Assembly (NCBI GenBank): GCA_964401055.1 | Contig: CAYNWW010000004.1 | Location: 13,390-77,389 of the forward strand | Length of the DNA: 64,000 nt | DNA from: an uncultured Candidatus Saccharibacteria bacterium | GTDB taxonomy: Bacteria > Patescibacteriota > JAUYIX01 > CAYNWW01 | Direction of reading: 5' to 3' | Shown: piece after piece, positions 1-64,000 of the stretch | How positions within the stretch are numbered: position 1 is the stretch's first letter | Layout: every line of letters begins with the position of its first letter | Position numbers and translations under genes: made by a program | Notes under the pieces: model-generated | Seen by the model: only the letters and a program-made list of their open reading frames with translations | Told to the model about the DNA's origin: nothing | Databases searched by the model: none

Positions 1-881
1 AACAGCCGCGCTTTTCTGTCCCTCCTTATCTCGGCAAACGGCAACGCCTGGATGATCGACTCAAGTCCCATTTGTTCCAAAAATCCACCAATTTGCCAGC
101 ACCGGTTGTTAACCGGGGAATTCTCAAGCGAACGCGCAAAAATCCGCATATTCTTCTGCAAAATCCTTCGCATCGGCCTCATCACACGCGATTGTTTCTC
201 GCGCGCGCAAAGCATGTTCAGGATGACTTGCGCAGAATATTGCTCGCGCACATATTCCAGCAGCGCCTCGGCGTTTTTCTCGTTCGCATCGCGAGACGCG
301 AAACGAATTTCGAGCTTTTTATGCGATCGACGCATACGCTGACGACGGTTAAAACACACGATTTTCACCAGATCAGCACAGACCTCAGGGCGAACTTGCA
401 ATCTACAGATAAGGTGCTCGATATAATACGCAATCAGCTCTTCTAACAGAACCTCGTATTCGAAAAAGTCACGCTTTCTCCCGCCGGTCACTTCCGTCCA
501 GAGGCTTTCGCCCAAAATCTGGATGGGGAGTTGTTTTTCAAACCGATACAAGTCGTAGTCTTCTCCTACATGCTCGAGTGATTTTCGGCGCAGCTGCTCG
601 CGCTCAGCCCACCCAAAGAGTACGCAATACGCACGCTCAGCGCCTGGATGAAGGCCTCCTTCAGACCAGCTACCCCAACCTCCAGATCCGGTCTTCAATC
701 GAATCACTCGATTAAAACGCCCTCCATCGTCCTCGGAAGTCGGCTCCTTGCCAAAAAGACTCTCCAATTCCAATCGAACCATTGCCTGCAACGACTTATT
801 CAGAGAGGGGCGCACAACCAGCTCCAAAGGGGTTTGCGACAAATCTAAAACCTGAATCCCAGCGCTCAAATTCGGGCACAT
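1..881 (-). CDS. Hypothetical protein, N-terminal 293 codons (gene runs off the left edge of the window; ATG at 881)
   Basis: Continuous open frame on the minus strand from the ATG at 879-881 to position 3, with no stop. GGAGGA Shine-Dalgarno 9 nt upstream (reverse complement of 891-896). Absent from the ORF track, presumably because it has no stop inside the window. All plus-strand ORFs in 52..848 lie inside it. No family recognised. Confidence 0.5.
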   Translation of the reverse strand, partial: MCPNLSAGIQVLDLSQTPLELVVRPSLNKSLQAMVRLELESLFGKEPTSEDDGGRFNRVIRLKTGSGGWGSWSEGGLHPGAERAYCVLFGWAEREQLRRKSLEHVGEDYDLYRFEKQLPIQILGESLWTEVTGGRKRDFFEYEVLLEELIAYYIEHLICRLQVRPEVCADLVKIVCFNRRQRMRRSHKKLEIRFASRDANEKNAEALLEYVREQYSAQVILNMLCAREKQSRVMRPMRRILQKNMRIFARSLENSPVNNRCWQIGGFLEQMGLESIIQALPFAEIRRDRKARL

Positions 882-981
882 GACTCAAATTCCTCCGTTG
901 TTTATCCTCAAGACACCTGTCTTCAGGACGAGGTATTTAAGCACGCGTTGATAGATTTTGCAAGAGGCGAGTCTGTGAGCT

Positions 982-1010
982 TTGACAAAGTATAAATAAA
1001 ATGATATAAT
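982..1010 (+). promoter_or_regulatory. Sigma70-type promoter: TTGACA (982-987), 17-nt spacer, TATAAT (1005-1010), upstream of the SpoIID-domain gene
   Basis: Perfect consensus hexamers with 17-nt spacing read directly; the region is divergent to the minus-strand gene starting at 881. Confidence 0.5.
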
Positions 1011-1109
1011 GTATCTAGTTCCTGAGGTTCCGCGACCAAAATCTGTCGCCCAGCTCTCAGCACCCAAAAATGCCGCAAAAAAAACAGCTCAAAAACAAAC
1101 ACAAAACAT

Positions 1110-2687
1110 ATGTCCGTTCCCGCTCCTGGAGCACAATTTAGCCAGATGCTGGCGCAGGCGCCTCCGCAGTCACTGGCGCAAGAAAACCTGCAAGATACAC
1201 CGGAAATCCGTTATTCCCGGGTGTTGTTTTTTGTCTCGGTGAGTTTGTTGGCACTGGTGCCCTTGGTTTGGGCCGCGCGCGAACCCCAGGCCCTGGTACG
1301 CGGCGTCGGACTCGAATCCAGTGTGGCTGCGCTCACATTTCACTCTAGTGCAACTCCACCGGCAACAACACCTGTCGCGCCCCAGCCGACTCGCGATTAT
1401 GAAGCGAAAAAAGTCGGCCAAAGCGTCACCGCGCTCACGCTCAAGCCACGCGAAAAAATTCGCGTCTGGGTGGATTTTCGCAATGCAGGCCGCGTGACGT
1501 GGTTGCGCGAAACCGCGAGCGGTTCAGATTTTATCGCCATCAACTCGCTCAACGCAGACCCAATCACCGGCATCGACCCGTTTCGCGCGCCCGACTGGGA
1601 TCTCGCATACAATCACTACGCATTCCGCCCCGGCCGCATGAGCCAGACTTCGACCGCCCCCGGCGCCACTGCGCGATTTTACATCACCCTTCAAGCGCCA
1701 CTCACACTTGGCACATACACGGAAAAATTCACCTTGGTCGCGGAAAACCGCGAAGCCATCACCGGCGGCACGTTCACGCTTCCGGTCACCGTAGTCGCCG
1801 ATACCGCAGCCGCCATCGACCGCGCACACAAAGGCGAAACCGTACGCGTGGGAATTTGGAATACCGAAAAACCGGTACAAATCAGCTCAGCCGCCGCATT
1901 TACCGCATTGGATGCCGCAAAAAAACCACTGCGCACCTACGCAGCGGATGAAATCGCCACCGTACAATATGTCGCCGCGACAAAAGCGTATCTCCTTGAC
2001 GGCGCGATCGTGGCGTCTGCGTATGTGACCTTCGAACCCACACCTGGAGAATTTATCGAAATCGTCAACTATCCCGGCCGCGCAAGTACAACCTCGGCAT
2101 ACAATGATAATTATTTCCCGGGCAAACTCGAATACCGCCACTCGTCGCTGTCCGGCCGCACCTGGGTCATCAACACGCTCTCACTCGAAGCCTACGTCCG
2201 CGGAGTGGGCGAGGTGTCCAACGCAACACCGCACGAAATGCAAAAAGCCATGACCATCGTCGAGCGCACCTATGCCGAATACCACCGCCGCCGCGCGACC
2301 AAACACGCGAGCGACTTTTTCCACGTCGATAACAGATACGACCAAGTCTACAAAGGCGCCGGATTTTCTTTTCGCAATCCGCTCGTCGCGACCGCAGCCG
2401 TAGAAACCGCCGGCTCCATTGTGACTTACCAAGGCGCGCTCGCCATCACGCCGTATTTCAGTCGCAGCGATGGCCGCACGCGCTCATATCGCGAAGTGTG
2501 GGGCGGCGCCGGTCTGCCATGGCTCGTGGGTGTCGATGTACCCCAAAGCAAAGGCCAGCCGCTCCTCGGCCACGGCGTGGGCATGGATGCGTATGCAGGC
2601 GTGCAAATGGCTGCAAAGCAAAATGCGACCGCGGCAACAATTTTGCAATATTTTTATACCGGAACCACGCTCACAAAAATCTACTAA
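1110..2687 (+). CDS. SpoIID/LytB-domain protein (membrane-anchored, peptidoglycan remodelling)
   Basis: N-terminal TM helix. The C-terminal half carries SpoIID-like signatures (LEAYVRGVGEVSNATPHEMQKAMTIVERTYA ... DQVYKGAGFS ... TYQGALAITPYFSRSDGRTRSYREVWGG). Confidence 0.65.
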   Translation: MSVPAPGAQFSQMLAQAPPQSLAQENLQDTPEIRYSRVLFFVSVSLLALVPLVWAAREPQALVRGVGLESSVAALTFHSSATPPATTPVAPQPTRDYEAKKVGQSVTALTLKPREKIRVWVDFRNAGRVTWLRETASGSDFIAINSLNADPITGIDPFRAPDWDLAYNHYAFRPGRMSQTSTAPGATARFYITLQAPLTLGTYTEKFTLVAENREAITGGTFTLPVTVVADTAAAIDRAHKGETVRVGIWNTEKPVQISSAAAFTALDAAKKPLRTYAADEIATVQYVAATKAYLLDGAIVASAYVTFEPTPGEFIEIVNYPGRASTTSAYNDNYFPGKLEYRHSSLSGRTWVINTLSLEAYVRGVGEVSNATPHEMQKAMTIVERTYAEYHRRRATKHASDFFHVDNRYDQVYKGAGFSFRNPLVATAAVETAGSIVTYQGALAITPYFSRSDGRTRSYREVWGGAGLPWLVGVDVPQSKGQPLLGHGVGMDAYAGVQMAAKQNATAATILQYFYTGTTLTKIY

Positions 2688-3250
2688 AATCCCAACGCGG
2701 GCGCATCGCCGACAGCACGTGCACGTTCTACCAACTGCACATGCGCACCTTCTTCGACAGAACCATCACGAATCACCAGCGCGTCAGTGCGAATTTCAAT
2801 CACTGCGGTGCGCCCGATCAACAGTTCTTTGGTGGCACGAATTTCGTCCAAACTCAAGCGCGCCGGATGGCGCAACAACTCAGCAATACGTCGGGAAAAT
2901 TCGGGCTTCACGCGATACTGCACGATATCCCAACTCGTCGAGTCCACCACAAATTCCATCACAGTGCCGATCCGCTCATCGCCCCACGTCAACACCGGAA
3001 GTCCGACGAGCTCGACATGTGCGTCGCGCGAGGCCGTGCTTGGAGAAGGAGACACAAGGAGTTTGCCATCAGATTCCACAATCACATCACCCGCGCTCAC
3101 CGCACGATCGCCGATCACCAGACCGACTACCACGCCCCGCAAACGATCAATCAAAAAACCGGAACACATCCGGCTCTTTTTTTGCGCAGCACCATCCTCG
3201 CCGCGCGCTACCACCTGATATTTCACCACATCGCGAGAAGAAATCAGCAT
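2684..3250 (-). CDS. PRC-barrel-like domain protein (tentative)
   Basis: Two G/V/D-rich beta-barrel-like segments (GDVIVESDGKLLV; IGRTAVIEIRTDALVIRDGSV) reminiscent of PRC barrels. Weak call. Confidence 0.3.
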   Translation of the reverse strand: MLISSRDVVKYQVVARGEDGAAQKKSRMCSGFLIDRLRGVVVGLVIGDRAVSAGDVIVESDGKLLVSPSPSTASRDAHVELVGLPVLTWGDERIGTVMEFVVDSTSWDIVQYRVKPEFSRRIAELLRHPARLSLDEIRATKELLIGRTAVIEIRTDALVIRDGSVEEGAHVQLVERARAVGDAPALGF

Positions 3251-3259
3251 ATCCGCGAC

Positions 3260-3853
3260 CTACGCCTCGACAGGTTGCGCCGCGGCTTCTATCTCTTGTG
3301 CAATTTCCGCAAACGAACGCGCATCGGCGGTAGATTTTACGACAATACGTCGATTGGGATCCTGACCAAGACTTTCCGCCACCAAGCCTTCACGGCCGAG
3401 CAATTCCATGTGCACCACGCGCCGCTCATACGACGACATCGGGCGCATTGCCTCAAACGTGCCGGATTCGGACACGCGCAATGCCACATCAGCGGCAAGT
3501 GATTTCAAGTATTCAATGCGTTTGGTTTTGTATTCGTTAACATCGAGAATAAAATTGAGCCGCGCGAGCGCCTCGTCGGTTTTGTACAAATTGCGCACCA
3601 TCAGTCGTGCAATGTATTGCAATGCTTGCAGGTTGGCGCCTTGCTGGCCGATCAACAAACTCGGGTTTTTGACTTTAATATTGATCACGATCAGTTCGCG
3701 ATCGTTATCGCTGCGAATACTTTCCGAAAGCTGCGCATCCACGCCCAGGCGTGCAAGCAATTCAGCAACTATCGTTTTGAGTTGGTCAATCGGTTGCGAA
3801 TCCATGAGGGTGAAATTAGCGACTGTTAAGCGGTTTTCCTCATTATATACCAT
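3260..3853 (-). CDS. jag: Jag/KhpB-like RNA-binding protein (KH + R3H domains)
   Basis: KH-like GQQGANLQALQYIARLM and a C-terminal R3H region (SYERRVVHMELLGREGLVAESLGQDPNRRIVV). Sits directly downstream of yidC as usual. Start chosen at the internal ATG (3853); the ORF-track start at 3889 is a TTG that overlaps yidC by 64 nt. Confidence 0.7.
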   Translation of the reverse strand: MVYNEENRLTVANFTLMDSQPIDQLKTIVAELLARLGVDAQLSESIRSDNDRELIVINIKVKNPSLLIGQQGANLQALQYIARLMVRNLYKTDEALARLNFILDVNEYKTKRIEYLKSLAADVALRVSESGTFEAMRPMSSYERRVVHMELLGREGLVAESLGQDPNRRIVVKSTADARSFAEIAQEIEAAAQPVEA

Positions 3854-4572
3854 TGCTGACCTATTGCAAACAACGTGGACACCGTCCAATACAGCGCAAG
3901 TCCGGCCGGCAGGCTAAATCCGATCACCGCGGTCATCACCGGCATCACATACGTGAGTTGTGTGTTCACCATCGAGCTAATTCCCGGATCAGCCGGCTTT
4001 TTGTCATCCTTTGATCCAACCACCACCGGCTGCGACGCTTTTTTTGCTTTTTGCTGGGCTTGCATCATTTTTGACTGGACAAATTGCAAAGCACCCGCGA
4101 CCAGCGCCAACACCTTGCTCGGCGCATTGAGTGCAACTACGCCAAGAAGAGTGGTCGATAACGCGCCCGGATTGTGCACAAATGAATACAACGAGCTGAG
4201 ATTCTCTGCGTGAAATCCAAAGTTAAACACCTGATACAAAGCGATCAAGATAGGGAGCTGAATCAATAGCGGAAGGCACGAAGACAGGGGATTTACTTTG
4301 TGCTCGCTATACAGCTTCATCAACTCGGCGCTTTGTTTCTGCTGGTCGTCTTTATATTTTTTGCGCAGCTCGTCCATCTTGGGCTGCAAATCCTGAAGCG
4401 CTTTTTGCGACTTGATCGACTGAAGCGACAGCGGGAAGAGCGCGAATTTGATAATCAACGTGATCAAAATAATCGTCACGCCAAAATCATGGCCAGGCAC
4501 GAGGTTGTACAAAAACACAAGAAGGTTAAACAACGGTTGCGTAAGAGCGGTGAAAAAAATACCGGATTGCAT
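3826..4572 (-). CDS. yidC: Membrane protein insertase YidC (short form)
   Basis: Multi-TM 60-kDa-insertase core (KFALFPLSLQSIKSQKALQDLQPKMDELRKKYKDDQQKQSAELMKLYSEHKVNPLSSCLPLLIQLPILIALY). Confidence 0.9.
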   Translation of the reverse strand: MQSGIFFTALTQPLFNLLVFLYNLVPGHDFGVTIILITLIIKFALFPLSLQSIKSQKALQDLQPKMDELRKKYKDDQQKQSAELMKLYSEHKVNPLSSCLPLLIQLPILIALYQVFNFGFHAENLSSLYSFVHNPGALSTTLLGVVALNAPSKVLALVAGALQFVQSKMMQAQQKAKKASQPVVVGSKDDKKPADPGISSMVNTQLTYVMPVMTAVIGFSLPAGLALYWTVSTLFAIGQQWYIMRKTA

Positions 4573-4581
4573 GAGGTAAAA

Positions 4582-4878
4582 TTAACTAATAGAAGAAGTG
4601 CGGCTGCGTGCAGGCGGGACGTCGTCCTCACCCCCGGAATTCCACGGATTGCAGCGGGCGATGCGCCACGCGACGAGTGCGCCACCCTTGATGACGCCAA
4701 ATCGTTCGATCGCTTGTGCACCGTACATGGAGCAGCTGGGCGAAAAACGACAGTAGCCGTACGGAAAAAACACTTTGAGCGGGCCGTGGTCAAACGACAA
4801 CGTGTGCTGGTACACCCAAATCAATGCGAGCACCACGCGCCGCGGAATTTGCGTAAGCGTGAAAAAGATTTTTTTCAT
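4582..4878 (-). CDS. yidD: Membrane protein insertion efficiency factor YidD
   Basis: YidD signature (YQHTLSFDHGPLKVFFPYGYCRFSPSCSMYGAQAIERFGVIKGGALVAWRIARCNPW). Start at MKKIFF (4878), overlapping the rnpA stop in an ATGA arrangement. Confidence 0.85.
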   Translation of the reverse strand: MKKIFFTLTQIPRRVVLALIWVYQHTLSFDHGPLKVFFPYGYCRFSPSCSMYGAQAIERFGVIKGGALVAWRIARCNPWNSGGEDDVPPARSRTSSIS

Positions 4879-5222
4879 ACAGACACTCCGGTGCGAATCC
4901 GCGCCAGACACTGGCTCAAATCATGCACCAACACATCACCGGGCTGGCCAATTATTCCGGCAGATGCCCACACAATAATATCATATCCGGGTGCGATTGT
5001 CGGCAGCATCGGACGGACAGCTTCGCGCAGCAAGCGCTTGACGCGATTGCGGGCAGTGGCACGCTTGCTGATTTTGTTGGAAACAATAAAGGCAAACCGA
5101 GTGGTCGGCTTGCCAGTTTTGACCGCGCTGATTTGAAGATAGCGTGCGCGAGAGCGAGTTCCGCGCCTCATGCAGTGCTGGATATCGGCGCTTTTTTGCA
5201 AACGAAACGGGCGCGCGAGCAC
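4875..5222 (-). CDS. rnpA: Ribonuclease P protein component RnpA (GTG start)
   Basis: RnpA motifs (RLQKSADIQHCMRRGTRSRARYLQI ... FIVSNKISKRATARNRVKRLLREAVR). Canonical position between rpmH and yidD. Confidence 0.9.
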   Translation of the reverse strand: MLARPFRLQKSADIQHCMRRGTRSRARYLQISAVKTGKPTTRFAFIVSNKISKRATARNRVKRLLREAVRPMLPTIAPGYDIIVWASAGIIGQPGDVLVHDLSQCLARIRTGVSV

Positions 5223-5230
5223 AGGCGCGA

Positions 5231-5365
5231 TTAGACCGTAAGTTTTGCGCGGCCTTTTTTGCGTCGGCGCTTCAAAACTTTGCGACCATTGAGAGTCAAC
5301 ATGCGCTTGCGAAAGCCATGTGTGCGCTTGCGCTTGATCTTTTTTGGCTGATACGTGCGTTTCAT
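5231..5365 (-). CDS. rpmH: 50S ribosomal protein L34 (44 aa; missed by the ORF track because under 60 aa)
   Basis: Hand translation of the reverse complement gives [44 protein letters not shown] followed by a stop, an unmistakable L34. Sits directly upstream of rnpA. Confidence 0.9.
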
Positions 5366-5436
5366 AAATATCGTTAATTAACGGACACTGATGAATTTAT
5401 CAGAAAAATGGCGGGGCGTCAACAGTGTAACGCGAT

Positions 5437-5466
5437 TTGACGATATCATCCCTTCATGGTAAAAAT
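5437..5466 (+). promoter_or_regulatory. Candidate promoter (TTGACG, 17-nt spacer, TAAAAAT) for the 5493 two-gene cassette
   Basis: Hexamers read directly; placed about 25 nt upstream of the SD. Confidence 0.3.
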
Positions 5467-5468
5467 AC

Positions 5469-5484
5469 CCTCCTATAGAGGAGG
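5469..5484 (+). promoter_or_regulatory. Small hairpin sequestering the Shine-Dalgarno (CCUCC, 6-nt loop, GGAGG) of the 5493 gene
   Basis: 5-bp stem CCTCC/GGAGG with loop TATAGA. The GGAGG lies 8 nt upstream of the GTG start. Possible thermometer-like translational control. Confidence 0.3.
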
Positions 5485-5492
5485 AACTCATC

Positions 5493-5852
5493 GTGAACAC
5501 CGGTCTTGCAAATCCAGAAGTCGTTGCGCGCACCCTGCTTGATCAGCTAACCGCTTTGGGCGAAGGCATTATTACGCGCATCAACGAGGCGTCCGCAAAC
5601 CTGAAAGGAGTTATCGACATCGAACACACAGATGGCGGATGCATCATCTGCAGAAGTCCAGACAAAGCAAGTCGACACCTCATCGGGGTCGATTGGAAAC
5701 GTGTCGCTGGCGCAACTGTACATCGCAATGCAGAAGACGAGGGCCAATCAGTTGTAACTGTCAAAAATGCAGCTGGCGCAGTCTTGTTGCAGATTATGTA
5801 TCCAGGAGAATACTTTAACCGTATTGACGCTTATCTGAAAGGTTGCCGATGA
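5493..5852 (+). CDS. Hypothetical protein (119 aa), first gene of a two-gene cassette between rpmH and oriC
   Basis: GTG start with a strong SD. Clean 119-codon frame in a region that looks lower in GC than its neighbours. Its stop overlaps the next start as ATGA. Confidence 0.5.
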   Translation: MNTGLANPEVVARTLLDQLTALGEGIITRINEASANLKGVIDIEHTDGGCIICRSPDKASRHLIGVDWKRVAGATVHRNAEDEGQSVVTVKNAAGAVLLQIMYPGEYFNRIDAYLKGCR

Positions 5853-6127
5853 AAGCACGGCTGATTGCTCTAGTGCCTTCCAAGGAAGACCCGACAATTC
5901 TCGCGCGAATACTTTGCTGGAAAAATCGGAGTCATATCGCAATCATCCCGGCGTTTAATAGCAAGGGAGAATTGTACAACTGGCACTTCGCATTTACGTG
6001 CTGTTGGAACAACCACGCCATTTTCGACTCGCGGTCCATACCCATCAAAGGCGACATACTGTATCCTATTCCCGAGCACATACGAGACGAATTCCTGAGA
6101 AAAATTAGGCACCCCCAAGCTCGATAA
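5849..6127 (+). CDS. Hypothetical protein (92 aa, Trp/Cys-rich), second gene of the cassette
   Basis: The ATG at 5849 overlaps the upstream TGA (ATGA, translational coupling). No recognisable family (…CWKNRSHIAIIPAFNSKGELYNWHFAFTCCWNNH…). Confidence 0.45.
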   Translation: MKARLIALVPSKEDPTILARILCWKNRSHIAIIPAFNSKGELYNWHFAFTCCWNNHAIFDSRSIPIKGDILYPIPEHIRDEFLRKIRHPQAR

Positions 6128-6156
6128 TCATCGGGCTTTTTCTTTTCCCCAGATCC

Positions 6157-6382
6157 TGTGGATAGTGTGCATGACTTGGGGAAACATATACACAACGCGC
6201 ACCCGCTCGAGCACAAGCTTTATCCGCAGTTTCCACAAGTTATCCACAAACTTATCCACTTATACACAGAGTTGTGCACATGCTCTGGGGAGATCGTGGG
6301 GAAAATACAAAAAATCCGCGCAGAAAAAGGAAAAAATTTGTGGATTTGCTTTTCCACCGCTCTCATGTAAACTTGTGGATAA
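6157..6382. promoter_or_regulatory. oriC part 1: DnaA-box cluster upstream of dnaA
   Basis: Perfect TTATCCACA at 6240-6248 and TGTGGATAA at 6374-6382. One-mismatch boxes at 6157-6165 (TGTGGATAG), 6220-6228, 6252-6260 and 6260-6268. Confidence 0.6.
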
Positions 6383-6442
6383 GACGCGGAGAGAAAATTT
6401 TGAAATACAACGTAACGTGAACAATAAGGTGGGTGTATTTGT

Positions 6443-7987
6443 ATGACGAATCAAGAAATTTGGAAAGCGGCGCTCGGAGAACTTGAACTGACAGTCAGCA
6501 AAGCAATGTTTTCGACGTGGTTCAAAGACACGTTTATCTTGACCAGTGAAAATGGCAACGTGACCGTGGGCGTGCCCAACGGATTTGCGAAAGAATGGCT
6601 CGAAGGCAAGATGAAAAAAGAAGTCTTCCGCGCATTGCAACACGTGACCAACAACGGCGTACGCGAAATCAAATACCAAATCACCAGCCAAGCCCAGCCA
6701 CAAACGCCGCAACAACAAGTCCAGCTCCGCCAGCCAGTCGTCTCAATGACACAACAATCAGTTTCTTCAGCCGGCGCGGCAGCTGCCGCAATTGCATCTG
6801 CGGTTGCCACGCGTCCGTCACAGCCAACCGTTCATATTACCATTCCGGCCACCGCATCACATGCGCAATCAGGCAATGGTGGCATGCATACCCAAAGTGC
6901 GTCAGCGGCGCAATCCGGCGGCACTCAGACGCAGTCGCACACCCAAGCCAATGATTATTTTTCCACCAACCTCAACCCCAAATACCGCTTCGAATCATTT
7001 GTGGTCGGCAGCAACAACGAACTCGCGCGCGCAGCGTGTCTTGCGGTCGCCAACAACATTGGCCACTCGTACAATCCGCTCTTTATCTACGGCGGCGTGG
7101 GTTTGGGCAAAACGCACCTGCTCCAAGCAGTCGGCAATGCAATCCTTGAAAAAGATCCAACCAAAAAAGTTCGCTACGTTTCGAGCGAACATTTTACCAA
7201 CGAAGTAGTCGAAGCTATTCGCAAGCAAACCATGTCGCAGGTAAAAGAGAAGTACCGCCAGGTGGATTTGCTCATCATCGACGATATCCAATTCCTTGCG
7301 ACCAAAGAAAAAACGCAGGAAGAATTTTTCCATACCTTCAACACGCTTTACGAAGCCAACAAGCAGATCATCATTTCGAGCGACCGTCCGCCCAAAGCCA
7401 TCCCAACACTCGAGGCGCGCTTGCAGTCGCGATTTGAAGGCGGCATGATTGCGGATATCGGCGCGCCGGATCTCGAGACGCGGATTGCGATTTTGCAGAA
7501 AAAGGCGATTGAAAAAAATTTCCCGGTGCAGGAAGGCGTCTTGAGCTATATCGCGAGCCACATCCAAAACAACGTGCGCGAACTCGAGGGCGCTATGAAT
7601 CGCGTGATTGCGCAGTGCCAGATCGAGCATCTCGAGCCGACACTGGAAAATGCCAAAAGCGTGCTCAACAACATCACCTCGGCGCCGTCGAAAAAAGCTA
7701 CGTCCGTGGAACGAATTATCGACGCCACGGCCGGATATTATCATTGCAACAAAGAAGACCTGGTGGGCAAGAGTCGCAAAAAAGAAATCGTGCGTCCGCG
7801 CCAAGTGGCCATGTATTTGCTGCGCGAAGAATTCAAGGCAAGCTTCCCGCAAATCGGCCAAGAACTGGGCGGCAAAGATCACACCACGGCCATGCACGCC
7901 TACCAAAAAGTAAAGTCGGCGGTCGACAATGAAGACGCAATCCGCCAAGATATTGACTTAATTCGCCAAAGATTGTACTCTGAATAA
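6443..7987 (+). CDS. dnaA: Chromosomal replication initiator DnaA
   Basis: AAA+ Walker A GVGLGKTHLLQAVGN, Walker B LLIIDDIQFL, and a C-terminal DnaA-box-binding domain (QVAMYLLRE...GGKDHTTAMHAYQK). Long low-complexity Q/A/S linker after domain I. SD AAGGTGG. Confidence 0.95.
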   Translation: MTNQEIWKAALGELELTVSKAMFSTWFKDTFILTSENGNVTVGVPNGFAKEWLEGKMKKEVFRALQHVTNNGVREIKYQITSQAQPQTPQQQVQLRQPVVSMTQQSVSSAGAAAAAIASAVATRPSQPTVHITIPATASHAQSGNGGMHTQSASAAQSGGTQTQSHTQANDYFSTNLNPKYRFESFVVGSNNELARAACLAVANNIGHSYNPLFIYGGVGLGKTHLLQAVGNAILEKDPTKKVRYVSSEHFTNEVVEAIRKQTMSQVKEKYRQVDLLIIDDIQFLATKEKTQEEFFHTFNTLYEANKQIIISSDRPPKAIPTLEARLQSRFEGGMIADIGAPDLETRIAILQKKAIEKNFPVQEGVLSYIASHIQNNVRELEGAMNRVIAQCQIEHLEPTLENAKSVLNNITSAPSKKATSVERIIDATAGYYHCNKEDLVGKSRKKEIVRPRQVAMYLLREEFKASFPQIGQELGGKDHTTAMHAYQKVKSAVDNEDAIRQDIDLIRQRLYSE

Positions 7988-8025
7988 TCTGAGACGCCAA
8001 AGAGGCGCGAAGATATCCCCAGTTT

Positions 8026-8290
8026 TGTGGATAACCTGTGGAGAAGTGGTAAAAGATGGGGATAAGTTGGGCAGTTGTGCCCAGAATATCCTCAGGCCGC
8101 TGCGGGACAATACAGCTGCGTCCCTGTTACCCCCAATTCGTCCTCAGATTGTCCGGATGTGAATCCCCGGGTTGTGCCCAGGCTCGATTGGCGGTCAGCA
8201 CACAAAAAAGTGCGTTTTCCCCACAATCCACAGCACTACTCCTATAATAACTACAATTATTTATATATAAGAAAGAAAAAACGCTTAGGG
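8026..8290. promoter_or_regulatory. oriC part 2: DnaA box (TGTGGATAA, 8026-8034) plus AT-rich unwinding-element-like stretch (8243-8280) between dnaA and dnaN
   Basis: Perfect box and a roughly 40-nt AT-rich tract (ctataataactacaattatttatatataagaaagaaaaa) read directly. Confidence 0.5.
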
Positions 8291-9399
8291 TGGATATGAA
8301 ATTATCTTGCACACAGGAAAACTTAAATAGAGGATTATCAATTGTTGGACGGACGGTAAGCTCAGACAATGCATTACCGGTGTTGAGCAATGTGTTGTTG
8401 CGCGCAGAAAAGGGTCGATTGCAATTGTCAGCGACGGATTTGGAAATCGGCGTGGTGTGCGTGATCGGTTGTCGGATTGATGAAGATGGCGCGATTACAG
8501 TGCCGGCCCGTTTGTTAACTGAATACGTGAGTTCGCTGCCGGAAGGCACGATTGAAATCGAGCTGAAAAAGCAAGACCTGCATTTGTCGCTCGGCGAATA
8601 CAAAGCGACTATCAAGGGCGTGGATGCGGAGGAATTCCCGTTGATCCCCAAAATCGCAGAAGAGCCGGTGATGGAAATCGAAGCGCCGCAGTTGCGTGAT
8701 GCGATTGGCAAAGTGGTGTTTGCTACGACTGCTGACGAATCCCGACCGGAAATCGCGGGCGTATTTATGCGCGAAAAAGACGGCGCGCTCTACGTGGTCG
8801 CAACCGATAGCTATCGTTTGGCGGAAAAACGCGTCGATGGCGTGACCATGTTGAAAAAAGCGCACGATATTATTATTCCGGCAAAAACGCTGCAAGAAGT
8901 CTATCGGATTTTGGACGGGGTGACGGAAAAAGTGCGGATTTCGCTGTCGGAAAACCAGATTTTGTTTACCACGACCGAGATCGAGCTGATTTCGCGCTTG
9001 ATCGAAGGCCAATATCCGGATTATGAGCAGATCATGCCGCGCAAGCATGAGACTGAAATCACGCTCGATGGCCGCGAATTTTTGAAAACCATCAAGATCA
9101 CCAGTTTGTTTTCCCGCTCAGGTGCCAACGATATCAAGTTTGAATTCGATCCAGAGACCGACGAAATGGTGCTGCTCGCGGTGTCTGATCAGGTGGGCGA
9201 GAATATTTCTCGTTTCAAAGTGAAAACCACCGGCTCAAAAGGTAGCATCGTGTTCAGCTATCGCTATTTGATTGACTGCATCAACAACATGCGGGGCGGC
9301 GCGATTATGCTCGAAATTGGTGCCGACAACGCGCCGACCCTGATGAAGGTCGCGGGCACGGATGATTATCGCTATATTATTATGCCGATCAAGCAGTAA
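8290..9399 (+). CDS. dnaN: DNA polymerase III beta sliding clamp DnaN
   Basis: Typical N-terminus (LSCTQENLNRGLSIVGRTVSSDNALPVLSNVLLRAEKGRLQLSATDLEIG) and a three-domain length. GTG at 8290 or ATG at 8296. Confidence 0.9.
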   Translation: MDMKLSCTQENLNRGLSIVGRTVSSDNALPVLSNVLLRAEKGRLQLSATDLEIGVVCVIGCRIDEDGAITVPARLLTEYVSSLPEGTIEIELKKQDLHLSLGEYKATIKGVDAEEFPLIPKIAEEPVMEIEAPQLRDAIGKVVFATTADESRPEIAGVFMREKDGALYVVATDSYRLAEKRVDGVTMLKKAHDIIIPAKTLQEVYRILDGVTEKVRISLSENQILFTTTEIELISRLIEGQYPDYEQIMPRKHETEITLDGREFLKTIKITSLFSRSGANDIKFEFDPETDEMVLLAVSDQVGENISRFKVKTTGSKGSIVFSYRYLIDCINNMRGGAIMLEIGADNAPTLMKVAGTDDYRYIIMPIKQ

Positions 9400-9450
9400 C
9401 GCGGTGCGTGACGCCGACGTGGCGCGCGTTTGGGGTGCATAACTCTGTGT

Positions 9451-9480
9451 AAAAATACCTCATGATGGGGGTATTTTTTT
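9451..9480. terminator. Bidirectional rho-independent terminator between convergent dnaN and the phosphatase gene
   Basis: AAAAATACC, 9-nt loop, GGTATTTTT: a 9-bp perfect stem flanked by an A-run and a T-run. Confidence 0.5.
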
Positions 9481-9507
9481 ATCCCCACGTTGAGCGGCTT
9501 TTCCCCA

Positions 9508-10143
9508 TCAGCTGTGGGTAAACTGCTCATTTTTAATGAGATGTTTGGTCGAATTAAGCACGAGTGGAATCACCGTGCGATCCGCCGCAATATCCAATAT
9601 TGTGATCGCGGTGTTGTCGGGTTTGAATTGGTCATACGTGTCGCGCGTGATTTGTTTTTGTAACAATGTGAGCAAAAGCACGGTGATCACGCCGGCGTGA
9701 CTGAGAAGTAGGACGGAATCGTGGGATGCAAGATGGGTAGAAAATAGGCGAGATACAAACGGCGTGATGCGTGCCTGTAAATCCGCATAGGACTCGCCGC
9801 CTTCGGGGCGAAAAAGATGAAATGGCTCGGGAGACTGCTGCATGGCTTCTTTCCATGTCGCGCTTGGACCGCCTTCGTAGACGCCGAGATTGCGTTCTTG
9901 CAACAGCGGCTCGAACGTCACTGGCGTATCGCGGTGAAAGTGCGCGACTGTGCGCGTAGTGTCTGCGGCGCGTTGCAAGTCGCTTGAATAGATATGATCC
10001 AGGTGTTCGGATGCGAGTTGGCGTGCAAGCTGGCGCGCTTGGGCGAGGCCGGCATCGTTGAGATCGCCGCCGATTTTTTGCCCCATGCTGATTTTTGCGG
10101 CGTTTTGGTGCGTTTCGCCGTGACGCGTGATGATGAGTCTCAT
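9508..10143 (-). CDS. Histidine phosphatase family protein (phosphoglycerate-mutase-like)
   Basis: RHGE catalytic motif (MRLIITRHGETHQN...SSDLQRAADT). Start taken at MRLIIT (10143). Confidence 0.7.
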   Translation of the reverse strand: MRLIITRHGETHQNAAKISMGQKIGGDLNDAGLAQARQLARQLASEHLDHIYSSDLQRAADTTRTVAHFHRDTPVTFEPLLQERNLGVYEGGPSATWKEAMQQSPEPFHLFRPEGGESYADLQARITPFVSRLFSTHLASHDSVLLLSHAGVITVLLLTLLQKQITRDTYDQFKPDNTAITILDIAADRTVIPLVLNSTKHLIKNEQFTHS

Positions 10144-10189
10144 GAGTAGAGAATAACATGCCGCCCCGTGTTCATGGTAAAATAGGTGT

Positions 10190-11395
10190 ATGTTCCTCAC
10201 CTCTCTTGCCGCGCGCAATTTTCGTAATTATGCCGAGCTGGCGCTTGATTTTCATCAAGGGCCGGTCGTGTTTGTTGGGCGGAATTCGAGCGGGAAGACC
10301 AATGTGCTCGAGGCGATCAATCTGCTGAGTTTGGGGAAGTCGTTTCGCAAAGTGCCGGATAGCGAGTTGATTCGCTGGGGCGAAGACGGCGTGCAGGTGC
10401 GGGCGGAATTTGAGCGCGCGGATGAGAAGTTGGAGTTGGAGATGCGTGGTGCACGCACGGCGATTGCGGGTTCTGAGGGCGCGGGCGCTGCCGCGTTGAA
10501 AAAAGTATTTTTACTCAATGGTGCGCCGGCGCCGCTGGTAACTTTTCTGGGAAGCGTGATTGCGGTGGTATTTTCGCCGCAAGATGTGGAGCTGCTGAGC
10601 GCACCACCGGCTCTCCGAAGGCGTTTCCTTGACATGGTACTTTGCAAAACGTCGCGCGAATATTGCACGGCCGTGATTGAGTATCCAAAAATTCTTGCGC
10701 GGCGCAACAAGCTGCTTGCGTTTATTCGTGACGGACTTGCGCAAGAAGACGAGTTGGCGTTTTGGGATGAACGCGCGGCCGCGGCGGCTGCATGCATTGT
10801 CTCGGAGCGCGCAGAATTTATCGCGTGGATCAACGAGCGGATTTCGGATTTGTATATGCGTCTCGCCGATAATTCTATGCAGAAGAAAAAAATCGCCGTG
10901 CAATATCGTGCGCCGATTGATCTGAGCGCGTCGACGTCGCAAGATTTTACACAAGGATGCGCGGCGCGTGAATTCATCGCTCAAGCGATCCTCGCGCGAA
11001 TGCAACGCGATAGAAAGCGCGACGTCATCTTCGCAAGCACGCGCACCGGTCCGCATCGTGATGACGTGGTGGTGACGAGCGACGATCATGAGATCGCTAA
11101 TGTGGGTTCGCGCGGTGATCAGCGCGTGGCGGTGCTTGCGCTCAAGTTGTTGCAAAAAGAATTTCTTGCGCAACGCACCGAGACTTCGCCTGTGCTCCTG
11201 CTCGATGATGTATACTCGGAGTTGGATACTTTTCGCTGCACCGCACTCGCCGAGATGATGCAAGATTCCCAAGTGTTTATTACCACCACAAGCGCCAAGC
11301 TTGTTCCGCGCGAATTTCGCTCGGGCGCACAAATTTTTACTATCAAAGAAGGAGTTGCGAGCCATGCGTCCACCTCTGCAACCGCGAAAATATAG
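10190..11395 (+). CDS. recF: DNA replication and repair protein RecF
   Basis: SMC-like Walker A (GRNSSGKTNVLEAINLLSLGKSFR) and a C-terminal signature/Walker B (VLLLDDVYSELD). Confidence 0.9.
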   Translation: MFLTSLAARNFRNYAELALDFHQGPVVFVGRNSSGKTNVLEAINLLSLGKSFRKVPDSELIRWGEDGVQVRAEFERADEKLELEMRGARTAIAGSEGAGAAALKKVFLLNGAPAPLVTFLGSVIAVVFSPQDVELLSAPPALRRRFLDMVLCKTSREYCTAVIEYPKILARRNKLLAFIRDGLAQEDELAFWDERAAAAAACIVSERAEFIAWINERISDLYMRLADNSMQKKKIAVQYRAPIDLSASTSQDFTQGCAAREFIAQAILARMQRDRKRDVIFASTRTGPHRDDVVVTSDDHEIANVGSRGDQRVAVLALKLLQKEFLAQRTETSPVLLLDDVYSELDTFRCTALAEMMQDSQVFITTTSAKLVPREFRSGAQIFTIKEGVASHASTSATAKI

Positions 11396-11870
11396 CCCGC
11401 AGCCGCGAGTTCCGCGCATTGGCGGCGGCGGAAATGGAGACCTGCGCTCGCTTGGCGACGTGCTCGGTCAGCGGATTGGTTTGAGTCGGGCGGCTTCGCC
11501 GCTTGCGGCATTTGGCATTGGCAATGAAGCCCAAGCCGCATTTGTGTGCGCACAATACAATCAACTCCTCCGCGAGACCTGTGGTGCGCGCTTTGCTGAT
11601 CATGCGCGCGCAGTCACCTATCGCGTGCGGGAGCATGATCTGGTGGTGGAGGTGATGGGCGGCACCATCTGGGCGACCGAACTGCGGTTGCGCGAAACGG
11701 CAGTGCTCGAAGCGTATCATCGGAAACATACCGCGAGTGGGTTGCGCATCGCGCGTGTGCGGTATGTGGCGGCGCGGCCAGAAGAGCAAGAAATCGAACC
11801 ACCGGCACCGACGGTGGCGGAACAACAGGCAGAAGAACATGAACAGCTGCCCGCAGATATGTTAGAATAA
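11364..11870 (+). CDS. DUF721/DciA-like protein (the usual gene after recF); start at internal ATG 11364
   Basis: Position after recF, size, and an AAGGAG SD 10 nt upstream of the ATG at 11364. Overlaps the recF 3' end by 32 nt. Family call by context and weak similarity only. Confidence 0.4.
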   Translation: MRPPLQPRKYSPQPRVPRIGGGGNGDLRSLGDVLGQRIGLSRAASPLAAFGIGNEAQAAFVCAQYNQLLRETCGARFADHARAVTYRVREHDLVVEVMGGTIWATELRLRETAVLEAYHRKHTASGLRIARVRYVAARPEEQEIEPPAPTVAEQQAEEHEQLPADMLE

Positions 11871-11877
11871 TAATATT

Positions 11878-13353
11878 ATGTCAGAACGACCCGGCGCCGG
11901 AGATTTTTCAGAAAAAAATTTTTCTCCGGATGCGAAAAAAAATACACAAGAAAAAAATCCGGAGCGCTTTGAGCGGCGCGAAGAATTCGGCCGCGTTGTG
12001 GCGGTGTCCCGGACCGAAAGGGGCGCGTATCATGCAGAGCGCCAAACTGGCAATGAGGACGCGATCCACGTCGACGCGCGTATTGGTTTTGCCGCGGTAT
12101 ATGACGGGATGGGCGGCCACGGGCATGGCGGCGAGGCGTCTTTTGAGGCAAACCAACTTACAAAAAAATCCTTGTTGCGATTTTTGCGGCCGCAGGCATT
12201 TTCTCCTGAAGAAATTGGCCACGAACTCGAGAGTATGATCAAGTCGGCAAATAGTCATCTCAATAAGCGAAGGAAAGAATTGAACTACGCCGATGACGCT
12301 CTTCGATCCACGGCGGTGCTGGCGAAATTGTGGCAAAGTCCTGAAGGCGCCTACAAAGCAATCGTCGCTTATGCTGGTGATAGTCGCGCATATGTCAGAA
12401 AGAAATCGGGCGAGACAATTCTTGTCACTGCCGACCATTTGGGCATTCGTTCGGCGATTGACGACATGCTGAGCGACAATAAGGTCGCGCAAAAAATATC
12501 AGATTCGGATTATCTTAAAGTTTTATTATATCTTGATCGCCTGGAGCGTCCGGAAAAAATGGAAAAAATCGCGCTTGGGCATTTGAACCTGAGTCCAGGC
12601 GTGGAAAAACATCGCGTAAGCATTGAAAAAATGCTGCCGCTCGCATTGCGGTTTGTGGGCGGACCCAATAAGGGTTTGGGACTTGCGCCGGAGATCGAGC
12701 CGGACGTTCGGATTGTTGATTTGGAGCCGGGAGATGTGCTTATGCTTGCCACTGATGGGGTGTATAAACCACTCGCACCTGAAGAATTAGGTGACGCGCT
12801 TGGAACTCAGGTTGATACGCAAGCTGTGTATGATCGGATTCGAGGCAAGACAAAAGACGACGCAACGATTGGCGTGTTGGCTGTGCGCTCACCGGAGACA
12901 CTTGCAACGCCAGCGAAAAAATCAATCGACTCGGCGCGGCCGTCGCAAGGTATAGTTGGGAAAAGAGGACCGCTTGATCTGGGTGGAATTCGTCAACAAG
13001 TGGATCAAATGCGGATGCGCGAATTGCCGCTATTGCAGCGAGAGCGGAAATTTGAGCAGCAGCCCGAAAAAAACTATTGGCTGGACATGGATTTGGCGTA
13101 TCTTGTTCGCCGATATCCAGGCGAGAAAAATCTTGCAAAGCGCGTTGAGGATTTTCGCGAGTCGGTGTTGTCGCGTTCAAAAATTCACGACGCAAACGAG
13201 ATCGTACCTGAGCATCCGGATCGCGATGAGGTCAATGAGTATGTGCGTGATGGTCAGATGCCGTATGAGGTGGTGTGGGATATTATTCAGCAAGATTTGG
13301 ATAACGAGCGCAAGCTACAGAAATACTTGCGCAGGATAAAAAGAGAGGGTTAG
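11878..13353 (+). CDS. PP2C-family Ser/Thr protein phosphatase with a roughly 190-aa uncharacterised C-terminal extension
   Basis: PP2C motifs NEDAIHVDARIGFAAVYDGMGGHGHGGEAS, AYAGDSRAYV and LMLATDGV. The C-terminal region has no recognisable domain. Confidence 0.7.
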   Translation: MSERPGAGDFSEKNFSPDAKKNTQEKNPERFERREEFGRVVAVSRTERGAYHAERQTGNEDAIHVDARIGFAAVYDGMGGHGHGGEASFEANQLTKKSLLRFLRPQAFSPEEIGHELESMIKSANSHLNKRRKELNYADDALRSTAVLAKLWQSPEGAYKAIVAYAGDSRAYVRKKSGETILVTADHLGIRSAIDDMLSDNKVAQKISDSDYLKVLLYLDRLERPEKMEKIALGHLNLSPGVEKHRVSIEKMLPLALRFVGGPNKGLGLAPEIEPDVRIVDLEPGDVLMLATDGVYKPLAPEELGDALGTQVDTQAVYDRIRGKTKDDATIGVLAVRSPETLATPAKKSIDSARPSQGIVGKRGPLDLGGIRQQVDQMRMRELPLLQRERKFEQQPEKNYWLDMDLAYLVRRYPGEKNLAKRVEDFRESVLSRSKIHDANEIVPEHPDRDEVNEYVRDGQMPYEVVWDIIQQDLDNERKLQKYLRRIKREG

Positions 13354-13367
13354 TAGTGCCGAGCAGC

Positions 13368-13832
13368 CTACGCCACTTGGCATTGTGCGCATAGCAGCTT
13401 CATCGGCTGCGCCAGCAGCAGTTCTTCCGCGATCACTTCCCGCAGGTTGATTGTCTGATCAGCGTCCGCGCTCGTGGCCTCGATAAGGAGTGATCCCTCC
13501 GCTTCGTCTTCAACCGTGTCCCAATTCACCGGTCGCACGCAGGCGCGTTGTGTTTCGATATCGGCGTGTCCTTGGCCGCGTTGGCCGCACGAGTCGCAGG
13601 TAAATTCGTAAGTAATGGTTGCTTCGAGGCTGAGCTCGAGATCGCGCGGTGCGCGAGTAAGCTGGAGTGCCAGGTGTGTGTCACCGTATGGGGAGATGCG
13701 AAGAGCTTCGCTGCCCATCAGGACGCGCTCATCAAGGACGACGCGTACATCTGCCTCTTGTATGGCGCCGAGTTCACGCGCCAAGATTGATTTGACGGAA
13801 AAATGAAGCGAGTCAGTGGGTGTGTGAGGCAT
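13368..13832 (-). CDS. YceD/DUF177-family protein (ribosomal-large-subunit-accumulation-like)
   Basis: Size and two Cys pairs (CDSCGQRGQ ... CAQCQ) typical of DUF177. Tentative. Confidence 0.45.
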   Translation of the reverse strand: MPHTPTDSLHFSVKSILARELGAIQEADVRVVLDERVLMGSEALRISPYGDTHLALQLTRAPRDLELSLEATITYEFTCDSCGQRGQGHADIETQRACVRPVNWDTVEDEAEGSLLIEATSADADQTINLREVIAEELLLAQPMKLLCAQCQVA

Positions 13833-16747
13833 TATTGGACAATCAGTGTGGTGGTGTTGCTTCGATATACGGTACCGTCAGTTTCGGTTGCTGTTGCGTA
13901 CATGCCATATGAGCCTGGCACTAGGGGTGCCGTCCATGTCGCGCTGTAGCGCCCATCAGCACTTGGGGTAGTGACGCTGCCGATTGCAGTTGAGTTGCCT
14001 GTCGCGGCATCTGTGTAAAAGAAGGTGATGCTGCCAAATGCCGTCATGTTACTAATGATCGCACTTGTGGTATATGCGGTACCCGGCGCGACAGTATCCG
14101 TGCCGCCGGGCGCAGTCATGCTCACTGTCGGACTTGCATGCGCAATGTTGAGCTTGACCGTGATCGTAGTATCACCGATATTTTGCGCAAGATCGGTTAC
14201 GCGCACGCGCAATTTGTGAAATCCATTGCTTGCCGCACTCGCGTCATATGTTGCTGCATACGGCCCCGTCTTATCTGTTGCAAAAATAGTGCTGTCAAAG
14301 AAAAACTCTGCTTTTTGGATGCCGAGAGGCGCTTTGATTGTGGCAATCACCGGAATAGAAGCGTCCGTTATTGTTGTGCCGTCGGCCGGTGCTGTAATGG
14401 TTACAATTGGCCAGTTTTCTTTATTATGATCGGTATCGGTTTCAGTTGGAGCTTGATCCACGGTCTGACCATTTTTCTGAGCCCAAGCAATGACGGGAGT
14501 TTCAAAATTTTTAAACAATGGATCTTTTTCCGGATGTTGTGGCGGCGGACCGCTCAGGTTGGAACGGTCGATATAAAACAGTTCACCATGTACTTCTTTG
14601 TACGTTTTGGTCACCAATAAATCCGGCGGACAGGCAGCGGTTGCAAGTTTCATGGATGGACGGCAGAGCTTGATTTCTTTATCAGGAAGCTGCGCTCCGG
14701 CGACATAGGGATTTGATTTTGATGTCATTGGCGTTGCTTTGGCAAACTGTTCAACCGGCATATCTTTAAGTACGTCTTCCATAAACTGGCGCCAGATAGG
14801 CGCGGCCACAATTGAGCCGTCTGCGCCTGTGCGCATTTTTGTGCCGTTTGTATTGCCCGCCCAGACGCCGGCAGAAAGATTGGGTGCAAAGCCGACCGTC
14901 CATGCATCTTTGAAATCATTGGTGGTGCCGGTTTTGACTGCTGCCGGGCGCGACAATTTTAGTGCACTGTTGGAGCCAAATGTGGGTGCGCGTAACGAGT
15001 TGTCTGACAAAATCGAGTTGATGGTATTGGCGACATTGGCGTCGAGGACTTGATCAAACTTAGTTGGATCGTGTTGCTCGAGCACTTTACCTTTGGCATC
15101 AACTACCTTTAGAATGCCCGTTTTTTGTACTTTTTTGCCCTGGTTTGCAAATACACCAAATGCGCCGACGTGATCGACGAGTTTGACCGGCGAGGCGCCG
15201 ATTGCGGTTGATAACCCATAAGTAGCCCCTTCTTTGAGCTCTTCGTTGCCCATAGCACGCGCAGTCGCGGCCGCATTTTCCGGTCCGACGAGATAGCCGA
15301 CTTTGACCGCAGGGATGTTGAGCGACATCGGGAGAGCTTGCTTGAGTTTGAGCGGGCCATGCTGGGATTTGTCGTAGTTGTACGGCTTGTATCCATGACC
15401 AAAATCTGTGTCCAAATCATACACAATGGTATCCGGCGTCAGGCCTTTTGCGAATGCGGTGGCATAAACGTACGGTTTAAACGATGATCCGGGCTGGAGC
15501 GGTCGCGCAGCTGCGTTGACGTTGCCTTGTGCTTTGGTATTAAAATAGTCCACCGAGCCAACCATAGCGAGGATTTCGCCGGTTTTTGGGTCCACGGCTG
15601 CAAGTGCAGCATTGTCCCCGCCGTGTTTTTTTACCTTGTCGATATTGTCCGAAATCGCCTTTTCCGCTTTGAGTTGGATGTTGTAATCAAGAGTGGAAAT
15701 GATTTTCAGTCCATCTTGTTCCAGCGTTTTACTACCATAGGTGTCCTCAAGCTGCTCTCTGAGATAAAACACAAAGTGTGGTGCGATGATGCCGGCATCG
15801 TTGCGGTCGGAATAGTGCAATTCTTCCGCGCGTGCGGTTTCGGCTTGGTCGTGTGTGATGTATTTTTGCTCCTCCAGTCGGTCGATGACTGATTGTTGGC
15901 GCGCTTTGAGGTCGTCGGTGTGCGTGCCGTAGGGAGAATAATACGTTGGCGCATTGGGTAGCGAGGCGAGCAGTGCGGCTTCGGCCACGGTCAAATCTTT
16001 TGGCTGCTTATTGAAAAATGTTTCCGCCGCGGCTTGGAGGCCGTATGCGTTGGAGCCGTAGGGGATTTCATTCAAGTACAGCTCAAGTATTTGATCTTTG
16101 GAGAATTTGCGCTCAATTTCTAGCGCCAGAATGATTTCTTTGATTTTGCGGTCATAGCTTTTTTCTGAGGTGAGGATGGATTTTTTGACTAACTGTTGTG
16201 TGATCGTCGATCCACCTTGCGCTTTGCGGTGCTGGATGACATCGACATAGACCGATCGTGCGATGCCGATGAGTGAGATGCCTTTGTGGGTGTAAAAATC
16301 TTTGTCTTCAATGGCAACGCTCGCATTTTTCACATAAGACGGAAGGTCTTTGATGCTGATGCGGGTGCGATTTTGGTCACCGTGAATTTCGTACAGGACG
16401 ATTTTGCCGGTTCGGTCGTAGATTTTGGTGGTTTCGGCGACGTGACGGTCGATGAGTTTTTGCGGGTCAGGCAGGTCTTTGACATAATACGCAAATGCCA
16501 CGCCGGCACCGATAATGCCCGTGAGAAACAGGATTGCCGCAATGACCGCGATGATTTTCCAGATGTTGCGACGGCGTTCTTTTTTGGATTTTTTTGGCTT
16601 TGCGGTGGTTTCTGGCCCGCTTTTCTCGAGTTCTTTTTCAGGTGCCTCCTTGGACTTGGACGACGATCGCGGGGAAGTCGACTTTGGCATAGGTGTGAGT
16701 ACGAAAAAAGATGAGAAAATAACTTGTGAACGCTCGCCGCCGCGCAC
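13832..16747 (-). CDS. Class A penicillin-binding protein (PBP1A: transglycosylase + transpeptidase) with a roughly 300-aa C-terminal Ig-like extension
   Basis: N-terminal TM. GT51 motifs (GGSTITQQLVKK). Transpeptidase motifs (PGSSFKP = SxxK; KTGTTND = KTG). Thr/Ala-rich beta-sandwich-like C-terminus. Confidence 0.85.
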   Translation of the reverse strand: MRGGERSQVIFSSFFVLTPMPKSTSPRSSSKSKEAPEKELEKSGPETTAKPKKSKKERRRNIWKIIAVIAAILFLTGIIGAGVAFAYYVKDLPDPQKLIDRHVAETTKIYDRTGKIVLYEIHGDQNRTRISIKDLPSYVKNASVAIEDKDFYTHKGISLIGIARSVYVDVIQHRKAQGGSTITQQLVKKSILTSEKSYDRKIKEIILALEIERKFSKDQILELYLNEIPYGSNAYGLQAAAETFFNKQPKDLTVAEAALLASLPNAPTYYSPYGTHTDDLKARQQSVIDRLEEQKYITHDQAETARAEELHYSDRNDAGIIAPHFVFYLREQLEDTYGSKTLEQDGLKIISTLDYNIQLKAEKAISDNIDKVKKHGGDNAALAAVDPKTGEILAMVGSVDYFNTKAQGNVNAAARPLQPGSSFKPYVYATAFAKGLTPDTIVYDLDTDFGHGYKPYNYDKSQHGPLKLKQALPMSLNIPAVKVGYLVGPENAAATARAMGNEELKEGATYGLSTAIGASPVKLVDHVGAFGVFANQGKKVQKTGILKVVDAKGKVLEQHDPTKFDQVLDANVANTINSILSDNSLRAPTFGSNSALKLSRPAAVKTGTTNDFKDAWTVGFAPNLSAGVWAGNTNGTKMRTGADGSIVAAPIWRQFMEDVLKDMPVEQFAKATPMTSKSNPYVAGAQLPDKEIKLCRPSMKLATAACPPDLLVTKTYKEVHGELFYIDRSNLSGPPPQHPEKDPLFKNFETPVIAWAQKNGQTVDQAPTETDTDHNKENWPIVTITAPADGTTITDASIPVIATIKAPLGIQKAEFFFDSTIFATDKTGPYAATYDASAASNGFHKLRVRVTDLAQNIGDTTITVKLNIAHASPTVSMTAPGGTDTVAPGTAYTTSAIISNMTAFGSITFFYTDAATGNSTAIGSVTTPSADGRYSATWTAPLVPGSYGMYATATETDGTVYRSNTTTLIVQ

Positions 16748-16856
16748 ATCTTTTCGCTTATTTCAGCAAAAAAAGAGCCGCTTTTGGTAGCTCTATGGTA
16801 GCACGGCGCGTGGTTTTTTTCAAGGAAATGTTTGCCTCGGTTGGGCGGGGTCTGCT

Positions 16857-18077
16857 ATGCTAAATTATATGAAAAATTCTGCACAAGAACAGGCAATTCG
16901 CGAATTATTGACGCGTGGCGTCGAGCAAGTCGTGCCGATGGGTGAGCTGGAAAAGCGTTTGGTGAGCGGCAGTGACGGCCGTCCGTTGCGCATTAAGCAC
17001 GGCGTGGATCCGACCGGGCCGCGGTTGCATATTGGTCGCGCGATCACGCTGTGGAAGCTGCGCGCATTTCAGGAGCTCGGGCACCAGATCGTCTTGATCG
17101 TGGGGGATTTTACCGCCACGATTGGCGACGCGTCGGACAAGCAAGCCATGCGCCAGCCGTTGACCCATGCGCAAGTCGAGGAAAATATGCGCGCGTACCG
17201 CGAGCAATTTGGCAAAATCCTCGATATGTCGCGCGTTGAATTTCGCTACAACAGCGAATGGTTGGCGCCGCTGGGGTTTGCAAAATTGGTAGAATTGACG
17301 CAGCTGTTTACGGTGGCGCAACTGGTGGAGCGGGAAAATTTTTGGCAGCGGTTTCAGGAAAAAAAGCCGATTGGCTTGCACGAATTTTTGTACCCGCTCA
17401 TGCAGGGTTATGATTCGGTGGCGATTAAGGCGGATGTGGAGATTGGCGGGACGGATCAGCTGTTCAACATGATGGCCGGTCGCAAGCTGCAAGAAGCGCA
17501 TGGGATGCCCGCGCAAGACGTGATGACGGTGCAAATGCTGAGCGGACTTGATGGTCGCAAAATGAGCACGAGCTGGGGAAATTGTACGTATATCATGGAT
17601 TCGCCGACGGAAAAATTTGGAAAAATCATGTCGATGCGCGACGAGTCGATTGTCGAATATTTTACGCTGGCGACTGATGTGTCGGCCGCACGAGTTGCTG
17701 ATGTGAAGGCGGCGCTTGCAGGCGGTGGCGTGAATCCGCGCGATCTTAAGGCTGATCTTGCGTGGGAAGTGGTGCGTCGATATGATGGCGCTTCCGCGGC
17801 TGATGCGGCTCGTGCCGAGTTTGAACAAGTTTTTTCACGCGGGGGCGTGCCCGATGATGTGACTGTGGTTACTCTTGGTGTTGGCGTGATCGGCGTGATC
17901 GATATGCTCGTGGCGACCGATCTCGCGCCGAGTCGCGGTGAAGCTAAGCGATTGGTAATACAAGGCGCGGTGAGCGTAGATGATGCGGTGGTGACGGATA
18001 TCGGCGCGCATGTGGAATTGGCAAGCGAGCGCTTGGTCAAAGTGGGTAAACGACGATTTATCAAAATAAAAAAATAA
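16857..18077 (+). CDS. tyrS: Tyrosine--tRNA ligase
   Basis: HIGH-region variant (GVDPTGPRLHIGRAI), KMSKS variant (KMSTSWGN) and a C-terminal S4 domain. Confidence 0.9.
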   Translation: MLNYMKNSAQEQAIRELLTRGVEQVVPMGELEKRLVSGSDGRPLRIKHGVDPTGPRLHIGRAITLWKLRAFQELGHQIVLIVGDFTATIGDASDKQAMRQPLTHAQVEENMRAYREQFGKILDMSRVEFRYNSEWLAPLGFAKLVELTQLFTVAQLVERENFWQRFQEKKPIGLHEFLYPLMQGYDSVAIKADVEIGGTDQLFNMMAGRKLQEAHGMPAQDVMTVQMLSGLDGRKMSTSWGNCTYIMDSPTEKFGKIMSMRDESIVEYFTLATDVSAARVADVKAALAGGGVNPRDLKADLAWEVVRRYDGASAADAARAEFEQVFSRGGVPDDVTVVTLGVGVIGVIDMLVATDLAPSRGEAKRLVIQGAVSVDDAVVTDIGAHVELASERLVKVGKRRFIKIKK

Positions 18078-18081
18078 GAGT

Positions 18082-19281
18082 ATGGACATGAATATGCCGC
18101 AGCCCGAGCAGCCACAACAAAAAAGTGTGTGGCATCGGATTCCGTCGGCTCCACTGTTGGCGTTGCTGATGTTGGTAATTTTAGCGTTGACCGCGCTGAT
18201 TTCCGGCGGATTGGTGTATCTCTGGGAAGAGCAAAAGCACGGCGCACCCGTTGTTGTGCATCCGGTGTCCACAGTGACATCAACGCCGATTAAAAAATTA
18301 TCCGATTCAGTGCTGTTGTATTCTGAAGAAATTTCTTCGACTTCAAGCGGCGATCGTAATTATCCGACGATTCGTATTATGAAGCACGTGGGCGCCGCAC
18401 CGGCCGAAGAGTTGGTGCGCGTGGGAAAAGTCGGCGAATATCCGATGAATTTTCTTGTAAGTCCGGATAAAAACACGCTTGCCATTAATCTCGAGACGAA
18501 AGTGCAGTTGCTGGATTTAGAGACGAAAAAGCTGACCAATCTCGTGTCCGGCGCATCTTCTGTGCAAGGACTTGTGTTTTCTCCTGATGGGAAAAAGTTA
18601 TTGTTTGTCGATCGAGCGACAATAAAGACAGCAACACTTTCAACAAAATCCATTGACAGCATTACAACTGTTGATACTGACATATCTCTTTTTCCGTTAT
18701 TTTGGAGATCCGATGACGTGGTGTTTTTTGAAAGAGGCCTTGGTGAAATTGGCGAGGGAAAATATTTGGACTTGAAAACAAAAAAGCTTGTTGATGCTCC
18801 GGGTAAAATGGAGTACCGTGCGTTTAATGCGTCGGGTTCAGTTGCTGCCGTCGTAAAGAATACATCCAAGGATGTCTGTAACGAATTTTTCGGATCTACG
18901 CCCAGCGAATATTCGATCGTTGATCCGGTGACCGGTCAAGAATCCTGGAGTTTTGGTCGTACGGGTGAGCGAGTGTATCCACTGGGAATTTTCTCTGATG
19001 GGACAAGGGTGCTCTTTGCGAGCGAAAAAATTCCGGCGAAATATGGTGATTGTAGTACGGTAGCTGGCCGCACGTACTACGTATTCAGCAAAGACGAAGA
19101 ACAGGGGGAGTCAGGTGATCCGATTGGTCTTGCGCGCGAGTGGGATTTGCATCAAGTCGGCGTGACATATAATGTGACTGCAAAAAAATCTGAAATCATC
19201 GTGGATCTTGGCAATGGCGCGACCGAAGATCTCGCAGCTGGCAGCAAAACCGTGCGCGTGATTGACCAATTTTACAAATAG
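18082..19281 (+). CDS. Hypothetical membrane-anchored beta-propeller (TolB/WD40-like) protein
   Basis: N-terminal TM (LLALLMLVILALTALISGGLV). Repeats of the SPDGK/SPDKN type (LVSPDKNTLAIN, VFSPDGKKLLFVD). Confidence 0.45.
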   Translation: MDMNMPQPEQPQQKSVWHRIPSAPLLALLMLVILALTALISGGLVYLWEEQKHGAPVVVHPVSTVTSTPIKKLSDSVLLYSEEISSTSSGDRNYPTIRIMKHVGAAPAEELVRVGKVGEYPMNFLVSPDKNTLAINLETKVQLLDLETKKLTNLVSGASSVQGLVFSPDGKKLLFVDRATIKTATLSTKSIDSITTVDTDISLFPLFWRSDDVVFFERGLGEIGEGKYLDLKTKKLVDAPGKMEYRAFNASGSVAAVVKNTSKDVCNEFFGSTPSEYSIVDPVTGQESWSFGRTGERVYPLGIFSDGTRVLFASEKIPAKYGDCSTVAGRTYYVFSKDEEQGESGDPIGLAREWDLHQVGVTYNVTAKKSEIIVDLGNGATEDLAAGSKTVRVIDQFYK

Positions 19282-19353
19282 AATTGCGAGTATAATTAGT
19301 TGCATGTTTTGTCTTTTTGCGCTATGATTTGCCTTCGATTGAGGAGGTGGGTT

Positions 19354-19752
19354 ATGGATTGGGAAGAAATAAGAAGATCAACAAAAACGCCTCTCGAATT
19401 GCATATTGAGGAGCTAAAAAAGCTGGGGCTGATCGTTCAGCCGCCCAATTTAGAAGCTGCGCTAGGTGTTTTGCGATATATTGCAGCCGATGAGCTTTAT
19501 TATCAACCCGAGACGTATCCGTTGCATCTTATTCATTCATCTCGAGAGGACCGCGTGCGGGAGGTGCAGGAGTGGCATAGACAATATGTTAATACACACG
19601 TTTTTTATCAAGGAAAAATCTACGTGTGTGAATACGTCTGCCCGCGCGTACTGACGCAGGACGGGTGGATTGGGTTTTTACGAAAGCTTGATCCAAAAAA
19701 ACGCGGAGGCGTCCTTGCTGATATGAGGCATGTCACAATTGCCCCGTGCTAA
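19354..19752 (+). CDS. Hypothetical protein (133 aa)
   Basis: Strong SD (GAGGAGGTGGG) upstream of the ATG at 19354. No family recognised. Confidence 0.4.
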   Translation: MDWEEIRRSTKTPLELHIEELKKLGLIVQPPNLEAALGVLRYIAADELYYQPETYPLHLIHSSREDRVREVQEWHRQYVNTHVFYQGKIYVCEYVCPRVLTQDGWIGFLRKLDPKKRGGVLADMRHVTIAPC

Positions 19753-19775
19753 TCGCAGAGTAAGTGCTGCGATTT

Positions 19776-22163
19776 TTATTTTGGCAAAAAGCGGGGCGGT
19801 TTCACGCCGGCGATTTTTGAGATTGCGTTGAGGTCGCGGAGACCTACTTTTCCGATGTAGAGCTTACGAATATCTCCGCCGCGCGCCACAAATGCGGCAA
19901 TATCTTTTTTGCCTTTGAAATACAAATAATATCGCGTGAAGGCGCCTGGTTTCGAGGTGTCGCCCATGCCGCGTTTGACTTTGAATGTAATGCTCCAGGA
20001 TTTTTCTGGGGACACACCGAGTGCGCAGAGAGCGTTGTAGGTTTCGCGAAATGAGCTGCGAAGTGCGAGATCGGTTGCGATCACGAGAAGCGCGGTGGTG
20101 TCGAAGCGGCGAGGGTTTTTGTAGATGCGTTCTTTGTTATAAATCGCCAAGCCTTCCTCGGTCGCGAGATAGTCGGCGAAGCGCGAGAGAAAAATTTTGT
20201 ATGGTTGCTGAAGGGCATTTTGGCGGCGGAGCATGTGGGTGTCGATCTCGTGTGCGAGCGTGCCTTGGAGTTCGAGAGCGGTAAAACGTGCGTTGGTGCG
20301 AAGTTTGATGGTGGGCACGCCGGCAAGCGCATGAATAGAAATGCGCGTTGGGAGATTTTTTTCGATTACCAGTTTGTATGGAAATCCATACTCGGCCATC
20401 TTTTTTTTGATCACTGCAAGTGTTGATTTGAATTTGAGTGGCTTTTCTCGGCCTTCGCGCGTATTGGCACTGCGTTCGGCGCGATATTCTTTGAGTGCGA
20501 GCTCGACAAGAGCCGCATCCGGTGCGCCATAAAGTTCTTGTGCGAATTTTGAAAAATCCGGCTTGCCGATGTGCTCGCGCAATCTGACTTTTTTGAAATC
20601 CTCATCGCGTTTGCGCGCGAGAAGCTGGTCGATCGGGTTATTATCAAATTTCATTTCATTGAGTTTTTCTTTGATGTGCGCAATCTCAGTCAGCACGGGT
20701 GGATACAAAAACTGTGGATTTGTGTCAGATGAAGCAAAAAATGCCCGCTTTTCTTCTTCGTAGTTGCTCGGACGCAGGCGGTTGAGCACCGGAATTCGCT
20801 GTGAAATAGTGGCAAGACGCTTGTCCAAGACTTTGCTTCGCGCAATCTTGCTTTCTTTTTCGGTTGGTTTGCGCTTGAGCGGATCAATGTAAAAGCCTTG
20901 CAAATCTTTTTTGCCGATGACAAGTGAAGAGGTGAGCTCGTCGTCTTTTGCCACGCGTGCAGTGGTTGCGATGCGCTCGTCATCGAGATAAAATTCGATA
21001 TCGGCGAGTTTGCGCTTGCGTTTCGGTTCTGTTGGGACGGGCTCGGTGGTGATTTCGAGGCGTAGTTCGTTTGCAAGGCTTTCGCGGATGGCGCTGAGCC
21101 CGAGTGATGTGTCAATCCGTGCGATCAGGTGATAAAATTTTCCATCATGTATTTTGAGCCGTACCGGCTCCACGAGCCCGATGACGTGCCGACCGGAAAT
21201 GTCCTCGATTTTTCGTTCGATATCGCCGCCAAATAATTCGCGCGCGACTTTGATCCCTTTGGATACACTGTCGATTTTAAGTCCGCGCACGCGACGGAGT
21301 CTACCGGCGAGCCCTGCGCGCGTCACATTTTGAATTTCCAGACCGGGGCGCGCATTGAGTTCGAGTACGATCGGGCCAAGATTTTTGTCCAGCGCGATAT
21401 CTGCTCCGAGGTAGCCGATGCCTGTCACGCGCTGACAGCGGACGGCGATTTCGAGAATTTCATCCCAAAAAGGAATTTGGAAATCTCGCAGATCCTCCGC
21501 AGTGTCGGGATGTTTGTCGAGCGAGTGGCGCCGTGGCTTTTTGACGAGCGCGGTTGTGGTCAACCCGGTCGCCAAATCAATCCCAATTCCAATTCCGCCT
21601 TGAGCCAGATTTGCTTTGCCGTTGGATTTTTTTGTGGAGACGCGCATCATGGCCATGATCGGTACGCCGTTGTACACGATGATTCGAATATCGGGAGTTC
21701 CTTTGTATGTCAAGCCGCGAAGTGCTTGGTGGTTGATGATGCGTTCTTCGAAAAATGCAACATCTGGTTGGTTGGAAATGGAAAAGTTGCCATCAAGAAT
21801 GTTGAGGATATGGCGCTTGAGATCGTTGAGGGTGTAATGTTCGCCTTTGGTCGTCACCCATGTCGTCACGCCGGAAGATTCGTCGCGCTCTTTGCGGCGG
21901 ATGACCACGATGCCTTCACCACCCGAACCTTGATTCGGCTTTATGACAAAGCTTTCGGGCAAAATGTCCCAGTTGAATTGATCCAAATCTTTTGTCGACC
22001 CGATCACTGCATGCAGTACGGCAGTTGGAATGGAATTTTTGATGAGCAGTCGCTTGGTGAGCAATTTGTTGTTTGCGATCCGAATAGCCGCGGGCGGATT
22101 GCTCCGACGCACATATTCAATGTTGCGCTCATTGATACCCAAGATATCATTTGTGCTTTGCAT
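19776..22163 (-). CDS. Fusion protein: RimK-like ATP-grasp (alpha-L-glutamate-ligase-like type) + C-terminal HExxH 'QEGLA'-type (DUF1704-like) metallopeptidase domain
   Basis: N-terminus ILGINERNIEYVRRSNP...NNKLLTKRLL plus GSGGEGIVVI and LELNARPGLEI (ATP-grasp). C-terminal LAHEIDTHMLRR (HExxH) and YLATEEGLAIYNKE (QEGLA-like). Confidence 0.65.
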   Translation of the reverse strand: MQSTNDILGINERNIEYVRRSNPPAAIRIANNKLLTKRLLIKNSIPTAVLHAVIGSTKDLDQFNWDILPESFVIKPNQGSGGEGIVVIRRKERDESSGVTTWVTTKGEHYTLNDLKRHILNILDGNFSISNQPDVAFFEERIINHQALRGLTYKGTPDIRIIVYNGVPIMAMMRVSTKKSNGKANLAQGGIGIGIDLATGLTTTALVKKPRRHSLDKHPDTAEDLRDFQIPFWDEILEIAVRCQRVTGIGYLGADIALDKNLGPIVLELNARPGLEIQNVTRAGLAGRLRRVRGLKIDSVSKGIKVARELFGGDIERKIEDISGRHVIGLVEPVRLKIHDGKFYHLIARIDTSLGLSAIRESLANELRLEITTEPVPTEPKRKRKLADIEFYLDDERIATTARVAKDDELTSSLVIGKKDLQGFYIDPLKRKPTEKESKIARSKVLDKRLATISQRIPVLNRLRPSNYEEEKRAFFASSDTNPQFLYPPVLTEIAHIKEKLNEMKFDNNPIDQLLARKRDEDFKKVRLREHIGKPDFSKFAQELYGAPDAALVELALKEYRAERSANTREGREKPLKFKSTLAVIKKKMAEYGFPYKLVIEKNLPTRISIHALAGVPTIKLRTNARFTALELQGTLAHEIDTHMLRRQNALQQPYKIFLSRFADYLATEEGLAIYNKERIYKNPRRFDTTALLVIATDLALRSSFRETYNALCALGVSPEKSWSITFKVKRGMGDTSKPGAFTRYYLYFKGKKDIAAFVARGGDIRKLYIGKVGLRDLNAISKIAGVKPPRFLPK

Positions 22164-22172
22164 GAACGGAAA

Positions 22173-23717
22173 TTATTCTTCGTGAAATCGGAGCGCTTCT
22201 CGAAACCGGAGAAGCTCAAACAAGCGCAAGCCGGTCCAGCGACCGATCACCAGATTGATTACTACCACGAGCAAGATGATCTCCGGATAGTTGATGACAA
22301 ATGATTGCAGTACGTCCCAGCTCAAAATGTAATAGCTCAATACCGAGAGGAGGACGGTTTCAAGCGATAACATGAGCGCTTCAAACGAACCTTTTTCGAT
22401 TTGCACCGAAATAAATTTTTCCACAATAATAATCAGCAGCAGCATCGGGAAAAATGATGTTGCAACTACCGGCATGTTGAAAAATGCCATTGTCGCGAGT
22501 ACCCCGAGAAGCGAGAGTGCGACCGCGGTGAGCACGAGCGCCATTTTGGGAAAATAGAAGAAATGAAATCGCTTCAAAATAAATCGGACGAGCGTGCCGG
22601 TGCCGAGCACAACCGCGAGAATAATCAATCCAATTTTGATCCCAAGCGCAAGAAATGACAGTGTGATGATCGCAGGGGCATAAATACCAAACGCTTTCAA
22701 GCCAATAATCTGTCGCGCCAACACAATGATTGTGGCAATAATCGGAAAAATGAGAATCAGTGTGATCGTGTTGATGGGAATTCCTTTGTTGACCATGTAG
22801 TTGACCAGGTAGGATAGGAAATTGAGCGGTCCGAGTTTGCCGCCACCGCGCTCGCTATGAATTCCGATCACTGAATATTCAACACTCGCTTTTTGGAGAG
22901 TTTGGGCAAGCGTGCCTCGCTGAGAAATTGTCGCATCACTGATGACGCCCATTGCTTGCGGTCTGGTGAGGATGATGGATTCCGGGCGCAGGAGATCAAA
23001 CGCGGATTGTGCCGTGCGCGCGATGACTCCAAAATTTTGATCAGTGAGAACGATGACTGTTTTGTGCGCAAAATTTAAATCACTGAGGTTGTGTGCGGCT
23101 TGTGCGAATTGGCTCAGGATGTTGAGGCCGGTGTTGCCGGATGTCCAGGTGATAATCGTATCTGCTTTGCGTACAAAATCGGTGTTGGCAAGTAGTATTT
23201 GTGTGAGCTGAGCTTCTTGCAAAAAGTCTCCGTTGCCGCTGCGATCTGCAATGGTGAACAGAAGTCGTCCTTGGCGTGCGCTAAATCGTTCGAATTGTTT
23301 GACCGTTGCAGCGTCGGTAGATGTGTCGGTCACCAAAATGTCGATGTGATCAAAGACCGATACCACAATTTCGTCGTACGAGCTTGTGCCCGCCTGCGTA
23401 TTGACGGTAAATCTGACGGCGTAATCACCTGGTTTTGCGTATTCGTGCGATGCGGTACCGCCAGCTGTGGTGATTTTTGCGCCATCGCCAAAGTCCCAAT
23501 TGTATGTCAGAGGGGAATTGTCCGAATTAATCGACGCCGATGAATCAAAAACTACCGATCTGCCAACGATCGTACTACGATCATCGCCGATTTCTGCATG
23601 TAGTTGGGGAGCCGTAACTTGTGGAGGCGTCGCATCTTGGGCATGCACTGGTTGTGTTGTGAATGAGCCGGCAAAAATTGTTGCGCATATCGTCAATGCC
23701 AGCAAGCGTGTGTTCAT
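22173..23717 (-). CDS. Secreted/membrane protein: signal peptide + PKD domain + ectodomain + C-terminal 7-TM module (7TM-transglutaminase-like receptor class)
   Basis: MNTRLLALTICATIFAGSF signal peptide. PKD motif (LTYNWDFGDGAKITT...HEYAKPGDYAVRF). Seven hydrophobic helices in the last roughly 210 aa. Start taken at MNTRLL (23717), 4 nt after the ruvC stop. Confidence 0.6.
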   Translation of the reverse strand: MNTRLLALTICATIFAGSFTTQPVHAQDATPPQVTAPQLHAEIGDDRSTIVGRSVVFDSSASINSDNSPLTYNWDFGDGAKITTAGGTASHEYAKPGDYAVRFTVNTQAGTSSYDEIVVSVFDHIDILVTDTSTDAATVKQFERFSARQGRLLFTIADRSGNGDFLQEAQLTQILLANTDFVRKADTIITWTSGNTGLNILSQFAQAAHNLSDLNFAHKTVIVLTDQNFGVIARTAQSAFDLLRPESIILTRPQAMGVISDATISQRGTLAQTLQKASVEYSVIGIHSERGGGKLGPLNFLSYLVNYMVNKGIPINTITLILIFPIIATIIVLARQIIGLKAFGIYAPAIITLSFLALGIKIGLIILAVVLGTGTLVRFILKRFHFFYFPKMALVLTAVALSLLGVLATMAFFNMPVVATSFFPMLLLIIIVEKFISVQIEKGSFEALMLSLETVLLSVLSYYILSWDVLQSFVINYPEIILLVVVINLVIGRWTGLRLFELLRFREALRFHEE

Positions 23718-23721
23718 GGTG

Positions 23722-24228
23722 CTAATTAGTGATGAGACTTTGTGAGGCCGCGTGAAGTTTGATGCGGAATGCATGGCAGAGTGCGCCGGCGATTGCATCA
23801 ACCGCGTCGTCCGGCGTGGGTGTGGTGGTGATGCGAAGGGTGAGTTGAGTCATTTTCAAAACTTGAGATTTGGTGGCGCGACCAAAACCGGTGACAGTTT
23901 GCTTGATCTCAAGAGGGGTGTATTCAAAAATAGGAATCGCGCGGGCGGCGATGCGCTCGACGGTGACGCCGCGTGCGTGTGCGACATTGAGTGCGGTGGT
24001 GGTGTTTTGTGCAAAAAATAATTTTTCAATCGAGACAACGTCTGGTCGTGCCGCTTCTAGAATTTCTTCCAAATCTCGTCGGAGAATAGTCAGTCGATGC
24101 ACAAATTCGGTGTTCGCGGGCGTAGTGATAACGCCAAAATCATGCAGCGAGAGCGAGGCGTCCGGCGCCACGTCCACCACGCCAAATCCGGTGATCCCGA
24201 ATCCGGGATCAATTCCCAAAATCCGCAT
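23722..24228 (-). CDS. ruvC: Crossover junction endodeoxyribonuclease RuvC
   Basis: MRILGIDPGFGITGFGVV ... ARPDVVSIEKLFF ... DAVDAIAGALCHAF (catalytic D/E/D/D). Confidence 0.9.
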   Translation of the reverse strand: MRILGIDPGFGITGFGVVDVAPDASLSLHDFGVITTPANTEFVHRLTILRRDLEEILEAARPDVVSIEKLFFAQNTTTALNVAHARGVTVERIAARAIPIFEYTPLEIKQTVTGFGRATKSQVLKMTQLTLRITTTPTPDDAVDAIAGALCHAFRIKLHAASQSLITN

Positions 24229-24940
24229 TGAGGTAGACTTCGGTCATATCATCGTTGTCATCGAGCTGGTTGAGGACGTCAGTGACGGCTTCAACGTCGG
24301 CCGGATTTGTGATGGTAATACGTTCTTTTGGCTTATAAATAATCTGCGCGGATTTGATCTGTGCGCCTCGCGCTTCAAATGCGCGTTTGACCGCAGCGAG
24401 TTCGGTAGGTTTTGTATATGCGACGTATTCGTCTGCGTCTGTTGTCGCATCTTCCGCGCCGCATTCGACAGCGAGAAGCAAAAAATCATCCGCGGTGCCG
24501 GCGGTTGTGGGTGGCATGACAAGCTCGCCCACGATGTCAAACATCCAAGCGACGCTGTTGCGTGCGCCAACCGTGCAGCCCGCGCGGCTCAGGATGTGTT
24601 TGATGTCTGAGTTGGTGCGGTTTTTATTATCTGTGACCGCCTTGGCAATAATTTTTGTGCCAGCCGGTCCGAATATTTCAAATGTCATCTCTTCCAACTC
24701 TTGCGCATCTTTGCCGCCGACGGCTTTTTCGATCGCGCGCTTGATGTTGTCATTGGGCAGATTGCCTTCGCGCGCTTTGTCTACGGCGAGGCGGAGGCGA
24801 AAGTTGGTGTCGGGATCGCCACCGCCGGCGCGTGCAGCCACGGTGATGAGTCGTGAGAGCTTGGTAAAAGACACGCCTTTTTTGGAGTCGGTCGCGGCTT
24901 TCTTATGCTTAATTTGTTTCCATTTGGAATGGCCGGACAT
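24209..24940 (-). CDS. yebC: YebC/PmpR-family DNA-binding transcriptional regulator
   Basis: MSGHSKWKQIKHKKAATDSKKGVSFTKLSRLITVAARAGGGDPDTNFRLRLAVDKAR, canonical YebC. Upstream of ruvC as usual. Confidence 0.9.
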   Translation of the reverse strand: MSGHSKWKQIKHKKAATDSKKGVSFTKLSRLITVAARAGGGDPDTNFRLRLAVDKAREGNLPNDNIKRAIEKAVGGKDAQELEEMTFEIFGPAGTKIIAKAVTDNKNRTNSDIKHILSRAGCTVGARNSVAWMFDIVGELVMPPTTAGTADDFLLLAVECGAEDATTDADEYVAYTKPTELAAVKRAFEARGAQIKSAQIIYKPKERITITNPADVEAVTDVLNQLDDNDDMTEVYLNADFGN

Positions 24941-25009
24941 AGGTATGTGTCGGTGAATACGGCCGAATAATACTCCGATGCGTGGCCGTTGTCAACCCTT
25001 CGCGTGCGC

Positions 25010-27055
25010 TTACAGCGCCAGAATTATTTTTCGGATTAAATCGTTTTTTGAATCCGCGACGTAGAGATTTTTTCCTACAACGAGGAGGCCTTTTGGATCA
25101 TTGAATCGGGCGAGCGCGCCCACGCCGTTGCGATAGCCTTTGATCCCTTCTGTGCCTGCGACTGTGGTGACTGCGCGTGTGGCTATGTTGATACGGCGAA
25201 TTTTATTTCCGCCCGCTTCGGAAACATACAAATAGCTTCCTGAGATCGCCACATATTCTGGAATAGAGAAAAATGCAGCTGTGCCTATCGCGTCGCGATA
25301 TCCTGAGCGTCCTGCACCCGCAAACGTTTCCACTTTTCCATCACTGATGCGGACGCGTCGGATGGCGCTATTGTAACTGTCGGCGACATACAAATATGTG
25401 TTTGTGGAGTCGACTGCAACGCCCATCGGGCGGTTGAATTTTGCTGCTGCGCCTGTGCCATTGGTGTAGCCCGCGCTTGAGCCTGCGAGAAAACTCGTAG
25501 ATCCGTCGCTGGTGCTGACTTTGCGAATGCGCGCGTTGGATGTGTCGACCACGTAGAGCGTGGAGTTGTCTGGCGAAATCGCGATGCCGCGCGGATTGTC
25601 GAACTTGGCGGAGGTCGCCGAGCCTTCGGCATATCCGTTGCCCGAACCGGTCACGTTGGTGTTGCCGCTACCTGAAACGAAGGATGAGGTGCGCGTTGCA
25701 ATATCAACTTTGCGAATGCGGTTGTTCCAAGTGTCTGTGAAATAAATAGTGCTGCGAGTTGAATCAACCGCGAGGCTGGAGATGGTGCTTGCGCGGCCGG
25801 TCGATCCGGTCGCGTCTTTGTAATTGTCGATGCTATTTCCCCAGATTGCGGTGCGCGTGGCGGTCGGGAGATACACTTCGCTGAGCTTGTTGTTTTCCGC
25901 GACGTACATACAGTTGTCATCGCTCGACGCTTTTGCAAGCGCCCATGGTCGTCCGACATTTGCAGCCGGGGCGTCACCATCATTGTTTTCAAATCGATCG
26001 CTGCCGATGTAAATTCCTTGATCGGTCGTCGGTGCGGATTTTCCAAAGCGATAAATGGTGCCCAGCCCGGAGTTTGCGACGTAGATGTTGGACGCGTCGA
26101 GTGTGATGCCGGCCGGGAAATTGAGCGAGGTCATGGTTTTGTCTGATGCGACCAGTGAAGTTGTGCCGGTGGCGATGTTGATTTTGCGCAATTTGTCCGT
26201 GAAGCCGTTGCCGTCGGTGACGTAGAGTGAGTCGCCGTCGCGGGCGATGCCCCACACAGTTTGAAACGAAGCTGCAGCGCCGGTGCCTTCGGCATACGCA
26301 TTGCTGCCGCTGCCGGCGATGAGTGTTTGTGCGCCGGTTGCGATGGTGATTGCGACGACTTTGTGCGCGCCGGTTGAGGTGACGTAGAGTGTTTTGCCGT
26401 TACCTGAGATTGCCATTTTTCGTGGGCCGCTGAGGAGGCCGCCGCTTGCGAGCGTGTGCATGATGCCAGCGCCCGCGCCGCTGCGATACATCCATTTGAT
26501 GGCGTTGTTGCCGGTGTCGGCGATGAAGAGGCGGCTTGCGGTCGCGAGCACGCCTTCCGGTTTGTTGAGTCCTGAGGCGAACAGAGTGACTGGGCCGCGC
26601 GCGGTGGTGGATTTTTTAATTTTGTTGTTACCGGTGTCGGCGATGTAGATCGTGCCGTCGGATGCAACCGCAATGCCTTTTGGTTCAGCAAATTGTGCGC
26701 TGGGTGCGAGGCCGAGACTGTCGCCGTATGAGCCGCTTCCGAGAAATTTCGAAAGCATGCTGGTGCTTGCGGTCATGCGTTTGATCATACTATTGTTGGT
26801 GTCGGCGATAAAAAAATCTCCGCTCGTCGGATCGATTGCGACATCTTGTGCGAAATCCAAATATGCGTATGCCGAAGTTTTTTCTGCGCTGTTTCTGCCG
26901 AACACGCTACTCATAAATGTGGAGACGTCACCGACGGCTCGAATGTGTGGGCGAGCGAGGGCTGTTGTCGCTGAAGCAGTCTGAGGTGATGTGCTGATGA
27001 GTGTCGCGGCAAGTAGTACAAGCGCACTCGCAGCAAATGTTGTTGTTTGTTTCAT
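25010..27055 (-). CDS. Secreted NHL-repeat beta-propeller protein
   Basis: Signal peptide. Numerous NHL-type repeats (YIADTGNNKIKK, LYVADSYNSAIRRV, LYVADSKNDLIRKI). Confidence 0.7.
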   Translation of the reverse strand: MKQTTTFAASALVLLAATLISTSPQTASATTALARPHIRAVGDVSTFMSSVFGRNSAEKTSAYAYLDFAQDVAIDPTSGDFFIADTNNSMIKRMTASTSMLSKFLGSGSYGDSLGLAPSAQFAEPKGIAVASDGTIYIADTGNNKIKKSTTARGPVTLFASGLNKPEGVLATASRLFIADTGNNAIKWMYRSGAGAGIMHTLASGGLLSGPRKMAISGNGKTLYVTSTGAHKVVAITIATGAQTLIAGSGSNAYAEGTGAAASFQTVWGIARDGDSLYVTDGNGFTDKLRKINIATGTTSLVASDKTMTSLNFPAGITLDASNIYVANSGLGTIYRFGKSAPTTDQGIYIGSDRFENNDGDAPAANVGRPWALAKASSDDNCMYVAENNKLSEVYLPTATRTAIWGNSIDNYKDATGSTGRASTISSLAVDSTRSTIYFTDTWNNRIRKVDIATRTSSFVSGSGNTNVTGSGNGYAEGSATSAKFDNPRGIAISPDNSTLYVVDTSNARIRKVSTSDGSTSFLAGSSAGYTNGTGAAAKFNRPMGVAVDSTNTYLYVADSYNSAIRRVRISDGKVETFAGAGRSGYRDAIGTAAFFSIPEYVAISGSYLYVSEAGGNKIRRINIATRAVTTVAGTEGIKGYRNGVGALARFNDPKGLLVVGKNLYVADSKNDLIRKIILAL

Positions 27056-27130
27056 AGGTACAATTAATGATCTGATAATCTTAATGCAGTATACAATGCG
27101 AGCAAGTCATCCGCGAGCAAGAAAAAAGAC

Positions 27131-27490
27131 TTATGCGTGTGCATAAGTCTCGGCGATGAGAGCGAGGATTTGAGGAGGGATTTCTTCCTCGCGAATTGTC
27201 TTTGACAGTATGACTGAACCGCCAGTGGTCTGCCAATACTTTTTTTGCATATCGAATGCGTATTCGCAAACCGCGGCAGTACGCCCGCTCGCAAATATTT
27301 TTTGAACCCACACGTTGATATGAGTCTCTGCCCTTTCAATAAGAATTGTTCCTTGTAGAGCAACTTGAATGACACCATGGATGTCTTCGAAGATTATAAC
27401 TGGCTTTTTATCTAGCCACTCGCCCAACTCGAATCGCAAGCTAACCTCCTGAAATGCATTGATTCGCACGACGTGTGCGCTCAACGACAT
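27131..27490 (-). CDS. Hypothetical protein (119 aa)
   Basis: Intact ORF with coding-like composition between the NHL and pilT genes. No family recognised. Confidence 0.3.
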   Translation of the reverse strand: MSLSAHVVRINAFQEVSLRFELGEWLDKKPVIIFEDIHGVIQVALQGTILIERAETHINVWVQKIFASGRTAAVCEYAFDMQKKYWQTTGGSVILSKTIREEEIPPQILALIAETYAHA

Positions 27491-27526
27491 TCAAAGATAT
27501 CATTGAAAAAATTGCGCGTCAAGACC

Positions 27527-28573
27527 CTACAGCAAGCTTGGATTTTGCATGCGCGCCATGGCGGTTTGGCGCTCAATCAAGCCGCGGCGGTACAAATCGC
27601 GCACCGAGGAGTCCATGGTTTGCATTCCTTCTTTGGCGCTGGTCTGCAAAAAGCTTCGAATCTGGGAGATTTTGTTTTCGCGGATCAGGTTGGCGACGGC
27701 CATGGTGTTGACGAGGATTTCGCGCGCGGCGATGCGGCCGCCGCCGATTTTTGGCAGCAAGGCTTGGGTAATAATTCCACGCAGTGACAATGACAATTGC
27801 AGCCGAATTTGGTTTTGCTGATCCGGCGGAAAAATATCAATAATGCGATCAATAGTTTGTGCGGCGTCGTAGGTGTGCAGCGTCGTCATAACGAGGTGAC
27901 CGGTTTCGGCGAGCGTTAGCGTAGCGGCCGTCGTTTCGAGATCGCGCATTTCGCCGACGAGAATCACGTTGGGGTCTTGGCGCAAGACGTGTTTGAGCGC
28001 GCCATCAAACGTGAGAAAATCCGATCCCAGTTCGCGCTGTTTGATAATGCTTTTATTGTGTCGGTACATAAATTCGACCGGGTCTTCGAGCGTGATGATG
28101 TGCGCGTTGCGTTCGGAATTGATGAGTTCAATCATGGCCGCAAGCGTGGTGGATTTACCGCTGCCGGCAGGCCCGGTGACAAGGATGAGCCCGTGATGCA
28201 TGCGCGCAAATCGGTACGCGATGCTCGGCATGTCGAGATCTTCCATGCGCGGAATGTCGGCAGTGATGATGCGCGCGACGAGTGCGAGCGTGTGGCGTTC
28301 CCACAACATGTTGATGCGGAAACGGCCGACGGATGGAATCTGATACGACAAGTCCAACTCGCGTTCGCGGTCGAGTTGTTTTTGTTGCTGTTCAGACAGA
28401 ATGCTACGGCACATGCTGTCGATATCTTTGGTGCTTAGCGGTGATTCGTACAACGGAATTACTGACAGGACGCCATCTCTGCGCATCATGGGTGGCTTGT
28501 CAAACATTAAATGCACGTCAGATGCGTGGAGACTGCTCGCTTTGGTAAAAATATCGTCGATGGAAAAGCGCAT
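27527..28573 (-). CDS. pilT: Type IV pilus retraction ATPase PilT
   Basis: Walker A GPAGSGKSTT and PilT-type motifs (ITLEDPVEF, HLVMTTLHT, GMQTMDSSV). Confidence 0.9.
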   Translation of the reverse strand: MRFSIDDIFTKASSLHASDVHLMFDKPPMMRRDGVLSVIPLYESPLSTKDIDSMCRSILSEQQQKQLDRERELDLSYQIPSVGRFRINMLWERHTLALVARIITADIPRMEDLDMPSIAYRFARMHHGLILVTGPAGSGKSTTLAAMIELINSERNAHIITLEDPVEFMYRHNKSIIKQRELGSDFLTFDGALKHVLRQDPNVILVGEMRDLETTAATLTLAETGHLVMTTLHTYDAAQTIDRIIDIFPPDQQNQIRLQLSLSLRGIITQALLPKIGGGRIAAREILVNTMAVANLIRENKISQIRSFLQTSAKEGMQTMDSSVRDLYRRGLIERQTAMARMQNPSLL

Positions 28574-28585
28574 GAGCGCGGGATT

Positions 28586-29926
28586 TTATTTTTCTAACGT
28601 ATGTGTTTCTTGGAGGAGCTGAGAGATTCTTTTGATAAATGTTTTGCTGAGATCGATGTCGAGATTGGAAAATTCGGCGCGTTTGGTGAAGCAGATCAGG
28701 ACGCCGCTCTCTTGGTGAATCGGGAAATACGAGATCGAGATGATGGGCTGAGTCAGGTGTTGGAGTTGGATTCCGCTTGATTCTTCTTTGGTGAGGTTGA
28801 CTACTTGAAAGGGGAGACCTCGGGATTGAGCAAGTGAGATATAGGCTGGAAGCTTGGCAAGACCGGGGTCGGATCGACGAATGAGTTTGTTTTTTCCGTG
28901 GAGGAGGAGATGTGTCTGCCCGCGAGCAGATGAGTCCTCAAGTCTGAAACAAGCGAATTCGCCACCCAAAATCATGGTGATTGCTTCAATGATTTGGTAC
29001 ACGCTATCGAGTGAACGGTCTTCGCGATCGGGCATAAGGTTTTCGATGTCGATCACGGATGCGAGCTGACGATTTACTTTGCCTACTTCAATATAGGAAG
29101 TATGAAGTTCGGCGACTTTTTCGTCAAGATTTTTTGCGTATTGATGGAGTTCGCGCTGAAGCGTGACTTCTTTGGTGACGTCGTCAATGACTTGAACCAC
29201 GCCGATTGTGTTGTTGCGGTCGTCTTTGAGCGGGCCGAGACGAATGTGAAAATATTGAATGCCTTTGCGAGTCGATGGGTAGAGTTGGTAGCGAAATGAG
29301 CGCGCCTTGCCGGTGGCGATGACATCGCGAAATCCGTCGCGCACGGCCTTGCTCGCGTTGGGCGCATAGTTTTTGTATAAAATGCGGCCAAGAATTTCTT
29401 CTTTGGGTCGGCCGGAGATGCGCTCGTGCGCCGCATTTATTTTTGTGATGATGCCCATGGTGTCGGTCACCAGAATTCCGGCTGGAGAGCTGTCGATGAT
29501 GCGATCGTTGTATTCTTGCAAATACTGGATCATAGTTTTGAGCTCGGTCAGCTCGGTGATGTCTTGCAGCGAGGCGATCGCGCCAATGATGTCTCCGCGT
29601 TTGTCACGAAGCGGACTGCAGCGGGCATCAAGAAAGCGCGTTTGAGAATTGTGACGAAAGGGTGTTTCTTCGAGAATAGTGGTGCGGCCTTGGGTGAGCG
29701 CGGTGCGGAGTGCTGCGAGGAGTGCGGGTGCTTTGACGTCGAGGCACTGCACGGCCAAGTCCTGGCGCGCAGCTGCATCTTCGATGCCGGTAATGGTCTT
29801 GTATGCCGGATTTGCCTCAATCACCTGCTCTTGTTTGGAAATCACAAGCACGCCCACGAGCAATTGATCCAAAATGCTCTTGTTTAAGCCAGCTAATGAC
29901 GAAAATGTCGTGGCCGGTTGCTTCAT
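28586..29926 (-). CDS. Cytoplasmic multi-PAS sensor protein with a C-terminal GAF-like domain and no output domain
   Basis: Three PAS-like cores (ILDQLLVGVLVISKQEQVIEANPAYKTITG; IIDSSPAGILVTDTMGIITKINAAHERISG; and others). Its first 110 nt overlap the 3' end of the upstream gene in another frame. Confidence 0.6.
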   Translation of the reverse strand: MKQPATTFSSLAGLNKSILDQLLVGVLVISKQEQVIEANPAYKTITGIEDAAARQDLAVQCLDVKAPALLAALRTALTQGRTTILEETPFRHNSQTRFLDARCSPLRDKRGDIIGAIASLQDITELTELKTMIQYLQEYNDRIIDSSPAGILVTDTMGIITKINAAHERISGRPKEEILGRILYKNYAPNASKAVRDGFRDVIATGKARSFRYQLYPSTRKGIQYFHIRLGPLKDDRNNTIGVVQVIDDVTKEVTLQRELHQYAKNLDEKVAELHTSYIEVGKVNRQLASVIDIENLMPDREDRSLDSVYQIIEAITMILGGEFACFRLEDSSARGQTHLLLHGKNKLIRRSDPGLAKLPAYISLAQSRGLPFQVVNLTKEESSGIQLQHLTQPIISISYFPIHQESGVLICFTKRAEFSNLDIDLSKTFIKRISQLLQETHTLEK

Positions 29927-32033
29927 TGCAAGGTGATTGAGGAGTGGTCAGTTGTTGTAGTATATCATGGATTTTGGAGAAAAGTAGGCTTGCGAGCTGC
30001 TTCAGCGCTTGCGGGTAATTGATGCCGGTTGCCACGAGTTTTTCCGGAGTTTGCTTGGTTGTTGCAGGTGCTGCTGCGGTAGTCGCTGTACCAAACGTGA
30101 GGTCGGTCGTGCGTTGCGGGTTGATAATGAATCCTGTGCTATCTTTGGTGAGAATGCCTGTAATACCGATGGGCGTGTGTACCGGGATAGTTTTTGGTGC
30201 GCTCGTGAGGAGGGATTTTTTGATGCGAATTTGTGGCGAGTCGCCATCTGGCTTTATCGTGATGTACGCCGAAGTTTGTTTGACGAATTCGCCCGTGATG
30301 CGGACGAGTGTGTCGAGGTGTGTGTCATCGAGTTGGGCGAATGTAAGGAGTGTTGCCTCGGGTGATGAAGTGCTGTGAGATACGACTTCTATTTTTGTTG
30401 CGGAAAGGGTGACGCCTGAAGCGGAGGGTGAAATTTTGCCGGTCACTTGGATGAGGTCACCGACTGCGAGTGGAGGAAAATCTTTTTTTGATGAAGAAAT
30501 TTTGATACCGGCCTGCGAGTCTTGGATAAAAAATGTGGTCTCGCTCAAAAATCCGGGAAGGGCGGTGACCACGCCGCGCACCGTAACTGTGGTATTTTTT
30601 TGCAGTGCGCGCGCGGCTGCAATGCGTGAGATCACGGTCGGCGCAGCGGCCGCGGGCGTGGATGATCCCGAAGGCGCCGCCGTCTGTGTCTGAGGCTGGG
30701 GCAAGGAAGGCCAATCACTCGTCACTTCTGCGAGTGGACGATTAATGATATTGCTGCTTCCTGGCGTCGGAGTCGTGCTCCAGGCCCACCCTTGCGAAGA
30801 AGCAGCGAATGATTCGCCTCCCTTGCCGCCGGTCCCAATGATGATACGCGAGACGGCCGTGTGATTTGGGTTTTGCAGTATAATTTCGTCGAGCTCGCCT
30901 GTGTTCAAGCCGAGCGTGGCGAGTTTGAAACTCAAGAATTTCCCGGCCGCGATTGTGCTGTGCGCGGGGAGTGTAACTTCTTTTCCCGCGTCTTGATTGC
31001 GCACGATCCAGCCGTCGAGGTCGACGTCACGCGTATCCGTGTTGGCGAATTCGATAAAGTTGGCCGCGGTTGACGGGCCGAGAAAATAGACTTCGTTGAT
31101 TGCCACGTGCGTGGAATACGCTGGCGGCGCATTAATCATGACTGTAATTTGCGCGTCTGTCGCGCCGCCGTTGGTGTCGGTTGCATGGACATGTGCAATG
31201 TACGTGCCGGCGGTCGCGTACGCGTGACTCACCAAAGCACCCTGCGCTTCGCTCGTCACTCCATCGTTTGCGTCAAAATCCCACGAAAAGCTCAGCGCAT
31301 CGCCATCCGGATCAGCGCTCGCGCTCGCGTCAAATTGCACCACTTCACCCACGATGCCTTGCGCATCCGGTTCGACGACGATCGCGGGCGGGTGATTGGT
31401 TTCCGGATTTGCTGCGCCCATGCTTGAGCTTGTTTTGAAAAAGTCCACACTGTCCACGCCGGTATTCTGGACGCTATGGCGCGCCATCACTTCGGTCGTG
31501 ACTGAAGACGCGTCGCCGGTCAGCGCGTTATCGCCGAGCGAGCCGTCATCATACGCGCCAAGCGTGACTTTGTTCATGAGTTTGCCGCCACCACCTTTCG
31601 CTCCATCATAGATTTCAACCAGGACGTCGTTGTTCATGCTGCCGACGGGATTGCCGAGCGTAAGATAGGCGCCCGGCACAAAGTGGGTGATGTCGCCCGC
31701 GGGCTGCTCATTTTTCACCAAATCAGCGGTGATGACCGCATCGTCCACGCCCGAATCTGTCATAATTAAATGCCAGCCGGTGAGGTCGATCACGTGTGTG
31801 GATGTGTTGGTGATTTCGATATATTCGTCAGATGAAGTTACGGCTCCGAGCGGAGTGGCCACGCCGGAAAAGTCGGTGGTGCTCCAATCTTGCTGCGGAT
31901 CGGTACAGATTTCGCTGATCAAGACGTCGCCCGCTACTGCAGGCGGTGCGGCGGCGTGGACTTCGTGAGTGGCGAGTGGCGAGAGGGCAAGAACGAGGCA
32001 GGCGACTGAAATTTTTTGTATGAGTGTGTGCAT
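29817..32033 (-). CDS. Secreted multi-domain protein: lamin-tail domain x2, PKD domain, OB-fold-like domain
   Basis: Signal peptide. LTD motifs (VLISEICTDPQ...EYIEITNTSTHVIDLTGWHL; VAINEVYFLG...FIEFANTDTRDVDLDGWIV). PKD motif (FSWDFDANDG...HAYATAGTYIAHV). OB-like segment (TVTVRGVVTALPGF...FFIQD). Confidence 0.6.
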   Translation of the reverse strand: MHTLIQKISVACLVLALSPLATHEVHAAAPPAVAGDVLISEICTDPQQDWSTTDFSGVATPLGAVTSSDEYIEITNTSTHVIDLTGWHLIMTDSGVDDAVITADLVKNEQPAGDITHFVPGAYLTLGNPVGSMNNDVLVEIYDGAKGGGGKLMNKVTLGAYDDGSLGDNALTGDASSVTTEVMARHSVQNTGVDSVDFFKTSSSMGAANPETNHPPAIVVEPDAQGIVGEVVQFDASASADPDGDALSFSWDFDANDGVTSEAQGALVSHAYATAGTYIAHVHATDTNGGATDAQITVMINAPPAYSTHVAINEVYFLGPSTAANFIEFANTDTRDVDLDGWIVRNQDAGKEVTLPAHSTIAAGKFLSFKLATLGLNTGELDEIILQNPNHTAVSRIIIGTGGKGGESFAASSQGWAWSTTPTPGSSNIINRPLAEVTSDWPSLPQPQTQTAAPSGSSTPAAAAPTVISRIAAARALQKNTTVTVRGVVTALPGFLSETTFFIQDSQAGIKISSSKKDFPPLAVGDLIQVTGKISPSASGVTLSATKIEVVSHSTSSPEATLLTFAQLDDTHLDTLVRITGEFVKQTSAYITIKPDGDSPQIRIKKSLLTSAPKTIPVHTPIGITGILTKDSTGFIINPQRTTDLTFGTATTAAAPATTKQTPEKLVATGINYPQALKQLASLLFSKIHDILQQLTTPQSPCNEATGHDIFVISWLKQEHFGSIARGRACDFQTRAGD

Positions 32034-32138
32034 GGGAGTGAAGTAAATGTATTACATTCACATCCTAGCAACCGCAGTTAAAATTTTTCTGAAAAAAAGA
32101 TTAAAAAAAGTTAAAATCCGTGCGCGCTTGGGGAAATA

Positions 32139-32636
32139 TTGTATACTGTGCATATGAATATACATTTCCGCCTCTGCGCCCCAGCCGATCGCCCAACAGT
32201 CTCAGAATTTATTTTGCAATTGTATCGTGAAGACCTCGACCCCACGTCGCAGCCGATGACACAAGCAAAAATAGAGCGCACGTTTGACTGGCTCGACGCG
32301 CACCCTGGCGCCGGCACCGTGATGGTGTTTGAGCAAGACGCCAAGCTCGTCGGCTACGCGATTCTGATCAACTTTTGGAGCAACGAATACAGTGGAAATG
32401 CGCTCACTATTGATGAGCTTTTTGTAGCGCCGGCATTTCGTAGTAAAGGAATCGCGACGGAATTTATTGAGTACTTGGCGCGCGAACACTACGCTGATGC
32501 GGTTGAGATTCAGCTCGAAGTTGCGCCGCGCAACACTCGCGCTCGCGCGCTGTATGAACGATTGGGATTTCGCTCCGAAGCTCAAGCTGGACAAGGCAGC
32601 GAAAATCAACGCATGATAAAAGAATTACTGGGCTGA
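32139..32636 (+). CDS. GNAT-family N-acetyltransferase (TTG start at 32139, or ATG at 32154)
   Basis: Acetyl-CoA-binding motifs (VGYAILINFW ... ELFVAPAFRSKGIATEFIEYL ... ALYERLGF). Confidence 0.75.
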   Translation: MYTVHMNIHFRLCAPADRPTVSEFILQLYREDLDPTSQPMTQAKIERTFDWLDAHPGAGTVMVFEQDAKLVGYAILINFWSNEYSGNALTIDELFVAPAFRSKGIATEFIEYLAREHYADAVEIQLEVAPRNTRARALYERLGFRSEAQAGQGSENQRMIKELLG

Positions 32637-32999
32637 TTACGCACCGAGCGTTTTTTTGACGTATTCTACGATATCTGTAATCAGGGTATCCGCCTTGATG
32701 AAATATCCTTTTGCGCCAAGCGCGAGTGCTCGATCTTGATCTTCTTTCTGGCCTAGGTTGGATAGCACGACAACAGGAATTTTATTGCCCTGTTCTTTGA
32801 GTTTTGTAAGCAGTTCAAAACCGTCCATATTGGGCATCATAAGATCAAGCAGGATCATGGATATTTTTTCTTTACCTAAAATTGCAAGGGCTTGTTGGCC
32901 ATCTTCTGCAATGCTTGCATTGAAGCCGTTGTGATCCAGCTTAAGCTTGAGTGCTCGGGATAGTGACTTTTCGTCCTCAACAATCAAAACATTGTGCAT
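32637..32999 (-). CDS. Single-domain response regulator (CheY-like REC only)
   Basis: LIVEDE...D, LLDLMMPNMDGFELL, and K in VVVLSNLGQKED. No output domain. Directly downstream of the histidine kinase. Confidence 0.85.
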   Translation of the reverse strand: MHNVLIVEDEKSLSRALKLKLDHNGFNASIAEDGQQALAILGKEKISMILLDLMMPNMDGFELLTKLKEQGNKIPVVVLSNLGQKEDQDRALALGAKGYFIKADTLITDIVEYVKKTLGA

Positions 33000-33007
33000 A
33001 TGGGTAA

Positions 33008-34588
33008 TTAATCTATTCGTTTTTTTCCTGCTCGCGCTATCATCCCTTCTAGAGGCATTGTAACATAAAATGTTGTGCCTGTACCCTCAACGGATTCAAA
33101 CCAAATGTCTCCTCCGGAGTGGTCGAGAATTGATTTTACGATATAAAGTCCTAGGCCCGTACCCTCAATATCAAGTGACTTTACGTTGTCTGCTCTGAAT
33201 AGTTTTGTAAAGATGTGGCCTTGCTGTGCCTGTGGGATTCCATAGCCGGTATCCTCAATAGAAAAGAGGAGAGCATCTTTCATAATTTGATGTCCGGCAA
33301 CTTTTGAGCCACGATGTTTTAGCTCGAGCGCAACAGCAATATGACCGTGGGCAGGTGTATATTTAACCGCATTTGAGATGAGGTTTTGAATGACGATGTA
33401 AGTTAGGTGTGGATCTGCGTTGATTTTGGGTAAATTGTTCTCAAGCACCTGTTGTAAGTTCAAATTTTTTGTTGATATTGTCTGATGCATTTCAGTGCTT
33501 GCTTGTGCTATCAGCTCGCTCAGAAAAATAGGCTCGGGCTCAATCAAAAAGGTGCCCAGTTCCAGACGAGAGACGTTGAGTAACGCCTTAACCAATCCTG
33601 CCATGCGCCTATTATTTGTGTAGATTTCGCGGACGTATTCTTTTTGCTCGTCGGTTATTGCGCCAGCGTCCCCATCAAGCAACATTTCGGCATTCCAGCC
33701 AACTGCCGCAATAGGCATGCGCAATTGATGTGAGGCAATGGAAACGAACTCTGTTTTTGCTCGATCCACATCTTTTTCGTGTGTAATATCTCGTTCGATG
33801 CCGACAAAATATTGAACCTCACCAGCGTCGTTTAGCACAGGCGAGACTGATGCTGAGCTAATGTATTCCCGCCCATTTTTTTTCTTATTTTTTAGTTCGC
33901 CCGAAAAAGATTTTTTATCATATTTGATCGTCTGCCAAAAGTTTTTGTAAAATTCTTTGTCCATGAGACCGCCCCAGAGGTCTGCAGAGCCGGCTTTTTT
34001 GCCGAGTATCTCGTCCGGTGAAAAACCCGTCATGCGCATAACGCCGGCATTTGCATACACAATAATTCCGTCAGGGTCGGTAATGACAACATGATCTGTG
34101 GTGCGCGCAACTGCAAGCTCGAATTTTTTTGCTTCAAGCGAGGCTTTTTTGAAATTTTCCTCTTCGGCTTCGATCTCTTTGACATGTTGTTCAACGCGCT
34201 CTTGAAGTTGGACGCGGTCAGTGACAAGAAAGCGAACTGAAATGTATCGCAAGGGTTTGCCGTGTTCGTCAAGCACGGGCGCGATTGTTGTATCAACCCA
34301 ATAAAATGTCCCGTCTTTCGCGCGATTTTTAAGCTCTCCTCGCCATACTTTTCCGGCAGATATGGTTTTCCAGAGATCATCAAATATGCGCTGATCTTGA
34401 TCGCCTGATTTCAAAATTCGATGATTTTGGCCGATCAACTCCTTGCGTGTATATTTTGAAATCTCAACAAATTTGTCGTTTACGTACTGAATATTCCCAT
34501 CAAGATCAGTCATGGAAATAATGGTTGATTCTTTGATGGCGTTAAAAATTGCACCAAGGTTTGTAAGCTCGAGAGGTAATTTTGTCAT
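33008..34588 (-). CDS. Cytoplasmic PAS-PAS sensor histidine kinase
   Basis: Two PAS cores. HisKA H-box FVSIASHQLRMPIAAV. HATPase_c G-boxes (DTGYGIP; GTGLGLYIVKSILDHSGGDIW). Confidence 0.85.
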   Translation of the reverse strand: MTKLPLELTNLGAIFNAIKESTIISMTDLDGNIQYVNDKFVEISKYTRKELIGQNHRILKSGDQDQRIFDDLWKTISAGKVWRGELKNRAKDGTFYWVDTTIAPVLDEHGKPLRYISVRFLVTDRVQLQERVEQHVKEIEAEEENFKKASLEAKKFELAVARTTDHVVITDPDGIIVYANAGVMRMTGFSPDEILGKKAGSADLWGGLMDKEFYKNFWQTIKYDKKSFSGELKNKKKNGREYISSASVSPVLNDAGEVQYFVGIERDITHEKDVDRAKTEFVSIASHQLRMPIAAVGWNAEMLLDGDAGAITDEQKEYVREIYTNNRRMAGLVKALLNVSRLELGTFLIEPEPIFLSELIAQASTEMHQTISTKNLNLQQVLENNLPKINADPHLTYIVIQNLISNAVKYTPAHGHIAVALELKHRGSKVAGHQIMKDALLFSIEDTGYGIPQAQQGHIFTKLFRADNVKSLDIEGTGLGLYIVKSILDHSGGDIWFESVEGTGTTFYVTMPLEGMIARAGKKRID

Positions 34589-35262
34589 GAACTGTACCCC
34601 GTAAATTGTTCTGTGAATAATTGCTCGCTCGTTACTCCGTTTTTTCTTAGATGTTCGCTGGTTGCAATAACCATGCCTTCAGGACCGGCAATATACCAGT
34701 TCGTATCATACATGTCGTCAGTCGGTACTGCGGTCACGTCATCCGGATCGTAGAAAAAATGTGCCATTCCGTCACATAACGCACGAATCTCTTCGTGATA
34801 CGCAGTTGATTCGCGATTTTTGTTGAAATAATACAGCGCGATGTTGCGAGTGCCGGCGATATGTTTTTCTTGCAAAAGCATGCTCATAAATGGCGTGATC
34901 CCAATTCCGCCGGCAATGCACGCGATTTTTTTATTTGGATCTTCGGGAAGAGTAAAAAATCCTTTTGGCAGAGCGACTTGGATAGTCGATCCGATCGGGA
35001 GTTTGGCGAGCTCTGTTTTGAATGGACTGTTTGACGTGCGATAAGCTGTCTTGACGATCGGCAGTTCAAAAGGCGCTGACGATATGGAAAAATCTCTCCA
35101 GCGCGCTCGCGGTTCAAGCTGTGCAAGCGTTGGGAGCGTGACGGTCATATATTGACCGGCGACAAACGCGACGTCTTTGCTTTGAAGCTGCAGCGCGATT
35201 TCTGTTGTATGTGTCGCAATTTCTTTTTTGGAAACGATGATTGCGTCAATAGAATCTATCAT
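34585..35262 (-). CDS. FAD/NAD(P)-binding oxidoreductase of the ferredoxin-NADP-reductase (FNR-like) family
   Basis: NAD-binding GGIGITPFMSMLL. FAD-binding-like N-terminal half. Its stop overlaps the histidine-kinase start by 4 nt. Start ambiguous (ATG 35262, or TTG 35337). Confidence 0.55.
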   Translation of the reverse strand: MIDSIDAIIVSKKEIATHTTEIALQLQSKDVAFVAGQYMTVTLPTLAQLEPRARWRDFSISSAPFELPIVKTAYRTSNSPFKTELAKLPIGSTIQVALPKGFFTLPEDPNKKIACIAGGIGITPFMSMLLQEKHIAGTRNIALYYFNKNRESTAYHEEIRALCDGMAHFFYDPDDVTAVPTDDMYDTNWYIAGPEGMVIATSEHLRKNGVTSEQLFTEQFTGYSS

Positions 35263-35354
35263 TATTGAATGATAACAAGAACGCGGCCGAAATAAAATGC
35301 CTTGTGCGTTTTGATGAAAAAGAGCGCTATTCCTCAAGGAATAGCGCTCTTGAA

Positions 35355-35897
35355 TTACTTTTTGTCGTGGCCTTCATGGATCCATGATTGTACGCGATTA
35401 AATTTCGCATACAGCAGGATAGCGCCGCCGACGGCTTCGACCCCGAGCATGGGTGAGCCGTACGCCAACACCGCATACCCTCCAATGCTCGCGGCAAGAA
35501 TTGTCACTGAGCCGAAGGGAACCACCATGTTGCCGATCCACCGAGCGGCCGATCCTTTGGGCGAAAACACGCCAAAAGTTTTTGCCATTGCGCCGATCGC
35601 GCCTCCTGCGACCAGCACCCAGACTGGGAGAAAACCCATCTGCCAGAGACCGATGACGATCCCCAGCGTGAGGAACAGGTCGGGGATTGGGTCAAGCAAG
35701 TCTTGACCCGCCTTTGATGCGACACCGAAGTGTCGCGCCAGCGGCCCATCAACCCAGTCCGTGACCAGCGCTGCTATGATGAGCCAAAAGCCCATCTGCC
35801 AGTCGCCGGCCACAGCGGCGAAATAAATCCCAAAGCCGAGCGGAACTCGGCTCAGAGACAGAGTCGTAACGGCTGCAAAAGCTAGTTTTTTGTTCAC
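35355..35897 (-). CDS. CDP-alcohol phosphatidyltransferase family protein
   Basis: DWVDGPLARHFGVASKAGQDLLDPIPD matches the D-G-x2-A-R...G...D-x3-D signature. Multi-TM. Confidence 0.8.
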   Translation of the reverse strand: MNKKLAFAAVTTLSLSRVPLGFGIYFAAVAGDWQMGFWLIIAALVTDWVDGPLARHFGVASKAGQDLLDPIPDLFLTLGIVIGLWQMGFLPVWVLVAGGAIGAMAKTFGVFSPKGSAARWIGNMVVPFGSVTILAASIGGYAVLAYGSPMLGVEAVGGAILLYAKFNRVQSWIHEGHDKK

Positions 35898-36013
35898 TGC
35901 GCACCTCCAATTCGGACTTTATATTATAGCATTTATATTTATAAAAGTCAAATTGACGCCCACTGCCGCGGCATGAGATAGTGCCAACACCCCAAACAAG
36001 GAGGAAATTCGTC

Positions 36014-36898
36014 ATGACGCGCCTGATTGCGGTCATTGAATGTGGCGGGACGTATGGATTTATCGGAAGCGGCGAATGTGCGGCGCTTCCACACCTGCGA
36101 GGTAAATTTGACGCTATTGTTGGCACATCATCCGGCATTTTGATTGGTCTGTGTGCAGAGTTTGGCTTGATGCGTGATGAGCTGCATTTCGCGGCAATAG
36201 CGCATGATTTGTTGGCACGTCGGCCGATTTCATTTAAAAATCTTGCACGCGGTCGGCCGATACTCTGCGTGGACGCTGCGCTCGAGTTGATTGAAGACCG
36301 GTGTGGGCGTTCGCTTCCGGAGATGATTCGACGCGAAGAAATATGTGATTTATATGTCACGGCGGTAAATATCACAATGGGTAAGACTGAATTATTCCGT
36401 CTGACGCCGGATAATGCGATTGACTTGATTCGCGCCACATGTGCGATTCCGGTTCCGTTTGTTGCCCGCAAGGTGCGGATCGGCGAGAATTTTTATGTTG
36501 ATGGCGGTACTGGGTACCAGATCAACATCGAGCTCGCGCTTTCTTCATTGCGACCGGATCGAGCGGTGCTTTTGCGTTGGATGCCCGAAGGAAGGAAACG
36601 CGACAGCCTCCCTCGATGGCTCGGCTGGCTGCTGTTTCCGCATCGCGCGCAATTGCGCAAGCTGTTGCAGGCGCAGATTCCGAATTACGCGCGCGAACTC
36701 GCGGTCATTCGCGAGGCTGGCGACGCGCTTTGCGTGATCGCTCCGAGTGCAGGTACCCGACTTCCGACGCCAATTCCACTTGAATGGCGCCACAAGCGTC
36801 TCGTCGAACTTTTCCGCATTGGCATGCGTGCCGGACTTGCGCATGCGCACGCCTGTACCTGGTGCGCCACGCCGGCAGCCGCTCCCACGCTCTCGTAA
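36014..36898 (+). CDS. Patatin-like phospholipase
   Basis: GxSxG nucleophile elbow (VGTSSGILIG) and catalytic DGG (YVDGGTGY). AAGGAGG SD 9 nt upstream of the ATG at 36014. Confidence 0.7.
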   Translation: MTRLIAVIECGGTYGFIGSGECAALPHLRGKFDAIVGTSSGILIGLCAEFGLMRDELHFAAIAHDLLARRPISFKNLARGRPILCVDAALELIEDRCGRSLPEMIRREEICDLYVTAVNITMGKTELFRLTPDNAIDLIRATCAIPVPFVARKVRIGENFYVDGGTGYQINIELALSSLRPDRAVLLRWMPEGRKRDSLPRWLGWLLFPHRAQLRKLLQAQIPNYARELAVIREAGDALCVIAPSAGTRLPTPIPLEWRHKRLVELFRIGMRAGLAHAHACTWCATPAAAPTLS

Positions 36899-36998
36899 GT
36901 GAGAGCGTTTTTCTTGGGCAACAAACGGCAAATTGTGCTTTACTTCCATGAAGTATTTCAGTATAGTTATGCTCACCACTCAAAGCCAGGAGGAGAAA

Positions 36999-37622
36999 AT
37001 GCGGAGAGTTTCTATCGTGGCAAGCAACCTTCAGGACGATTTGCGACAAGGCGACATGATGTGTTTGTACGCCACTCTCAAGCGGATTTTTTACGCCGTT
37101 GTTTCATTCGAAAGGCTCGAACTTACAGATCTGAATGATCGCCAGTATCTCCGCTTCTGTTACTGTGCTATACACGCGGTGATCAAAGATTCGTATCGGC
37201 AAGGCGACGAGTCAGATGATCTGGAATATGAATATAAGGGGCGGCTGGGTCATTTATACTACCCGTTATTCACACTCGAAGATGACGTTGCTCGAGGACT
37301 CATCGGTCTTCTGCGAACAGATTTGTTGCGCACAAGGCGATTTACTCTCGGCCTGTATAACCGATTACGTCAGGGCGATATTTTGTGCGTTGAAAAAACG
37401 GACGGACAGAACTTCGCCGGACTCGCGTCATTTGTGCAGCGGATAGGAGATGCACGCGCTATTGTGGACATCTTCGATATGGGTCAGGAAATCGAAGTGC
37501 CAGCGAGTTCGTTTGCGTTTCCGATTTTTAGAAAAACTGAAGCCGCTGTGAAAGTCATCGCAAGCCTCATGAATGTCGGACGCAACAAAAATGGTTGGAT
37601 GCGAAGCGTCGAAAATATTTAG
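36999..37622 (+). CDS. Hypothetical protein with three RQGD-containing internal repeats and an SH3/Tudor-like C-terminus
   Basis: GGAGG SD 5 nt upstream. Repeats LRQGDMMCLY / YRQGDESDDLEY / LRQGDILCVEK. Region looks lower in GC. Confidence 0.4.
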   Translation: MRRVSIVASNLQDDLRQGDMMCLYATLKRIFYAVVSFERLELTDLNDRQYLRFCYCAIHAVIKDSYRQGDESDDLEYEYKGRLGHLYYPLFTLEDDVARGLIGLLRTDLLRTRRFTLGLYNRLRQGDILCVEKTDGQNFAGLASFVQRIGDARAIVDIFDMGQEIEVPASSFAFPIFRKTEAAVKVIASLMNVGRNKNGWMRSVENI

Positions 37623-37628
37623 CCACAC

Positions 37629-37667
37629 AAGCAACTTTTGCTTCGCGCACAAGTTGCTTTTCTTTTT
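37629..37667 (+). terminator. Rho-independent terminator after the 36999 gene
   Basis: 9-bp stem AAGCAACTT / AAGTTGCTT with a 13-nt loop, followed by TTTTCTTTTT. Confidence 0.55.
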
Positions 37668-37697
37668 GGAAAATAAAAAAAGCCCTCGATGAGAAGG

Positions 37698-38258
37698 CTA
37701 GTGCTCGGGCTTCATGTGGTCAACATAAACCAGCGCATAATGCTTTGCTGCAAACTCCTGGATTGTGCACGATCGACAACCAAGTGTATACGCGATTTTT
37801 GGAACTTCTGCACGTAGCCACCACCACCCGTCTTTGTGTTGAGCTATCGCAAGTGGCCATTGGCGGATGTTGCCATATGGTTCACTCACATATGTTGTTT
37901 CAAACGAAACATGGCAGGGCTTTTCAAGCCCAATACTCGCAGCAAATACGAGTGGATCGGAATCAGAGGAAACGATCCACTCGATATGGTCGAGCTTGAT
38001 GCGCGCAACTTCGTACCGAGAGTCATGATCATGACACGAACTGTCTTGAGCCACCACATCCACCGCCTGTGCAGAAGACAGGCGAGCTGCTTCGCACATA
38101 ATCCCGATCCCACAAAGAGACATGAGACCAAGACAGGTCACGGCAACAACAAGCGCTCGTGGTTTTAGATGGGAAATTTCCACGTCGGCGGTGAGTAAAA
38201 AGAGGATGGGAATGACGAAAAAGGCTGCTCCCAAAATCGTTAGTATTTCAAGCGGCAT
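37698..38258 (-). CDS. Hypothetical membrane protein (2 TM + Cys-rich extracytoplasmic domain)
   Basis: GGAGG SD 7 nt upstream of the ATG at 38258. TM helices ILTILGAAFFVIPILFLL and ALVVAVTCLGLMSLCGIGIM. Confidence 0.4.
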   Translation of the reverse strand: MPLEILTILGAAFFVIPILFLLTADVEISHLKPRALVVAVTCLGLMSLCGIGIMCEAARLSSAQAVDVVAQDSSCHDHDSRYEVARIKLDHIEWIVSSDSDPLVFAASIGLEKPCHVSFETTYVSEPYGNIRQWPLAIAQHKDGWWWLRAEVPKIAYTLGCRSCTIQEFAAKHYALVYVDHMKPEH

Positions 38259-38398
38259 ATGCGCACCTCCTTGGGGCGAACAACGATTTTTTACTATACG
38301 CTCTTTTTTCGCGTGGTACAATAGAATTGTCTCAAAAATGAATTTTATAGCAAATTTGGGTGGCCGAATTTTTCAACAATTATCGCTAAATTATCCAC

Positions 38399-38830
38399 AT
38401 GAATGACAGACCAAAAGTAGGCGTCGGCGTCGCGATCATCAAAGACGGCAAAGTCCTCCTTGGCAAACGCAAAGCCGCGCACGGCGAAGGCTCGTGGGCG
38501 TTCCCCGGCGGCCACCTCGAATTCGGCGAATCCTGGGAAGAATGCGCCTGCCGCGAAGTCCTCGAAGAGGCCGGCATCGAAGTCAAAAACGTCCGCTTCG
38601 GCAGCCTCACCAACGACATTTTCACCGCCGAAAACAAGCACTACATCACCATCTCCATGGTCTGCGACTATGCTTCGGGTGAATTGCGCGTGATGGAACC
38701 GGAAAAATGCGAGGAATGGCGCTGGTTTGATTGGGCGGAGCTGTCGCCGGACATGCTTTTTGTACCACTGCAAAATTTGTTGAAACAGGGATATGATCCA
38801 ACGAAGGTTACGACAAGCTCGATAAAGTAA
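38399..38830 (+). CDS. NUDIX hydrolase
   Basis: Nudix box GGHLEFGESWEECACREVLEEAGIEV. Confidence 0.8.
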   Translation: MNDRPKVGVGVAIIKDGKVLLGKRKAAHGEGSWAFPGGHLEFGESWEECACREVLEEAGIEVKNVRFGSLTNDIFTAENKHYITISMVCDYASGELRVMEPEKCEEWRWFDWAELSPDMLFVPLQNLLKQGYDPTKVTTSSIK

Positions 38831-39510
38831 TGCGGAAAAATATTCTTCTCACTGGCGCACCGCGCAGCGGGAAAACAACCGTTCTCAAGAGACTGCTTAC
38901 TCACAGAAGTCACAAGGTTGGCTTCGTCACGAATGAAATAATCGAGATGGGCGAGCGAACTGGTTTTGAAGTCGAAACAAGTGCTGGCACAAGTGCGTTG
39001 CTTGCGAGCATTCATTTGAAAAATAGTCCCAACGTTGGTAGGTACGGCGTGCAAATCGGAGACTTCACCAATTTATTGGACAGCCTATTCCGCTTCATGC
39101 CCCAAGCCTTGCTCTACATTGATGAAATCGCCGAAATGCAATTGTGTTCGGAAAGATTCGCAGAGCTCGTACGCGCATATCTCGACACCCCAAACACCTG
39201 CGTTGCAACATGTTCAGCCATATTTCCAAATAAATTTATCAACGAGATCAGAAATCGCAATGACGTGATCCTCGTCGACTTGCGACCCGAGACAAGAGAT
39301 AGCACGCAAACAATGATCGAAGGACTCATAAGTAAAATTTCCAAAGCCCGCAAATACGCTAGCGAGCCAGAACGAATTAAACTTCAGCCGGGCGCAACTC
39401 AGATTAAAGGTGATAGCAGCATTCACAATCTCACGCGCCAACACGATGCATCATGGGCGTGCGACTGCGATTTTTTCAGCACATATAGAAAATTTGCAGT
39501 CACACCATAG
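38830..39510 (+). CDS. THEP1-like nucleoside-triphosphatase (PF03266-type P-loop NTPase) with a C-terminal extension
   Basis: Walker A ILLTGAPRSGKTTVLKRLL. Walker B-like LLYIDEIAEMQLCSERF, resembling Aquifex THEP1. Its ATG overlaps the previous stop. Confidence 0.55.
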   Translation: MRKNILLTGAPRSGKTTVLKRLLTHRSHKVGFVTNEIIEMGERTGFEVETSAGTSALLASIHLKNSPNVGRYGVQIGDFTNLLDSLFRFMPQALLYIDEIAEMQLCSERFAELVRAYLDTPNTCVATCSAIFPNKFINEIRNRNDVILVDLRPETRDSTQTMIEGLISKISKARKYASEPERIKLQPGATQIKGDSSIHNLTRQHDASWACDCDFFSTYRKFAVTP

Positions 39511-39537
39511 CAATTGAAGAACTAGATAAATAACACC

Positions 39538-39969
39538 ATGGCCTACTACAACAAAGTCGGACTTCTCGTGCTCAACGACGACCACACTCGCTTTCTCGTC
39601 TGCGAAAAATCGCCCGAAAACGTGACCTCAGACTACATCATGCCCGGCGGTCAATTTCACGAAAAATCAGTCGAGGAATGTCTGACAAATGAAATCAAAG
39701 AAGAGCTCGCTTGTGGCGTCGACACCGCACACCTGACGTTCATCGGCGAATACACCGACATCGCATCAGGCCGTCCCGACCGTGACGTCTCAATCAAGCT
39801 CTATCAAGGAAACCTGGTTGGCGCGCCAACGCCGTCGACAGAAATCAAAGCGATCCACTGGATCGGCGCCGCCGATATAAATAATCTGCGCGTCTCGCCG
39901 ATTATTCGCAACAAAATTTTGCCGGATTTAATAAAGAGAAATGTGGTGTTGATGAGTAAACCCATCTAA
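39538..39969 (+). CDS. NUDIX hydrolase (second copy)
   Basis: Nudix box GGQFHEKSVEECLTNEIKEELACGVD. Confidence 0.75.
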   Translation: MAYYNKVGLLVLNDDHTRFLVCEKSPENVTSDYIMPGGQFHEKSVEECLTNEIKEELACGVDTAHLTFIGEYTDIASGRPDRDVSIKLYQGNLVGAPTPSTEIKAIHWIGAADINNLRVSPIIRNKILPDLIKRNVVLMSKPI

Positions 39970-40008
39970 TTAGATATAATTGGATATAGCCATTATATCT
40001 AATTAGAT
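39964..40008. repeat. Perfect 17-bp inverted repeat (ATCTAATTAGATATAAT, 11-nt spacer, ATTATATCTAATTAGAT) between convergent genes
   Basis: Read directly. It overlaps the stop codon of the Nudix gene. AT-rich, with no flanking T-run. Confidence 0.5.
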
Positions 40009-40021
40009 TTCCCGAATTCGC

Positions 40022-41260
40022 CTACGCCACCACCACTTGCCGCGCAGTGTACTCTTGGCGGATGTCGTTTGAGAAGCATTCACCGTCGAGTTTGCAGATG
40101 TCTTCAGGCGTGTAGCCGCGGTTTTCGAGGCGCGCCATGAGGCGGCCGAGGTCAGGCACGTAGTCGATGAGGAGTTCGCTGGATTCGACTGCTTCGACGG
40201 TGTAGACGCCGAGGTGCGCGGGGATGAGGACGGTTTGGCCGGCGACCGCCTCAAACAATCCGGTGCGCGTGGTGATAGAGACGCTGCCAGCCACGACGTG
40301 GGCGACGATGTAGTGTTTGCCGAGCGCTTTGAGTGTGACTGTACCGGCTTGGCCGATTTGCAGACGATCTTTTGCAAAGAGGCGATTGGCAAGAAGGTGG
40401 GTGAGCATTGCTTTTTCGCCAATGTGTTCGATCAGTGGCGTGGTGCGCGAGCAGGTCACGTGGCCGAAATCAATCAGGTTCATGGCGAGGTCGGGCTGCA
40501 CCGGGCGGCCGCGACCGAAATCGCTCACGCGGATCGTGGGCTCGGTGGCATACATGTGTGCGACGTCGGCGCGTTGTTCGGCGCGGACTTGCGCGTCGCT
40601 TGGATGGACTTGCAGTGAAAATGCGTCGCCGACCACGAGAATTTTTGACAATGTTGCGAGGAGTGATGAACCAAATCCTTCTTGTACTTCATCGATGACG
40701 CAATACGACGCGTCGTCGAGCGGCCAGACGGTGTGGAGCGTGCCAGGTTTCAAAATGTAGGATTCGCCTTTGCGTGCGAGTTCGGTGGTGACGAGGTCGC
40801 GTTCGAGTTGCTCGATAGTAACTTTTTGGTTGAAATACCCCGCGCGGATCAGCTCTTCAAAACGCGCGCGCGTGATGTGTTTTTGCACGCCGGTGATGAT
40901 TTTGACGATGCCATGCACTTCGCGGAAATACCAGCTTTCAGTTTTGCCGCGAGCCGGTTGGTCGGTCAATGAAGAGGCAAGTTTGCTGCCGAGGAGCTGT
41001 GCGCCTTGGCGAAGGATGAGGTCGTGAAGGGTGGTGCCGTTTTTAGGTGTGCCGGCAATCAAATTTGTCTGCGCCGCGCCGGCGGTGCCGACTTGAGCGG
41101 ACGCCGTCCAGACTTCGCCGTATAGGTCGCCATCTGGCGTCCGCGTCGAGGTCAATGCGGAAAACAACCGAGCCGGCACGCCCCACGGTTTTTTGACAAT
41201 CACGGGTTCGAGCGTGTAGATGGTGCTTTTTTCAGGTTCAAATGGGAAAAAATTGTTCAT
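40022..41260 (-). CDS. Cupin-fold type I phosphomannose-isomerase-like protein (tentative)
   Basis: GKTESWYF (compare GKTECWYI of Bacillus Pmi), GTLHTVWP (compare GTLHAL) and LQVHPSD (compare IKVHPDD). The order of motifs differs from the reference, so the call is moderate. Confidence 0.45.
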   Translation of the reverse strand: MNNFFPFEPEKSTIYTLEPVIVKKPWGVPARLFSALTSTRTPDGDLYGEVWTASAQVGTAGAAQTNLIAGTPKNGTTLHDLILRQGAQLLGSKLASSLTDQPARGKTESWYFREVHGIVKIITGVQKHITRARFEELIRAGYFNQKVTIEQLERDLVTTELARKGESYILKPGTLHTVWPLDDASYCVIDEVQEGFGSSLLATLSKILVVGDAFSLQVHPSDAQVRAEQRADVAHMYATEPTIRVSDFGRGRPVQPDLAMNLIDFGHVTCSRTTPLIEHIGEKAMLTHLLANRLFAKDRLQIGQAGTVTLKALGKHYIVAHVVAGSVSITTRTGLFEAVAGQTVLIPAHLGVYTVEAVESSELLIDYVPDLGRLMARLENRGYTPEDICKLDGECFSNDIRQEYTARQVVVA

Positions 41261-42486
41261 GCGCGTGCGCCTCCTGCGTGAGCAATGCGAGTGCGTTGCT
41301 GGAAACTGAGTAGTTTGCTTGACTCTACATCGGGCTGGTTGAATGGATCAACCTCGCGCAACCACGCGCTGTATACGCTTGCGTATTGCAAAAATGCGAG
41401 GAAGCCGGCGGTCGATGTCTCGCGTGTGTCCGGCAGGGTGATTGTCATCAGGGGGATGCCACGGCCGACGGCGTCGCTGCGGTTTCCCTCATATTCGCAG
41501 AGAATCGCTTGTTGCAAGGTGATGTTGTTGATGTCGCCCAGTCGGCCTTCGCGCAGCACCAAGTTTTGGATTTCCGGAGGGAGCTGCGTGCGCGCTTCAT
41601 CGTGCGCGGCTTGCGCTACTGTGACCATGACGCCAATCATGTTGCGTTTGCCGCCGTAAAATCGTTGTGAGAAATGGTGCTGGGATTCGGGAGACAACAG
41701 CGCCATCACGGTTTGGCCTTGCTTGCCGTCTTTGCACACGGTTTCGTGAAAGAGTTGAGAGATCAGCTCGGAAAACCCGTTGATTTGTGGCGAATAGAGA
41801 GAAAAGAAAATTTCATCATAGCCTTGCTGCTCGAGCAGATACAACTGTACAGCAAATCGGAGCGCGTCATTTTTTTCTAGAGAAACAGAAGGCGCATATG
41901 CAGTGTAGGCGCTGCGTAAGTCGCGAACGATCGCGCTCACGTCCATCCCGATCACCGCACACGGGAGCAGTGTGGACGAGGTCATTGCAGAAAAGCGCCC
42001 GCCAACAGGCGGATGATCAACCACTTCCCAGCCCTTGATATGTGCAGCCTCGAGAAGCGGATTATTTTTGTCCGGACTGGTCACTACCAGCACGCGATAA
42101 TGCTCGGCAAATGCAAATGTGTTTTCGAGATGCTCCACATTGGTGCCCGACTTGCTCACTGAAATCACGATAGTACGTGCCGGCGGGCATTGTGATTTCA
42201 AGTATTGCACAAAATCCGGATCAGTCGAATTGCAAAAAAATACGCGCTTGCTCGACGTGTACCACGAGAGATTTTTGTACAACGCTTCAGTGCTCGTGAT
42301 CGACCCGCCTCGTGCCACTATAATAACGTGTGTGTATTCGGCATATCGCGCGGCCACTTCTTTTAACGCGCCCAACGGTGGTTCATACGAGGCAAATGCG
42401 GGCACGGATTGCCTCGCAATGGTATTCAATTTTTCCTGTGACACCTGACCCTGTGCGCGTGACTGCGTGACATCAATTTGGATCAT
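41257..42486 (-). CDS. pgi: Glucose-6-phosphate isomerase (short bacterial/archaeal type)
   Basis: SIS/PGI motifs SKSGTNVE and GGRFS. Size around 410 aa. Confidence 0.8.
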   Translation of the reverse strand: MIQIDVTQSRAQGQVSQEKLNTIARQSVPAFASYEPPLGALKEVAARYAEYTHVIIVARGGSITSTEALYKNLSWYTSSKRVFFCNSTDPDFVQYLKSQCPPARTIVISVSKSGTNVEHLENTFAFAEHYRVLVVTSPDKNNPLLEAAHIKGWEVVDHPPVGGRFSAMTSSTLLPCAVIGMDVSAIVRDLRSAYTAYAPSVSLEKNDALRFAVQLYLLEQQGYDEIFFSLYSPQINGFSELISQLFHETVCKDGKQGQTVMALLSPESQHHFSQRFYGGKRNMIGVMVTVAQAAHDEARTQLPPEIQNLVLREGRLGDINNITLQQAILCEYEGNRSDAVGRGIPLMTITLPDTRETSTAGFLAFLQYASVYSAWLREVDPFNQPDVESSKLLSFQQRTRIAHAGGARA

Positions 42487-43085
42487 GCTTCCGGTCCTTC
42501 TTCTTCTCTGATGGCGTGGCTGCGGTACGGCTCTTCCGACAGCTTGCGCTCATTGAGTTGGATAATAATTTTTTTCACCTTGTAGGGATGTGGCACTTGC
42601 TCAAATTCAAACCGGTCTTTGGTTCCCGCGGTCTGTACCATGACATTGCCAAAATCGAAAAACGTGTGAATTAATCCGGTCACTTCGGCAGTCACGTCTT
42701 GGACGCGGAAGATATTTTGTTCAGCCACCACGCGCTTGAACAACGCCTCTTGCTCGATGTTGATAATTCGCTCGGTCGTCACAATCCAGACGTCGAGGTA
42801 ATAATTTACCCAACCGAGATAAAAATATAACAGGACAAACAAATAATACGCGCTCGCAGCAAGCGCGGCCATCGGCAGCAATTGTGAAGTCTCGAACCCG
42901 GGAATAATCCGCTTGAACAACTCATTTCCCGCCACCGGAAGCAGTGACAGCACAACCGTGATCACGATGTGAATCAAAAATACCAACCAGTGCCGGCGCA
43001 ACACCAAAATAATTTCCTCTTGCTCGTGTTTGCCCGGAAATGTTTTCATTTTAATATGAGGATTGTGAAGAGGTTGATTGCTCAT
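42483..43085 (-). CDS. Bacterial PH-domain membrane protein (YdbS/YdbT-like)
   Basis: Two TM helices followed by a bPH-like cytoplasmic domain (TTERIINIEQEALFKRVVAEQNIFRVQDV). Confidence 0.55.
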   Translation of the reverse strand: MSNQPLHNPHIKMKTFPGKHEQEEIILVLRRHWLVFLIHIVITVVLSLLPVAGNELFKRIIPGFETSQLLPMAALAASAYYLFVLLYFYLGWVNYYLDVWIVTTERIINIEQEALFKRVVAEQNIFRVQDVTAEVTGLIHTFFDFGNVMVQTAGTKDRFEFEQVPHPYKVKKIIIQLNERKLSEEPYRSHAIREEEGPEA

Positions 43086-43321
43086 ATGCGCAAGGTGATG
43101 GTGGTAAAATCAATGCTTCCGTGCAGCCAGTCAACCGATAGTCCATACACAAACGTCGGCACTAAGATAATCAACGCCAGCACGATGTAGAGCGCTGCCA
43201 TCACATGAGTGAGGTCGCCCACAAATCCAAATTTGAGCAGATGATAGAGGATGAATAGGCTGAAAATAATAAATCCTACAAGGAGGACGAGGTAGATGAC
43301 AAAAGGGATAATCAGCGGCAT
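43082..43321 (-). CDS. Small hypothetical membrane protein (79 aa, 2 TM)
   Basis: Start at MPLIIPFVIYLVLL (43321). Overlaps the bPH gene start. The Arg-rich upstream part of the ORF-track ORF is probably not coding. Confidence 0.3.
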   Translation of the reverse strand: MPLIIPFVIYLVLLVGFIIFSLFILYHLLKFGFVGDLTHVMAALYIVLALIILVPTFVYGLSVDWLHGSIDFTTITLRI

Positions 43322-43335
43322 GCGCGGCGAGTTAA

Positions 43336-44388
43336 TTAGAGAAGTGTTTTTTGTGCTTGTTGCGCGGAAAATGGTTTGCCCAGATGCGCGTATGCGTGGC
43401 GGGTTGCGACGCGTCCCTGTCGCGTGCGCGCGAGAAATCCGAGCTGGAGCAAAAATGGTTCGTACACGTCTTCGATGGTCTGGCGCTCTTCCGATGTCGA
43501 GGCTGCGATCGCGTTGAGGCCGCAAGGGCCGCCGTCGAATTTGTCGATGATTGCAGCAAGAATCCGGCGGTCGGTTTCATCCAGTCCGAGCTCGTCGATT
43601 CCAAGAAGGCGCAGTGCTTCTTCTGCGAGAGGCAAGGTAATTGTACCATTCCCGCGAACTTGTGCAACATCGCGCACGCGCTTCAGCAGGCGGTTGGCGG
43701 TGCGGGGAGTTTTGCGCGCGCAAGCCGCGATTTTTGCACACGCCTCGGGCGTGATGTCGGTCGAGAGGATTTGCGCTGAGCGGCGAATGATTTGCTCAAT
43801 CGCGTCTTGTGAGTAAAAATCCAATCGGAATGTGCTACCAAATCGGTCGCGCAACGGTGACGACAACATGCCGACGCGCGTGGTCGCGCCCACGAGGGTA
43901 AATTTGGGCAGCTCGAGGCGCATCGAGCGTGCGCCCGTGCCTTTGCCGATCATGAGGTCGAGGGAATAATCTTCCATCGCGGGATACAACGCTTCCTCGA
44001 CCGTGCGGCTGAGGCGGTGGATTTCGTCAATAAACAAAATGTCGTGCTCCTGGAGATTGGTGAGGATCGAGCCGAGGTCGCCCGCGCGTTCGATCGCTGG
44101 GCCGCTGGTGATTTTGATGTTGACGTTCATTTCGCGGGCAATCACGTTGGCGAGCGTGGTTTTGCCCAAGCCCGGTGGGCCGTAGAGCAAGAGGTGTTCG
44201 AGCGGCTCGTTGCGCTGTTTGGCCGCTTGCATGAAAATGTTGAGGTTTTGTTTGATCGCTTCTTGGCCAATATAATCAGCCAGCCGCTGCGGTCGCAGCG
44301 TCAGGTCGGTGCTGGCGTCTTCGGGCGTGGCGCGCGGGGTGACCACGCGCTCGGTGGCGATGGGTTCGTGTTCGGTGCGTTCGATCAT
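43336..44388 (-). CDS. ruvB: Holliday junction branch migration helicase RuvB
   Basis: [21 protein letters not shown] and DEIHRL, plus C-terminal winged-helix regions. Confidence 0.9.
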
Positions 44389-44415
44389 GGTACTCTCAGT
44401 ATATCACACGCTAGA

Positions 44416-45783
44416 CTACAATTTCCCCGCGCCGTTTGGATTGTATCCGTTGCGGACTTCGTCGCCGTCTTTGTATCCGTCGCCGTCGGTGTCGGGATTG
44501 GTCGCGCTGGTGCCATACTTCGCTTCGTCGGTGTCGGTCAGACCATCACCGTCGGTGTCTGCGTTTGTGTCGATCGGCAGTGGGATGAATTTGGGGAAGA
44601 GCAGCGGTAGCACGGCGTCGCTGATGGTGGTGCCGGCGATGGCGTCGCTCGGCGCTTGGGCGATTGCCGGATCGGATTTGTTGTATGAATCAAATGAGAG
44701 CAGCGCGGTGATGGTGCCCGCAAAGCCGGAAGATTCGGGCATGGTGGCGGTGAGTGAAAGGCGATGCGGCAGGCCGTCTGCGGCGCCGATCCAGATTTCT
44801 CCTGACGCGCTCGTTGCTTGTGCGAAAAATGTGTTGATTTGTCCGGATGGGAGTGCGGTCGCTAATTTTTTCGGGTCGATCGTGAGCTGGTAGTGATGCG
44901 TTTCGGTGCCGTTGACGTTGATGGTGAGGAGACGATCCTGGAAAGTGCCGTGGACTTGGACGGCGCCGCTTTGTGCGAGTGTGGCGAGCGCGCCCGCGAG
45001 TTGAGTGGGCGAAACGCTTGTTGCGGTGATTTTTTGCGCGGTCTCGCGCGTGAAATCCGTTGAAAACACATATTGCTTGCCTACGCGATCCACGAGCGCG
45101 GCCGCATCGAGCTTGATGGGCTTGCTGAGATAGGCGAGCGCTTGTTCTTGCTTACTTGCGTCAAATGCGCGCAAATGCAGCGCGTCCACGGTGAGATAAT
45201 TTGCGCCGTCGCGCACCAAGTCACTGCCGCTAATCGACACGTCGGCGAGGTCGGCGGCGGAGGAAGCGGAAAGATTAAATTTTGTCTGCGCCGAGATGTG
45301 GTCGCTTGCACTCACGTCAAGTGTGCTTTGAAAATCCGTGCTGTACGTGACTGAGATCGGGTCTGTCGTAGGCGTGTCGTAGGTCGCGAACAATGCGCTG
45401 AGCGGTTCGGAAAACTTGATCGCAGTGATGAGTGAATCGGGTAGTGGAAGATAATTTTTCTGCATGCCGGTAGCGGTGATTTTTCCGCGGACTTCGACGT
45501 TGCGGATTGCAGATAATTTAGCAACTGATTGCGCGGCTTGCTGCTCCGGCGGAATGCGCAACAACAAAAATAACGTCGCGCCGACGCCAATGATCGCTGC
45601 AAATATAATTAGTGAGACCGCCATTTTTTTCTTCCCGCGCGGACGTTGTGGTTTTGCCGTTGTGGCTTGCGAATGGGCAGCAGGAGCGGCTTGCTGCTGA
45701 GGAGATCCTGAGAGTTCCTGGGTAAATTGAGCATCCAGAGAATCTGCTGCTGGAGCGGAATTTTGAGGTTTTTTGTCAAACAT
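44416..45783 (-). CDS. Hypothetical membrane-anchored protein with C-terminal thrombospondin-type-3-like Ca-binding repeats
   Basis: N-terminal TM (MAVSLIIFAAIIGVGATLFLLL). C-terminus DTNADTDGDGLTDTDEAKYGTSATNPDTDGDGYKDGDE. Confidence 0.5.
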   Translation of the reverse strand: MFDKKPQNSAPAADSLDAQFTQELSGSPQQQAAPAAHSQATTAKPQRPRGKKKMAVSLIIFAAIIGVGATLFLLLRIPPEQQAAQSVAKLSAIRNVEVRGKITATGMQKNYLPLPDSLITAIKFSEPLSALFATYDTPTTDPISVTYSTDFQSTLDVSASDHISAQTKFNLSASSAADLADVSISGSDLVRDGANYLTVDALHLRAFDASKQEQALAYLSKPIKLDAAALVDRVGKQYVFSTDFTRETAQKITATSVSPTQLAGALATLAQSGAVQVHGTFQDRLLTINVNGTETHHYQLTIDPKKLATALPSGQINTFFAQATSASGEIWIGAADGLPHRLSLTATMPESSGFAGTITALLSFDSYNKSDPAIAQAPSDAIAGTTISDAVLPLLFPKFIPLPIDTNADTDGDGLTDTDEAKYGTSATNPDTDGDGYKDGDEVRNGYNPNGAGKL

Positions 45784-45840
45784 GCCGAAATTTTACTTGA
45801 CAAATAAAAGGTATTCTGGTAACCTAGAAAATCAGTGAAC

Positions 45841-45990
45841 AAAAAACTGGTGCAGCCTCAACTGTAGACACTCGTGGCAACTCTCATGTGACGGGGTACA
45901 CGGTCATCAATCTTACGATTGATGCACTTGGTACATCCTCTGGAGTTTTGCTTTGTCTACAGTTTAGGAAGCGCCAGTTTTTTATTTTTG
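45841..45990. other. Structured intergenic element (candidate small RNA or elaborate bidirectional terminator)
   Basis: Nested helices: CTGGTGC (45847-53) with GCGCCAG (45971-77); CTGTAGAC (45862-69) with GTCTACAG (45955-62); a central 8-bp hairpin CATCAATC-TTAC-GATTGATG (45905-24). Flanked by A6 on the 5' side and T6ATTTTT on the 3' side. Confidence 0.3.
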
Positions 45991-46030
45991 CGGAAGCGTT
46001 GAAGCGGTTGCGCTCGTCGCATTTTTCTAG

Positions 46031-47821
46031 CTAATTCGACTGGTGGGGAAAATCTTTCGGTGACCTGTACACGCTCAAGAATACATCATCGTGGATGAGT
46101 TGTCCATCGAGGGTGACGCGACGCTTCCAAACGGCCTTCATTGAGCCATCCGGGCGGCGATCGTACGAATATGGCGTGGAGATTTCCACAGCCCTGCCGT
46201 CGCGCGTTCCGTAAATTTCGAAAAATACATTCATCCCCGACACCCACGAATGGATCAACATATAATGTGAAGTGTCGTTTTTAAATTTGAAATCGGTCGC
46301 CGGGTAATAAATCGTGGCGTCCGTGCCTTGTGGTGCATAATACGATACCGCGTACGAGTGGTTGCGACGCGCGGTGACTGCGAGTCCGCCGTCCGTGACT
46401 GAGCGGAATAGGGTGGTCGCCACTTGGCACAATCCGCCACCGTCCTGGGGGACGGTTTTGTGGTCGAGGATGACGAGTTCGGGTACAAATCCATGCGCTT
46501 GGTCTACCTCGCCAATGGTTTTGCCGGCTGAAACTTCTTCGCCTGGCGGGATCACGAGCCCGTCAAATCGCGAGGTGCCCACAGTTACGTTGCGTACGCG
46601 TGCGCCGGAGCTGTGGCCCATGTTGGACGTGCCTTTGCCTACGAGTTCGCGAATGCTGGCTGCGATTTCGGGGTCGGATTCGTGGATTCGGGCGGGGATT
46701 GCGGTGGTGGCGAGTTCGATGGATGGCGCGCCGGATGTTGTAGTGAGGAGCGCGTGAGCGATGGCGGTCCGTGCTTTTGGCAGATCAATGCCAAGTCCGT
46801 CTGTGCTGGGCTGTGTCACTTCGAGTTTGCCGTCGATAAATGAAAACCGCGCGTCGCGTGGTTCACGCGCGATGCGTGTGTTGAGAGGTGTGAGCGTGGC
46901 TGCGAGTTTGGTGTCGGAGATGCGCGGGAGGATGATTTGTTCATCTGAGTTAATAACCGCGCGCGTAAGCGAAGAGTTTACAAAAGATTCCGTGCTTGCG
47001 TGCGCACTTGAACGGGTGATGTCTGTGATGTGTGTGTCGAGCGCAGCGCGCAGCGCGGTGCCGCGAGCGGGCACGAGCGCGTTGGCGTCGGAATCGATTT
47101 CACCTAGCGAAACCGGCACAAATTCCATCCACGACCGCTGCGTTTCGGGCGTGATTTCTTGCGATGCATCGCCCACGCGTACGGTGATCGCAGTATGAGT
47201 TAATTCATCTACCAGTCGACGATCGATATCTTGATCGCGTTCGCGAATATCTCCGGCAACCGGCGACAAAGTGAGTTCAATCGGGGTGGCTACAAGGCGC
47301 GAGAGCCCAGCATGAAGCTCTGCTCGTGCGACGTTGCGAGCGACAGTCAGCTGCTCGCCGCGCGCATTTTTCGCATCTATTTTTATCTGGTCAAAAAAAT
47401 CCGCGAGCTTGGCGTCGTCATAAGTATAGGAAGCCGGAATCTGCACACCAGACAACAATCCGCGAATGCTTCGCTCGGTTTGGGCTTGCGCAGTGATGGC
47501 AACGTTGTTGAATTGGAGATCGATGTCGTCGGGATTGAGCGACCAATAGCGATCGCCGTAGCGAAATAGCATATCCCTCTGCAAAAACGCGCGTTCGGCT
47601 GTGATTAGTGCCTCGCTTGCTTGGAGTGGATTTTTCCCTTTGAGTGAAGTTGTGCCCACGTGGACGTCGGCCAGAATACGCTCGGCGCGGCGACCGTCGC
47701 GAGCTTGCGCCGTCCAGTACGATGCGCAAGCAAAAAACACCGCAAGTAAAGTGGTGGCGTAGAGCGTCGTAATAAAGACACGATATTCTCGCGATTTTTT
47801 CATAATCCTATAGTAGCACAA
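46031..47821 (-). CDS. VanW-family protein with N-terminal TM and putative peptidoglycan-binding repeats
   Basis: VanW core GGGLCQVATTLFRSV. Overall length and layout fit. Confidence 0.6.
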   Translation of the reverse strand: MCYYRIMKKSREYRVFITTLYATTLLAVFFACASYWTAQARDGRRAERILADVHVGTTSLKGKNPLQASEALITAERAFLQRDMLFRYGDRYWSLNPDDIDLQFNNVAITAQAQTERSIRGLLSGVQIPASYTYDDAKLADFFDQIKIDAKNARGEQLTVARNVARAELHAGLSRLVATPIELTLSPVAGDIRERDQDIDRRLVDELTHTAITVRVGDASQEITPETQRSWMEFVPVSLGEIDSDANALVPARGTALRAALDTHITDITRSSAHASTESFVNSSLTRAVINSDEQIILPRISDTKLAATLTPLNTRIAREPRDARFSFIDGKLEVTQPSTDGLGIDLPKARTAIAHALLTTTSGAPSIELATTAIPARIHESDPEIAASIRELVGKGTSNMGHSSGARVRNVTVGTSRFDGLVIPPGEEVSAGKTIGEVDQAHGFVPELVILDHKTVPQDGGGLCQVATTLFRSVTDGGLAVTARRNHSYAVSYYAPQGTDATIYYPATDFKFKNDTSHYMLIHSWVSGMNVFFEIYGTRDGRAVEISTPYSYDRRPDGSMKAVWKRRVTLDGQLIHDDVFLSVYRSPKDFPHQSN

Positions 47822-47840
47822 TTTGCGCGCCCCCAGGGGC

Positions 47841-48122
47841 TCAGCCGTTCAAAATGAGCTCAAGGATTTTTTTTGCTTTTTCGTTGTCGAGTTTTTCTTC
47901 GGTGAGGAGTGGGCTAGTGGTGGCAAAGAGATTTATTTCACTGTCAGCTGTGACGCCTTCGGGAAGTTTGGACACCGGCCAGACGATTTCTTGACCATTT
48001 TCAATCCGCACGATTGCCAGATCATTTTTGATCGACATCACGCGAGCGAAGACGCCGTGTGTCGTCGGCTCGGTCTGTTCGGAAGATGCGCGTGTCGTTT
48101 CGGTAGCAAAGGGAGAATTCAT
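47841..48122 (-). CDS. DUF3006-like small protein
   Basis: ARVMSIKNDLAIVRIENGQEIVWPVSKLPEGVTADSEINL resembles the DUF3006 pattern. Confidence 0.35.
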   Translation of the reverse strand: MNSPFATETTRASSEQTEPTTHGVFARVMSIKNDLAIVRIENGQEIVWPVSKLPEGVTADSEINLFATTSPLLTEEKLDNEKAKKILELILNG

Positions 48123-48191
48123 GTCTATATAATGAGTGAATCAAATCAAGAGGTTCAATCACCATAGCGCGTTTTGCGAGAGGCGTCAAGA

Positions 48192-48228
48192 GAAAATAAA
48201 AAGCTCTTTTTTCAAAGAGCAACTTTTT
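48192..48228. terminator. Terminator-like hairpin (GCTCTTT, TTTC loop, AAAGAGC) with A-rich and T-rich flanks
   Basis: Read directly. Lies at the stop of the candidate small ORF 48212..48406 (-). Confidence 0.35.
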
Positions 48229-48406
48229 CGACTGGATCCCAGGAGGAGCGCCGCGGCCCTAGGTAGCCAACGTCTTCGACGCTCATTCCAGGTGGAATAT
48301 CTCCATAGGTGAGATCGTCCACGTGTTTTTCTTTCCTGACAAAGAATTTTATGTTTGTCAGAACGATTGGTTGGTAGATACAAGCTTTTCCTTCCGCGCA
48401 ATCCAC
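48212..48406 (-). CDS. Candidate small protein (64 aa, GTG start)
   Basis: GGAGG 9 nt upstream of the GTG. Protein-like composition (MDCAEGKACIYQPIVLTNIKFF...). Hairpin/T-run terminator straddles the stop codon. Low confidence. Confidence 0.25.
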   Translation of the reverse strand: MDCAEGKACIYQPIVLTNIKFFVRKEKHVDDLTYGDIPPGMSVEDVGYLGPRRSSWDPVEKVAL

Positions 48407-48433
48407 TTATTGCAACCTCCTGCGAGTTGTTCG

Positions 48434-48442
48434 TGTTATAAT
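48434..48442 (+). promoter_or_regulatory. Extended -10 (TGTTATAAT) 6 nt upstream of the prsW ATG, giving a leaderless mRNA
   Basis: TGn + TATAAT read directly. No SD between it and the ATG at 48449. Confidence 0.4.
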
Positions 48443-48448
48443 CGTATC

Positions 48449-49138
48449 ATGATTCTTCCTATTATCCTCATCGGACTTCTGCCAGGCCTTTTTTGGCTAT
48501 GGTTTTTTTGGTTGAAAGACCGCGAACATCCCGAGCCGCTCAAACTGCTCGCAGCGGTGTTTTTGCTTGGTGCATCAGTCGCGGTTCCGGCCGCGCTGAT
48601 TGAGCTCGGTGCTGACGCCATGTTTCATTTTTCCGATTCGACGCAGACCGGCGGGATTTTGCTCGGCATGCTTTTGGTCGTCGCGCCGGTGGAGGAGTAT
48701 CTCAAATACAAAGTCGTCAAAAAATTTGTGTATGACAAGCGACGGTTTGATGAAGAATTTGACGGGATGATTTATTTGATCGTGGCTGCGCTCGGGTTTG
48801 CCTCATTTGAAAATGTGCTGGCGGTGTTCTCAAGCGGATTTGATACGTTGGCGCTGCGATTTCTTACTGCGACGCTGTTGCATGCGCTTACTGCAGGCGT
48901 GTGTGGATATTTTTTGGGGCTGGCGTATTTTTCCCGTTCGCGTGGACGTCAAAAATCGCTGATCGCGCATGGATTGATCGCGGCGATCGTGATTCACGGT
49001 GTGTACAATTTTATTCTCGCGACTGAAACCGGCCTGACCGTGTGGCTGATTCCGTTTGTGCTGCTGCTGATTTTTGTCATGGTGCGCGAAGGCGTTATAT
49101 TAATAAAACAAGGTGATCGGCGTGAAAAACGTGAGTAA
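48449..49138 (+). CDS. PrsW-family intramembrane metalloprotease
   Basis: EExxK (APVEEYLKYKV), FxxxE (FASFENV), H (LLHALTAGVCGY) and HGxYN (HGVYNFIL). Multi-TM. Confidence 0.7.
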   Translation: MILPIILIGLLPGLFWLWFFWLKDREHPEPLKLLAAVFLLGASVAVPAALIELGADAMFHFSDSTQTGGILLGMLLVVAPVEEYLKYKVVKKFVYDKRRFDEEFDGMIYLIVAALGFASFENVLAVFSSGFDTLALRFLTATLLHALTAGVCGYFLGLAYFSRSRGRQKSLIAHGLIAAIVIHGVYNFILATETGLTVWLIPFVLLLIFVMVREGVILIKQGDRREKRE

Positions 49139-49184
49139 CCTGTGGAAAAACTCGCGCGTGGCGCGATTGGCAGAATGCGCAAAA

Positions 49185-49203
49185 TTGCATATACTATATG
49201 CAA
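49185..49203. promoter_or_regulatory. Perfect palindrome TTGCATATA-C-TATATGCAA upstream of hsp20 (candidate operator)
   Basis: 9-1-9 inverted repeat read directly, 41 nt upstream of the hsp20 ATG. Family of regulator unknown. Confidence 0.35.
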
Positions 49204-49243
49204 TCGCTGTATTTATTTAGAAAAATAAAACTAACCTACGACT

Positions 49244-49828
49244 ATGGGTTTATTCACACGCAACAAGCGCCAAAGTGCTATTGATGAAATGGAGCAAGAT
49301 TTGATCGCGACTGAAGAAGTTGCAGATTTTCAAATCGAAACACAGATGCAAGAGCCGACGATGCCATCGATGAATTTTCAAGAAATCGCGCCTGAGCCAG
49401 CGGTAGCTGCTGCGCCTCAAGTTTCGCAAGCACAAGAAGTGCACACCAGCACGGACTCAAAAGAGTCACAAAATTGGCTCACGGATTACGAAGGCGAAGG
49501 GCAGCTCACCATCGATGTCTATCAGACTGACGATGATATTGTGATCAAGTCGACGATTGCCGGCGTTTCTCCCGAAGATCTCGATGTGTCGATCAATGCT
49601 GATATGCTGACGATCCGCGGCACCCGCAAAAAGGGCGAAATTATCCCAGAAGAAAATTATTTCTACCAAGAATGCTACTGGGGTACCTTCTCTCGCTCGA
49701 TTATTCTTCCGACTGAAGTGCGCGCAGAGAAAATTGATGCATCATTGAAGGACGGCATCCTCACTGTGACCTTGCCAAAGGCGCAAAAAGACAAGACGCG
49801 CAAAATTTTGGTGAAGTCAGCGAAGTAG
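49244..49828 (+). CDS. Hsp20/alpha-crystallin family small heat-shock protein with a long N-terminal extension
   Basis: ACD core (LTIDVYQTDDDIVIKSTIAGVSPEDLDVSINADMLTIRGTRK ... FSRSIILPTEVRAEKIDASLKDGILTVTLPK). Confidence 0.85.
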   Translation: MGLFTRNKRQSAIDEMEQDLIATEEVADFQIETQMQEPTMPSMNFQEIAPEPAVAAAPQVSQAQEVHTSTDSKESQNWLTDYEGEGQLTIDVYQTDDDIVIKSTIAGVSPEDLDVSINADMLTIRGTRKKGEIIPEENYFYQECYWGTFSRSIILPTEVRAEKIDASLKDGILTVTLPKAQKDKTRKILVKSAK

Positions 49829-49846
49829 ATTTCCTCGCAACCATAG

Positions 49847-49880
49847 AAAATGACTCTCGCGAAATGTGAGAGTCATTTTT
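49847..49880 (+). terminator. Rho-independent terminator after hsp20
   Basis: 12-bp perfect stem AAAATGACTCTC / GAGAGTCATTTT with a 9-nt loop, then T-run. Confidence 0.6.
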
Positions 49881-49936
49881 GATGTGATATACTACAGAGC
49901 AAGTTGTATATTGTGAAAAAAATAGTATACTGCAAG

Positions 49937-49963
49937 TTAGCACTCGATATTATTGAGTGCTAA
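49937..49963. promoter_or_regulatory. CIRCE element (TTAGCACTC-N9-GAGTGCTAA), the HrcA-type operator, 30 nt upstream of the Clp ATPase gene
   Basis: Exact match to the CIRCE consensus with a 9-nt spacer, read directly. Confidence 0.65.
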
Positions 49964-49993
49964 CGAAGAAAAAACTAAATACGAGGAGTTTTT

Positions 49994-52771
49994 ATGATTT
50001 GCCAATCTTGTGGTCAGCGTCCGGCATCAGTAAAGATTAAACAAACAATCAATGGTCGCATCAACGAAGTCGGCCTGTGCCACATTTGCGCGGAAGAGCG
50101 TGCGTTTTTTGGGGCGAGTTCTTTGTTTGACGCATTTTTTGGTCGCGGAGCTCTCGGTGGCGCGGCCGGTACTCCGGATGGATTGCAGGGCGGAATGCCC
50201 GGGCAACATCCAGCCGCCGACGGTGGCGCATTTTTCGCGCGCCCAAAACAAGACCACATCAATATCGTTGATTTCTTTTCCGAGCGCGCCAAAAAAGTGG
50301 TATCTGAAAGCGCGAGTGCGGCATCTGCGGTGAAGGCAAAATATATTGATACCGAACACCTGCTACTTGGATTGTTGGAAGAGACCGAAGTCGGGACGAA
50401 AATTTTTGAGCAGCTCGGCGTCAATGTGCCGGAGATGAAAGGCTATATCGAGCAAAATATTCCGCAGGGCGGTAGTGACGATATTCCGGAGCCGGATTTG
50501 TCGGCGCGCGCGAAGCGCGCGCTTGAGCTCGCCTTTCACGAATCGCGTGAAATGGGCCACAAGTATGTCGGCTCTGAGCACATTCTCCTCGGTCTGATCC
50601 GCGAAGGCGAAGGCATGGCTGCACAGATTCTCACCAAATACGGCCTCACCTATCCGCAAGTGCGCGGCGTAGTCATCAACCAAGTGGGCGAGGGCGAACT
50701 CACGAAAAAGCGCAAAACCAATACGCCGACTCTGGACGAATACAGCCAAGACCTCACACAACAAGCGCGCGATGGCAAACTCGATCCGGTGATCGGTCGT
50801 TCGCAAGAAGTGGATCGCGTGATCCAGGTGTTGAGTCGTCGTACAAAAAATAATCCGGTATTGATCGGTGAGCCTGGCGTAGGTAAAACTGCGATCGCCG
50901 AAGGTCTCGCGCAAAAAATCGTCAAAGGTGATGTGCCCGAGACGCTGCGCAACCGTCGCGTGATTTCCCTCGACCTTGGAAGCATGTTGGCTGGCACCAA
51001 ATTCCGCGGCGAATTTGAAAAGCGCTTGAAGAAAATTATGAAAGAAGTGGCGAGCGCCAACCGCGAAGTAGTGTTGTTTTTGGATGAACTCCACACCATC
51101 GTCGGTGCCGGTGCGGCTGAAGGTGCGATCGATGCGTCCAATTTGTTGAAGCCTGCACTCGCCCGCGGCGAACTCCAGGCGATCGGCGCAACCACGCTCA
51201 ACGAATATCGCAAGCACATCGAAAAAGATTCCGCACTCGAGCGCCGCTTCCAGCCCGTCATTGTGGCTGAGCCAAAAGTTGAAGACGCGATCAAAATTCT
51301 TCAGGGTCTCCGCGATCGTTATGAAGCGCATCACAAAGTAAAAATTACCAACGAAGCCATTATCGCATCTGTACATTTGTCAGACCGCTACCTGAAAGAT
51401 CGGTTTTTGCCGGACAAAGCAATCGACCTCATCGACGAAGCCGGTGCCAAAGTGCGCCTGGCAAATTTGAGTATTCCGGAAAAAATTCGTGCGCTTGAAG
51501 ACGAGATCACCAAGATCGACAAAGAGCGTGAAGCCGCAAAACACGCACTCAAGTCCAAGACCAAGGATAAAAAAGTTCGCGAGTTTGATGAGCAGCACGC
51601 GAAGCTGGAAAAAGAACTGCAAGACCTCAATATCGCGTGGCGCAAAGACAAAGGTTCACAAGAGCCGGTCGTGCTTGCGTCCGACATCGAGGAAATTGTT
51701 GCAAAATGGACCGGTATTCCGGTGACGCAGCTTGCGCAAGAAGAAATCACGAAGCTCCTTCAGCTCGAGCAGCGGTTGCATGAGCGGGTAATCGGCCAAG
51801 AAGAAGCGGTCAAAGCTGTGGCCGAAGCTGTCCGCCGCGGTCGTGCCGGCCTCAAAGATCCCAATCGCCCCATCGGTTCGTTTATTTTCCTTGGCCCGAC
51901 CGGCGTGGGCAAAACCGAACTTACGAAGGCACTCGCCGAGCTGCTGTTTGGCGAAGAAGACGCACTTGTCCGCATTGATATGTCCGAATACATGGAACCG
52001 CATTCGATCGCGCGTTTGATCGGTTCGCCGCCGGGCTATGTCGGTCATGAAGAAGCCGGCCAGCTCACGGAAAAAATTCGTCGCAAGCCATACAGCGTGT
52101 TGCTGTTTGATGAAATCGAAAAAGCTCATCCGGACGTGTTCAACTTGTTGCTGCAAATTCTCGACGACGGCCATCTTACTGACGCGCAAGGCCGCAAGAT
52201 AGATTTCAAAAATACGGTTATCATCGCGACGAGCAACATCGGATCGCAGATTATTCAGGACGTGAGCGACAAAAAATTTGGGTTCGCGACAGATGATGAC
52301 GACAAGAAAAAAGAAAAAGCCCCTGAGCACACGCAAAAATTTGTCGACCTCAAAAAAGATCTCATGGTCGAGCTCAAGAAATTTTTCAAACCCGAATTCC
52401 TCAACCGCGTGGACGAGATTATCATCTTCCACTCGCTCGGCAAGAAACATATTTTGCAAATCATCGACATCTTGCTCGACAATGTGCACCAGCTGCTGCA
52501 AGGTCAGCACATCGGCATCAAAGTCACCAAAGCGGTCAAAGAAAAACTGCTCGCCGATGGGTATGATCCGCTCTTTGGCGCGCGCCCGTTGAAACGCGCG
52601 ATCCAGCGCATGATCGAAAACCCGTTGTCATCGCTTTTGCTCGAAGGTAAATTCAGCGCGGGCGATACGGTGTTAGTAGACGTCGGCGAGGATGGCCAGC
52701 TCAAGTTTGAAAAAGGTGCGCCGCAGAAGAAGCTGAGCGTGGAGATCCCCGCTGAAAAATTAGAAGCGTAA
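49994..52771 (+). CDS. Class I Clp/Hsp100 AAA+ chaperone (ClpC-like, two NBDs) with an extra N-terminal C4 zinc-ribbon and a Gly-rich linker
   Basis: N-terminal CQSCG...CHIC. Two Clp_N repeats. NBD1 [13 protein letters not shown] / LFLDELHT. A short, roughly 70-aa middle domain (ClpC-like rather than ClpB). NBD2 [16 protein letters not shown] possible ClpP loop FGF. Confidence 0.85.
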
Positions 52772-52834
52772 GGAAGAGATCGTATTATAAAAAATCACCC
52801 GCAGCCCGCGGGTGATTTTTGTTCGGAGGGATAA

Positions 52835-53272
52835 TTACCCAAGCACCGCAATCGCCACACCCATCAGGAGCAGCGACACCAACTCATATCCCACACTGAG
52901 CGCGTAGAGCTTGAACGGACGTTTTTCAAACAAGACGGTAGTGATGCTCGTGGTTGCGACAAATCCGAGCCAGAGCCACAAGCCAGATTGCAGGCCGACC
53001 ACGACGGAATTCGCCGCGCCGCTCGTTTGCACGGACGCAATCAAAATATATTTCACGATATGCGCGAGCACGTACGCCATCACGACTGATGCACCTACCG
53101 CGCCGGCGATCGCCCGGCCGGAAGATTTTTGCATGTCTTCAGGCTTCGGGTTGCCGATGAGTTTCATCCACGGTTTCAAAAACAAGATGGGCGAGTACCA
53201 CGCGAAACCGACGCCCATGTGAATAAGCGCAGCCACCACGACGGCAAGGTAGTTGATTGAAATTCCGTTCAT
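52835..53272 (-). CDS. DUF1761-family membrane protein
   Basis: NYLAVVVAALIHMGVGFAWYSPILFLKPW is typical of DUF1761. Four TM helices. Confidence 0.55.
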   Translation of the reverse strand: MNGISINYLAVVVAALIHMGVGFAWYSPILFLKPWMKLIGNPKPEDMQKSSGRAIAGAVGASVVMAYVLAHIVKYILIASVQTSGAANSVVVGLQSGLWLWLGFVATTSITTVLFEKRPFKLYALSVGYELVSLLLMGVAIAVLG

Positions 53273-53276
53273 GAAT

Positions 53277-53696
53277 CTATTTTAATTCTTGTTTGACTTG
53301 CAACATGCGCGCGACCGCTGCCACCGCTGCGCGTGCGTATGGTTCGACGCGACTTGGGATCTGGCTCGGGAGAATCTCCGGCCCGAGGATGCCGACACCG
53401 GCGGGTTTGCCAAACTGAAGCTGCAAATCAATGATCGAGCGCACCACGCTGTGTGCCATCACCAAACCATGTTTGGTTTCGCCGCGCTCGATGATGCCGA
53501 GCACTGCCGCGCCATCCACGTCTTCGCGTGAGAGTAGCCATTTGAGCGCGAGCGGTTTTTCCATGCTGCCGGGAACTTCGACGATGCGAGTGACCTCGAG
53601 GCCGAGTTCTTGTGCGAGCGCTGATGCGGCGGCTTTCATGAGTTCGCTTTCTTTTTTGTGAAATGTGCCGATGAGGAGAGCGATGCGGGGTTTCAT
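53277..53696 (-). CDS. ribH: 6,7-dimethyl-8-ribityllumazine synthase-like protein
   Basis: Alignable to RibH (VPGSMEKPLAL vs VPGAYELPLAA; GIIERGETKHGLVMAHS vs GTVIRGGTAHFEYVAGG). No other rib genes nearby. Confidence 0.5.
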   Translation of the reverse strand: MKPRIALLIGTFHKKESELMKAAASALAQELGLEVTRIVEVPGSMEKPLALKWLLSREDVDGAAVLGIIERGETKHGLVMAHSVVRSIIDLQLQFGKPAGVGILGPEILPSQIPSRVEPYARAAVAAVARMLQVKQELK

Positions 53697-53765
53697 AGCA
53701 GTGAATTACATAATAAATCTACCATCCATTATGATACGGATCGGGGCGGGTGTCCATTTTTCCAA

Positions 53766-53789
53766 AAGAAAAAGCCTCGCGCGCGAGGC
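53766..53789 (-). terminator. Rho-independent terminator (GCCTCG-CGCG-CGAGGC + T-run on the minus strand) ending the oxidoreductase operon
   Basis: Palindromic GC hairpin followed on the minus strand by TTTTTCTT. Confidence 0.5.
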
Positions 53790-53817
53790 GGAGGCTTTGT
53801 GAAAAAGTTGTAGGCTA

Positions 53818-54201
53818 CTAGGCGATTTTCCGTTGCCGAGTATCGATCTGCCCCAGCGAATTGCGGGGGAGATTATTTGTTACGAGCTCGGGCGCGGCTT
53901 GTTCGTGAGTCAACTTGATTTCCTCAAGCGCTTTTTCGACTGTGATGAACAACGCTCCTTCCCCGTAAAACGGTTGCGCGTCTTCTGCGCATATGCACCA
54001 TTTTTTGATGTCTCTATCTTGGATATCTGAGACATCTTTTTCCATGAACTGGGCAATTTGTGCCAACTTTGGCACCAGGAATTCGCCCGCCTGAGCACTC
54101 GTGGACCCTAATCCACACGCCCAACAGGAAAAATTTTCAACTATAGCTGCTTGCGACACGTCACCAACCTCCTCAGGAGATGTTTTTGTTTTCCCATTCA
54201 C
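53818..54201 (-). CDS. Hypothetical CxxC/CxC protein, possibly a ferredoxin:thioredoxin-reductase-catalytic-subunit-like redox protein
   Basis: SCWACG and KWCICAED resemble the CWNCPC / CHC of FTR catalytic chains. Last gene of the Fd-dependent oxidoreductase operon. Speculative. Confidence 0.3.
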   Translation of the reverse strand: MNGKTKTSPEEVGDVSQAAIVENFSCWACGLGSTSAQAGEFLVPKLAQIAQFMEKDVSDIQDRDIKKWCICAEDAQPFYGEGALFITVEKALEEIKLTHEQAAPELVTNNLPRNSLGQIDTRQRKIA

Positions 54202-54243
54202 CGTGAAGGGGAAAACTCATAATAAACTAAAATCGCCGTGAGG

Positions 54244-55260
54244 TCAAATGAATTCTTCCATCAATTTTTTCACCGACACATTGGAAATGTCGTGGTGGGC
54301 AATGGGCTGCTGCTTGTCGGCAAATACCTCGTCTTCATAGGTCGAGCGCTGCTCTTGGTAAAAAATGCCGATGGGCAAACGGTCAGTCTCGAGCGATCGC
54401 GCAAACGCGGCCGCGCGGTTGGTCGGGTCGTAGGACGTGTCGGTTGAAAGTTGGTACACGTGTTCGCGATACCACTGATAGGTGTTGATTTTGTTAAATG
54501 TAATGCATGGCTGGAACACGTCCACGATCGCGAATCCTTTGTGTTGGAGCGCTTGCTTGTAGATTTCGCGCGTGGCCGGGATGTCGCCGGAAAAGGTGCG
54601 CGCGATAAATGTCGCGCCACTGGCGAGTGCGAGCGGGATGGGGTTGACCGGCTCATCGATCGCGCCAAACGGGGTGGATTTGCTTTTGAATCCGCGCGCG
54701 CTGGTGGGTGAGGTCTGGCCGGTGGTCAGGCCGTAGATTTGGTTGTTGTGAATGATGGTCGTGATGTTGAAATTGCGGCGCATGGCGTGCACGAGGTGCG
54801 AAAGCCCGAGCCCGTACATATCGCCGTCGCCGCCCATGGCGATCAGCTTGATCTCCGGATTTGCGAGATGCGCGCCTTCCGCGACCGGCAGTGCGCGGCC
54901 GTGCAAGCCGTGGAATTCGTATGCTTTGATAAAATTTGCCCCGTTGCCTGCACAGCCGATGCCATGCACAATAAACGTCTGTTCGGGGTCGAGCTTGAGT
55001 TCGGCAGCCGCATGTTTGAACGCCGTCCACATGGAAAAATTGCCGCAGCCCGGGCACCAGGTCGGAAATGCCGCGGTCTGAAATGCATCCGCTTTTTTAT
55101 AATCACCACCGGCAGCCGGAGCAGCGGCTGGTTTTGGCACGGGCGTCGGTGTAGGCGCAGACGCGACAACAGGCAGCGCCGGTTGCGCAACCGGCGCTGC
55201 CTTGGGCTTTGCGCTCTCGTCTGCGTCGTCCGCCGGACGATTAAAAATTCTTTTTGACAT
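54244..55260 (-). CDS. 2-oxoacid:ferredoxin oxidoreductase beta subunit (TPP-binding) with an unusual roughly 65-aa Pro/Ala-rich N-terminal linker
   Basis: TWCPGCGNF ... GIGCAG ... GGDGD. N-terminus AKPKAAPVAQPALPVVASAPTPTPVPKPAAAPAAGG. Overlaps the alpha-subunit gene by 20 nt. Confidence 0.85.
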   Translation of the reverse strand: MSKRIFNRPADDADESAKPKAAPVAQPALPVVASAPTPTPVPKPAAAPAAGGDYKKADAFQTAAFPTWCPGCGNFSMWTAFKHAAAELKLDPEQTFIVHGIGCAGNGANFIKAYEFHGLHGRALPVAEGAHLANPEIKLIAMGGDGDMYGLGLSHLVHAMRRNFNITTIIHNNQIYGLTTGQTSPTSARGFKSKSTPFGAIDEPVNPIPLALASGATFIARTFSGDIPATREIYKQALQHKGFAIVDVFQPCITFNKINTYQWYREHVYQLSTDTSYDPTNRAAAFARSLETDRLPIGIFYQEQRSTYEDEVFADKQQPIAHHDISNVSVKKLMEEFI

Positions 55261-56998
55261 AGGTAAGAATATCTGATGTGTAGATAGGGCGGCCGGTATT
55301 TTTTAAGATATGATGTTGTGTTTCGATGCCGGTGTGTTGGGTAAAGAGGCCGGCGAATTGACCTTCGGAATTGGTCTCGACAAACACCGTGTGGGCGGGA
55401 TCAAGGTGCATGCCACGGTAAAATTTTTCCGGAAACGGCGAGAGGTACATGTTGTGAAAAAATCGCGAAGAGGTGCCTGAGGCGGCGAGTTCGCGCTGAG
55501 CTTCGAGGATGGCGCCTTTGACTGAGCCCCAACCGATGAAGGTGAGCGCGGCGCCCGCGTCGCCGTGCATGACCGGCTCGGGTAATTCATCGCGGATAAA
55601 TTGTGCTTTGCGAAAGCGCTTGTCGGATTGCTCGCGGCGGGTCTGTTCGGATTCTTCAGAAAATCCGTACGCGTCGTGCTCGTCGCTGTTGGCGAGGAAG
55701 AGGCCGCCTTTTTGACCTGGAACTGTCCGAGGAGTCACGCCGGTTTTGGTCAACGCATACCGGCGGTAGCCGCCTTGCTGCATGACGGTGTCTGAAGCCA
55801 AGTATTCGTCGTCGGCAAACGAGTCGCGCGTGACATGCACGGCCGTCTCGTCAAAGAGCGGCATGGCAAAAATAGTTTCGGCAAGGTATTTGTCGGTCAA
55901 AATAATCACCGGGATATGGTAGCGCTCAGCAAGCTGGAGCGCGTGTGCGGCTGCGAAAAAACATTCTTGTGGATCGCCGGGCGCGATGATGACGCGCAAA
56001 AATTCATCTTGAGCGGCATGCAGCGCAAAGCGCAAATCTCCTTGGCCGGTCCAGGTGGGCAAGCCCGTGGCGGGTCCGGGGCGCTGGGCGATCACGACGA
56101 CGATCGGAGTTTCGGTGATGGCGGCGAGGCCGAGGGACTCGACCATGAGCGAAAATCCGCCTCCTGATGTGCCGACCATGCTGCGCGCGCCCATGTGGGA
56201 GCCGCCGATGGCCATGTTGATGGCCGCGATTTCGTCTTCGGTTTGTTTGACTACGATGTTGTAGTCGTGTTCTTTTGCGGCGAGGTAATGCAAAATGCTT
56301 GTTGAGGGCGACATCGGATAGGCGCAGTACAGCTTCAGTCCGCCACGCAAAGCGCCCATGGCGAGCGCTTCGTTGCCGCTGATGGCCATGCGCGGGCCGA
56401 CGTAGCGAGGCGTGCCGTGAAAGCCGGACGACACGCCGGATTTTTTGACGAAATCAAAGCCCGCTTGCGCCGCGCGCGTGTTGAGCTCGATGATGTCGGC
56501 ACCTTTTTTGCCAAATTGTTCGGCGAGCAATGCGATGAGTGGCGCGAGGTCGAGATTGAGTAAGGCAAGTGTGGCGCCGAGTGAAACCACGTTGCGGAGC
56601 ACCGGATCGCCGCCGATTTCTTTGACGATTGCGCTGAGTGGTACATCAAGAAACTGGCAGCCGGCGTAGTCAGCGGCGAAATCTGCAATTGCAATTTTTC
56701 CGCCTTGCGAATCAAATAGCGCGATGCCGCCAGCGTTCATCAGCCCGCGATTGTGCTCGAGGGTGTCTTTGTTGAGCGCGACCAGGATGTCGATCGCGGG
56801 GTCGTAGCAGGAAATCTCTTGTTCGTGCACGCGCAGGGTAAAATTGTTGTGGCCGCCGCGGATGAGCGAGGGGTATTCGGAGTCTGCGACCAAATAAAAA
56901 CCCGCACGCGTAAACAGCTTGCTCACAAGCATCCCCGTCACTTTGATACCCATCCCGGCCTCGCCGCCGATGCGCCAGGTGAAGTTGGTGGTTACCAT
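55241..56998 (-). CDS. 2-oxoacid:ferredoxin oxidoreductase fused gamma-alpha subunit
   Basis: Gamma-type RIGGEAGMGIKVTG N-terminus. Alpha core (GNEALAMGALRGGLKLYCAYPMSPST). Confidence 0.85.
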   Translation of the reverse strand: MVTTNFTWRIGGEAGMGIKVTGMLVSKLFTRAGFYLVADSEYPSLIRGGHNNFTLRVHEQEISCYDPAIDILVALNKDTLEHNRGLMNAGGIALFDSQGGKIAIADFAADYAGCQFLDVPLSAIVKEIGGDPVLRNVVSLGATLALLNLDLAPLIALLAEQFGKKGADIIELNTRAAQAGFDFVKKSGVSSGFHGTPRYVGPRMAISGNEALAMGALRGGLKLYCAYPMSPSTSILHYLAAKEHDYNIVVKQTEDEIAAINMAIGGSHMGARSMVGTSGGGFSLMVESLGLAAITETPIVVVIAQRPGPATGLPTWTGQGDLRFALHAAQDEFLRVIIAPGDPQECFFAAAHALQLAERYHIPVIILTDKYLAETIFAMPLFDETAVHVTRDSFADDEYLASDTVMQQGGYRRYALTKTGVTPRTVPGQKGGLFLANSDEHDAYGFSEESEQTRREQSDKRFRKAQFIRDELPEPVMHGDAGAALTFIGWGSVKGAILEAQRELAASGTSSRFFHNMYLSPFPEKFYRGMHLDPAHTVFVETNSEGQFAGLFTQHTGIETQHHILKNTGRPIYTSDILTYVKKNF

Positions 56999-57022
56999 AA
57001 AAATTTCGCTACTGCGAACGGT

Positions 57023-57415
57023 TTATTTTTGCAACACGTCTTTTACTTTGTCTGCCACTTCTTGTGGGGTGAAATGTGCTTTGATTAAATAATCATTAGC
57101 ACCGAGTTCCATGCCGCGTTTGACGTCATTTTCTTGGCCAAGATTGGTGAGCAAGATCACTGGAACTTTGGCGAGGCGAGGATCTTCTTTCATTTTTTTC
57201 AATACTCCAAAGCCATCCATGTTGGGCATGATGATATCGAGAAGTGCGATATCAGGAACTGTTTTTTCTAAAATTTCAACTGCTTTCACGCCATCTTCGG
57301 CATGAACAACTTCAAAACCTTCCATTCCAAATTTGGTTTGATACATTTTGGCGAGTGTGACCTCGTCTTCTGCCAAGAGAATAAGCGGTTTTTTGTCCAT
57401 TTGCGTATCCGGCAT
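57023..57415 (-). CDS. Single-domain response regulator (CheY-like), paralog of the 32637..32999 gene
   Basis: LLAEDE, LLDIIMPNMDGFGVL and LLTNLGQENDVKRGMELGANDYLIKA. No output domain. Confidence 0.85.
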   Translation of the reverse strand: MPDTQMDKKPLILLAEDEVTLAKMYQTKFGMEGFEVVHAEDGVKAVEILEKTVPDIALLDIIMPNMDGFGVLKKMKEDPRLAKVPVILLTNLGQENDVKRGMELGANDYLIKAHFTPQEVADKVKDVLQK

Positions 57416-57482
57416 TGATTTTTGTTAATCGTGAAGATTTGTGCTTAGTATAAACCATGTTGTTGCCGCGCGCAAACTCACG

Positions 57483-57491
57483 TGATATTAT
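57483..57491 (+). promoter_or_regulatory. Extended -10 (TGATATTAT) 6 nt upstream of the ferredoxin ATG, giving a leaderless mRNA
   Basis: Same geometry as the prsW promoter. No SD. Confidence 0.4.
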
Positions 57492-57497
57492 GCTTGT

Positions 57498-57764
57498 ATG
57501 AATGAACAACAGCTGCCGGTATCCACGGGTCCTGCGCCCGCGGGATCTCCGGTAAAAAAAATACACGTTGATCGAGAATTGTGCATTGGGGCATCGTCGT
57601 GCGTCGCAGTGGCGCCGGGCGTGTTTCAGCTGGACGCTGAAGGCAAAGCGTACGTAGTCGCGATCGAAGGCGCCGACGACGAAACAATTCGCTTATCCGC
57701 CGAGTCCTGCCCGACAAAAGCGATTTTTCTCTACGACAAAGACGATAAACAAATTTTTCCGTGA
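57498..57764 (+). CDS. Small [3Fe-4S]/[4Fe-4S] single-cluster ferredoxin
   Basis: IHVDRELCIGASSCVAVAPGVFQLD ... ESCPTKAI (a Cx5C...CP pattern). Confidence 0.7.
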   Translation: MNEQQLPVSTGPAPAGSPVKKIHVDRELCIGASSCVAVAPGVFQLDAEGKAYVVAIEGADDETIRLSAESCPTKAIFLYDKDDKQIFP

Positions 57765-57766
57765 TA

Positions 57767-58513
57767 TTAGCCGATCTCAACCGTGGCTAAAATAGGTAGG
57801 TGGTCGGAAAAAAGCGTACGATTTGTTGAGACGTGTGCGTGGATGCGAATATCTTTGGAATGAAAGAGGTGATCCAGGGATTTTTTTGGTTTCCAGGCAG
57901 GATAGGTGAAGTGTGCGGTGTGCAGCTGAAACAAGCCGGCTTCACCGAGTGCGGTGAATTCGTGTGCGGAGTCTGTATTAAAATCTCCAGCGAGAATCAG
58001 TGGTTCTTGTGCTGCGCGCGCGGTGGTGATGGCGCGAATTGCTGCAAGCTGTTTTGAGCGGTTGCGCGCGCTGAGGCTCAAATGGGTGGCGAACAAATTG
58101 ATATGCTGGACGCCCACCTGTAGTCGCGCGCTTGATAAGAATCGCGCTTCGCCTGAGCCGGGGAGTTGTTCGTGTGAGGTGTTGCTTAGCGGATAGCGAG
58201 AGAGGATTGCGTTCCCTTGATTGGAGCCACGGGCTTGGGAAGTGGGAAAAAAGACTGCATAAGAAAGCCCGCTTTCTTGACTGAGGATGCTGAGTTGGCT
58301 TTGCAACCTGGTGCGAAAAGATCCGCCGTCTATTTCATTGAGTACAATCGCGTCGACTTGCTGTGAGCGAATAAATTGGCCGATGCGCGCAAGTATGTCG
58401 TCGTGTGCATGTGGTAAGAAATACCTCCAGCCGCGAATAAGGTATTCCCAATATCCGCGCGTTACTTCTGCGCCGGCTTGAATGTTGAACGTAGCGACGG
58501 TGAGAGATTGCAT
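57767..58513 (-). CDS. Endonuclease/exonuclease/phosphatase (EEP) family protein
   Basis: TFNIQ...VLNEID...LAGDFN...SDHLPILATV (EEP catalytic motifs). Confidence 0.75.
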   Translation of the reverse strand: MQSLTVATFNIQAGAEVTRGYWEYLIRGWRYFLPHAHDDILARIGQFIRSQQVDAIVLNEIDGGSFRTRLQSQLSILSQESGLSYAVFFPTSQARGSNQGNAILSRYPLSNTSHEQLPGSGEARFLSSARLQVGVQHINLFATHLSLSARNRSKQLAAIRAITTARAAQEPLILAGDFNTDSAHEFTALGEAGLFQLHTAHFTYPAWKPKKSLDHLFHSKDIRIHAHVSTNRTLFSDHLPILATVEIG

Positions 58514-58536
58514 GAATCGTATAGTCGTGTAGTGGG

Positions 58537-58935
58537 CTATTTAACGATAACGGTTGCCTTCATCGACGGGTGATATTTGCAGGTGATGGTGTAGCTACCT
58601 GCTTTGTCAAATGTAATGCGCGCGCTATCTCCCTGGCTGAGGTCGCCGCTTGCAAATTTGATCGAGGCAACATCTGCGGTGTGCGTCATAGAATCCTGGT
58701 TGGTGACGGTAACTGTGTCACCAACAGAAACTTGAATAGTTGCCGGAGCAAATGCCAAGCTTTTGATCGTGATCGCGTTTGTTTCGGTTGCGGTGGTCGT
58801 TGTTTCCGTTGTTGTTGTAGTTGTGGTCGTGTCGCTTGCTGCTGGTGTAGCTGTGCCGTCGTCTTTGCTGCACGATGCGCCGGTCAAGATGAGTGCAAGC
58901 GCGGCCGCTGTCAGTAGGAGAGATGATTTTTTCAT
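58537..58935 (-). CDS. Lipoprotein cupredoxin (plastocyanin/azurin-like type-1 blue copper protein)
   Basis: Lipobox LILTGASC. Thr-rich linker. Cupredoxin ligands MTHTADV ... ITCKYHPSM (H, C-x2-H-x2-M). Confidence 0.65.
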   Translation of the reverse strand: MKKSSLLLTAAALALILTGASCSKDDGTATPAASDTTTTTTTTETTTTATETNAITIKSLAFAPATIQVSVGDTVTVTNQDSMTHTADVASIKFASGDLSQGDSARITFDKAGSYTITCKYHPSMKATVIVK

Positions 58936-59032
58936 ATAGTTTTTGCTAGTGATAACACGGGTATCATAGCATGCATCTGCGCTTCGGACAAACAAAAACA
59001 CGCCCCTGCGGGCATGCCTTGTGTAGTTGCTG

Positions 59033-59107
59033 TGGTAGCGCCACCGGGAATCGAACCCGGATTACCAGATTGAAAATCTGATGTCCTAACCGTTAGACGA
59101 TGGCGCC
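59033..59107 (-). tRNA. tRNA-Glu (anticodon UUC)
   Basis: 75-nt cloverleaf folded by hand: acceptor GGCGCCA/UGGCGCU, U8, D-loop AACGGUUA, anticodon loop UUUUCAA, T-loop UUCGAUU, discriminator A, encoded CCA. Confidence 0.8.
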
Positions 59108-59111
59108 CCAA

Positions 59112-59180
59112 ATTGTTCGGGGAAGTCTTCTTCACTTGCCTTCCGGGGCAAGCAAGTTCGGAAGACCTCCCCGAACAAAT
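59112..59180. other. Long near-perfect hairpin (18-bp outer stem, 1 mismatch, with an inner stem-loop) immediately upstream of the tRNA-Glu 5' end
   Basis: ATTGTTCGGGGAAGTCTTC ... GAAGACCTCCCCGAACAAAT, with inner CTTGCC...GGCAAG. Read directly. Confidence 0.4.
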
Positions 59181-59223
59181 AGTAGGTTGAGAAAGATGTT
59201 CATATTTTAGCAGGAGGCGCGAG

Positions 59224-59252
59224 TTGCGTCAACTGCGCGCTTTGGCTATACT
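59224..59252 (+). promoter_or_regulatory. Promoter for tsaD (TTGCGT, 17-nt spacer, TATACT), only 9 nt before the ATG (near-leaderless)
   Basis: Hexamers and spacing read directly. No SD. Confidence 0.4.
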
Positions 59253-59261
59253 GGCCGTGAA

Positions 59262-60302
59262 ATGAAGATTTTGGCCATTGAGACATCGTGTGATGAAACT
59301 GCTGCGGCCGTCGTGCGCGACGGCCGCTTTGTGTTGTCTAATATTGTGGCTTCACAGGCCGCGCTCCATGCGCAAACCGGCGGCGTAGTGCCAGAGGTGG
59401 CCGCGCGCGAACATGTGCAGGCGATTGTGCCGGTGGTGGATGAGACGCTGCGTGTGGCTGGCGTGAGTGATCCGCGCCATGAGATTGATTTGCTTGCAGT
59501 CACCTGCGGGCCGGGTTTGGTGAGTGCGCTGCTGGTGGGGATTACAACTGCCTCAAGCCTGGCATTTGCTTGGGACAAGCGGGTGGTGCCGGCGCATCAT
59601 ATTCGTGGTCATATCTATGCCAATCAGGTTTTGGAGCTTGGCGGCGCGCGCGTGGAGAGTGGGGCGGATTTTGTGTTTCCGAGTTTATGTTTGACTGTGT
59701 CAGGTGGCCATACTGAGTTGGTCTTGTTGCGCGGGCATGGGGATTTTGAGATTTTGGGCACTACGCTTGATGATGCGGCAGGTGAGGCGTTTGATAAAGT
59801 CGCGTCGCTGCTTGGTCTGGGATATCCAGGTGGTCCGGCGATCTCGCACGCGGCGGCAGGCGCAGGCGCGCATGGGCGCGAGGCATTTTCTTTGCCTAAG
59901 CCCTTGTTTGCGAGCGGGGATTATAATTTCAGCTTTTCCGGATTGAAAACTGCGGTACTGCGTGCGGTGCGCGAGCTGCCTGATGTTTTGAATACTAAAA
60001 ATGTTCAAGAGATCGCGGCCTCATTTGAGAAGGCAGTTGTTGATGTACTGCTCCATAAGACATTTCGCGCAGCCAGTGAGCATGGAGCGGTAAAAATTAT
60101 GTTGTCGGGCGGAGTTGCAGCCAACGTCTATCTGCGCCAACGGTTTGAACAAGAATGTAGTTCGCGAGGAATTGCCTTTTCTTTTCCTCCGATTTCATTG
60201 TGCACCGACAACGCGGCTATGATTGGCGCGGCCGCATTTTTTGAGCAAGAGCGGGCGGTGGCATGGGATGAGCTGAGGCCACGACTGCAGGTTGCTTTTT
60301 AG
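59262..60302 (+). CDS. tsaD: tRNA N6-adenosine threonylcarbamoyltransferase TsaD (Kae1/Gcp)
   Basis: MKILAIETSCDETAAAVV ... GVVPEVAAREH ... TVSGGHTEL ... GYPGGPAI ... LSGGVAANVYLR. Confidence 0.9.
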   Translation: MKILAIETSCDETAAAVVRDGRFVLSNIVASQAALHAQTGGVVPEVAAREHVQAIVPVVDETLRVAGVSDPRHEIDLLAVTCGPGLVSALLVGITTASSLAFAWDKRVVPAHHIRGHIYANQVLELGGARVESGADFVFPSLCLTVSGGHTELVLLRGHGDFEILGTTLDDAAGEAFDKVASLLGLGYPGGPAISHAAAGAGAHGREAFSLPKPLFASGDYNFSFSGLKTAVLRAVRELPDVLNTKNVQEIAASFEKAVVDVLLHKTFRAASEHGAVKIMLSGGVAANVYLRQRFEQECSSRGIAFSFPPISLCTDNAAMIGAAAFFEQERAVAWDELRPRLQVAF

Positions 60303-60404
60303 GTTGTTTTGTGGTAATATATAATCTTTTGGATGAAGGTGTATAATCCTTTGCCAGAGCGGCATAGGAGGCGCTTTCAGAGCCAAAAGAGGAGGTTTTG
60401 TTCG

Positions 60405-61229
60405 TTGAAAATTATCGTTTTTTGCTTGTCTCTGCTTGTTTTTTCACCGTTTGCGGCGGTTGCCTGTGACGACGATCCGGGCACGTCATCTGGAGCCGGG
60501 TGGGTTCCCGATCAGAACTTGGTGGCTTTTCAGAGTCTTGATGGCCGATATTTCGCTGTTGAGCTGACTGATGAAAAGCCATACGAGCTTTCCTCTGGCT
60601 TGCTCGTGATCAGAGAGGGCTCTCGCGTAAAAATTATTGCGACCAGGATTGAATCTATTGTTGTAAGGGGCGAACTCTCCGGAATAAGCCGTTGTTTGTT
60701 TAGTACGGCGTATGTTGGATGGGATGATCGTGTGCAGGATCGAGATACCAAAGAAAAACTCTATCGCCTCGCCGAGGTCATGCACCAGCGTCACCGCGGT
60801 CTCTCTCCTCGTGAAGTTGAGCAGGAGCTTGAAAGGCTTGAAGTTATTGCGCAGCAAGCTGCGTCCTCTCTCGAGGATGAAGAAATTGCTGAACTGCCAC
60901 AGGTGTTTCCAACTAGTGTGGAGGCGCGGCCTATTGTGGCGACGCAGATTGTCCTTCCGAAAGATGCGATTTTCCTCTTCCAGCAATGGGGAATGGAGGT
61001 CGATCTGACTGTAAAAACCCTTTCGCTCGGTGACAAGAATCGCGATGGCGAGGGGCGTGAGCAGGAAATCGACCTGACCGACGGGAATAAAAATGTCCAG
61101 GTCGAATTCCGGAAAATAACTGCCGATCGCGTGATAGTCAAAGCGGTCGAGGCGGGTGGAAAAACGAGCTATCACGAATTCCGAAATGGAATTTTCCAGC
61201 CAGAGGAGGTGCGAGGAATTAGTTTTTGA
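60405..61229 (+). CDS. Hypothetical lipoprotein (TTG start)
   Basis: AGAGGAGG SD 9 nt upstream of the TTG at 60405. Signal peptide with lipobox-like AAVAC. No family recognised. A long imperfect hairpin plus T8 terminator follows (about 61232-61287). Confidence 0.45.
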   Translation: MKIIVFCLSLLVFSPFAAVACDDDPGTSSGAGWVPDQNLVAFQSLDGRYFAVELTDEKPYELSSGLLVIREGSRVKIIATRIESIVVRGELSGISRCLFSTAYVGWDDRVQDRDTKEKLYRLAEVMHQRHRGLSPREVEQELERLEVIAQQAASSLEDEEIAELPQVFPTSVEARPIVATQIVLPKDAIFLFQQWGMEVDLTVKTLSLGDKNRDGEGREQEIDLTDGNKNVQVEFRKITADRVIVKAVEAGGKTSYHEFRNGIFQPEEVRGISF

Positions 61230-61310
61230 AATAGGTTGAAAGGTTGGTGCGACGCAAAGTGCGTTCGCCCAGCCTTTCTTTTTTTTGGCGCCGACGTTAT
61301 ATTTAATCCT

Positions 61311-63980
61311 ATGGAATTGCCCAAATCATACAATCCGCAGGAGATCGAGCCGCGGCGCGCGCGCGAGTGGGAAGAGCGTGGTTTTTATCGTGCGGATGCG
61401 ACGTCGGGCAAGCCGGCGTTTACTATCCCGATGCCGCCGCCCAATGCCAACGGAAGCCTGCACCTTGGGCATGCGTCCATGCTCGCGTATCAAGATATTT
61501 TGGCGCGCTACCACCGCATGCGCGGCGATGAAGTATTGTGGTTGCCCGGTACTGATCATGCAGGAATCCAAACGCAGACGGTGTTTGAGCGCAAGTTGAA
61601 AGCCGAAGGGCGGTCGCGTGACGAGCTCGGGCGGGAAAAGTTTTACCAAGAGCTTTATGAATTTTGCATGACCAACAAGTCCGTGATCACCTCGCAGATT
61701 CGGATGATGGGCGCGTCGTGTGATTGGTCGCGGGAAAAATTTACACTGGATGCGGATTTGGTGCGGCAGGTGCAGCAGACATTTGTGGATATGTATCGCG
61801 ATGGCACGGCGTATCGCGGGTATCGGATTACCAATTGGTGCCCTGATTGTCGTACCACGCTTGCAAATATTGAAGTGGAGCATGTGGATCGCGAGACGAC
61901 CCTGTATTTTATCAAATATACCGATGAGCTGACGGTGGCGACGGTGCGGCCGGAGACCAAGCTTGCGGATACCGGCGTGGCGGTGCATCCGGATGATTCG
62001 CGCTACCAGCATTTGATTGGTCGTACGCTCGAGGTCTCGCTTGCGGGGCACAAGATCAGTGTGCAGGTGTTTGCGGATGAGGAAGCTGATCCTGCGTTTG
62101 GCACGGGCGCGATCGGTGTGACGCCGGCGCATTCGGAAGTGGATTATAAAATGGGAAAGGCGCATGGTTTGGAGATTTTGCCGTTGATCGGAATGGATGG
62201 CTTGATCGGCGCGCAGGGTGGCAAGTATGCCGGCATGACAGTGGTCGCTGCACGCGAAGCGTTTGTGGCGGATTTGCGTGCAGCCGGTCAGCTGGTGCGC
62301 GAGGAAAAGACGGTCTCGTCGATTGCGGTCTGCGAACGCTCGGGTACGGTGATCGAGCCGCTGTTGAGCACGCAGTGGTTTGTGCGCGTGGGTGAGTTGG
62401 CGAAGCGGGCGATGGATGCGGTGCGGGCGGGCGAGACGCAGATTTTGCCGCACCGTTTTGAGAAGCAATTTTTTCATTGGATGGAAAAGCTCGAGGACTG
62501 GAATATTTCCCGCCAGATTTGGTGGGGGCCTGCGATCCCGGCGTGGTATTGTGAGCGCGAGGGATGCGGCGAAATTGTGGTGCAAATGGAGACTCCGCGC
62601 GCGTGTACGAAGTGCGGCGCGGGTGCCGAGCTGCTGCGCAAAGATCCGGACACGTTTGATACGTGGTTTTCGTCCGGCCAGTGGCCGTATACGATTTTGG
62701 GCGGCGCGGGTGCGGAGGATTTTGCCAAATTCTACCCGACGGCGGTGCTCGAGACGGGCTGGGATATTTTGTTTTTTTGGGTGACGCGCATGATGATGCT
62801 CGGGCTGTATCGCACCGGGCAAGTGCCCTTTCGTACGGTGTATTTGCATGGGCTGATTTTGGATAAAAATGGCGCGAAAATGAGCAAATCCAAGGGCAAC
62901 GGGATTGATCCGGTGCAAATGGCTCAGCAGTATGGGGTGGATGCGTTGCGGTTATCGCTTGCGATCGGCTCTAAGGCGGGGCAGAGCATGCGGTTGTATC
63001 CGGAAAAAGTAGAAGGTTTTGCGGCGACGATGAACAAGCTGTGGAACATGGCGCGGTTTGTCTTTGCGCAAGGGTTGCCGGAGGGCGAGACGCCGTTGGC
63101 GTTGGTGGATGGGACGGGGGTGCGCGCGGAGATGAGCTTGGCGGATCGGTGGATATTGGCGCGCGCGCAGGAAGTGGTGCGCGATGCGACCGCGCTGATT
63201 GATGATTTCCAGTTTGGCGAGGCGGGACGGCTCGTGTTTGCGTTTGCGCGCGAAGAATTTGCCGACTGGTATATTGAGGTGGCGAAGATTGAAAAAACGC
63301 AGGTGTCGCGCCAGCTGCTCTGGATTGTGTTGCACAAATTGTTGCGCCTGATGCATCCGTTTGCGCCGTTTATTACTGAAGAAATCTGGTCGCATTTGGA
63401 TGCGCGAGCGCGCGGCCAGGCAGGCGAGTGGCTGATCCGCGCACCGTGGCCGCGCGCGGACGAAGGCTGTATGGATGCGGATGCCGTGTGTGAGTTTGAG
63501 CTGGTGAAAGAAGTGGCGAGTGCGGTGCGCGCAGTCCGATCTGAACAACAAATTGCACCAAGCGAAAAGGTTCGCCTGTTTCTTTGGGCGCAGCATGCCG
63601 CAAGTCGCGAACTTTTAGCCACGCAGTCTGAATTAATTACTCGGTTGACCAAAGCTAGCTCTATTGAATTTGACACAGAAGCTCCGACTGACTCCGCAAG
63701 CGCCCTGGTTCGAGACATTGAAATCAGCCTTGCACTTGCCGCACCTCGCGTCCAGACGCCGGAAGAGCGCGAAAAAGAACTTGTCGCGCTGCGGGAAGAG
63801 TTCACTCGTGTCACTGGTTTCGTCGCTGCGCTCGAGAAAAAACTTGCCAATGAAAAATTTGTGACCGGTGCGCCCAAAGAAGTTGTTCAGCTCGAACGCA
63901 CCAAGCTCGCCGACCAACAAGCAAAGCTCTTGGCAATTACACAAAAAATAAATCAACTCACCAATGACTCGCCCCAGTAA
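61311..63980 (+). CDS. valS: Valine--tRNA ligase
   Basis: HIGH motif (PPPNANGSLHLGHA), KMSKS (KMSKSKGN), editing domain and C-terminal coiled coil. Start at MELPKS (61311), with TATATT 7 nt upstream (leaderless-like). Confidence 0.9.
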   Translation: MELPKSYNPQEIEPRRAREWEERGFYRADATSGKPAFTIPMPPPNANGSLHLGHASMLAYQDILARYHRMRGDEVLWLPGTDHAGIQTQTVFERKLKAEGRSRDELGREKFYQELYEFCMTNKSVITSQIRMMGASCDWSREKFTLDADLVRQVQQTFVDMYRDGTAYRGYRITNWCPDCRTTLANIEVEHVDRETTLYFIKYTDELTVATVRPETKLADTGVAVHPDDSRYQHLIGRTLEVSLAGHKISVQVFADEEADPAFGTGAIGVTPAHSEVDYKMGKAHGLEILPLIGMDGLIGAQGGKYAGMTVVAAREAFVADLRAAGQLVREEKTVSSIAVCERSGTVIEPLLSTQWFVRVGELAKRAMDAVRAGETQILPHRFEKQFFHWMEKLEDWNISRQIWWGPAIPAWYCEREGCGEIVVQMETPRACTKCGAGAELLRKDPDTFDTWFSSGQWPYTILGGAGAEDFAKFYPTAVLETGWDILFFWVTRMMMLGLYRTGQVPFRTVYLHGLILDKNGAKMSKSKGNGIDPVQMAQQYGVDALRLSLAIGSKAGQSMRLYPEKVEGFAATMNKLWNMARFVFAQGLPEGETPLALVDGTGVRAEMSLADRWILARAQEVVRDATALIDDFQFGEAGRLVFAFAREEFADWYIEVAKIEKTQVSRQLLWIVLHKLLRLMHPFAPFITEEIWSHLDARARGQAGEWLIRAPWPRADEGCMDADAVCEFELVKEVASAVRAVRSEQQIAPSEKVRLFLWAQHAASRELLATQSELITRLTKASSIEFDTEAPTDSASALVRDIEISLALAAPRVQTPEEREKELVALREEFTRVTGFVAALEKKLANEKFVTGAPKEVVQLERTKLADQQAKLLAITQKINQLTNDSPQ

Positions 63981-64000
63981 GCAGAAGCGAGTAGGTGTCG

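Follow-up and report, generated by a model that had tools for sequence, protein, structure and literature searches.

In Patescibacteria, rpmH and dnaA are commonly neighbours on opposite strands: rpmH was divergent and adjacent in 55 of the 80 dnaA loci compared, and the median distance between the two genes in these 55 loci is 273 nt. At the locus studied here the same gap measures 1077 nt. It lies on a stretch of 64 kb, referred to below as the window, from a Patescibacteria (CPR) host with 52.0% GC. The question raised by this locus is what the additional DNA encodes and whether it represents a recognisable system. A preliminary description of the DNA had pointed to two genes on the same strand between rpmH and the DnaA boxes, in a position unusual for protein-coding genes, and had proposed a toxin-antitoxin-like module, an origin-associated module or a horizontally acquired cassette. 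Direct reading of the DNA confirmed the coordinates of both open reading frames, the GTG start of ORF1 with the AGGAGG motif 8 nt upstream and the overlap of the ORF1 stop with the ORF2 start as ATGA at 5849-5852. The two frames and the signals around them are called the cassette in the following. To us it looks like ordinary lineage-specific cargo and not like a recognisable new system. The features of the locus are:

left of the cassette, minus strand: jag, yidC, yidD, rnpA and rpmH
5231-5365, minus strand: rpmH
5394-5422, minus strand: promoter-like site of rpmH (TTGACG, 17 nt, TAAATT, with TG)
5437-5466, plus strand: sigma-70-like promoter-like site of the cassette (consensus match)
5469-5484, plus strand: palindrome CCTCCT-ATAG-AGGAGG over the expected transcription start, including the Shine-Dalgarno sequence
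5479-5484, plus strand: Shine-Dalgarno sequence AGGAGG
5493-5852, plus strand: ORF1, GTG start, 119 aa, 12.8 kDa, pI 6.3, orphan
5837-5842, plus strand: weak Shine-Dalgarno-like GAAAGG, 6 nt upstream of the ORF2 start codon
5849-6127, plus strand: ORF2, ATG start, 92 aa, 10.8 kDa, pI 9.7, orphan
6117-6147, plus strand: intrinsic terminator (stem 6117-6138, -10.7 kcal/mol)
6157-6382: upstream DnaA-box cluster, one part of a two-part oriC
6443-7987, right of the cassette: dnaA
8026-8065: second DnaA-box cluster (three boxes) between dnaA and dnaN, with dnaN beyond it

Among the GTDB species representatives the best matches to the DnaA protein are only about 50% identical and come from MAGs of Moraniibacteriota and Parcubacteria. 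The closest DnaA proteins found anywhere are those of the loci L084 (65% identity), L087 (62%) and L085/L086 (62%); the collections searched contain no genome of the lineage whose DnaA is 70-95% identical. All of these loci keep the gene order jag-yidC-rnpA-rpmH followed by dnaA-dnaN, and none of them contains the two ORFs. The gap between rpmH and dnaA is 264 nt in L084 and 261 nt in L087, with no trace of either frame, and in L085/L086 the corresponding place, bounded by the rpmH promoter and the DnaA boxes, is taken by a gene for a 136-aa hemerythrin in the same orientation. Since ORF1 and ORF2 are missing from the closest relatives that have kept the gene order, the cassette is lineage-specific. 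The position is thus indeed unusual, a self-contained two-gene unit having been added where relatives normally have about 270 nt of intergenic DNA.

DnaA boxes with at most one mismatch are enriched in the window (29, compared to 9.6 ± 3.3 expected). The stretch 6240-6281 of the upstream cluster aligns to positions 1113-1153 of L084, and none of 300 shuffled sequences scored as well; from this alignment the two clusters are judged to be orthologous. The boxes are therefore ancestral, with the extra DNA lying between them and rpmH. The left edge of this slot is formed by the rpmH promoter-like site, which stands back to back with that of the cassette; similar sites of the form TTGAC(G/A/T)-N17-TA(C/A)AAT were read by eye upstream of rpmH in L084, L085 and L087. 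A more distant member of the Patescibacteria, L018, has a gap of 2.6 kb that contains a RhuM/Fic gene and a TrmB-type regulator. As far as the sequences of these loci tell, unrelated cargo settles now and then in the slot between rpmH and dnaA, and the cassette is the cargo of one lineage. Nothing relevant was retrieved from the literature on CPR bacteria with cargo genes between rpmH and dnaA.

ORF1 is very probably a real gene. Coding potential was determined with a three-periodic Markov model, for which 38 long genes of the window served as the training set; the evaluation was leave-one-out. The ORF1 score of 0.144 corresponds to the 27th percentile of real in-frame windows, a value that only 0.2% of the off-frame windows attain, and the frame is the best of six both in this model and with a simpler codon score. 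Gene callers also reported ORF1 in two independent assemblies. Comparison with L002, a copy on a JGI contig that is 98.9% identical, revealed four SNPs in ORF1, three of which are synonymous third-position changes, in line with the strong synonymous bias seen in the neighbouring genes. The available copies differ by only five SNPs, too few for selection on the ORF1 and ORF2 proteins to be measurable. In the AlphaFold model of ORF1, which is of low confidence (pLDDT 54), there are a long helix at the N terminus, five strands and a helix at the C terminus.

These data leave little room for a reading in which neither frame is a gene and the gap consists of enlarged non-coding DNA near the origin in which open frames arose by chance. 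Such a reading would be consistent with the lack of any homologue outside the lineage and with the low confidence of both AlphaFold models. However, the coding score of ORF1 is hardly ever surpassed off-frame, its canonical Shine-Dalgarno sequence has the correct spacing and is accompanied by a promoter and a terminator, and its SNPs are mostly synonymous. In addition, DnaA boxes are not enriched within the cassette, and an Rfam scan of positions 5200-6500 detected no RNA family. We regard the non-coding reading as highly improbable.

The evidence for ORF2 is more divided. Its coding score of -0.125 falls at the 1st percentile of genes and within the off-frame range, being reached by 7% of off-frame windows; no gene caller reported it in either of the two independent assemblies. 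The stretch is also open in two minus-strand frames. The minus-strand ORFs of the cassette gave no Pfam matches and lower coding scores. The single SNP that separates ORF2 from L002 is non-synonymous and would be synonymous in an antisense frame, and the AlphaFold model is of low confidence (pLDDT 48). Together with the lack of a homologue even in an exhaustive search, these observations would fit an operon reduced to ORF1, with ORF2 as a chance or decaying frame in a 3' untranslated region of about 280 nt that extends to the terminator. On the other hand, an open frame of at least 92 codons following the ATGA overlap occurred in just 2.3% of dinucleotide shuffles, even though the ATG itself was not required there, and ORF2 fills the space up to the terminator, with the frame ending exactly within it. 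Furthermore, the weak Shine-Dalgarno-like GAAAGG stands 6 nt upstream, the ORF2 frame is still the best of six, and the region is not unusually structured as RNA (z = -1.3). The reading with ORF1 as the only gene is a possible but minority one in our estimation, and ORF2 is taken to be probably a real gene of atypical composition and codon usage. The preliminary description had called its product rich in Trp and Cys, which comes down to three W and three C in 92 residues. A programmed frameshift joining the two frames was considered and rejected upon direct reading, as no slippery heptamer precedes the stop codon of ORF1.

Both ORFs are enclosed by transcription signals. The -35 element of the cassette is TTGACG (5437-5442), starting exactly at 5437, and the -10 element TGgTAAAAA(T) covers 5457-5466, with an extended -10 TG in the register of a 17-nt spacer; an 18-nt spacer gives AAAAAT. 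Promoter-like sites are not enriched in this region over shuffled sequences (two found, compared to 1.6 ± 1.5), and the site is therefore called promoter-like on the basis of its match quality, its position and its likeness to other -10 boxes in the window. With this site the cassette has its own sigma-70-like promoter, divergent from that of rpmH, and a short leader with a canonical Shine-Dalgarno sequence. An AGGAGG motif is unusual here, as most genes in the window show no Shine-Dalgarno sequence.

Downstream, the terminator consists of a stem of 9 bp (AAGCUCGAU/AUCGGGCUU), four of its nine pairs being G-C, and a loop AAUC, followed by UUUCUUUUCC. It thus combines the stem-loop containing G+C and the U-run (TTTCTTTTCC) that define an intrinsic terminator. 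The first base of the ORF2 stop codon closes the stem, and the other two open the loop. With a promoter at the left and a terminator directly after ORF2 the unit is self-contained, and the terminator would shield oriC and the dnaA promoter from read-through. Neither the promoter-like site at 5437 nor the terminator stem at 6117-6138 had been recorded in the preliminary description.

That description had also reported a hairpin of 5 bp, formed by CCTCC and GGAGG, that buries the Shine-Dalgarno sequence of ORF1. The hairpin exists, but its stem has 6 bp and a 4-nt loop: in RNA, CCUCCU (5469-5474) pairs with AGGAGG (5479-5484) with -9.6 kcal/mol. RNA folding placed the Shine-Dalgarno sequence in a stable stem, with z = -2.67 in a 41-nt context. 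The pattern CCTCC-N3-10-GGAGG occurs once in the window, and at least one match was present in 7 of 100 shuffles. The palindrome stretch is identical in the only other copies of the cassette.

Whether the mRNA contains the whole hairpin depends on where transcription starts. At least seven genes in the window have a good -10 box that ends 6-9 nt before the ATG, which suggests that they are transcribed into leaderless mRNAs; a literature search gave nothing relevant on leaderless genes in Patescibacteria. When the same distance is applied to the cassette, whose -10 box ends at 5465/5466, transcription would be expected to start at about 5471-5475. The first base of the palindrome's 5' arm stands only 3-4 nt beyond the end of the -10 box, and the expected start falls inside this arm. 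The hairpin was kept when the RNA was folded from 5469 and was lost when folding began at 5471, 5472 or 5473; the leader that remains from 5471 on has less structure than nearly all shuffled sequences. Because the expected start lies within the 5' arm, sequestration of the Shine-Dalgarno sequence, as it had been proposed, is doubtful. The cassette resembles the leader hairpins of translational attenuators and RNA thermometers in that an anti-Shine-Dalgarno mimic, CCUCCU, pairs perfectly with AGGAGG. In contrast to these, its 5' arm is probably located at or upstream of the transcription start and would be largely missing from the mRNA. The palindrome might more likely be a DNA operator over the start site, or a by-product of the strong Shine-Dalgarno sequence, than an RNA hairpin that hides it. 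Like the operator role, the possibility that the palindrome has no role at all is likely to be nearer the truth than sequestration. Together with a T-run the palindrome is also terminator-like on the minus strand (5485 to 5468).

Neither protein belongs to a recognisable family; here the preliminary description was borne out by profile, sequence, phage/plasmid and metagenome searches. Scans of ORF1 and ORF2 against Pfam, NCBIfam, PHROGs and PADLOC yielded only noise (E ≥ 0.08), and a sequence search of the PDB found nothing for either protein. In a word-indexed search of 5.8 billion protein clusters ORF1 retrieved only its own copy with 98% identity, and ORF2 had no match. Since ORF1 was compared with metagenomic proteins by word-indexed search only, very remote homologues could exist. 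For ORF2 an exhaustive phmmer search against 1.84 billion representatives was carried out, and its single match, a Thr/Ser/Gly-rich repeat protein of 1443 aa (E = 1.1e-5), aligned in four stretches with 20% identity and was rejected as compositional. Neither ORF was detected when viral and metagenome contigs were scanned at the DNA level, and tblastn against six-frame translations of phages and plasmids gave no accepted match: one for ORF2 (E = 0.2), located under HicB of phage phiKM1, is in another reading frame than this gene, and one of ORF1 to an NqrA gene (E = 0.2) was rejected. Weak ORF1 matches (E ≥ 0.013) in the C-terminal Ig-like domain of PBP1A, obtained with tblastn of both ORFs against 86 loci, were judged to be due to chance. 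The only copies of the cassette that were found are 98-100% identical (L001, L002 and an NCBI contig).

The absence from close relatives at a conserved site is what would be expected of a horizontally acquired cassette. The base composition does not point in this direction. The cassette was said to be lower in GC than its flanks; when windowed GC was computed, its value of 48.8% was within one standard deviation of windows of equal size (52.0 ± 4.0%), 22% of which are as low or lower; the window as a whole has 52.0%. A GC content of 57%, which had been given for the flanks, is approached only by rnpA and yidD (56%), the values for the neighbouring genes being 48.3% for yidC, 48.9% for rpmH, 51.8% for dnaA, 49.7% for dnaN and 56.0% for rnpA. 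ORF1 has coding statistics of the native style and is not compositionally foreign; among the two frames ORF2 alone is atypical. The compositional case for horizontal acquisition is thus not supported. Neither terminal inverted repeats nor recombinase genes were found as signatures of mobility, and the sole flanking repeat is a marginal direct repeat of 20 nt with 80% identity (5390-5409 and 6086-6105), for which 4.7% of shuffles score equally. A 9-nt sequence, AAGCTCGAT, which by eye is common to this locus and to L084 beside the -35 element of rpmH, was considered as an insertion boundary and is too short to rely on.

What function could such a unit have? Several features recall type II toxin-antitoxin operons such as RelBE, ParDE and HicAB, in which case ORF1 would be the acidic antitoxin and ORF2 the basic toxin of a new module, their translation being coupled and their complex repressing transcription via the palindrome over the transcription start. 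The two small genes are co-directional and overlap by 4 nt, the products have 119 and 92 aa and pI values of 6.3 and 9.7, and a candidate operator, the palindrome at 5469-5484, which is the only one of its pattern in the window, comes directly after the -10 box. Moreover, the unit is self-contained and absent from relatives, and the corresponding slot of L018 holds a gene of the Fic/Doc family. In the defining features that were open to testing, namely toxin family, DNA-binding domain of the antitoxin and mobile distribution, the cassette differs from the known operons. Among the Pfam, NCBIfam and PADLOC profiles neither a known toxin superfamily (RelE/ParE, MazF, VapC, HicA, Doc/Fic, HipA, GNAT and others) nor an antitoxin DNA-binding domain (RHH, HTH, AbrB/SpoVT or Phd/YefM) was matched; the toxin-antitoxin-like module considered plausible in the preliminary description is not supported. 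Furthermore, the distribution is not the patchy one of mobile modules, only nearly identical copies being found, and the codons of ORF1 are native. As no defining domain is present and the pair was found in no other genome, a toxin-antitoxin function is considered rather unlikely.

A role at the origin is less likely than a toxin-antitoxin function. It would require either that transcription toward the DnaA boxes influences oriC, as in mioC, or that the products modulate initiation at oriC or the expression of dnaA. In Escherichia coli, mioC is a small transcription unit beside oriC. The cassette resembles it as a small unit directly beside the origin that is transcribed toward the DnaA boxes. 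Its terminator stops about 10-19 nt short of the first box (6157) and has a modest stem and an interrupted U-run, so that some read-through is conceivable from its sequence. It differs from mioC in several respects: a terminator stands ahead of the boxes, the cassette promoter region (5366-5492) contains no DnaA box with at most one mismatch, neither product is related to MioC, a flavodoxin-like protein, and relatives do not conserve the unit beside oriC. Pfam and NCBIfam gave no match to the replication regulators YabA, SirA, DiaA/HobA, Hda or SeqA, and the origin-associated role suggested earlier was not supported. The same oriC layout occurs in relatives that do not have the unit, one of which has the hemerythrin gene instead, and this argues for interchangeable cargo over an origin function. 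We therefore hold an origin-linked role to be improbable. Scarcely better is the prospect of a new two-protein module that depends on being located at the origin, toxin-antitoxin-like or replication-modulating for instance; in such a module the palindrome and partial read-through into the DnaA boxes would couple expression to initiation, and both proteins would found new families.

The reading that we prefer, and consider likely with some reserve, is that the cassette is a lineage-specific orphan operon of two cistrons in a variable accessory slot that extends from the rpmH promoter to the upstream DnaA boxes. Weighing against it, the promoter is a consensus match without enrichment over shuffled sequences, and the codon statistics of ORF2 and its lack of a gene call would also fit an extended 3' untranslated region or a gene in decay. 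In the lineage-specific operon translational coupling would provide the acidic 12.8-kDa alpha/beta protein and the basic 10.8-kDa, beta-rich protein in a fixed ratio, and the two products probably act together. Both would be cytoplasmic. By eye, neither sequence has at its N terminus a hydrophobic stretch of the length needed for a signal peptide. If both proteins are real, they represent new protein families in bacteria with much of the proteome uncharacterised.

Small orphan genes are common in CPR genomes, and the cassette is a tidy but ordinary case of these. Like other such genes it encodes short proteins without detectable homologues, is confined to one species-level lineage and occupies a slot that carries unrelated cargo elsewhere (L085, L018). 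The rpmH-dnaA gap of Patescibacteria is usually about 270 nt and occasionally takes up unrelated cargo immediately before the DnaA boxes; this is of modest use for the annotation of origins and for the question how accessory genes lodge near oriC. In two respects the cassette differs from the usual small orphan gene of these bacteria: it is unusually well formed, with promoter, a canonical Shine-Dalgarno sequence of a kind seldom used in this genome, ATGA overlap and terminator, and it adjoins a DnaA-box cluster.

Genes in the window were inspected for promoter-like and Shine-Dalgarno (SD) motifs upstream of their starts. In at least seven of them a strong -10-like box (TAAAAT, TAGAAT, TATACT or TATAAT, frequently with an extended TG) ends 6-9 nt 5' of the ATG, and no SD is present.

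Genes with a -10-like box close to the ATG
start 10190, plus strand
start 11878, plus strand
start 28573, minus strand
start 44388, minus strand
start 45783, minus strand
start 59262, plus strand
start 60333, plus strand

An SD-like motif of any kind was found for only about 5 of the 37 long genes in the window. Taken together with the short distance between box and ATG, this sequence pattern suggests that leaderless mRNAs are widespread in this Patescibacteria genome.

The DnaA protein encoded in the window (6443-7987) comprises 514 aa, compared to 450-480 aa in relatives, the extra length being a long low-complexity linker rich in Gln, Ala, Ser and Thr (approximately residues 85-170) that joins domain I and the AAA+ domain. 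The origin consists of two parts, with at least seven DnaA boxes located 5' of dnaA (6157-6382) and three between dnaA and dnaN (8026-8065), a layout likewise found in origins of the Bacillus or Helicobacter type. Comparison of window positions 1-15853 with the JGI contig L002 (98.9% identical) showed that SNPs are very unevenly spread; for example, 39 are located in dnaN, 13 in yidD, three in dnaA and none in the DnaA-box region. Judged from the sequences, such patchiness resembles a mosaic produced by recombination among populations that are closely related.

In the leader of the two-gene cassette, the minus strand of 5468-5485 scores as an intrinsic terminator, made up of the CCTCCT/AGGAGG palindrome and the TATTTTTACC that follows it. 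The cassette yielded no promoter on the minus strand, so the score probably arises only because the palindrome adjoins the A-rich -10 box. A 278-codon open frame on the plus strand (4300-5136), antisense to yidC, yidD and rnpA, is almost certainly spurious as a gene; it was included in the first codon-usage training set and left out of the second coding model.

The rpmH-dnaA gap, which holds the cassette in the window, is occupied by a hemerythrin gene (2677-3087) in the relative L085, and by a RhuM/Fic-domain gene and a TrmB-type regulator in the more distant Patescibacteria genome L018 (3677-5568); in both genomes the cargo is unrelated to the cassette. In another relative, L087, whose DnaA is 62% identical, dnaN and recF are separated by three genes (10847-13820) with the domains ATP-grasp_2/Citrate_bind, CoA_binding/Ligase_CoA and Citrate_synt. 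By its predicted domains the set is ATP-citrate-lyase-like, which is unexpected for a reduced CPR-type genome.

Follow-up and report, generated by a model that had tools for sequence, protein, structure and literature searches.

A two-gene module of an uncultured ultra-small bacterium (Patescibacteria) is best explained as the Patescibacteria counterpart of RloB/RloC-type modules ('7TM + alpha-L-amino-acid ligase'), with the counteracting peptidase lying within the ligase polypeptide. Comparison with related genomes suggests that the target may be the Glu-Glu tail of the 7TM protein itself. The module was analysed within a 64,000-nucleotide stretch of DNA (the window), for which a preliminary description had proposed a membrane protein and a ligase-peptidase fusion following ruvC.

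Gene organization of the module

The minus strand carries, in this order, yebC, ruvC, a gene for a PKD/ectodomain/7TM protein (514 aa) and a gene for an ATP-grasp/MATCAP (QEGLA) protein (795 aa). The last two ORFs were present where the preliminary description had placed them (22173..23717 and 19776..22163, respectively). The first gene, yebC (24209..24940, minus strand), belongs to the YebC/PmpR/TACO1 family (NF001030, 270 bits, above cut-off) and overlaps ruvC by 20 nt. The ORF and domain matches identified ruvC (23722..24228, minus strand) as the Holliday-junction resolvase gene, and inspection of the junction confirmed a gap of 4 nt between its stop and the ATG of the 7TM gene (23717). The 7TM gene stop and the ATG of the fusion gene (22163) are separated by 9 nt, and not by 10 nt as previously stated. 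The four-gene unit likely starts at a sigma-70-like promoter candidate just 5' of yebC (TTGACA-17-TATTAT, 11/12; 24967..24995, minus strand), called by consensus match alone. Similarly, a pattern match alone marked a candidate bidirectional terminator with an 8-bp-stem hairpin (19751..19774) between the fusion gene stop and a convergent ORF, where it would close the unit. The 514-aa protein was called identically in two independent public assemblies (JGI and Logan); the 795-aa product was also present in the JGI call, the Logan contig stopping within the fusion gene, and both proteins were found on an NCBI contig.

The module and yebC-ruvC form one apparent operon, in line with the earlier grouping, and the yebC-ruvC-7TM-ligase order was found again in 28 out of 80 related genome loci. 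At 75 of these 80 loci the ATP-grasp gene was directly preceded by the 7TM gene. Adjacency to ruvC was absent from 50 of 54 fused loci, the Peregrini-/Peribacteria module lies away from yebC-ruvC, and at one locus (L085) the module was placed between ruvC and ruvA.

A PKD-containing 7TM protein

The upstream gene (22173..23717, minus strand) encodes a 514-aa membrane protein for which ORF, domain and topology analyses predicted a signal peptide, a PKD domain, an alpha/beta ectodomain, a 7TM_transglut region and a short cytoplasmic tail, an architecture that agrees with the one first proposed. The length is counted from the ATG; an alternative TTG start would give a 542-aa form, which would overlap ruvC and was judged unlikely. 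The PKD domain (residues 41-117; 23367..23597, minus strand; PKD_4, E 9e-19) is predicted to be extracellular and precedes a family-specific alpha/beta ectodomain without a Pfam model (residues 118-318; 22764..23366, minus strand). This ectodomain was modelled by AF2 as a flavodoxin/CheY-like alpha/beta sandwich and is almost confined to the PKD-7TM architecture. When it was searched for a transglutaminase, there was no PF14400 match and the AF2 fold had no papain/transglutaminase match, which upholds the view that it differs from the usual inactive transglutaminase.

Seven transmembrane helices (residues ~315-500; 22218..22775, minus strand) were predicted from 7TM_transglut, hydrophobicity and AF2. 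Specifically, PF14402 matched residues 318-507 (E 3.5e-28, 99 bits, cut-off 25), a signal peptide was followed by seven hydrophobic segments within the stretch from residue ~315 to 500, and the AF2 model of residues 300-514 was all-helical (pLDDT 86). The RloB model NF052267 matched residues 314-509 alone (71 bits, cut-off 900), and the similarity of the 7TM fold to transporters was generic. The protein is oriented with its N-terminus out and its C-terminus in. The seven-helix region is closed by a conserved juxtamembrane helix, GRWTGLRLxExxRFR, common to all family members, Proteobacteria included. The cytoplasmic C-terminal tail, ELLRFREALRFHEE (22176..22217, minus strand), ends …RFHEE, with the terminal Glu-Glu at 22176-22181.

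A three-domain ligase-peptidase fusion

As for the 7TM protein, the domain matches were strong, and they divided the 795-aa enzyme (19776..22163, minus strand) into an ATP-grasp ligase, a degenerate retropepsin-like domain and a MATCAP-like Zn carboxypeptidase. The joining of ligase and QEGLA peptidase had been recognised before, but the retropepsin-like domain between them had been missed. Neither a signal peptide nor a transmembrane segment was found in the fusion protein, so both peptidase domains are expected to be cytoplasmic.

The ATP-grasp domain (residues 5-294; 21282..22151, minus strand) is RloC/TIGR02291-like according to profiles and alignment. ATPgrasp_ST (PF14397) matched residues 13-293 (E 3e-74, 250 bits, cut-off 31), in keeping with the proposed family; TIGR02291 gave 276 bits, just under its cut-off of 314. 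As read from the sequence, the domain retains every catalytic residue: K75, D255, E268 and N270 did not vary among 21 aligned sequences and were conserved to 90% or more over 64 homologues. It is 40-41% identical to the 'alpha-L-glutamate ligase-like' genes of Legionella and Aeromonas, which adjoin inactive-transglutaminase-7TM genes. The best solved-structure match was RimK (5zct/4iwx, E ~1e-6), and cyanophycin synthetase was also among the matches. RimK models scored 44-62 bits (TIGR00768, 62 bits, cut-off 143) and PRK10446 (S6-Glu ligase) 19.7 against a cut-off of 331. The TTL-family model PF03133 did not match the window protein and gave just E 0.04-0.07 with relatives.

The middle domain (residues ~318-432; 20868..21212, minus strand) was assigned to the RimB-like retropepsins by homology and hhalign. 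Its catalytic motif has decayed, RIDTSL (21102-21119) standing in place of K-I-D-T-G-A, so that the catalytic DTGA of RimB-like retropepsins reads D-T-S-L. AK[IV]DTGA was retained in all 57 MATCAP-less relatives, whereas the D, T and G were retained in 40, 28 and 20 of 64 MATCAP-fused sequences, respectively; loss of DTGA was confined to the MATCAP-fused lineages. The decayed and DTGA-bearing versions are homologous (hhalign 99.9%, E 1e-32). PF05618 did not match the window sequence alone but reached 37 bits with a relative of 48% identity.

The C-terminal domain (residues 447-795; 19779..20825, minus strand) was defined by profiles and motifs. MATCAP/PF08014 (formerly DUF1704) matched residues 475-794 (E 2e-42, 146 bits, cut-off 27), supporting the peptidase identity originally suggested, and TIGR02421 (QEGLA) gave 155 bits, below the equivalog level of 338.65. 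The zinc motif HEIDTH (20235-20252) had been read as HExxH, but its spacing is HExxxH; in this form it is well conserved, both His (H638 and H643) being kept in 64 of 64 homologues and E639 in 98%. The TEEGLA motif (20145-20162) supplies the predicted third ligand (EEG), its E670 and G671 being each 100% conserved in the 64 homologues. The family profile matched the human MATCAP structures 7z5g/7z6s with E 5e-31, and the aligned window and human motifs were HEIDTH/HEIGTH, TEEGLA/TEEGLA and KRGxxDTSxPG. By its sequence, the domain is a true MATCAP homologue retaining the zinc site (HExxxH + EEG) that characterises tubulin carboxypeptidases. MATCAP/TMCP are biochemically characterised tubulin carboxypeptidases of the DUF1704 family, which remove C-terminal Tyr, Glu and also polyglutamylation (PMC10499314).

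The fusion had been presented as unusual, but a survey of relatives revealed it as customary in a number of Patescibacteria lineages. Of the 120 clusters (90% identity) that scored best, 63 contained it. Patescibacteria of the Peregrini-, Peri-, Gracili- and Dojkabacteria types carry it as their standard architecture, and NCBI and JGI already have a name for it.

The Glu-Glu tail varies with the MATCAP fusion

We scored the 7TM tails of the window and of 75 genome loci, 76 in all. An -EE tail was present in 44 of 51 7TM partners of MATCAP-fused ligases and in none of the 25 partners of MATCAP-less ligases. Among the fused loci, 43 combined a decayed motif with an EE tail, 4 had a decayed motif without EE, 3 had an intact DTG without EE and one had DSG with EE, while all 25 short forms had an intact DTG and lacked EE. 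The seven fused loci without EE included the nearest genome relatives of the window (L001-L004). Independent contig look-ups fitted this pattern in six out of seven cases, the exception being an EE-tailed 7TM protein paired with a MATCAP-less, intact-DTGA ligase. The correlation between EE and MATCAP as read from these sequences is therefore strong but imperfect.

In the ATP-grasp tree, MATCAP, decayed motif and EE occurred together in at least three separated branches. On a rough NJ tree, parsimony required EE to change 5 times and the fusion twice; these independent events are few because most EE cases fall in one large clade. The EE codons were synonymously variable (62 GAA and 24 GAG) and the distance from the 7TM gene to the next gene ranged from overlaps to 153 nt, with a lone outlier of 1693 nt (L005), so the EE tail is not explained as a side effect of a ribosome-binding site. 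The encoded tail length ranged from EE to EEEEE. We propose that the terminal Glu-Glu serves as an acceptor or recognition element.

Discussion

The trio of 7TM, ATP-grasp and QEGLA proteins had been described as known only from comparative genomics. This is outdated, since genetic phenotypes are on record for the related 7TM/ATP-grasp operon rloABC of P. aeruginosa (PMC12239564), a 7TM-transglutaminase mutant of Shewanella hypervesiculates (PMC12096838) and MATCAP/TMCP enzymes have been studied biochemically (PMC10499314). Like the window, RloABC of P. aeruginosa and its Legionella/Aeromonas homologues place a 7TM_transglut gene beside a same-strand TIGR02291-like ATP-grasp gene, count a retropepsin-family peptidase as part of the system and conserve the juxtamembrane ...G.Y.G.RL.EL.RF motif. 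They differ in having an inactive transglutaminase ectodomain instead of PKD and a novel alpha/beta domain, and a secreted retropepsin instead of a ligase-fused, cytoplasmic and catalytically decayed one; no separate secreted retropepsin (RloA) gene was found in the unit of the window. The MATCAP-like metallocarboxypeptidase is an addition of the window, and the proteobacterial 7TM tails examined lack its -EE.

Other known systems share parts of this arrangement. RimK-RimB likewise pairs an ATP-grasp alpha-L-glutamate ligase with a RimB-like retropepsin, and E. coli S6, the RimK acceptor, also ends in Glu-Glu. In the window, however, RimK models match weakly, ligase and retropepsin are fused, the retropepsin catalytic motif is lost and the 7TM partner is obligatory. 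RimB, as summarised in PMC12239564, binds the RimK ligase and removes C-terminal Glu. In the tubulin tail cycle (TTL/TTLL versus MATCAP/TMCP; 7z5g, 7z6s), an ATP-grasp ligase opposes a PF08014 carboxypeptidase on an ...EE tail (PMC10499314), but the window ligase is RimK/RloC-like and not of the TTL family, both predicted activities reside on one polypeptide, and a membrane protein tail instead of tubulin would be the substrate. Other PF08014 (QEGLA-type) proteins, one of which showed 27-fold induction in Photobacterium when salinity was low (PMC10308900), share the domain and motifs, the window differing in its 155 bits against the 338-bit TIGR02421 cut-off; none of the plasmid/chromid examples examined lay beside a 7TM or ATP-grasp gene.

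The reading we favour, plausible although tentative, is that of an RloBC-like module editing a C-terminal tail at the membrane, which the ligase would lengthen and the carboxypeptidase shorten; the tail is likeliest that of the 7TM protein. In P. aeruginosa, deletion of rloB or rloC suppresses the loss of the Rlo proteases (PMC12239564), which shows that ligase and 7TM protein make a product needing peptidase trimming. The trimming proteases of P. aeruginosa are periplasmic, so this evidence favours an exported product over a cytoplasmic tail. The ATP-grasp enzyme might then make a free peptide (e.g. poly-alpha-glutamate) or modify an envelope precursor, the 7TM protein translocating or presenting the product, the fused peptidases merely setting chain length and EE being incidental or a docking element. 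Secretion of the proteases that counteract RloB/RloC, the toxicity of losing them in cells that still have rloB and rloC, and the envelope phenotype of the Shewanella mutant fit such a scheme, as do the cyanophycin synthetase match and the free poly-alpha-Glu also made by RimK according to a citation in PMC12239564. Yet both peptidase domains are predicted to be cytoplasmic, the transporter similarity is generic and a tail almost confined to MATCAP-fused loci would be left unexplained; we consider this scheme unlikely, albeit the likeliest of the alternatives.

The co-variation would also fit if the tail were never modified and acted as a product-like ligand docking into the active site of either MATCAP or ATP-grasp, so as to bring the enzyme to the membrane or auto-inhibit it there, while the true substrate was another protein or peptide. 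-EE is a product state for MATCAP-type enzymes (PMC10499314) and the conserved juxtamembrane helix suggests a docking surface, but the varying number of terminal Glu residues is more acceptor-like than a fixed docking motif and the module encodes no other candidate substrate, which makes pure docking improbable. We are equally sceptical that a soluble protein, for instance ribosomal protein S6, is modified in the manner of RimK/RimB, with the 7TM protein as regulator only. The RimK structural match, the fused RimB-like domain and the linkage to yebC, a translation-related factor, kept at 28 loci and read as a role in translation, point that way; against it stand ATPgrasp_ST/TIGR02291 scores of 250-276 bits versus 44-62 for RimK models, the 7TM partner at nearly all loci and the Peregrini-/Peribacteria modules away from yebC-ruvC. 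Finally, coupling to Holliday-junction resolution or DNA repair could be read from the operon placement, the short gap after ruvC, the ruvC-ruvA insertion at L085 and the synteny maintained across many Patescibacteria lineages. It seems very improbable, given that none of the domains of the module is DNA-related in function, that most fused loci lack ruvC adjacency and that the proteobacterial homologues lie in unrelated gene contexts.

Under the favoured tail-editing model, the ligase would join one or more amino acids onto a free C-terminal carboxylate, likeliest that of the cytoplasmic ...HEE tail of the 7TM protein. The added residue would probably be Glu by analogy with RimK, or less likely an aromatic residue by analogy with TTL, and the MATCAP domain would take the added residues off again. 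The degenerate retropepsin domain may have been retained as a scaffold or peptide-binding module, and the PKD and alpha/beta ectodomain may link an external cue to tail accessibility or enzyme activity. The C-terminus would thereby receive, on the inner side of the membrane, a mark that is reversible and controlled in length. If this holds true, the tail of a bacterial membrane protein would be edited much like the tubulin tails of eukaryotes.

Gene organization of the locus

The module comprises the last two of four packed genes on the minus strand. These are yebC (24209-24940), ruvC (23722-24228, overlapping yebC by 20 nt), the gene of a 514-aa seven-transmembrane (7TM) protein (22173-23717), whose ATG lies 4 nt after the ruvC stop, and that of a 795-aa fused enzyme (19776-22163), which starts 9 nt, rather than the 10 nt initially described, past the TAA of the 514-aa gene. 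Solely by pattern matching, a candidate sigma-70-like site (11/12) was placed just 5′ of yebC and a candidate hairpin (19751-19774) between the 795-aa gene and a convergent ORF. The 514-aa product was identical in the public gene calls of one JGI and one Logan assembly; the 795-aa product was confirmed by the JGI call, the Logan contig stopping within the fusion gene, and both proteins were also present on an NCBI contig. We discarded an assembly or frameshift artefact as the origin of the fusion, given the same 795 aa in the JGI call, the identical protein on the NCBI contig and 63 full-length fused clusters.

The genes around the module, which encode PBP1A, TyrRS, an NHL-repeat protein, a PilT-like ATPase and a PAS protein, have ordinary housekeeping roles and show no sign of a mobile island. 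No Rfam element was found near the locus, the single match in the window being a tRNA-Glu at 59 kb. The convergent ORF (19300-19752, plus strand; 150 aa, or 132 aa in the JGI call) lies directly 3′ of the fusion gene, has the candidate hairpin in common with the module and matched no Pfam or NCBIfam family. At 18082-19281 (plus strand) lies the gene of a 399-aa protein that has a TM segment at its N-terminus and gave only beta-propeller (PD40/WD40-like) matches, too faint for assignment to a family. Close to the locus there is also a second PKD carrier, a 738-aa protein combining PKD, lamin-tail and OB-fold (BOF/tRNA_anti-codon-like) domains (29817-32033, minus strand).

Domains and active sites of the fused enzyme

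As the preliminary description had proposed, the 795-aa protein joins an ATP-grasp ligase (ATPgrasp_ST, residues 13-293, E 3e-74) to a peptidase of the MATCAP family, formerly DUF1704/QEGLA (PF08014, residues 475-794, E 2e-42). TIGR02291 and TIGR02421 scored 276 and 155 bits, each under its equivalog cut-off; the module was assigned to PF14397, PF14402 and PF08014, and the equivalog level of TIGR02291, TIGR02421 and NF052267 was not reached. The enzyme has no hydrophobic segment, indicating that it is cytoplasmic. The ATP-grasp catalytic residues K75, D255, E268 and N270 were invariant in a 21-sequence alignment. In a 64-sequence alignment, these four and the MATCAP residues H638, E639, H643, E670, G671, K730, R731 and G732 were conserved at ≥90%, most of them at 100%. 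The peptidase motif HEIDTH, previously taken for HExxH, is in fact HExxxH, the motif of the MATCAP/TMCP family (PMC10499314). The C-terminal domain aligned motif for motif with human MATCAP (PDB 7z5g), against which the family profile gave E 5e-31.

A middle domain had been overlooked in the original domain list, which was otherwise right about the ligase and the peptidase. Relatives of 440-500 aa matched only the first ~54% of the 795-aa query and carried PF05618 (RimB/RloA retropepsin-like) after the ATP-grasp domain. PF05618 also scored 37 bits in a fused relative 48% identical to the window protein, and by alignment the domain corresponds to window residues ~318-432. The profile of the fused versions matched that of the MATCAP-less versions with an hhalign probability of 99.9% (E 1e-32). 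The catalytic motif AK[IV]DTGA was invariant in all 57 MATCAP-less proteins; 64 MATCAP-fused proteins retained the D in 40 cases, the T in 28 and the G in 20. The window protein reads RIDTSL at this point and its nearest relatives IDMS or IDLS. We read this decay as a probable displacement of one peptidase by another, in which the ligase would always be accompanied by a peptidase and the retropepsin site would no longer be maintained after MATCAP fusion.

The membrane partner and its ectodomain

The 514-aa protein showed the predicted organization: a signal peptide, a PKD domain (residues 41-117), ~200 residues without Pfam match and a 7TM_transglut domain (residues 318-507). The topology check revealed seven hydrophobic segments, and the AF2 model of this part was all-helical (pLDDT 86); no specific relative of the bundle was found among solved structures. 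The ectodomain (residues 118-318) was modelled as alternating beta-alpha units (pLDDT 87, pTM 0.79). HMMER, run exhaustively against 1.84 billion representatives, retrieved 102 relatives, nearly all of them ~500-545 aa long with the domain at the same position and with conserved WTSGNxGLN, K, P and N residues. When 67 of them were scanned, 65 contained 7TM_transglut and 63 PKD, and no other family was recurrent. This uniform architecture indicates that the ectodomain is family-specific and extracellular. At 50% identity, this new alpha/beta domain family forms about 100 clusters and is nearly confined to these proteins; it sits where RloB-type proteins (the transglutaminase-7TM component of the P. 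aeruginosa RloABC operon) have an inactive transglutaminase.

Distribution and genomic context

Ligase-peptidase fusions proved recurrent: of the 120 clusters (90% identity) that scored best, 63 were ~790-aa fusions. Wherever their source names bore a taxon, it was either Patescibacteria/CPR or the generic 'bacterium'. The fused architecture is already catalogued in databases, and NCBI names these proteins 'tyrosine/phenylalanine carboxypeptidase domain-containing protein'. Relatives were encoded in 595 stretches from a set with one representative genome per species, from which the window's own species is absent (best identity 48%); the best 80 of the 595 were analysed, their context being scored by tblastn and ORF analysis. 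The fused form was present at 54 of these 80 loci, with a 7TM gene directly upstream in 50; the median length of these partners, 510 aa, indicates that they bear an ectodomain. The short form (ATP-grasp and retropepsin, MATCAP-less) accounted for the other 26, with an upstream 7TM gene in 25 (median 219 aa, without ectodomain).

Twenty-four short-form loci lay directly after yebC-ruvC, a position that the fused form occupied in the window and at four further loci (L001-L004). To judge by this distribution, yebC-ruvC-7TM-ligase is an old Patescibacteria arrangement, and its conserved order supports a predicted co-transcription of the module. At L085 (JGI 3300036199 contig, 2294-7112) the order was yebC-ruvC-7TM-ligase-ruvA, with the 7TM gene and an ATP-grasp-retropepsin ligase between ruvC and ruvA; hence, in some Patescibacteria the module lies inside the classical ruv operon. 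This gene order does not support a function in DNA repair, because most fused loci are located elsewhere, and we consider such a link unlikely.

Two loci, L059 and L063, look like intermediates, pairing a PKD-ectodomain-7TM gene with an unfused ligase-retropepsin gene. At L059 (1072-6569) the latter had an intact DTGA, and further downstream there were a second ATP-grasp protein (500 aa) and, at the contig end, a separate MATCAP-like gene. Downstream of the short-form ligase of L083 (ENA contig_80056, 5076-8575) we found two more genes for RimK-like ATP-grasp proteins, each of 297 aa, and one for a Mur ligase, which suggests larger peptide-ligase clusters in some lineages.

A C-terminal Glu-Glu tail accompanies the fusion at most fused loci

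RimK and the TTL/MATCAP pair have a C-terminal Glu-Glu as their acceptor or product. The window 7TM protein ends in ...RFREALRFHEE (tail peptide ELLRFREALRFHEE, terminal EE). We scored the tails of the window and 75 scorable loci. Fused enzymes with a decayed retropepsin motif were accompanied by an EE tail at 43 loci and by a tail without EE at four; three fused loci with an intact DTG (L001-L003) had no EE, and one with DSG had it. All 25 short-form loci combined an intact DTG with a tail without EE. Separate look-ups of other 7TM proteins kept the pattern in six of seven cases (four non-EE proteins with short ligases and two EE proteins with MATCAP fusions), the exception being an EE protein (…KSIEE) partnered by a short DTGA-bearing ligase. 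The two MATCAP-less RloABC-like loci inspected, from Legionella and Aeromonas, had stand-alone ligases and tails without EE.

The residues preceding EE differed (HAEE, HLQEE, NIEE, TNEE, GEEE) and the encoded tail ranged from EE to EEEEE. The possibility that EE was a by-product of a Shine-Dalgarno sequence for the downstream gene was rejected, because its codons varied synonymously (GAA 62, GAG 24) and the spacing to the next gene ranged from overlaps to 153 nt, except for 1693 nt at one locus (L005). In a rough NJ tree built from the ATP-grasp domain, MATCAP, decayed motif and EE occurred together in at least three separated groups: a large clade of Peregrini/Peri/Gracilibacteria, the small clade of the window and a lineage of Dojkabacteria. 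Parsimony on this tree required five changes for EE and two for the fusion; independent events are therefore few, and the co-variation must be read with this caveat.

A 7TM homologue 55% identical to the window protein (P0123) ended in ...RYIEEK, where a single encoded residue follows EE; this is reminiscent of alpha-tubulin, whose terminal Tyr is likewise encoded in the gene and is removed by MATCAP. To judge from contigs of matching length (24,884 bp), its putative partner appears to be a MATCAP fusion (P0004).

Proteobacterial trios of ligase, 7TM and QEGLA genes were sought in plasmids and chromids, where the QEGLA genes examined were all stand-alone; tblastn with the 7TM domain gave no match in plasmids. 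One replicon of Vibrio sp. HDW18 (NZ_CP049914.1, 5113-7104) encoded a 663-aa 'QEGLA motif protein' joining an N-formylglutamate amidohydrolase domain (FGase, PF05013) to MATCAP, another glutamate-related hydrolase-MATCAP fusion, with no 7TM or ATP-grasp gene adjoining. On a Legionella adelaidensis plasmid, a small gene (2987-3445) upstream of an inactive-transglutaminase-7TM gene carries the product name 'RimK/LysX family protein'. This name is probably incorrect, since the position of the gene makes it appear to encode a retropepsin like RloA.

Discussion

The mode of action of the module can be likened to those of RloBC, RimK/RimB and the TTL(L)/MATCAP cycle. Compared with RloABC, the window module has neither the inactive transglutaminase ectodomain nor the secreted retropepsin, both defining there. 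According to the summary in PMC12239564, the C-terminus of a protein receives Glu from RimK-type ATP-grasp enzymes and loses it again to RimB. TMCP/MATCAP acts on the ...EE(Y) tails of tubulin, from which it removes C-terminal Tyr and Glu as well as polyglutamylation (PMC10499314). Protease-less mutants of P. aeruginosa have defects that are suppressed when rloB or rloC is deleted (PMC12239564), indicating that the ligase and the 7TM protein make something that needs trimming. The analysis establishes the architecture of the window module, its intact active sites, the linkage of the genes and the co-variation. For its chemistry, substrate and signalling role we infer, as our best explanation, a membrane-tethered cycle, in which the ligase would extend a C-terminus and the carboxypeptidase would trim it, with the -EE tail of the 7TM protein itself as the most likely acceptor and the PKD/alpha-beta ectodomain as the likely input.

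Alternatively, the module could make a peptide or polymer for export, in the manner of the Rlo system; the substrate may also be a soluble, S6-like target, or the 7TM tail may merely dock the enzyme. We tentatively propose a 'receptor tail code', in which the ...HEE tail of the 7TM protein would be reversibly lengthened and trimmed by the fused ligase-carboxypeptidase, its state being set by the extracellular PKD/alpha-beta sensor; we regard this full reading as possible rather than probable.

Our literature search found no paper on bacterial MATCAP fusions or on the tail correlation. In pathogens, the RloB/RloC family of 7TM and ATP-grasp proteins has effects on antibiotic tolerance and biofilm formation as well as on osmotic survival and vesiculation. 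The Patescibacteria variant places ligase and peptidases in one polypeptide and, together with its relatives, constitutes a natural experiment: with MATCAP fused, the older retropepsin site decays and the membrane partner gains a C-terminal Glu-Glu. The gain is a specific and cheaply testable hypothesis, C-terminal tail editing of the 7TM protein, which connects a family of enzymes that modify the eukaryotic cytoskeleton with a membrane system of bacteria. We consider it of moderate-to-high interest because it offers a concrete substrate hypothesis for a family with clinically relevant phenotypes. If true, the tail code would parallel the tyrosination/glutamylation of tubulin in its mechanism, would possibly be the ancestor of the pairing of ligase and MATCAP, and would supply the class of substrate that has long been sought for the RloB/RloC family as a whole.

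Follow-up and report, generated by a model that had tools for sequence, protein, structure and literature searches.

The 64-kb window examined here (the whole stretch of DNA analysed, 64,000 nucleotides) carries a module of three genes on its forward strand. The first (48323-49138) encodes a PrsW-family intramembrane protease (PF13367, E=1e-35; NF033739). It is followed by hsp20 (49244-49828), which encodes a 194-residue protein with an alpha-crystallin domain at residues 93-189 (PF00011, E=9e-20), and by clp (49994-52771), which encodes a 925-residue protein in which Pfam recognises two Clp_N repeats, AAA, AAA_lid_9, AAA_2 and ClpB_D2-small. The order prsW-hsp20-clp is shared with eight relatives (L161, L162, L165, L166, L167, L168, L173 and L175). 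A small heat shock protein (sHsp) gene also lies directly upstream of L001 and of proteobacterial clpK (PMC8129007).

The hairpin and T-run between hsp20 and clp at 49849-49881 predict that the two genes are separate transcription units. This intrinsic terminator of hsp20 (forward strand) was recognised from a perfect inverted repeat and the sequence around it, with a stem of 9-10 bp (AATGACTCTC ... GAGAGTCATT) followed by TTTTT, and was missed by the terminator scan because its loop of 9 nt exceeds the limit of 8. A second inverted repeat, AAAAATCACCCGC-AGCCC-GCGGGTGATTTTT, lies after clp at 52790-52822 and reads as a bidirectional intrinsic terminator, assigned to no strand.

A consensus scan predicts a sigma-70-type promoter for hsp20 at 49167-49195 on the forward strand (10/12 matches), with a -35 box TTGGCA (49167-49172), a 17-nt spacer and a -10 box TATACT (49190-49195). 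In L161, the closest relative (81% Clp identity), the TATACTAT core and a -35 hexamer are kept at equal spacing before hsp20, as are the start codon and the MGLF N-terminus of the protein. The 5'UTR of hsp20 shows no significant structure (z=-0.6), and an Rfam scan of it at E≤1 returned no family except a chance sRNA match on the opposite strand. A ROSE-type RNA thermometer for hsp20 was rejected on these two grounds.

The -10 box and predicted start site of hsp20 are covered by a perfect 10-1-10 palindrome, ATTGCATATA-C-TATATGCAAT (49184-49204, no strand), recovered by inverted-repeat search. The earlier sequence-only reading of this DNA had described its inner 9-1-9 part (TTGCATATA-C-TATATGCAA, 49185-49203), 40 nt before the hsp20 ATG at 49244; this is present and extends by one further base pair per side. 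Because its loop is a single nucleotide, a full RNA hairpin is ruled out, and a 1-nt centre suits a DNA site better than an RNA site. The same reading had counted two heat-shock-type operators at this locus, which holds for the CIRCE element before clp described below but not for the palindrome. The latter occurs once in the window and nowhere in 2.3 Mb of related loci, and none of the relatives examined has it before hsp20 (L161, L162, L165-L168, L173 and L175). A singleton missing from every relative does not support the label of heat-shock operator. When compared by eye with their consensus sequences, it matches neither the HspR site HAIR nor the CtsR box. A search of the window with up to three mismatches to CIRCE gave a single match, before clp (0.01 expected), and thus no second CIRCE-like site at the palindrome or elsewhere.

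The palindrome is a candidate operator for a dimeric DNA-binding protein, which most simply could be another, lineage-specific repressor, any function here being one that we infer. The competing explanation is that it has no regulatory role and is a chance or recent symmetric AT-rich sequence around the -10 box, with promoter strength alone, or some other factor, setting hsp20 expression. We regard this as quite plausible while leaning slightly against it. Besides the single occurrence, it is favoured by the absence of the palindrome from L161, where promoter and 5'UTR are still recognisable, and by the AT-rich -10 core TATACTATA, which is nearly symmetric on its own. Dinucleotide shuffles of the intergenic DNA contain 0.037 palindromes with 10-bp arms on average, and 3% of shuffles hold at least one, which, even before allowing for selection by eye out of 64 kb, is an unimpressive chance level. 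Against it, ten perfect base pairs per side, centred on the -10 box and start of a stress gene, are arranged as repressor sites classically are, and the ~7 kb of intergenic DNA in the window contain no other perfect palindrome with a tight spacer (0-3).

Two promoters may serve clp. The probable main one, P2 (49904-49931, forward strand), was read from the sequence and consists of a -35 box TTGTAT (49904-49909), a 16-nt spacer and a -10 box TATACT (49926-49931); the promoter scan did not list it because its -35 box is poor (3/6). Its -10 box aligns with the TATAAT of L161, and its position relative to CIRCE agrees with that of the TTGACA-17-TAnAAT promoters of relatives. A possible upstream promoter, P1, has an extended -10 element TGATATACT (49885-49893, forward strand), which the scan reported as GTGAGA-16-TATACT with TG; the evidence for P1 is weak, its -35 box overlapping the hsp20 terminator. 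A Shine-Dalgarno sequence GAGGAG (49983-49988, forward strand) stands 5 nt before the clp ATG and supports 49994 as the true start.

The Clp protein consists, in order, of an N1-type zinc ribbon, a linker, a ClpC-type N-domain, AAA1, a short M-domain and AAA2, with Walker A motifs GEPGVGKT at residue 292 and GPTGVGKT at residue 634. Its best solved relatives are the ClpC proteins of B. subtilis and S. aureus, matched at 935 bits. The alignment covers residues 95-901 without a break (residues 6-798 in S. aureus ClpC), whereas matches to ClpB are split in two. Clp fits the pattern (I/L/V/F)-G-(F/L) of the ClpP-docking loop in AAA2, where alignment places the tripeptide FGF (residues 762-764; 52277-52285, forward strand). 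Most of the closest Patescibacteria homologues retain xGF, which implies selection; some relatives with CIRCE (L081 and P0014) have a degenerate loop, and a second zinc-ribbon subgroup has lost it. The UVR motif (PF02151), which is weak and variable, is listed for many Bacillota ClpC matches; it is absent among the best 25 of 36 Pfam matches and from the precomputed list for P0001. Identity as ClpE was rejected, since two Clp_N repeats are present and the match to full-length ClpE (29hb) begins only at residue 246.

As the sequence-only reading had noted, an extra N-terminal CxxC...CxxC segment and a Gly-rich linker precede the Clp_N repeats. The segment (residues 1-49; 49994-50140, forward strand), delimited from homologues, a profile search and an AF2 model, has the pattern C3-x2-C6 ... 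C29-x2-C32 with a beta-hairpin at 13-28, a helix at 30-40 and a conserved SLFDAFF at 43-49, and its model reaches pLDDT >90 over residues 1-30. The linker that follows (50141-50260, forward strand) is Gly/Pro-rich and predicted to be disordered, with pLDDT <50 at residues 50-78, and differs in length and sequence among homologues. Across 24 aligned Patescibacteria homologues the four cysteines never vary, and about 60 of the 120 homologues listed show the CxxC...CxxC pattern. Hence the ribbon is real coding sequence and a mis-called start, which had been named as a possible artefact, is excluded. Public annotations of relatives truncate the zinc ribbon (P0037/L175).

The likeness of this ribbon to ClpX or McsA had also been proposed. 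The McsA half is borne out, as the NCBIfam McsA model matches Clp residues 1-37 and the ribbon profile matches McsA (8wtb, E=1.7e-8), ClpE (29hb, 9.6e-7) and ClpK N1 (8p66, 7e-3) in the PDB. The ClpX half was dropped: no ClpX chain in the PDB matches at E≤10 with the single sequence or at E≤1 with the profile. The top fold match of the predicted domain is ClpG N1 (8p66_B, rmsd 1.9 Å over 40 columns). ClpG N1 and the N-terminal domains of ClpE and McsA are homologous Zn2+ domains, and aggregate binding by ClpG N1 has been demonstrated (PMC10641755). By sequence and model, the segment is thus assigned to the N1-type domain of ClpG/ClpK, ClpE and McsA, and since N1 is common to these proteins, the succession of N1, Clp_N and two AAA rings is already known from ClpG/ClpK.

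Alternatively, Clp could be a stand-alone, ClpP-independent disaggregase like ClpG/ClpK, its substrates being refolded and not degraded, and CIRCE, hsp20 and clp would then correspond, in CPR bacteria, to the heat-resistance module of sHsp and ClpK. Alignment with the NCBIfam ClpK/ClpG models (NF033606 and NF033607) runs over the whole protein from residue 2-3 on, and the N1 fold match to ClpG and the sHsp gene directly upstream, as at proteobacterial clpK loci (PMC8129007), fit such a view. So do the loss of the ClpP loop in the second CPR zinc-ribbon subgroup and in L001, as in ClpK, and the absence of clpP from the 64-kb window. However, the scores of 904 and 903 bits do not come near the 1900-bit cut-off that both models set, the AAA+ core shares more identity with ClpC (56%) than with ClpK (48%), and the C-terminal extension is far shorter than that of ClpK. 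Furthermore, FGF lies exactly at the position of VGF in B. subtilis ClpC, which is deleted in ClpK, and the xGF retained by most of the closest homologues points the same way. We therefore consider a stand-alone disaggregase unlikely.

Upstream of clp lies a textbook CIRCE element. Its core, TTAGCACTC-N9-GAGTGCTAA (49937-49963; in full TTAGCACTCGATATTATTGAGTGCTAA), matches all 18 arm bases with no mismatch, and inverted-repeat search together with the sequence extends the arms to 10 bp (49936-49964, no strand). It begins 5 nt after the P2 -10 box and ends 30 nt before the clp ATG at 49994, so that both the perfect match and the distance given in the sequence-only reading are confirmed. Eighteen specified bases would be expected about 1e-6 times by chance in 64 kb. 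The fear that the site is such a chance match can be set aside, because it recurs before the orthologous zinc-ribbon clp in ten other lineages (L081, L113, L162, L165, L166, L167, L168, L170, L173 and L175), whose proteins are 43-63% identical to Clp of the window. Being kept before the orthologous gene in 11 lineages, CIRCE is clearly selected. In these relatives it directly follows or overlaps a promoter of the TTGACA-17-TAnAAT type, as judged by consensus matches.

In an alignment of nine CIRCE sequences, to which L173 and L175 were compared separately by eye, 15 of the 18 arm positions are invariant, with no conservation in the 9-nt spacer or the flanks. L161 has the same clp promoter without CIRCE, which shows that CIRCE control is dispensable, and the element is also missing at six more distant zinc-ribbon clp loci, making seven without it in all. 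No Patescibacteria locus of 22 kb holds more than one CIRCE, and groESL, dnaK and hrcA are absent from these loci and from the window. Nor was hrcA found in the 64-kb window, using Pfam on 54 ORFs, among them every plausible-gene ORF of at least 250 aa, and tblastn with a validated HrcA probe. Our literature search found no published HrcA/CIRCE analysis for Patescibacteria. CIRCE on a Clp gene had been called atypical, which is correct from the viewpoint of Firmicutes; in this Patescibacteria clade CIRCE before clp is the common state, and in genome-reduced Mollicutes clpB and lon are under HrcA control (PMC5138195, PMC7737663). Judged from the loci compared, these tiny uncultured bacteria as a rule have both CIRCE and a zinc-ribbon head on ClpC.

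It is highly improbable that CIRCE acts mainly or only as an RNA 5' hairpin governing mRNA stability or translation, or binds a regulator other than HrcA, leaving HrcA dispensable: with a start at or before 49937 the mRNA would open with a hairpin computed at -20 kcal/mol (z=-5.8), a compensatory double change in L113 (TTAGCAGTC...GACTGCTAA) preserves pairing and hrcA is not in the window, but the exact 9-bp arms are conserved beyond pairing, single-arm changes in L165, L167 and L175 are uncompensated, CIRCE overlaps the core promoter in L167, L175 and L170 so that part of it escapes transcription, and HrcA is, to our knowledge and as is well established, the only regulator known for the CIRCE consensus.

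Collectively, the locus probably encodes an aggregate-targeting ClpC repressed by HrcA through CIRCE, beside an independently transcribed hsp20, within a conserved prsW-hsp20-clpC module. In the classical mechanism an HrcA dimer, kept active by GroEL/ES, blocks initiation at CIRCE. Here transcription of clp would start on CIRCE, driven by a sigma-70-type promoter, and the HrcA dimer, kept active by the chaperonin, would occupy CIRCE and block initiation of clp. Unfolded proteins would titrate the chaperonin, releasing HrcA and inducing clp. If this mechanism operates on clp, we propose that the HrcA regulon in this phylum therefore includes a ClpC-type unfoldase. The N1 zinc ribbon, on its flexible Gly-rich linker, may then recognise aggregated protein directly, without an adaptor of the McsA/McsB or MecA type; Clp would thread it, probably into ClpP, and the neighbouring sHsp would keep aggregates tractable. 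HrcA binding, heat induction, coupling to ClpP and aggregate binding are steps that we infer.

A bolder reading is possible, if rather doubtful. The class III stress system of Firmicutes comprises the repressor CtsR, the adaptor McsA/McsB and ClpC. Patescibacteria may have collapsed it into one polypeptide and one repressor, by fusing the aggregate-recognising McsA/ClpG zinc module onto a ClpP-coupled ClpC to give an adaptor-free 'degrading disaggregase' and by moving its gene into the HrcA/CIRCE regulon, the palindrome marking a second, lineage-specific stress repressor. If true, a single chaperonin-titrated switch would govern both the refolding and the removal of damaged protein in minimal cells.

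Among known systems, ClpC of B. subtilis and S. aureus and ClpC1 of M. tuberculosis share with the window protein two Clp_N repeats, AAA1, a short M-domain, AAA2 and the D2-small domain; the 56% identity is to a Bacillaceae ClpC (Cytobacillus, L005), aligned continuously and with xGF at the ClpP-docking loop. Unlike these, Clp of the window is longer by about 90 residues at its N-terminus (zinc ribbon and linker), has no recorded Pfam UVR motif where many Bacillota ClpC have one, and has CIRCE instead of CtsR control, with no ctsR-mcsA-mcsB operon upstream. ClpG/ClpK of the locus of heat resistance resembles it in the order N1 (zinc)-N2 (Clp_N)-AAA1-M-AAA2, in the N1 fold and in the sHsp gene upstream. 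It differs in lacking the ClpP loop, in the lower core identity and family scores given above, in its much longer C-terminal extension and in a second zinc-ligand pair that is CxxH, where the window protein has CxxC. With McsA and ClpE the protein shares the N-terminal motif M-[LI]-C-Q-x-C-x-x-R-P-A...N-G...L-C-x-x-C-A. McsA, however, is a separate 185-aa protein acting with the arginine kinase McsB, whereas the module is fused to Clp here, and the zinc domain of ClpE stands without Clp_N repeats, whereas a complete ClpC N-domain follows it in the window.

The regulatory side compares best with the HrcA/CIRCE class I regulon (dnaK and groESL in B. subtilis; dnaK, clpB and lon in Mollicutes). 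The CIRCE consensus is identical, the site lies at or just after the -10 box and start of a vegetative-type promoter, the target is a protein-quality-control gene and, as in Mollicutes, the targets include an Hsp100 ATPase (PMC5138195, PMC7737663). The differences are that the target here is ClpC-type, carrying a zinc-ribbon head as well as a ClpP loop, and not clpB, lon, groESL or dnaK, that the phylum is Patescibacteria, and that the 64-kb window is without hrcA. The locus would join a known regulatory logic, that of clpB and lon under HrcA in Mollicutes, to a known domain in a combination that is new.

The two intergenic regions flanking hsp20 (49139-49993) lie in a row of genes consisting of prsW, which encodes a PrsW-family protease upstream of hsp20 (48323-49138), hsp20 itself (49244-49828; 194 aa, PF00011, E=9e-20) and clp, which Pfam identifies as encoding a 925-aa Clp/Hsp100 protein (49994-52771). 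A hairpin with a 9-10-bp stem followed by TTTTT (49849-49881) separates hsp20 from clp, hence we regard the two genes as separate transcription units, and a strong bidirectional terminator (52790-52822) closes clp. A GC-rich hairpin, TCGCGC-GTG-GCGCGA, is also found at 49152-49166, just 3' of the prsW stop. It scanned as a terminator for the minus strand only, where there is a T-run and no converging gene; it may, for example, act as a prsW terminator without a T-run.

The sequence-only reading had placed a perfect CIRCE, the operator of the heat-shock repressor HrcA, before clp and a second palindrome before hsp20. Both positions proved exact (49937-49963 and 49185-49203), and each palindrome extends 1 bp further per side. 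The window CIRCE, TTAGCACTCGATATTATTGAGTGCTAA, has 0 mismatches to the arms TTAGCACTC-N9-GAGTGCTAA and is the sole match across 64 kb, even allowing 3 mismatches; the chance expectation of 18 specified bases in 64 kb is ~1e-6. Loci were fetched for close and distant homologues of the window Clp protein, and in ten of these a CIRCE with 0-2 mismatches lies directly 5' of the orthologous clp, which makes the window copy more than a chance match. The operator is perfect in L081, L162, L166, L168, L170 and L173 (L168 and L173 being the closed genomes OZ246404.1 and OZ246411.1), has one mismatch in L165, L167 and L175, and carries two symmetry-preserving changes in L113, with only one CIRCE per 22-kb relative locus. 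Including the window, CIRCE thus precedes clp in eleven lineages with a protein identity of 43-63%. Alignment of 9 of the 11 shows no variation at 15 of the 18 arm positions, whereas the 9-nt spacer and the two flanks vary freely, a pattern that is, judged from the alignment, the signature of a selected protein-binding operator. No CIRCE was found in the closest relative, L161 (81% Clp identity), though its -10 aligns with that of the window, nor in six more distant zinc-ribbon Clp loci (L001, L085, L087, L110, L114 and L171). Hence CIRCE control appears to be widespread yet dispensable.

Promoters in the window were called from consensus matches only. The predicted -10 of clp, TATACT (49926-49931), lies 16 nt downstream of a weak -35 TTGTAT and ends 5 nt before CIRCE; the consensus scan gave a second, extended -10, TGATATACT, farther upstream (49885-49893), and a Shine-Dalgarno GAGGAG is located 5 nt 5' of the clp ATG at 49994. 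In almost all of the CIRCE-bearing lineages a TTGACA-17-TAnAAT promoter immediately precedes or overlaps CIRCE. In OZ246404.1, hsp20 and clp each have a leader with long AT-rich inverted repeats (L168:7800-7965 and L168:9917-10000; for example GTAACAAGTAACAGATAACAAA ... TTTGTTACATGTTACTTGTTA), from which long 5'UTR hairpins could arise; these might serve as RNA thermometers besides CIRCE.

Given that the consensus is exactly identical and the conservation operator-like, we infer that HrcA is the CIRCE-binding protein. HrcA, GroEL, DnaK, ClpP, CtsR and McsB were not detected in the window by Pfam (54 ORFs, including every plausible ORF of at least 250 aa), and tblastn with a B. subtilis HrcA sequence, which itself matched T. 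maritima HrcA (1stz) at E=5e-28, found no hrcA in the window or in 165 fetched loci. A literature search on HrcA/CIRCE in CPR, Patescibacteria and Saccharibacteria returned nothing relevant. In Mollicutes, HrcA-controlled promoters include those of clpB and lon (PMC5138195, PMC7737663), so that a CIRCE upstream of an Hsp100 gene has precedent. The only DNA-binding transcription factor detected in the window was a YebC/TACO1-family protein (24209-24940). The stretches 27527-34588 and 57023-57415 encode several proteins with PAS domains, a PAS histidine kinase and two stand-alone receiver-domain proteins without a DNA-binding output.

The palindrome before hsp20, TTGCATATACTATATGCAA at 49185-49203, is a perfect 10-1-10 once extended. 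Since the predicted hsp20 promoter, TTGGCA-17-TATACT, maps to 49167-49195 (consensus scan, 10/12), the -10 hexamer and the expected start both fall within the palindrome, which would be well sited for a repressor. It is the only tight palindrome in ~7 kb of window intergenic DNA (shuffle probability ~0.03), and with a 1-nt centre it fits a DNA site better than an RNA hairpin. It is also a single copy in the window, does not recur within 4 mismatches in the 2.3 Mb of fetched loci, and is not kept before hsp20 in any relative examined; the -35, TATACTAT core and leader of the window can still be recognised in L161, while its flanking arms differ. A lineage-specific operator of some protein and a functionless symmetric sequence are therefore about evenly matched as explanations, and the label of heat-shock-type operator given to it by the sequence-only reading exceeds the evidence, the palindrome being a single copy that relatives do not conserve. 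Three further candidates were dropped. A ROSE-type or other RNA thermometer in the hsp20 leader found neither a significant fold nor an Rfam family match; a Fur/PerR/Zur-type 7-1-7 box, considered because of the odd spacing, agrees at only 3 of 7 half-site positions. A link to the small conserved ORF 5' of prsW (47841-48122) was rejected because L161 retains the ORF and not the palindrome.

The prsW-hsp20-clp order is kept in L161, L162, L165, L166, L167, L168, L173 and L175, and an hsp20 gene next to a CIRCE-preceded clp characterises a large clade of Patescibacteria and is no peculiarity of the window genome. A small heat-shock protein (sHsp) gene lies immediately 5' of proteobacterial clpK in L088, L133 and L146, and another (L001:94-564) directly 5' of an Hsp100 gene bearing N1, the zinc domain type of ClpG/ClpK, ClpE and McsA, in an unrelated low-GC MAG, so that the combination of an sHsp and an N1-carrying Hsp100 turns up repeatedly, in lineages far apart. 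Near the clp locus of L167, L173 and L175 there is also a gene pair seen at 19776-23801 and 29817-32033 of the window, encoding a fusion of an ATP-grasp (ATPgrasp_ST) protein with a MATCAP-like carboxypeptidase domain and an adjoining PKD and 7TM_transglut membrane protein, which looks like a conserved peptide-modification module. Elsewhere in the window, dnaA, dnaN and a recF-like SMC_N ATPase gene are consecutive (6443-11395), so that the window probably contains the chromosomal replication origin region. A perfect 14-2-14 palindrome with A-run and T-run flanks, AGAGCGCTATTCCT-CA-AGGAATAGCGCTCT (35321-35350), lies at the 5' edge of a minus-strand ORF (34585-35337); it is probably a bidirectional terminator, which suggests that the TTG start of this ORF is over-extended.

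The extra N-terminal CxxC...CxxC segment of the Clp protein is genuine coding sequence. A mis-called start for its first 50 residues is ruled out by the presence of the same motif, M-[LI]-C-Q-x-C-x-x-R-P-A ... N-G ... L-C-x-x-C-A, at the opening of ~60 of the 120 homologues listed (named sources being Patescibacteria, Parcubacteria, Doudnabacteria and Andersenbacteria), and all 24 aligned homologues have C3, C6, C29 and C32. By its homologues the window organism is of the Patescibacteria/Parcubacteria type. Several motif-less homologues are gene calls begun too late; in L175 the reading frame of an annotated 849-aa protein continues upstream to a start just 3' of CIRCE. Public starts placed at an internal Met (L175:9761-10000, P0019, P0025, P0030, P0034, P0036, P0037, P0039, P0042, P0043 and P0045) remove the zinc-ribbon domain from annotated Patescibacteria homologues, and recognising these hidden domains is a practical by-product of the analysis.

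The zinc ribbon had been likened to that of ClpX or McsA. The McsA likeness held (8wtb; E=6e-5 with a single sequence, 1.7e-8 with a profile), and the NCBIfam McsA model matches residues 1-37; ClpE (29hb, E=9.6e-7) and ClpK/ClpG N1 (8p66, E=7e-3) were also matched. A ClpX-like domain was rejected, the ClpX zinc-binding domain never being matched in sequence or profile searches. AlphaFold models the N-terminus as a beta-hairpin (13-28), a helix (30-40) and a disordered linker (50-78), with pLDDT >90 over residues 1-30 and averaging 80 over 31-40, and the top PDB fold match of this model is ClpG N1 (40 columns, rmsd 1.9 A, target TM 0.58). ClpG N1 binds protein aggregates and is homologous to the Zn2+-coordinating N-terminal domains of ClpE and McsA (Katikaridis et al., PMC10641755).

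Among solved structures, the ClpC proteins of B. subtilis and S. aureus come closest to the window Clp (935 bits, residues 95-901 in one stretch); ClpB matches are split in two because the ClpB M-domain is longer. In the alignment with B. subtilis ClpC, the FGF at residues 762-764 takes the place of the ClpP-docking loop VGF, where ClpK has a deletion, and most of the nearest homologues (P0001-P0046, of which P0001 is identical to the window Clp) retain an xGF. A second Patescibacteria zinc-ribbon Clp subgroup (P0047-P0056, P0063, P0074, P0076-P0078 and others, L171) has lost the loop as in ClpG/ClpK, and L171, the one locus of this subgroup examined, has neither a CIRCE nor an hsp20 neighbour. 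From the loop sequences, ClpP-coupled and stand-alone zinc-ribbon Clp forms both seem to exist in Patescibacteria. A scan of genome contigs with the whole Clp protein used peptide patterns that matched mostly Bacillota ClpC, and Bacillota loci matched 'residues 1-9xx' because mcsA precedes clpC there. A metagenome scan with the N-terminal alignment used a generic DTEHLLLGL pattern and returned mostly proteobacterial ClpK or unrelated loci, the relatives gained being L081 and L113.

Collectively, the best-supported model is one in which clp would be repressed by HrcA through CIRCE, its product would act as an adaptor-independent, aggregate-targeting and probably ClpP-coupled ClpC, and the neighbouring sHsp gene would be transcribed independently. 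The observation made in the sequence-only reading stands and its interpretation was right in part. Patescibacteria account for a large part of bacterial diversity and, to our knowledge, almost nothing is known of their gene regulation; the locus offers a concrete piece of their stress circuitry, with operator, promoter type (TTGACA-17-TAnAAT) and target. Furthermore, a review has raised the question of whether a ClpP-coupled ClpC could be the cell's disaggregase (PMC8129007), and the window Clp, in which a ClpG-type aggregate sensor is joined to a ClpC retaining the ClpP loop, bears on this question, as does the sister subgroup that lost the loop.

Nothing is overturned, since operator, zinc domain and regulatory logic are each known already. 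We are aware of no earlier description of a ClpC under CIRCE that has both an N1 head and a retained ClpP loop, or of how this form is distributed in the phylum. ClpG/ClpK have the layout N1 + Clp_N + AAA1 + M + AAA2 (PMC8129007), and the window Clp has the same order, so that its alignment to the NCBIfam models of ClpK and ClpG runs over its full length, but at 904 bits against a 1900-bit cut-off. It belongs to neither the ClpG/ClpK nor the ClpE family. In comparison with ClpC, it adds a ClpG/McsA-type N1 head and keeps the ClpP loop, and the combined domain evidence suggests that it is best described as a ClpC with a putative ClpG/McsA-type aggregate-recognition head.
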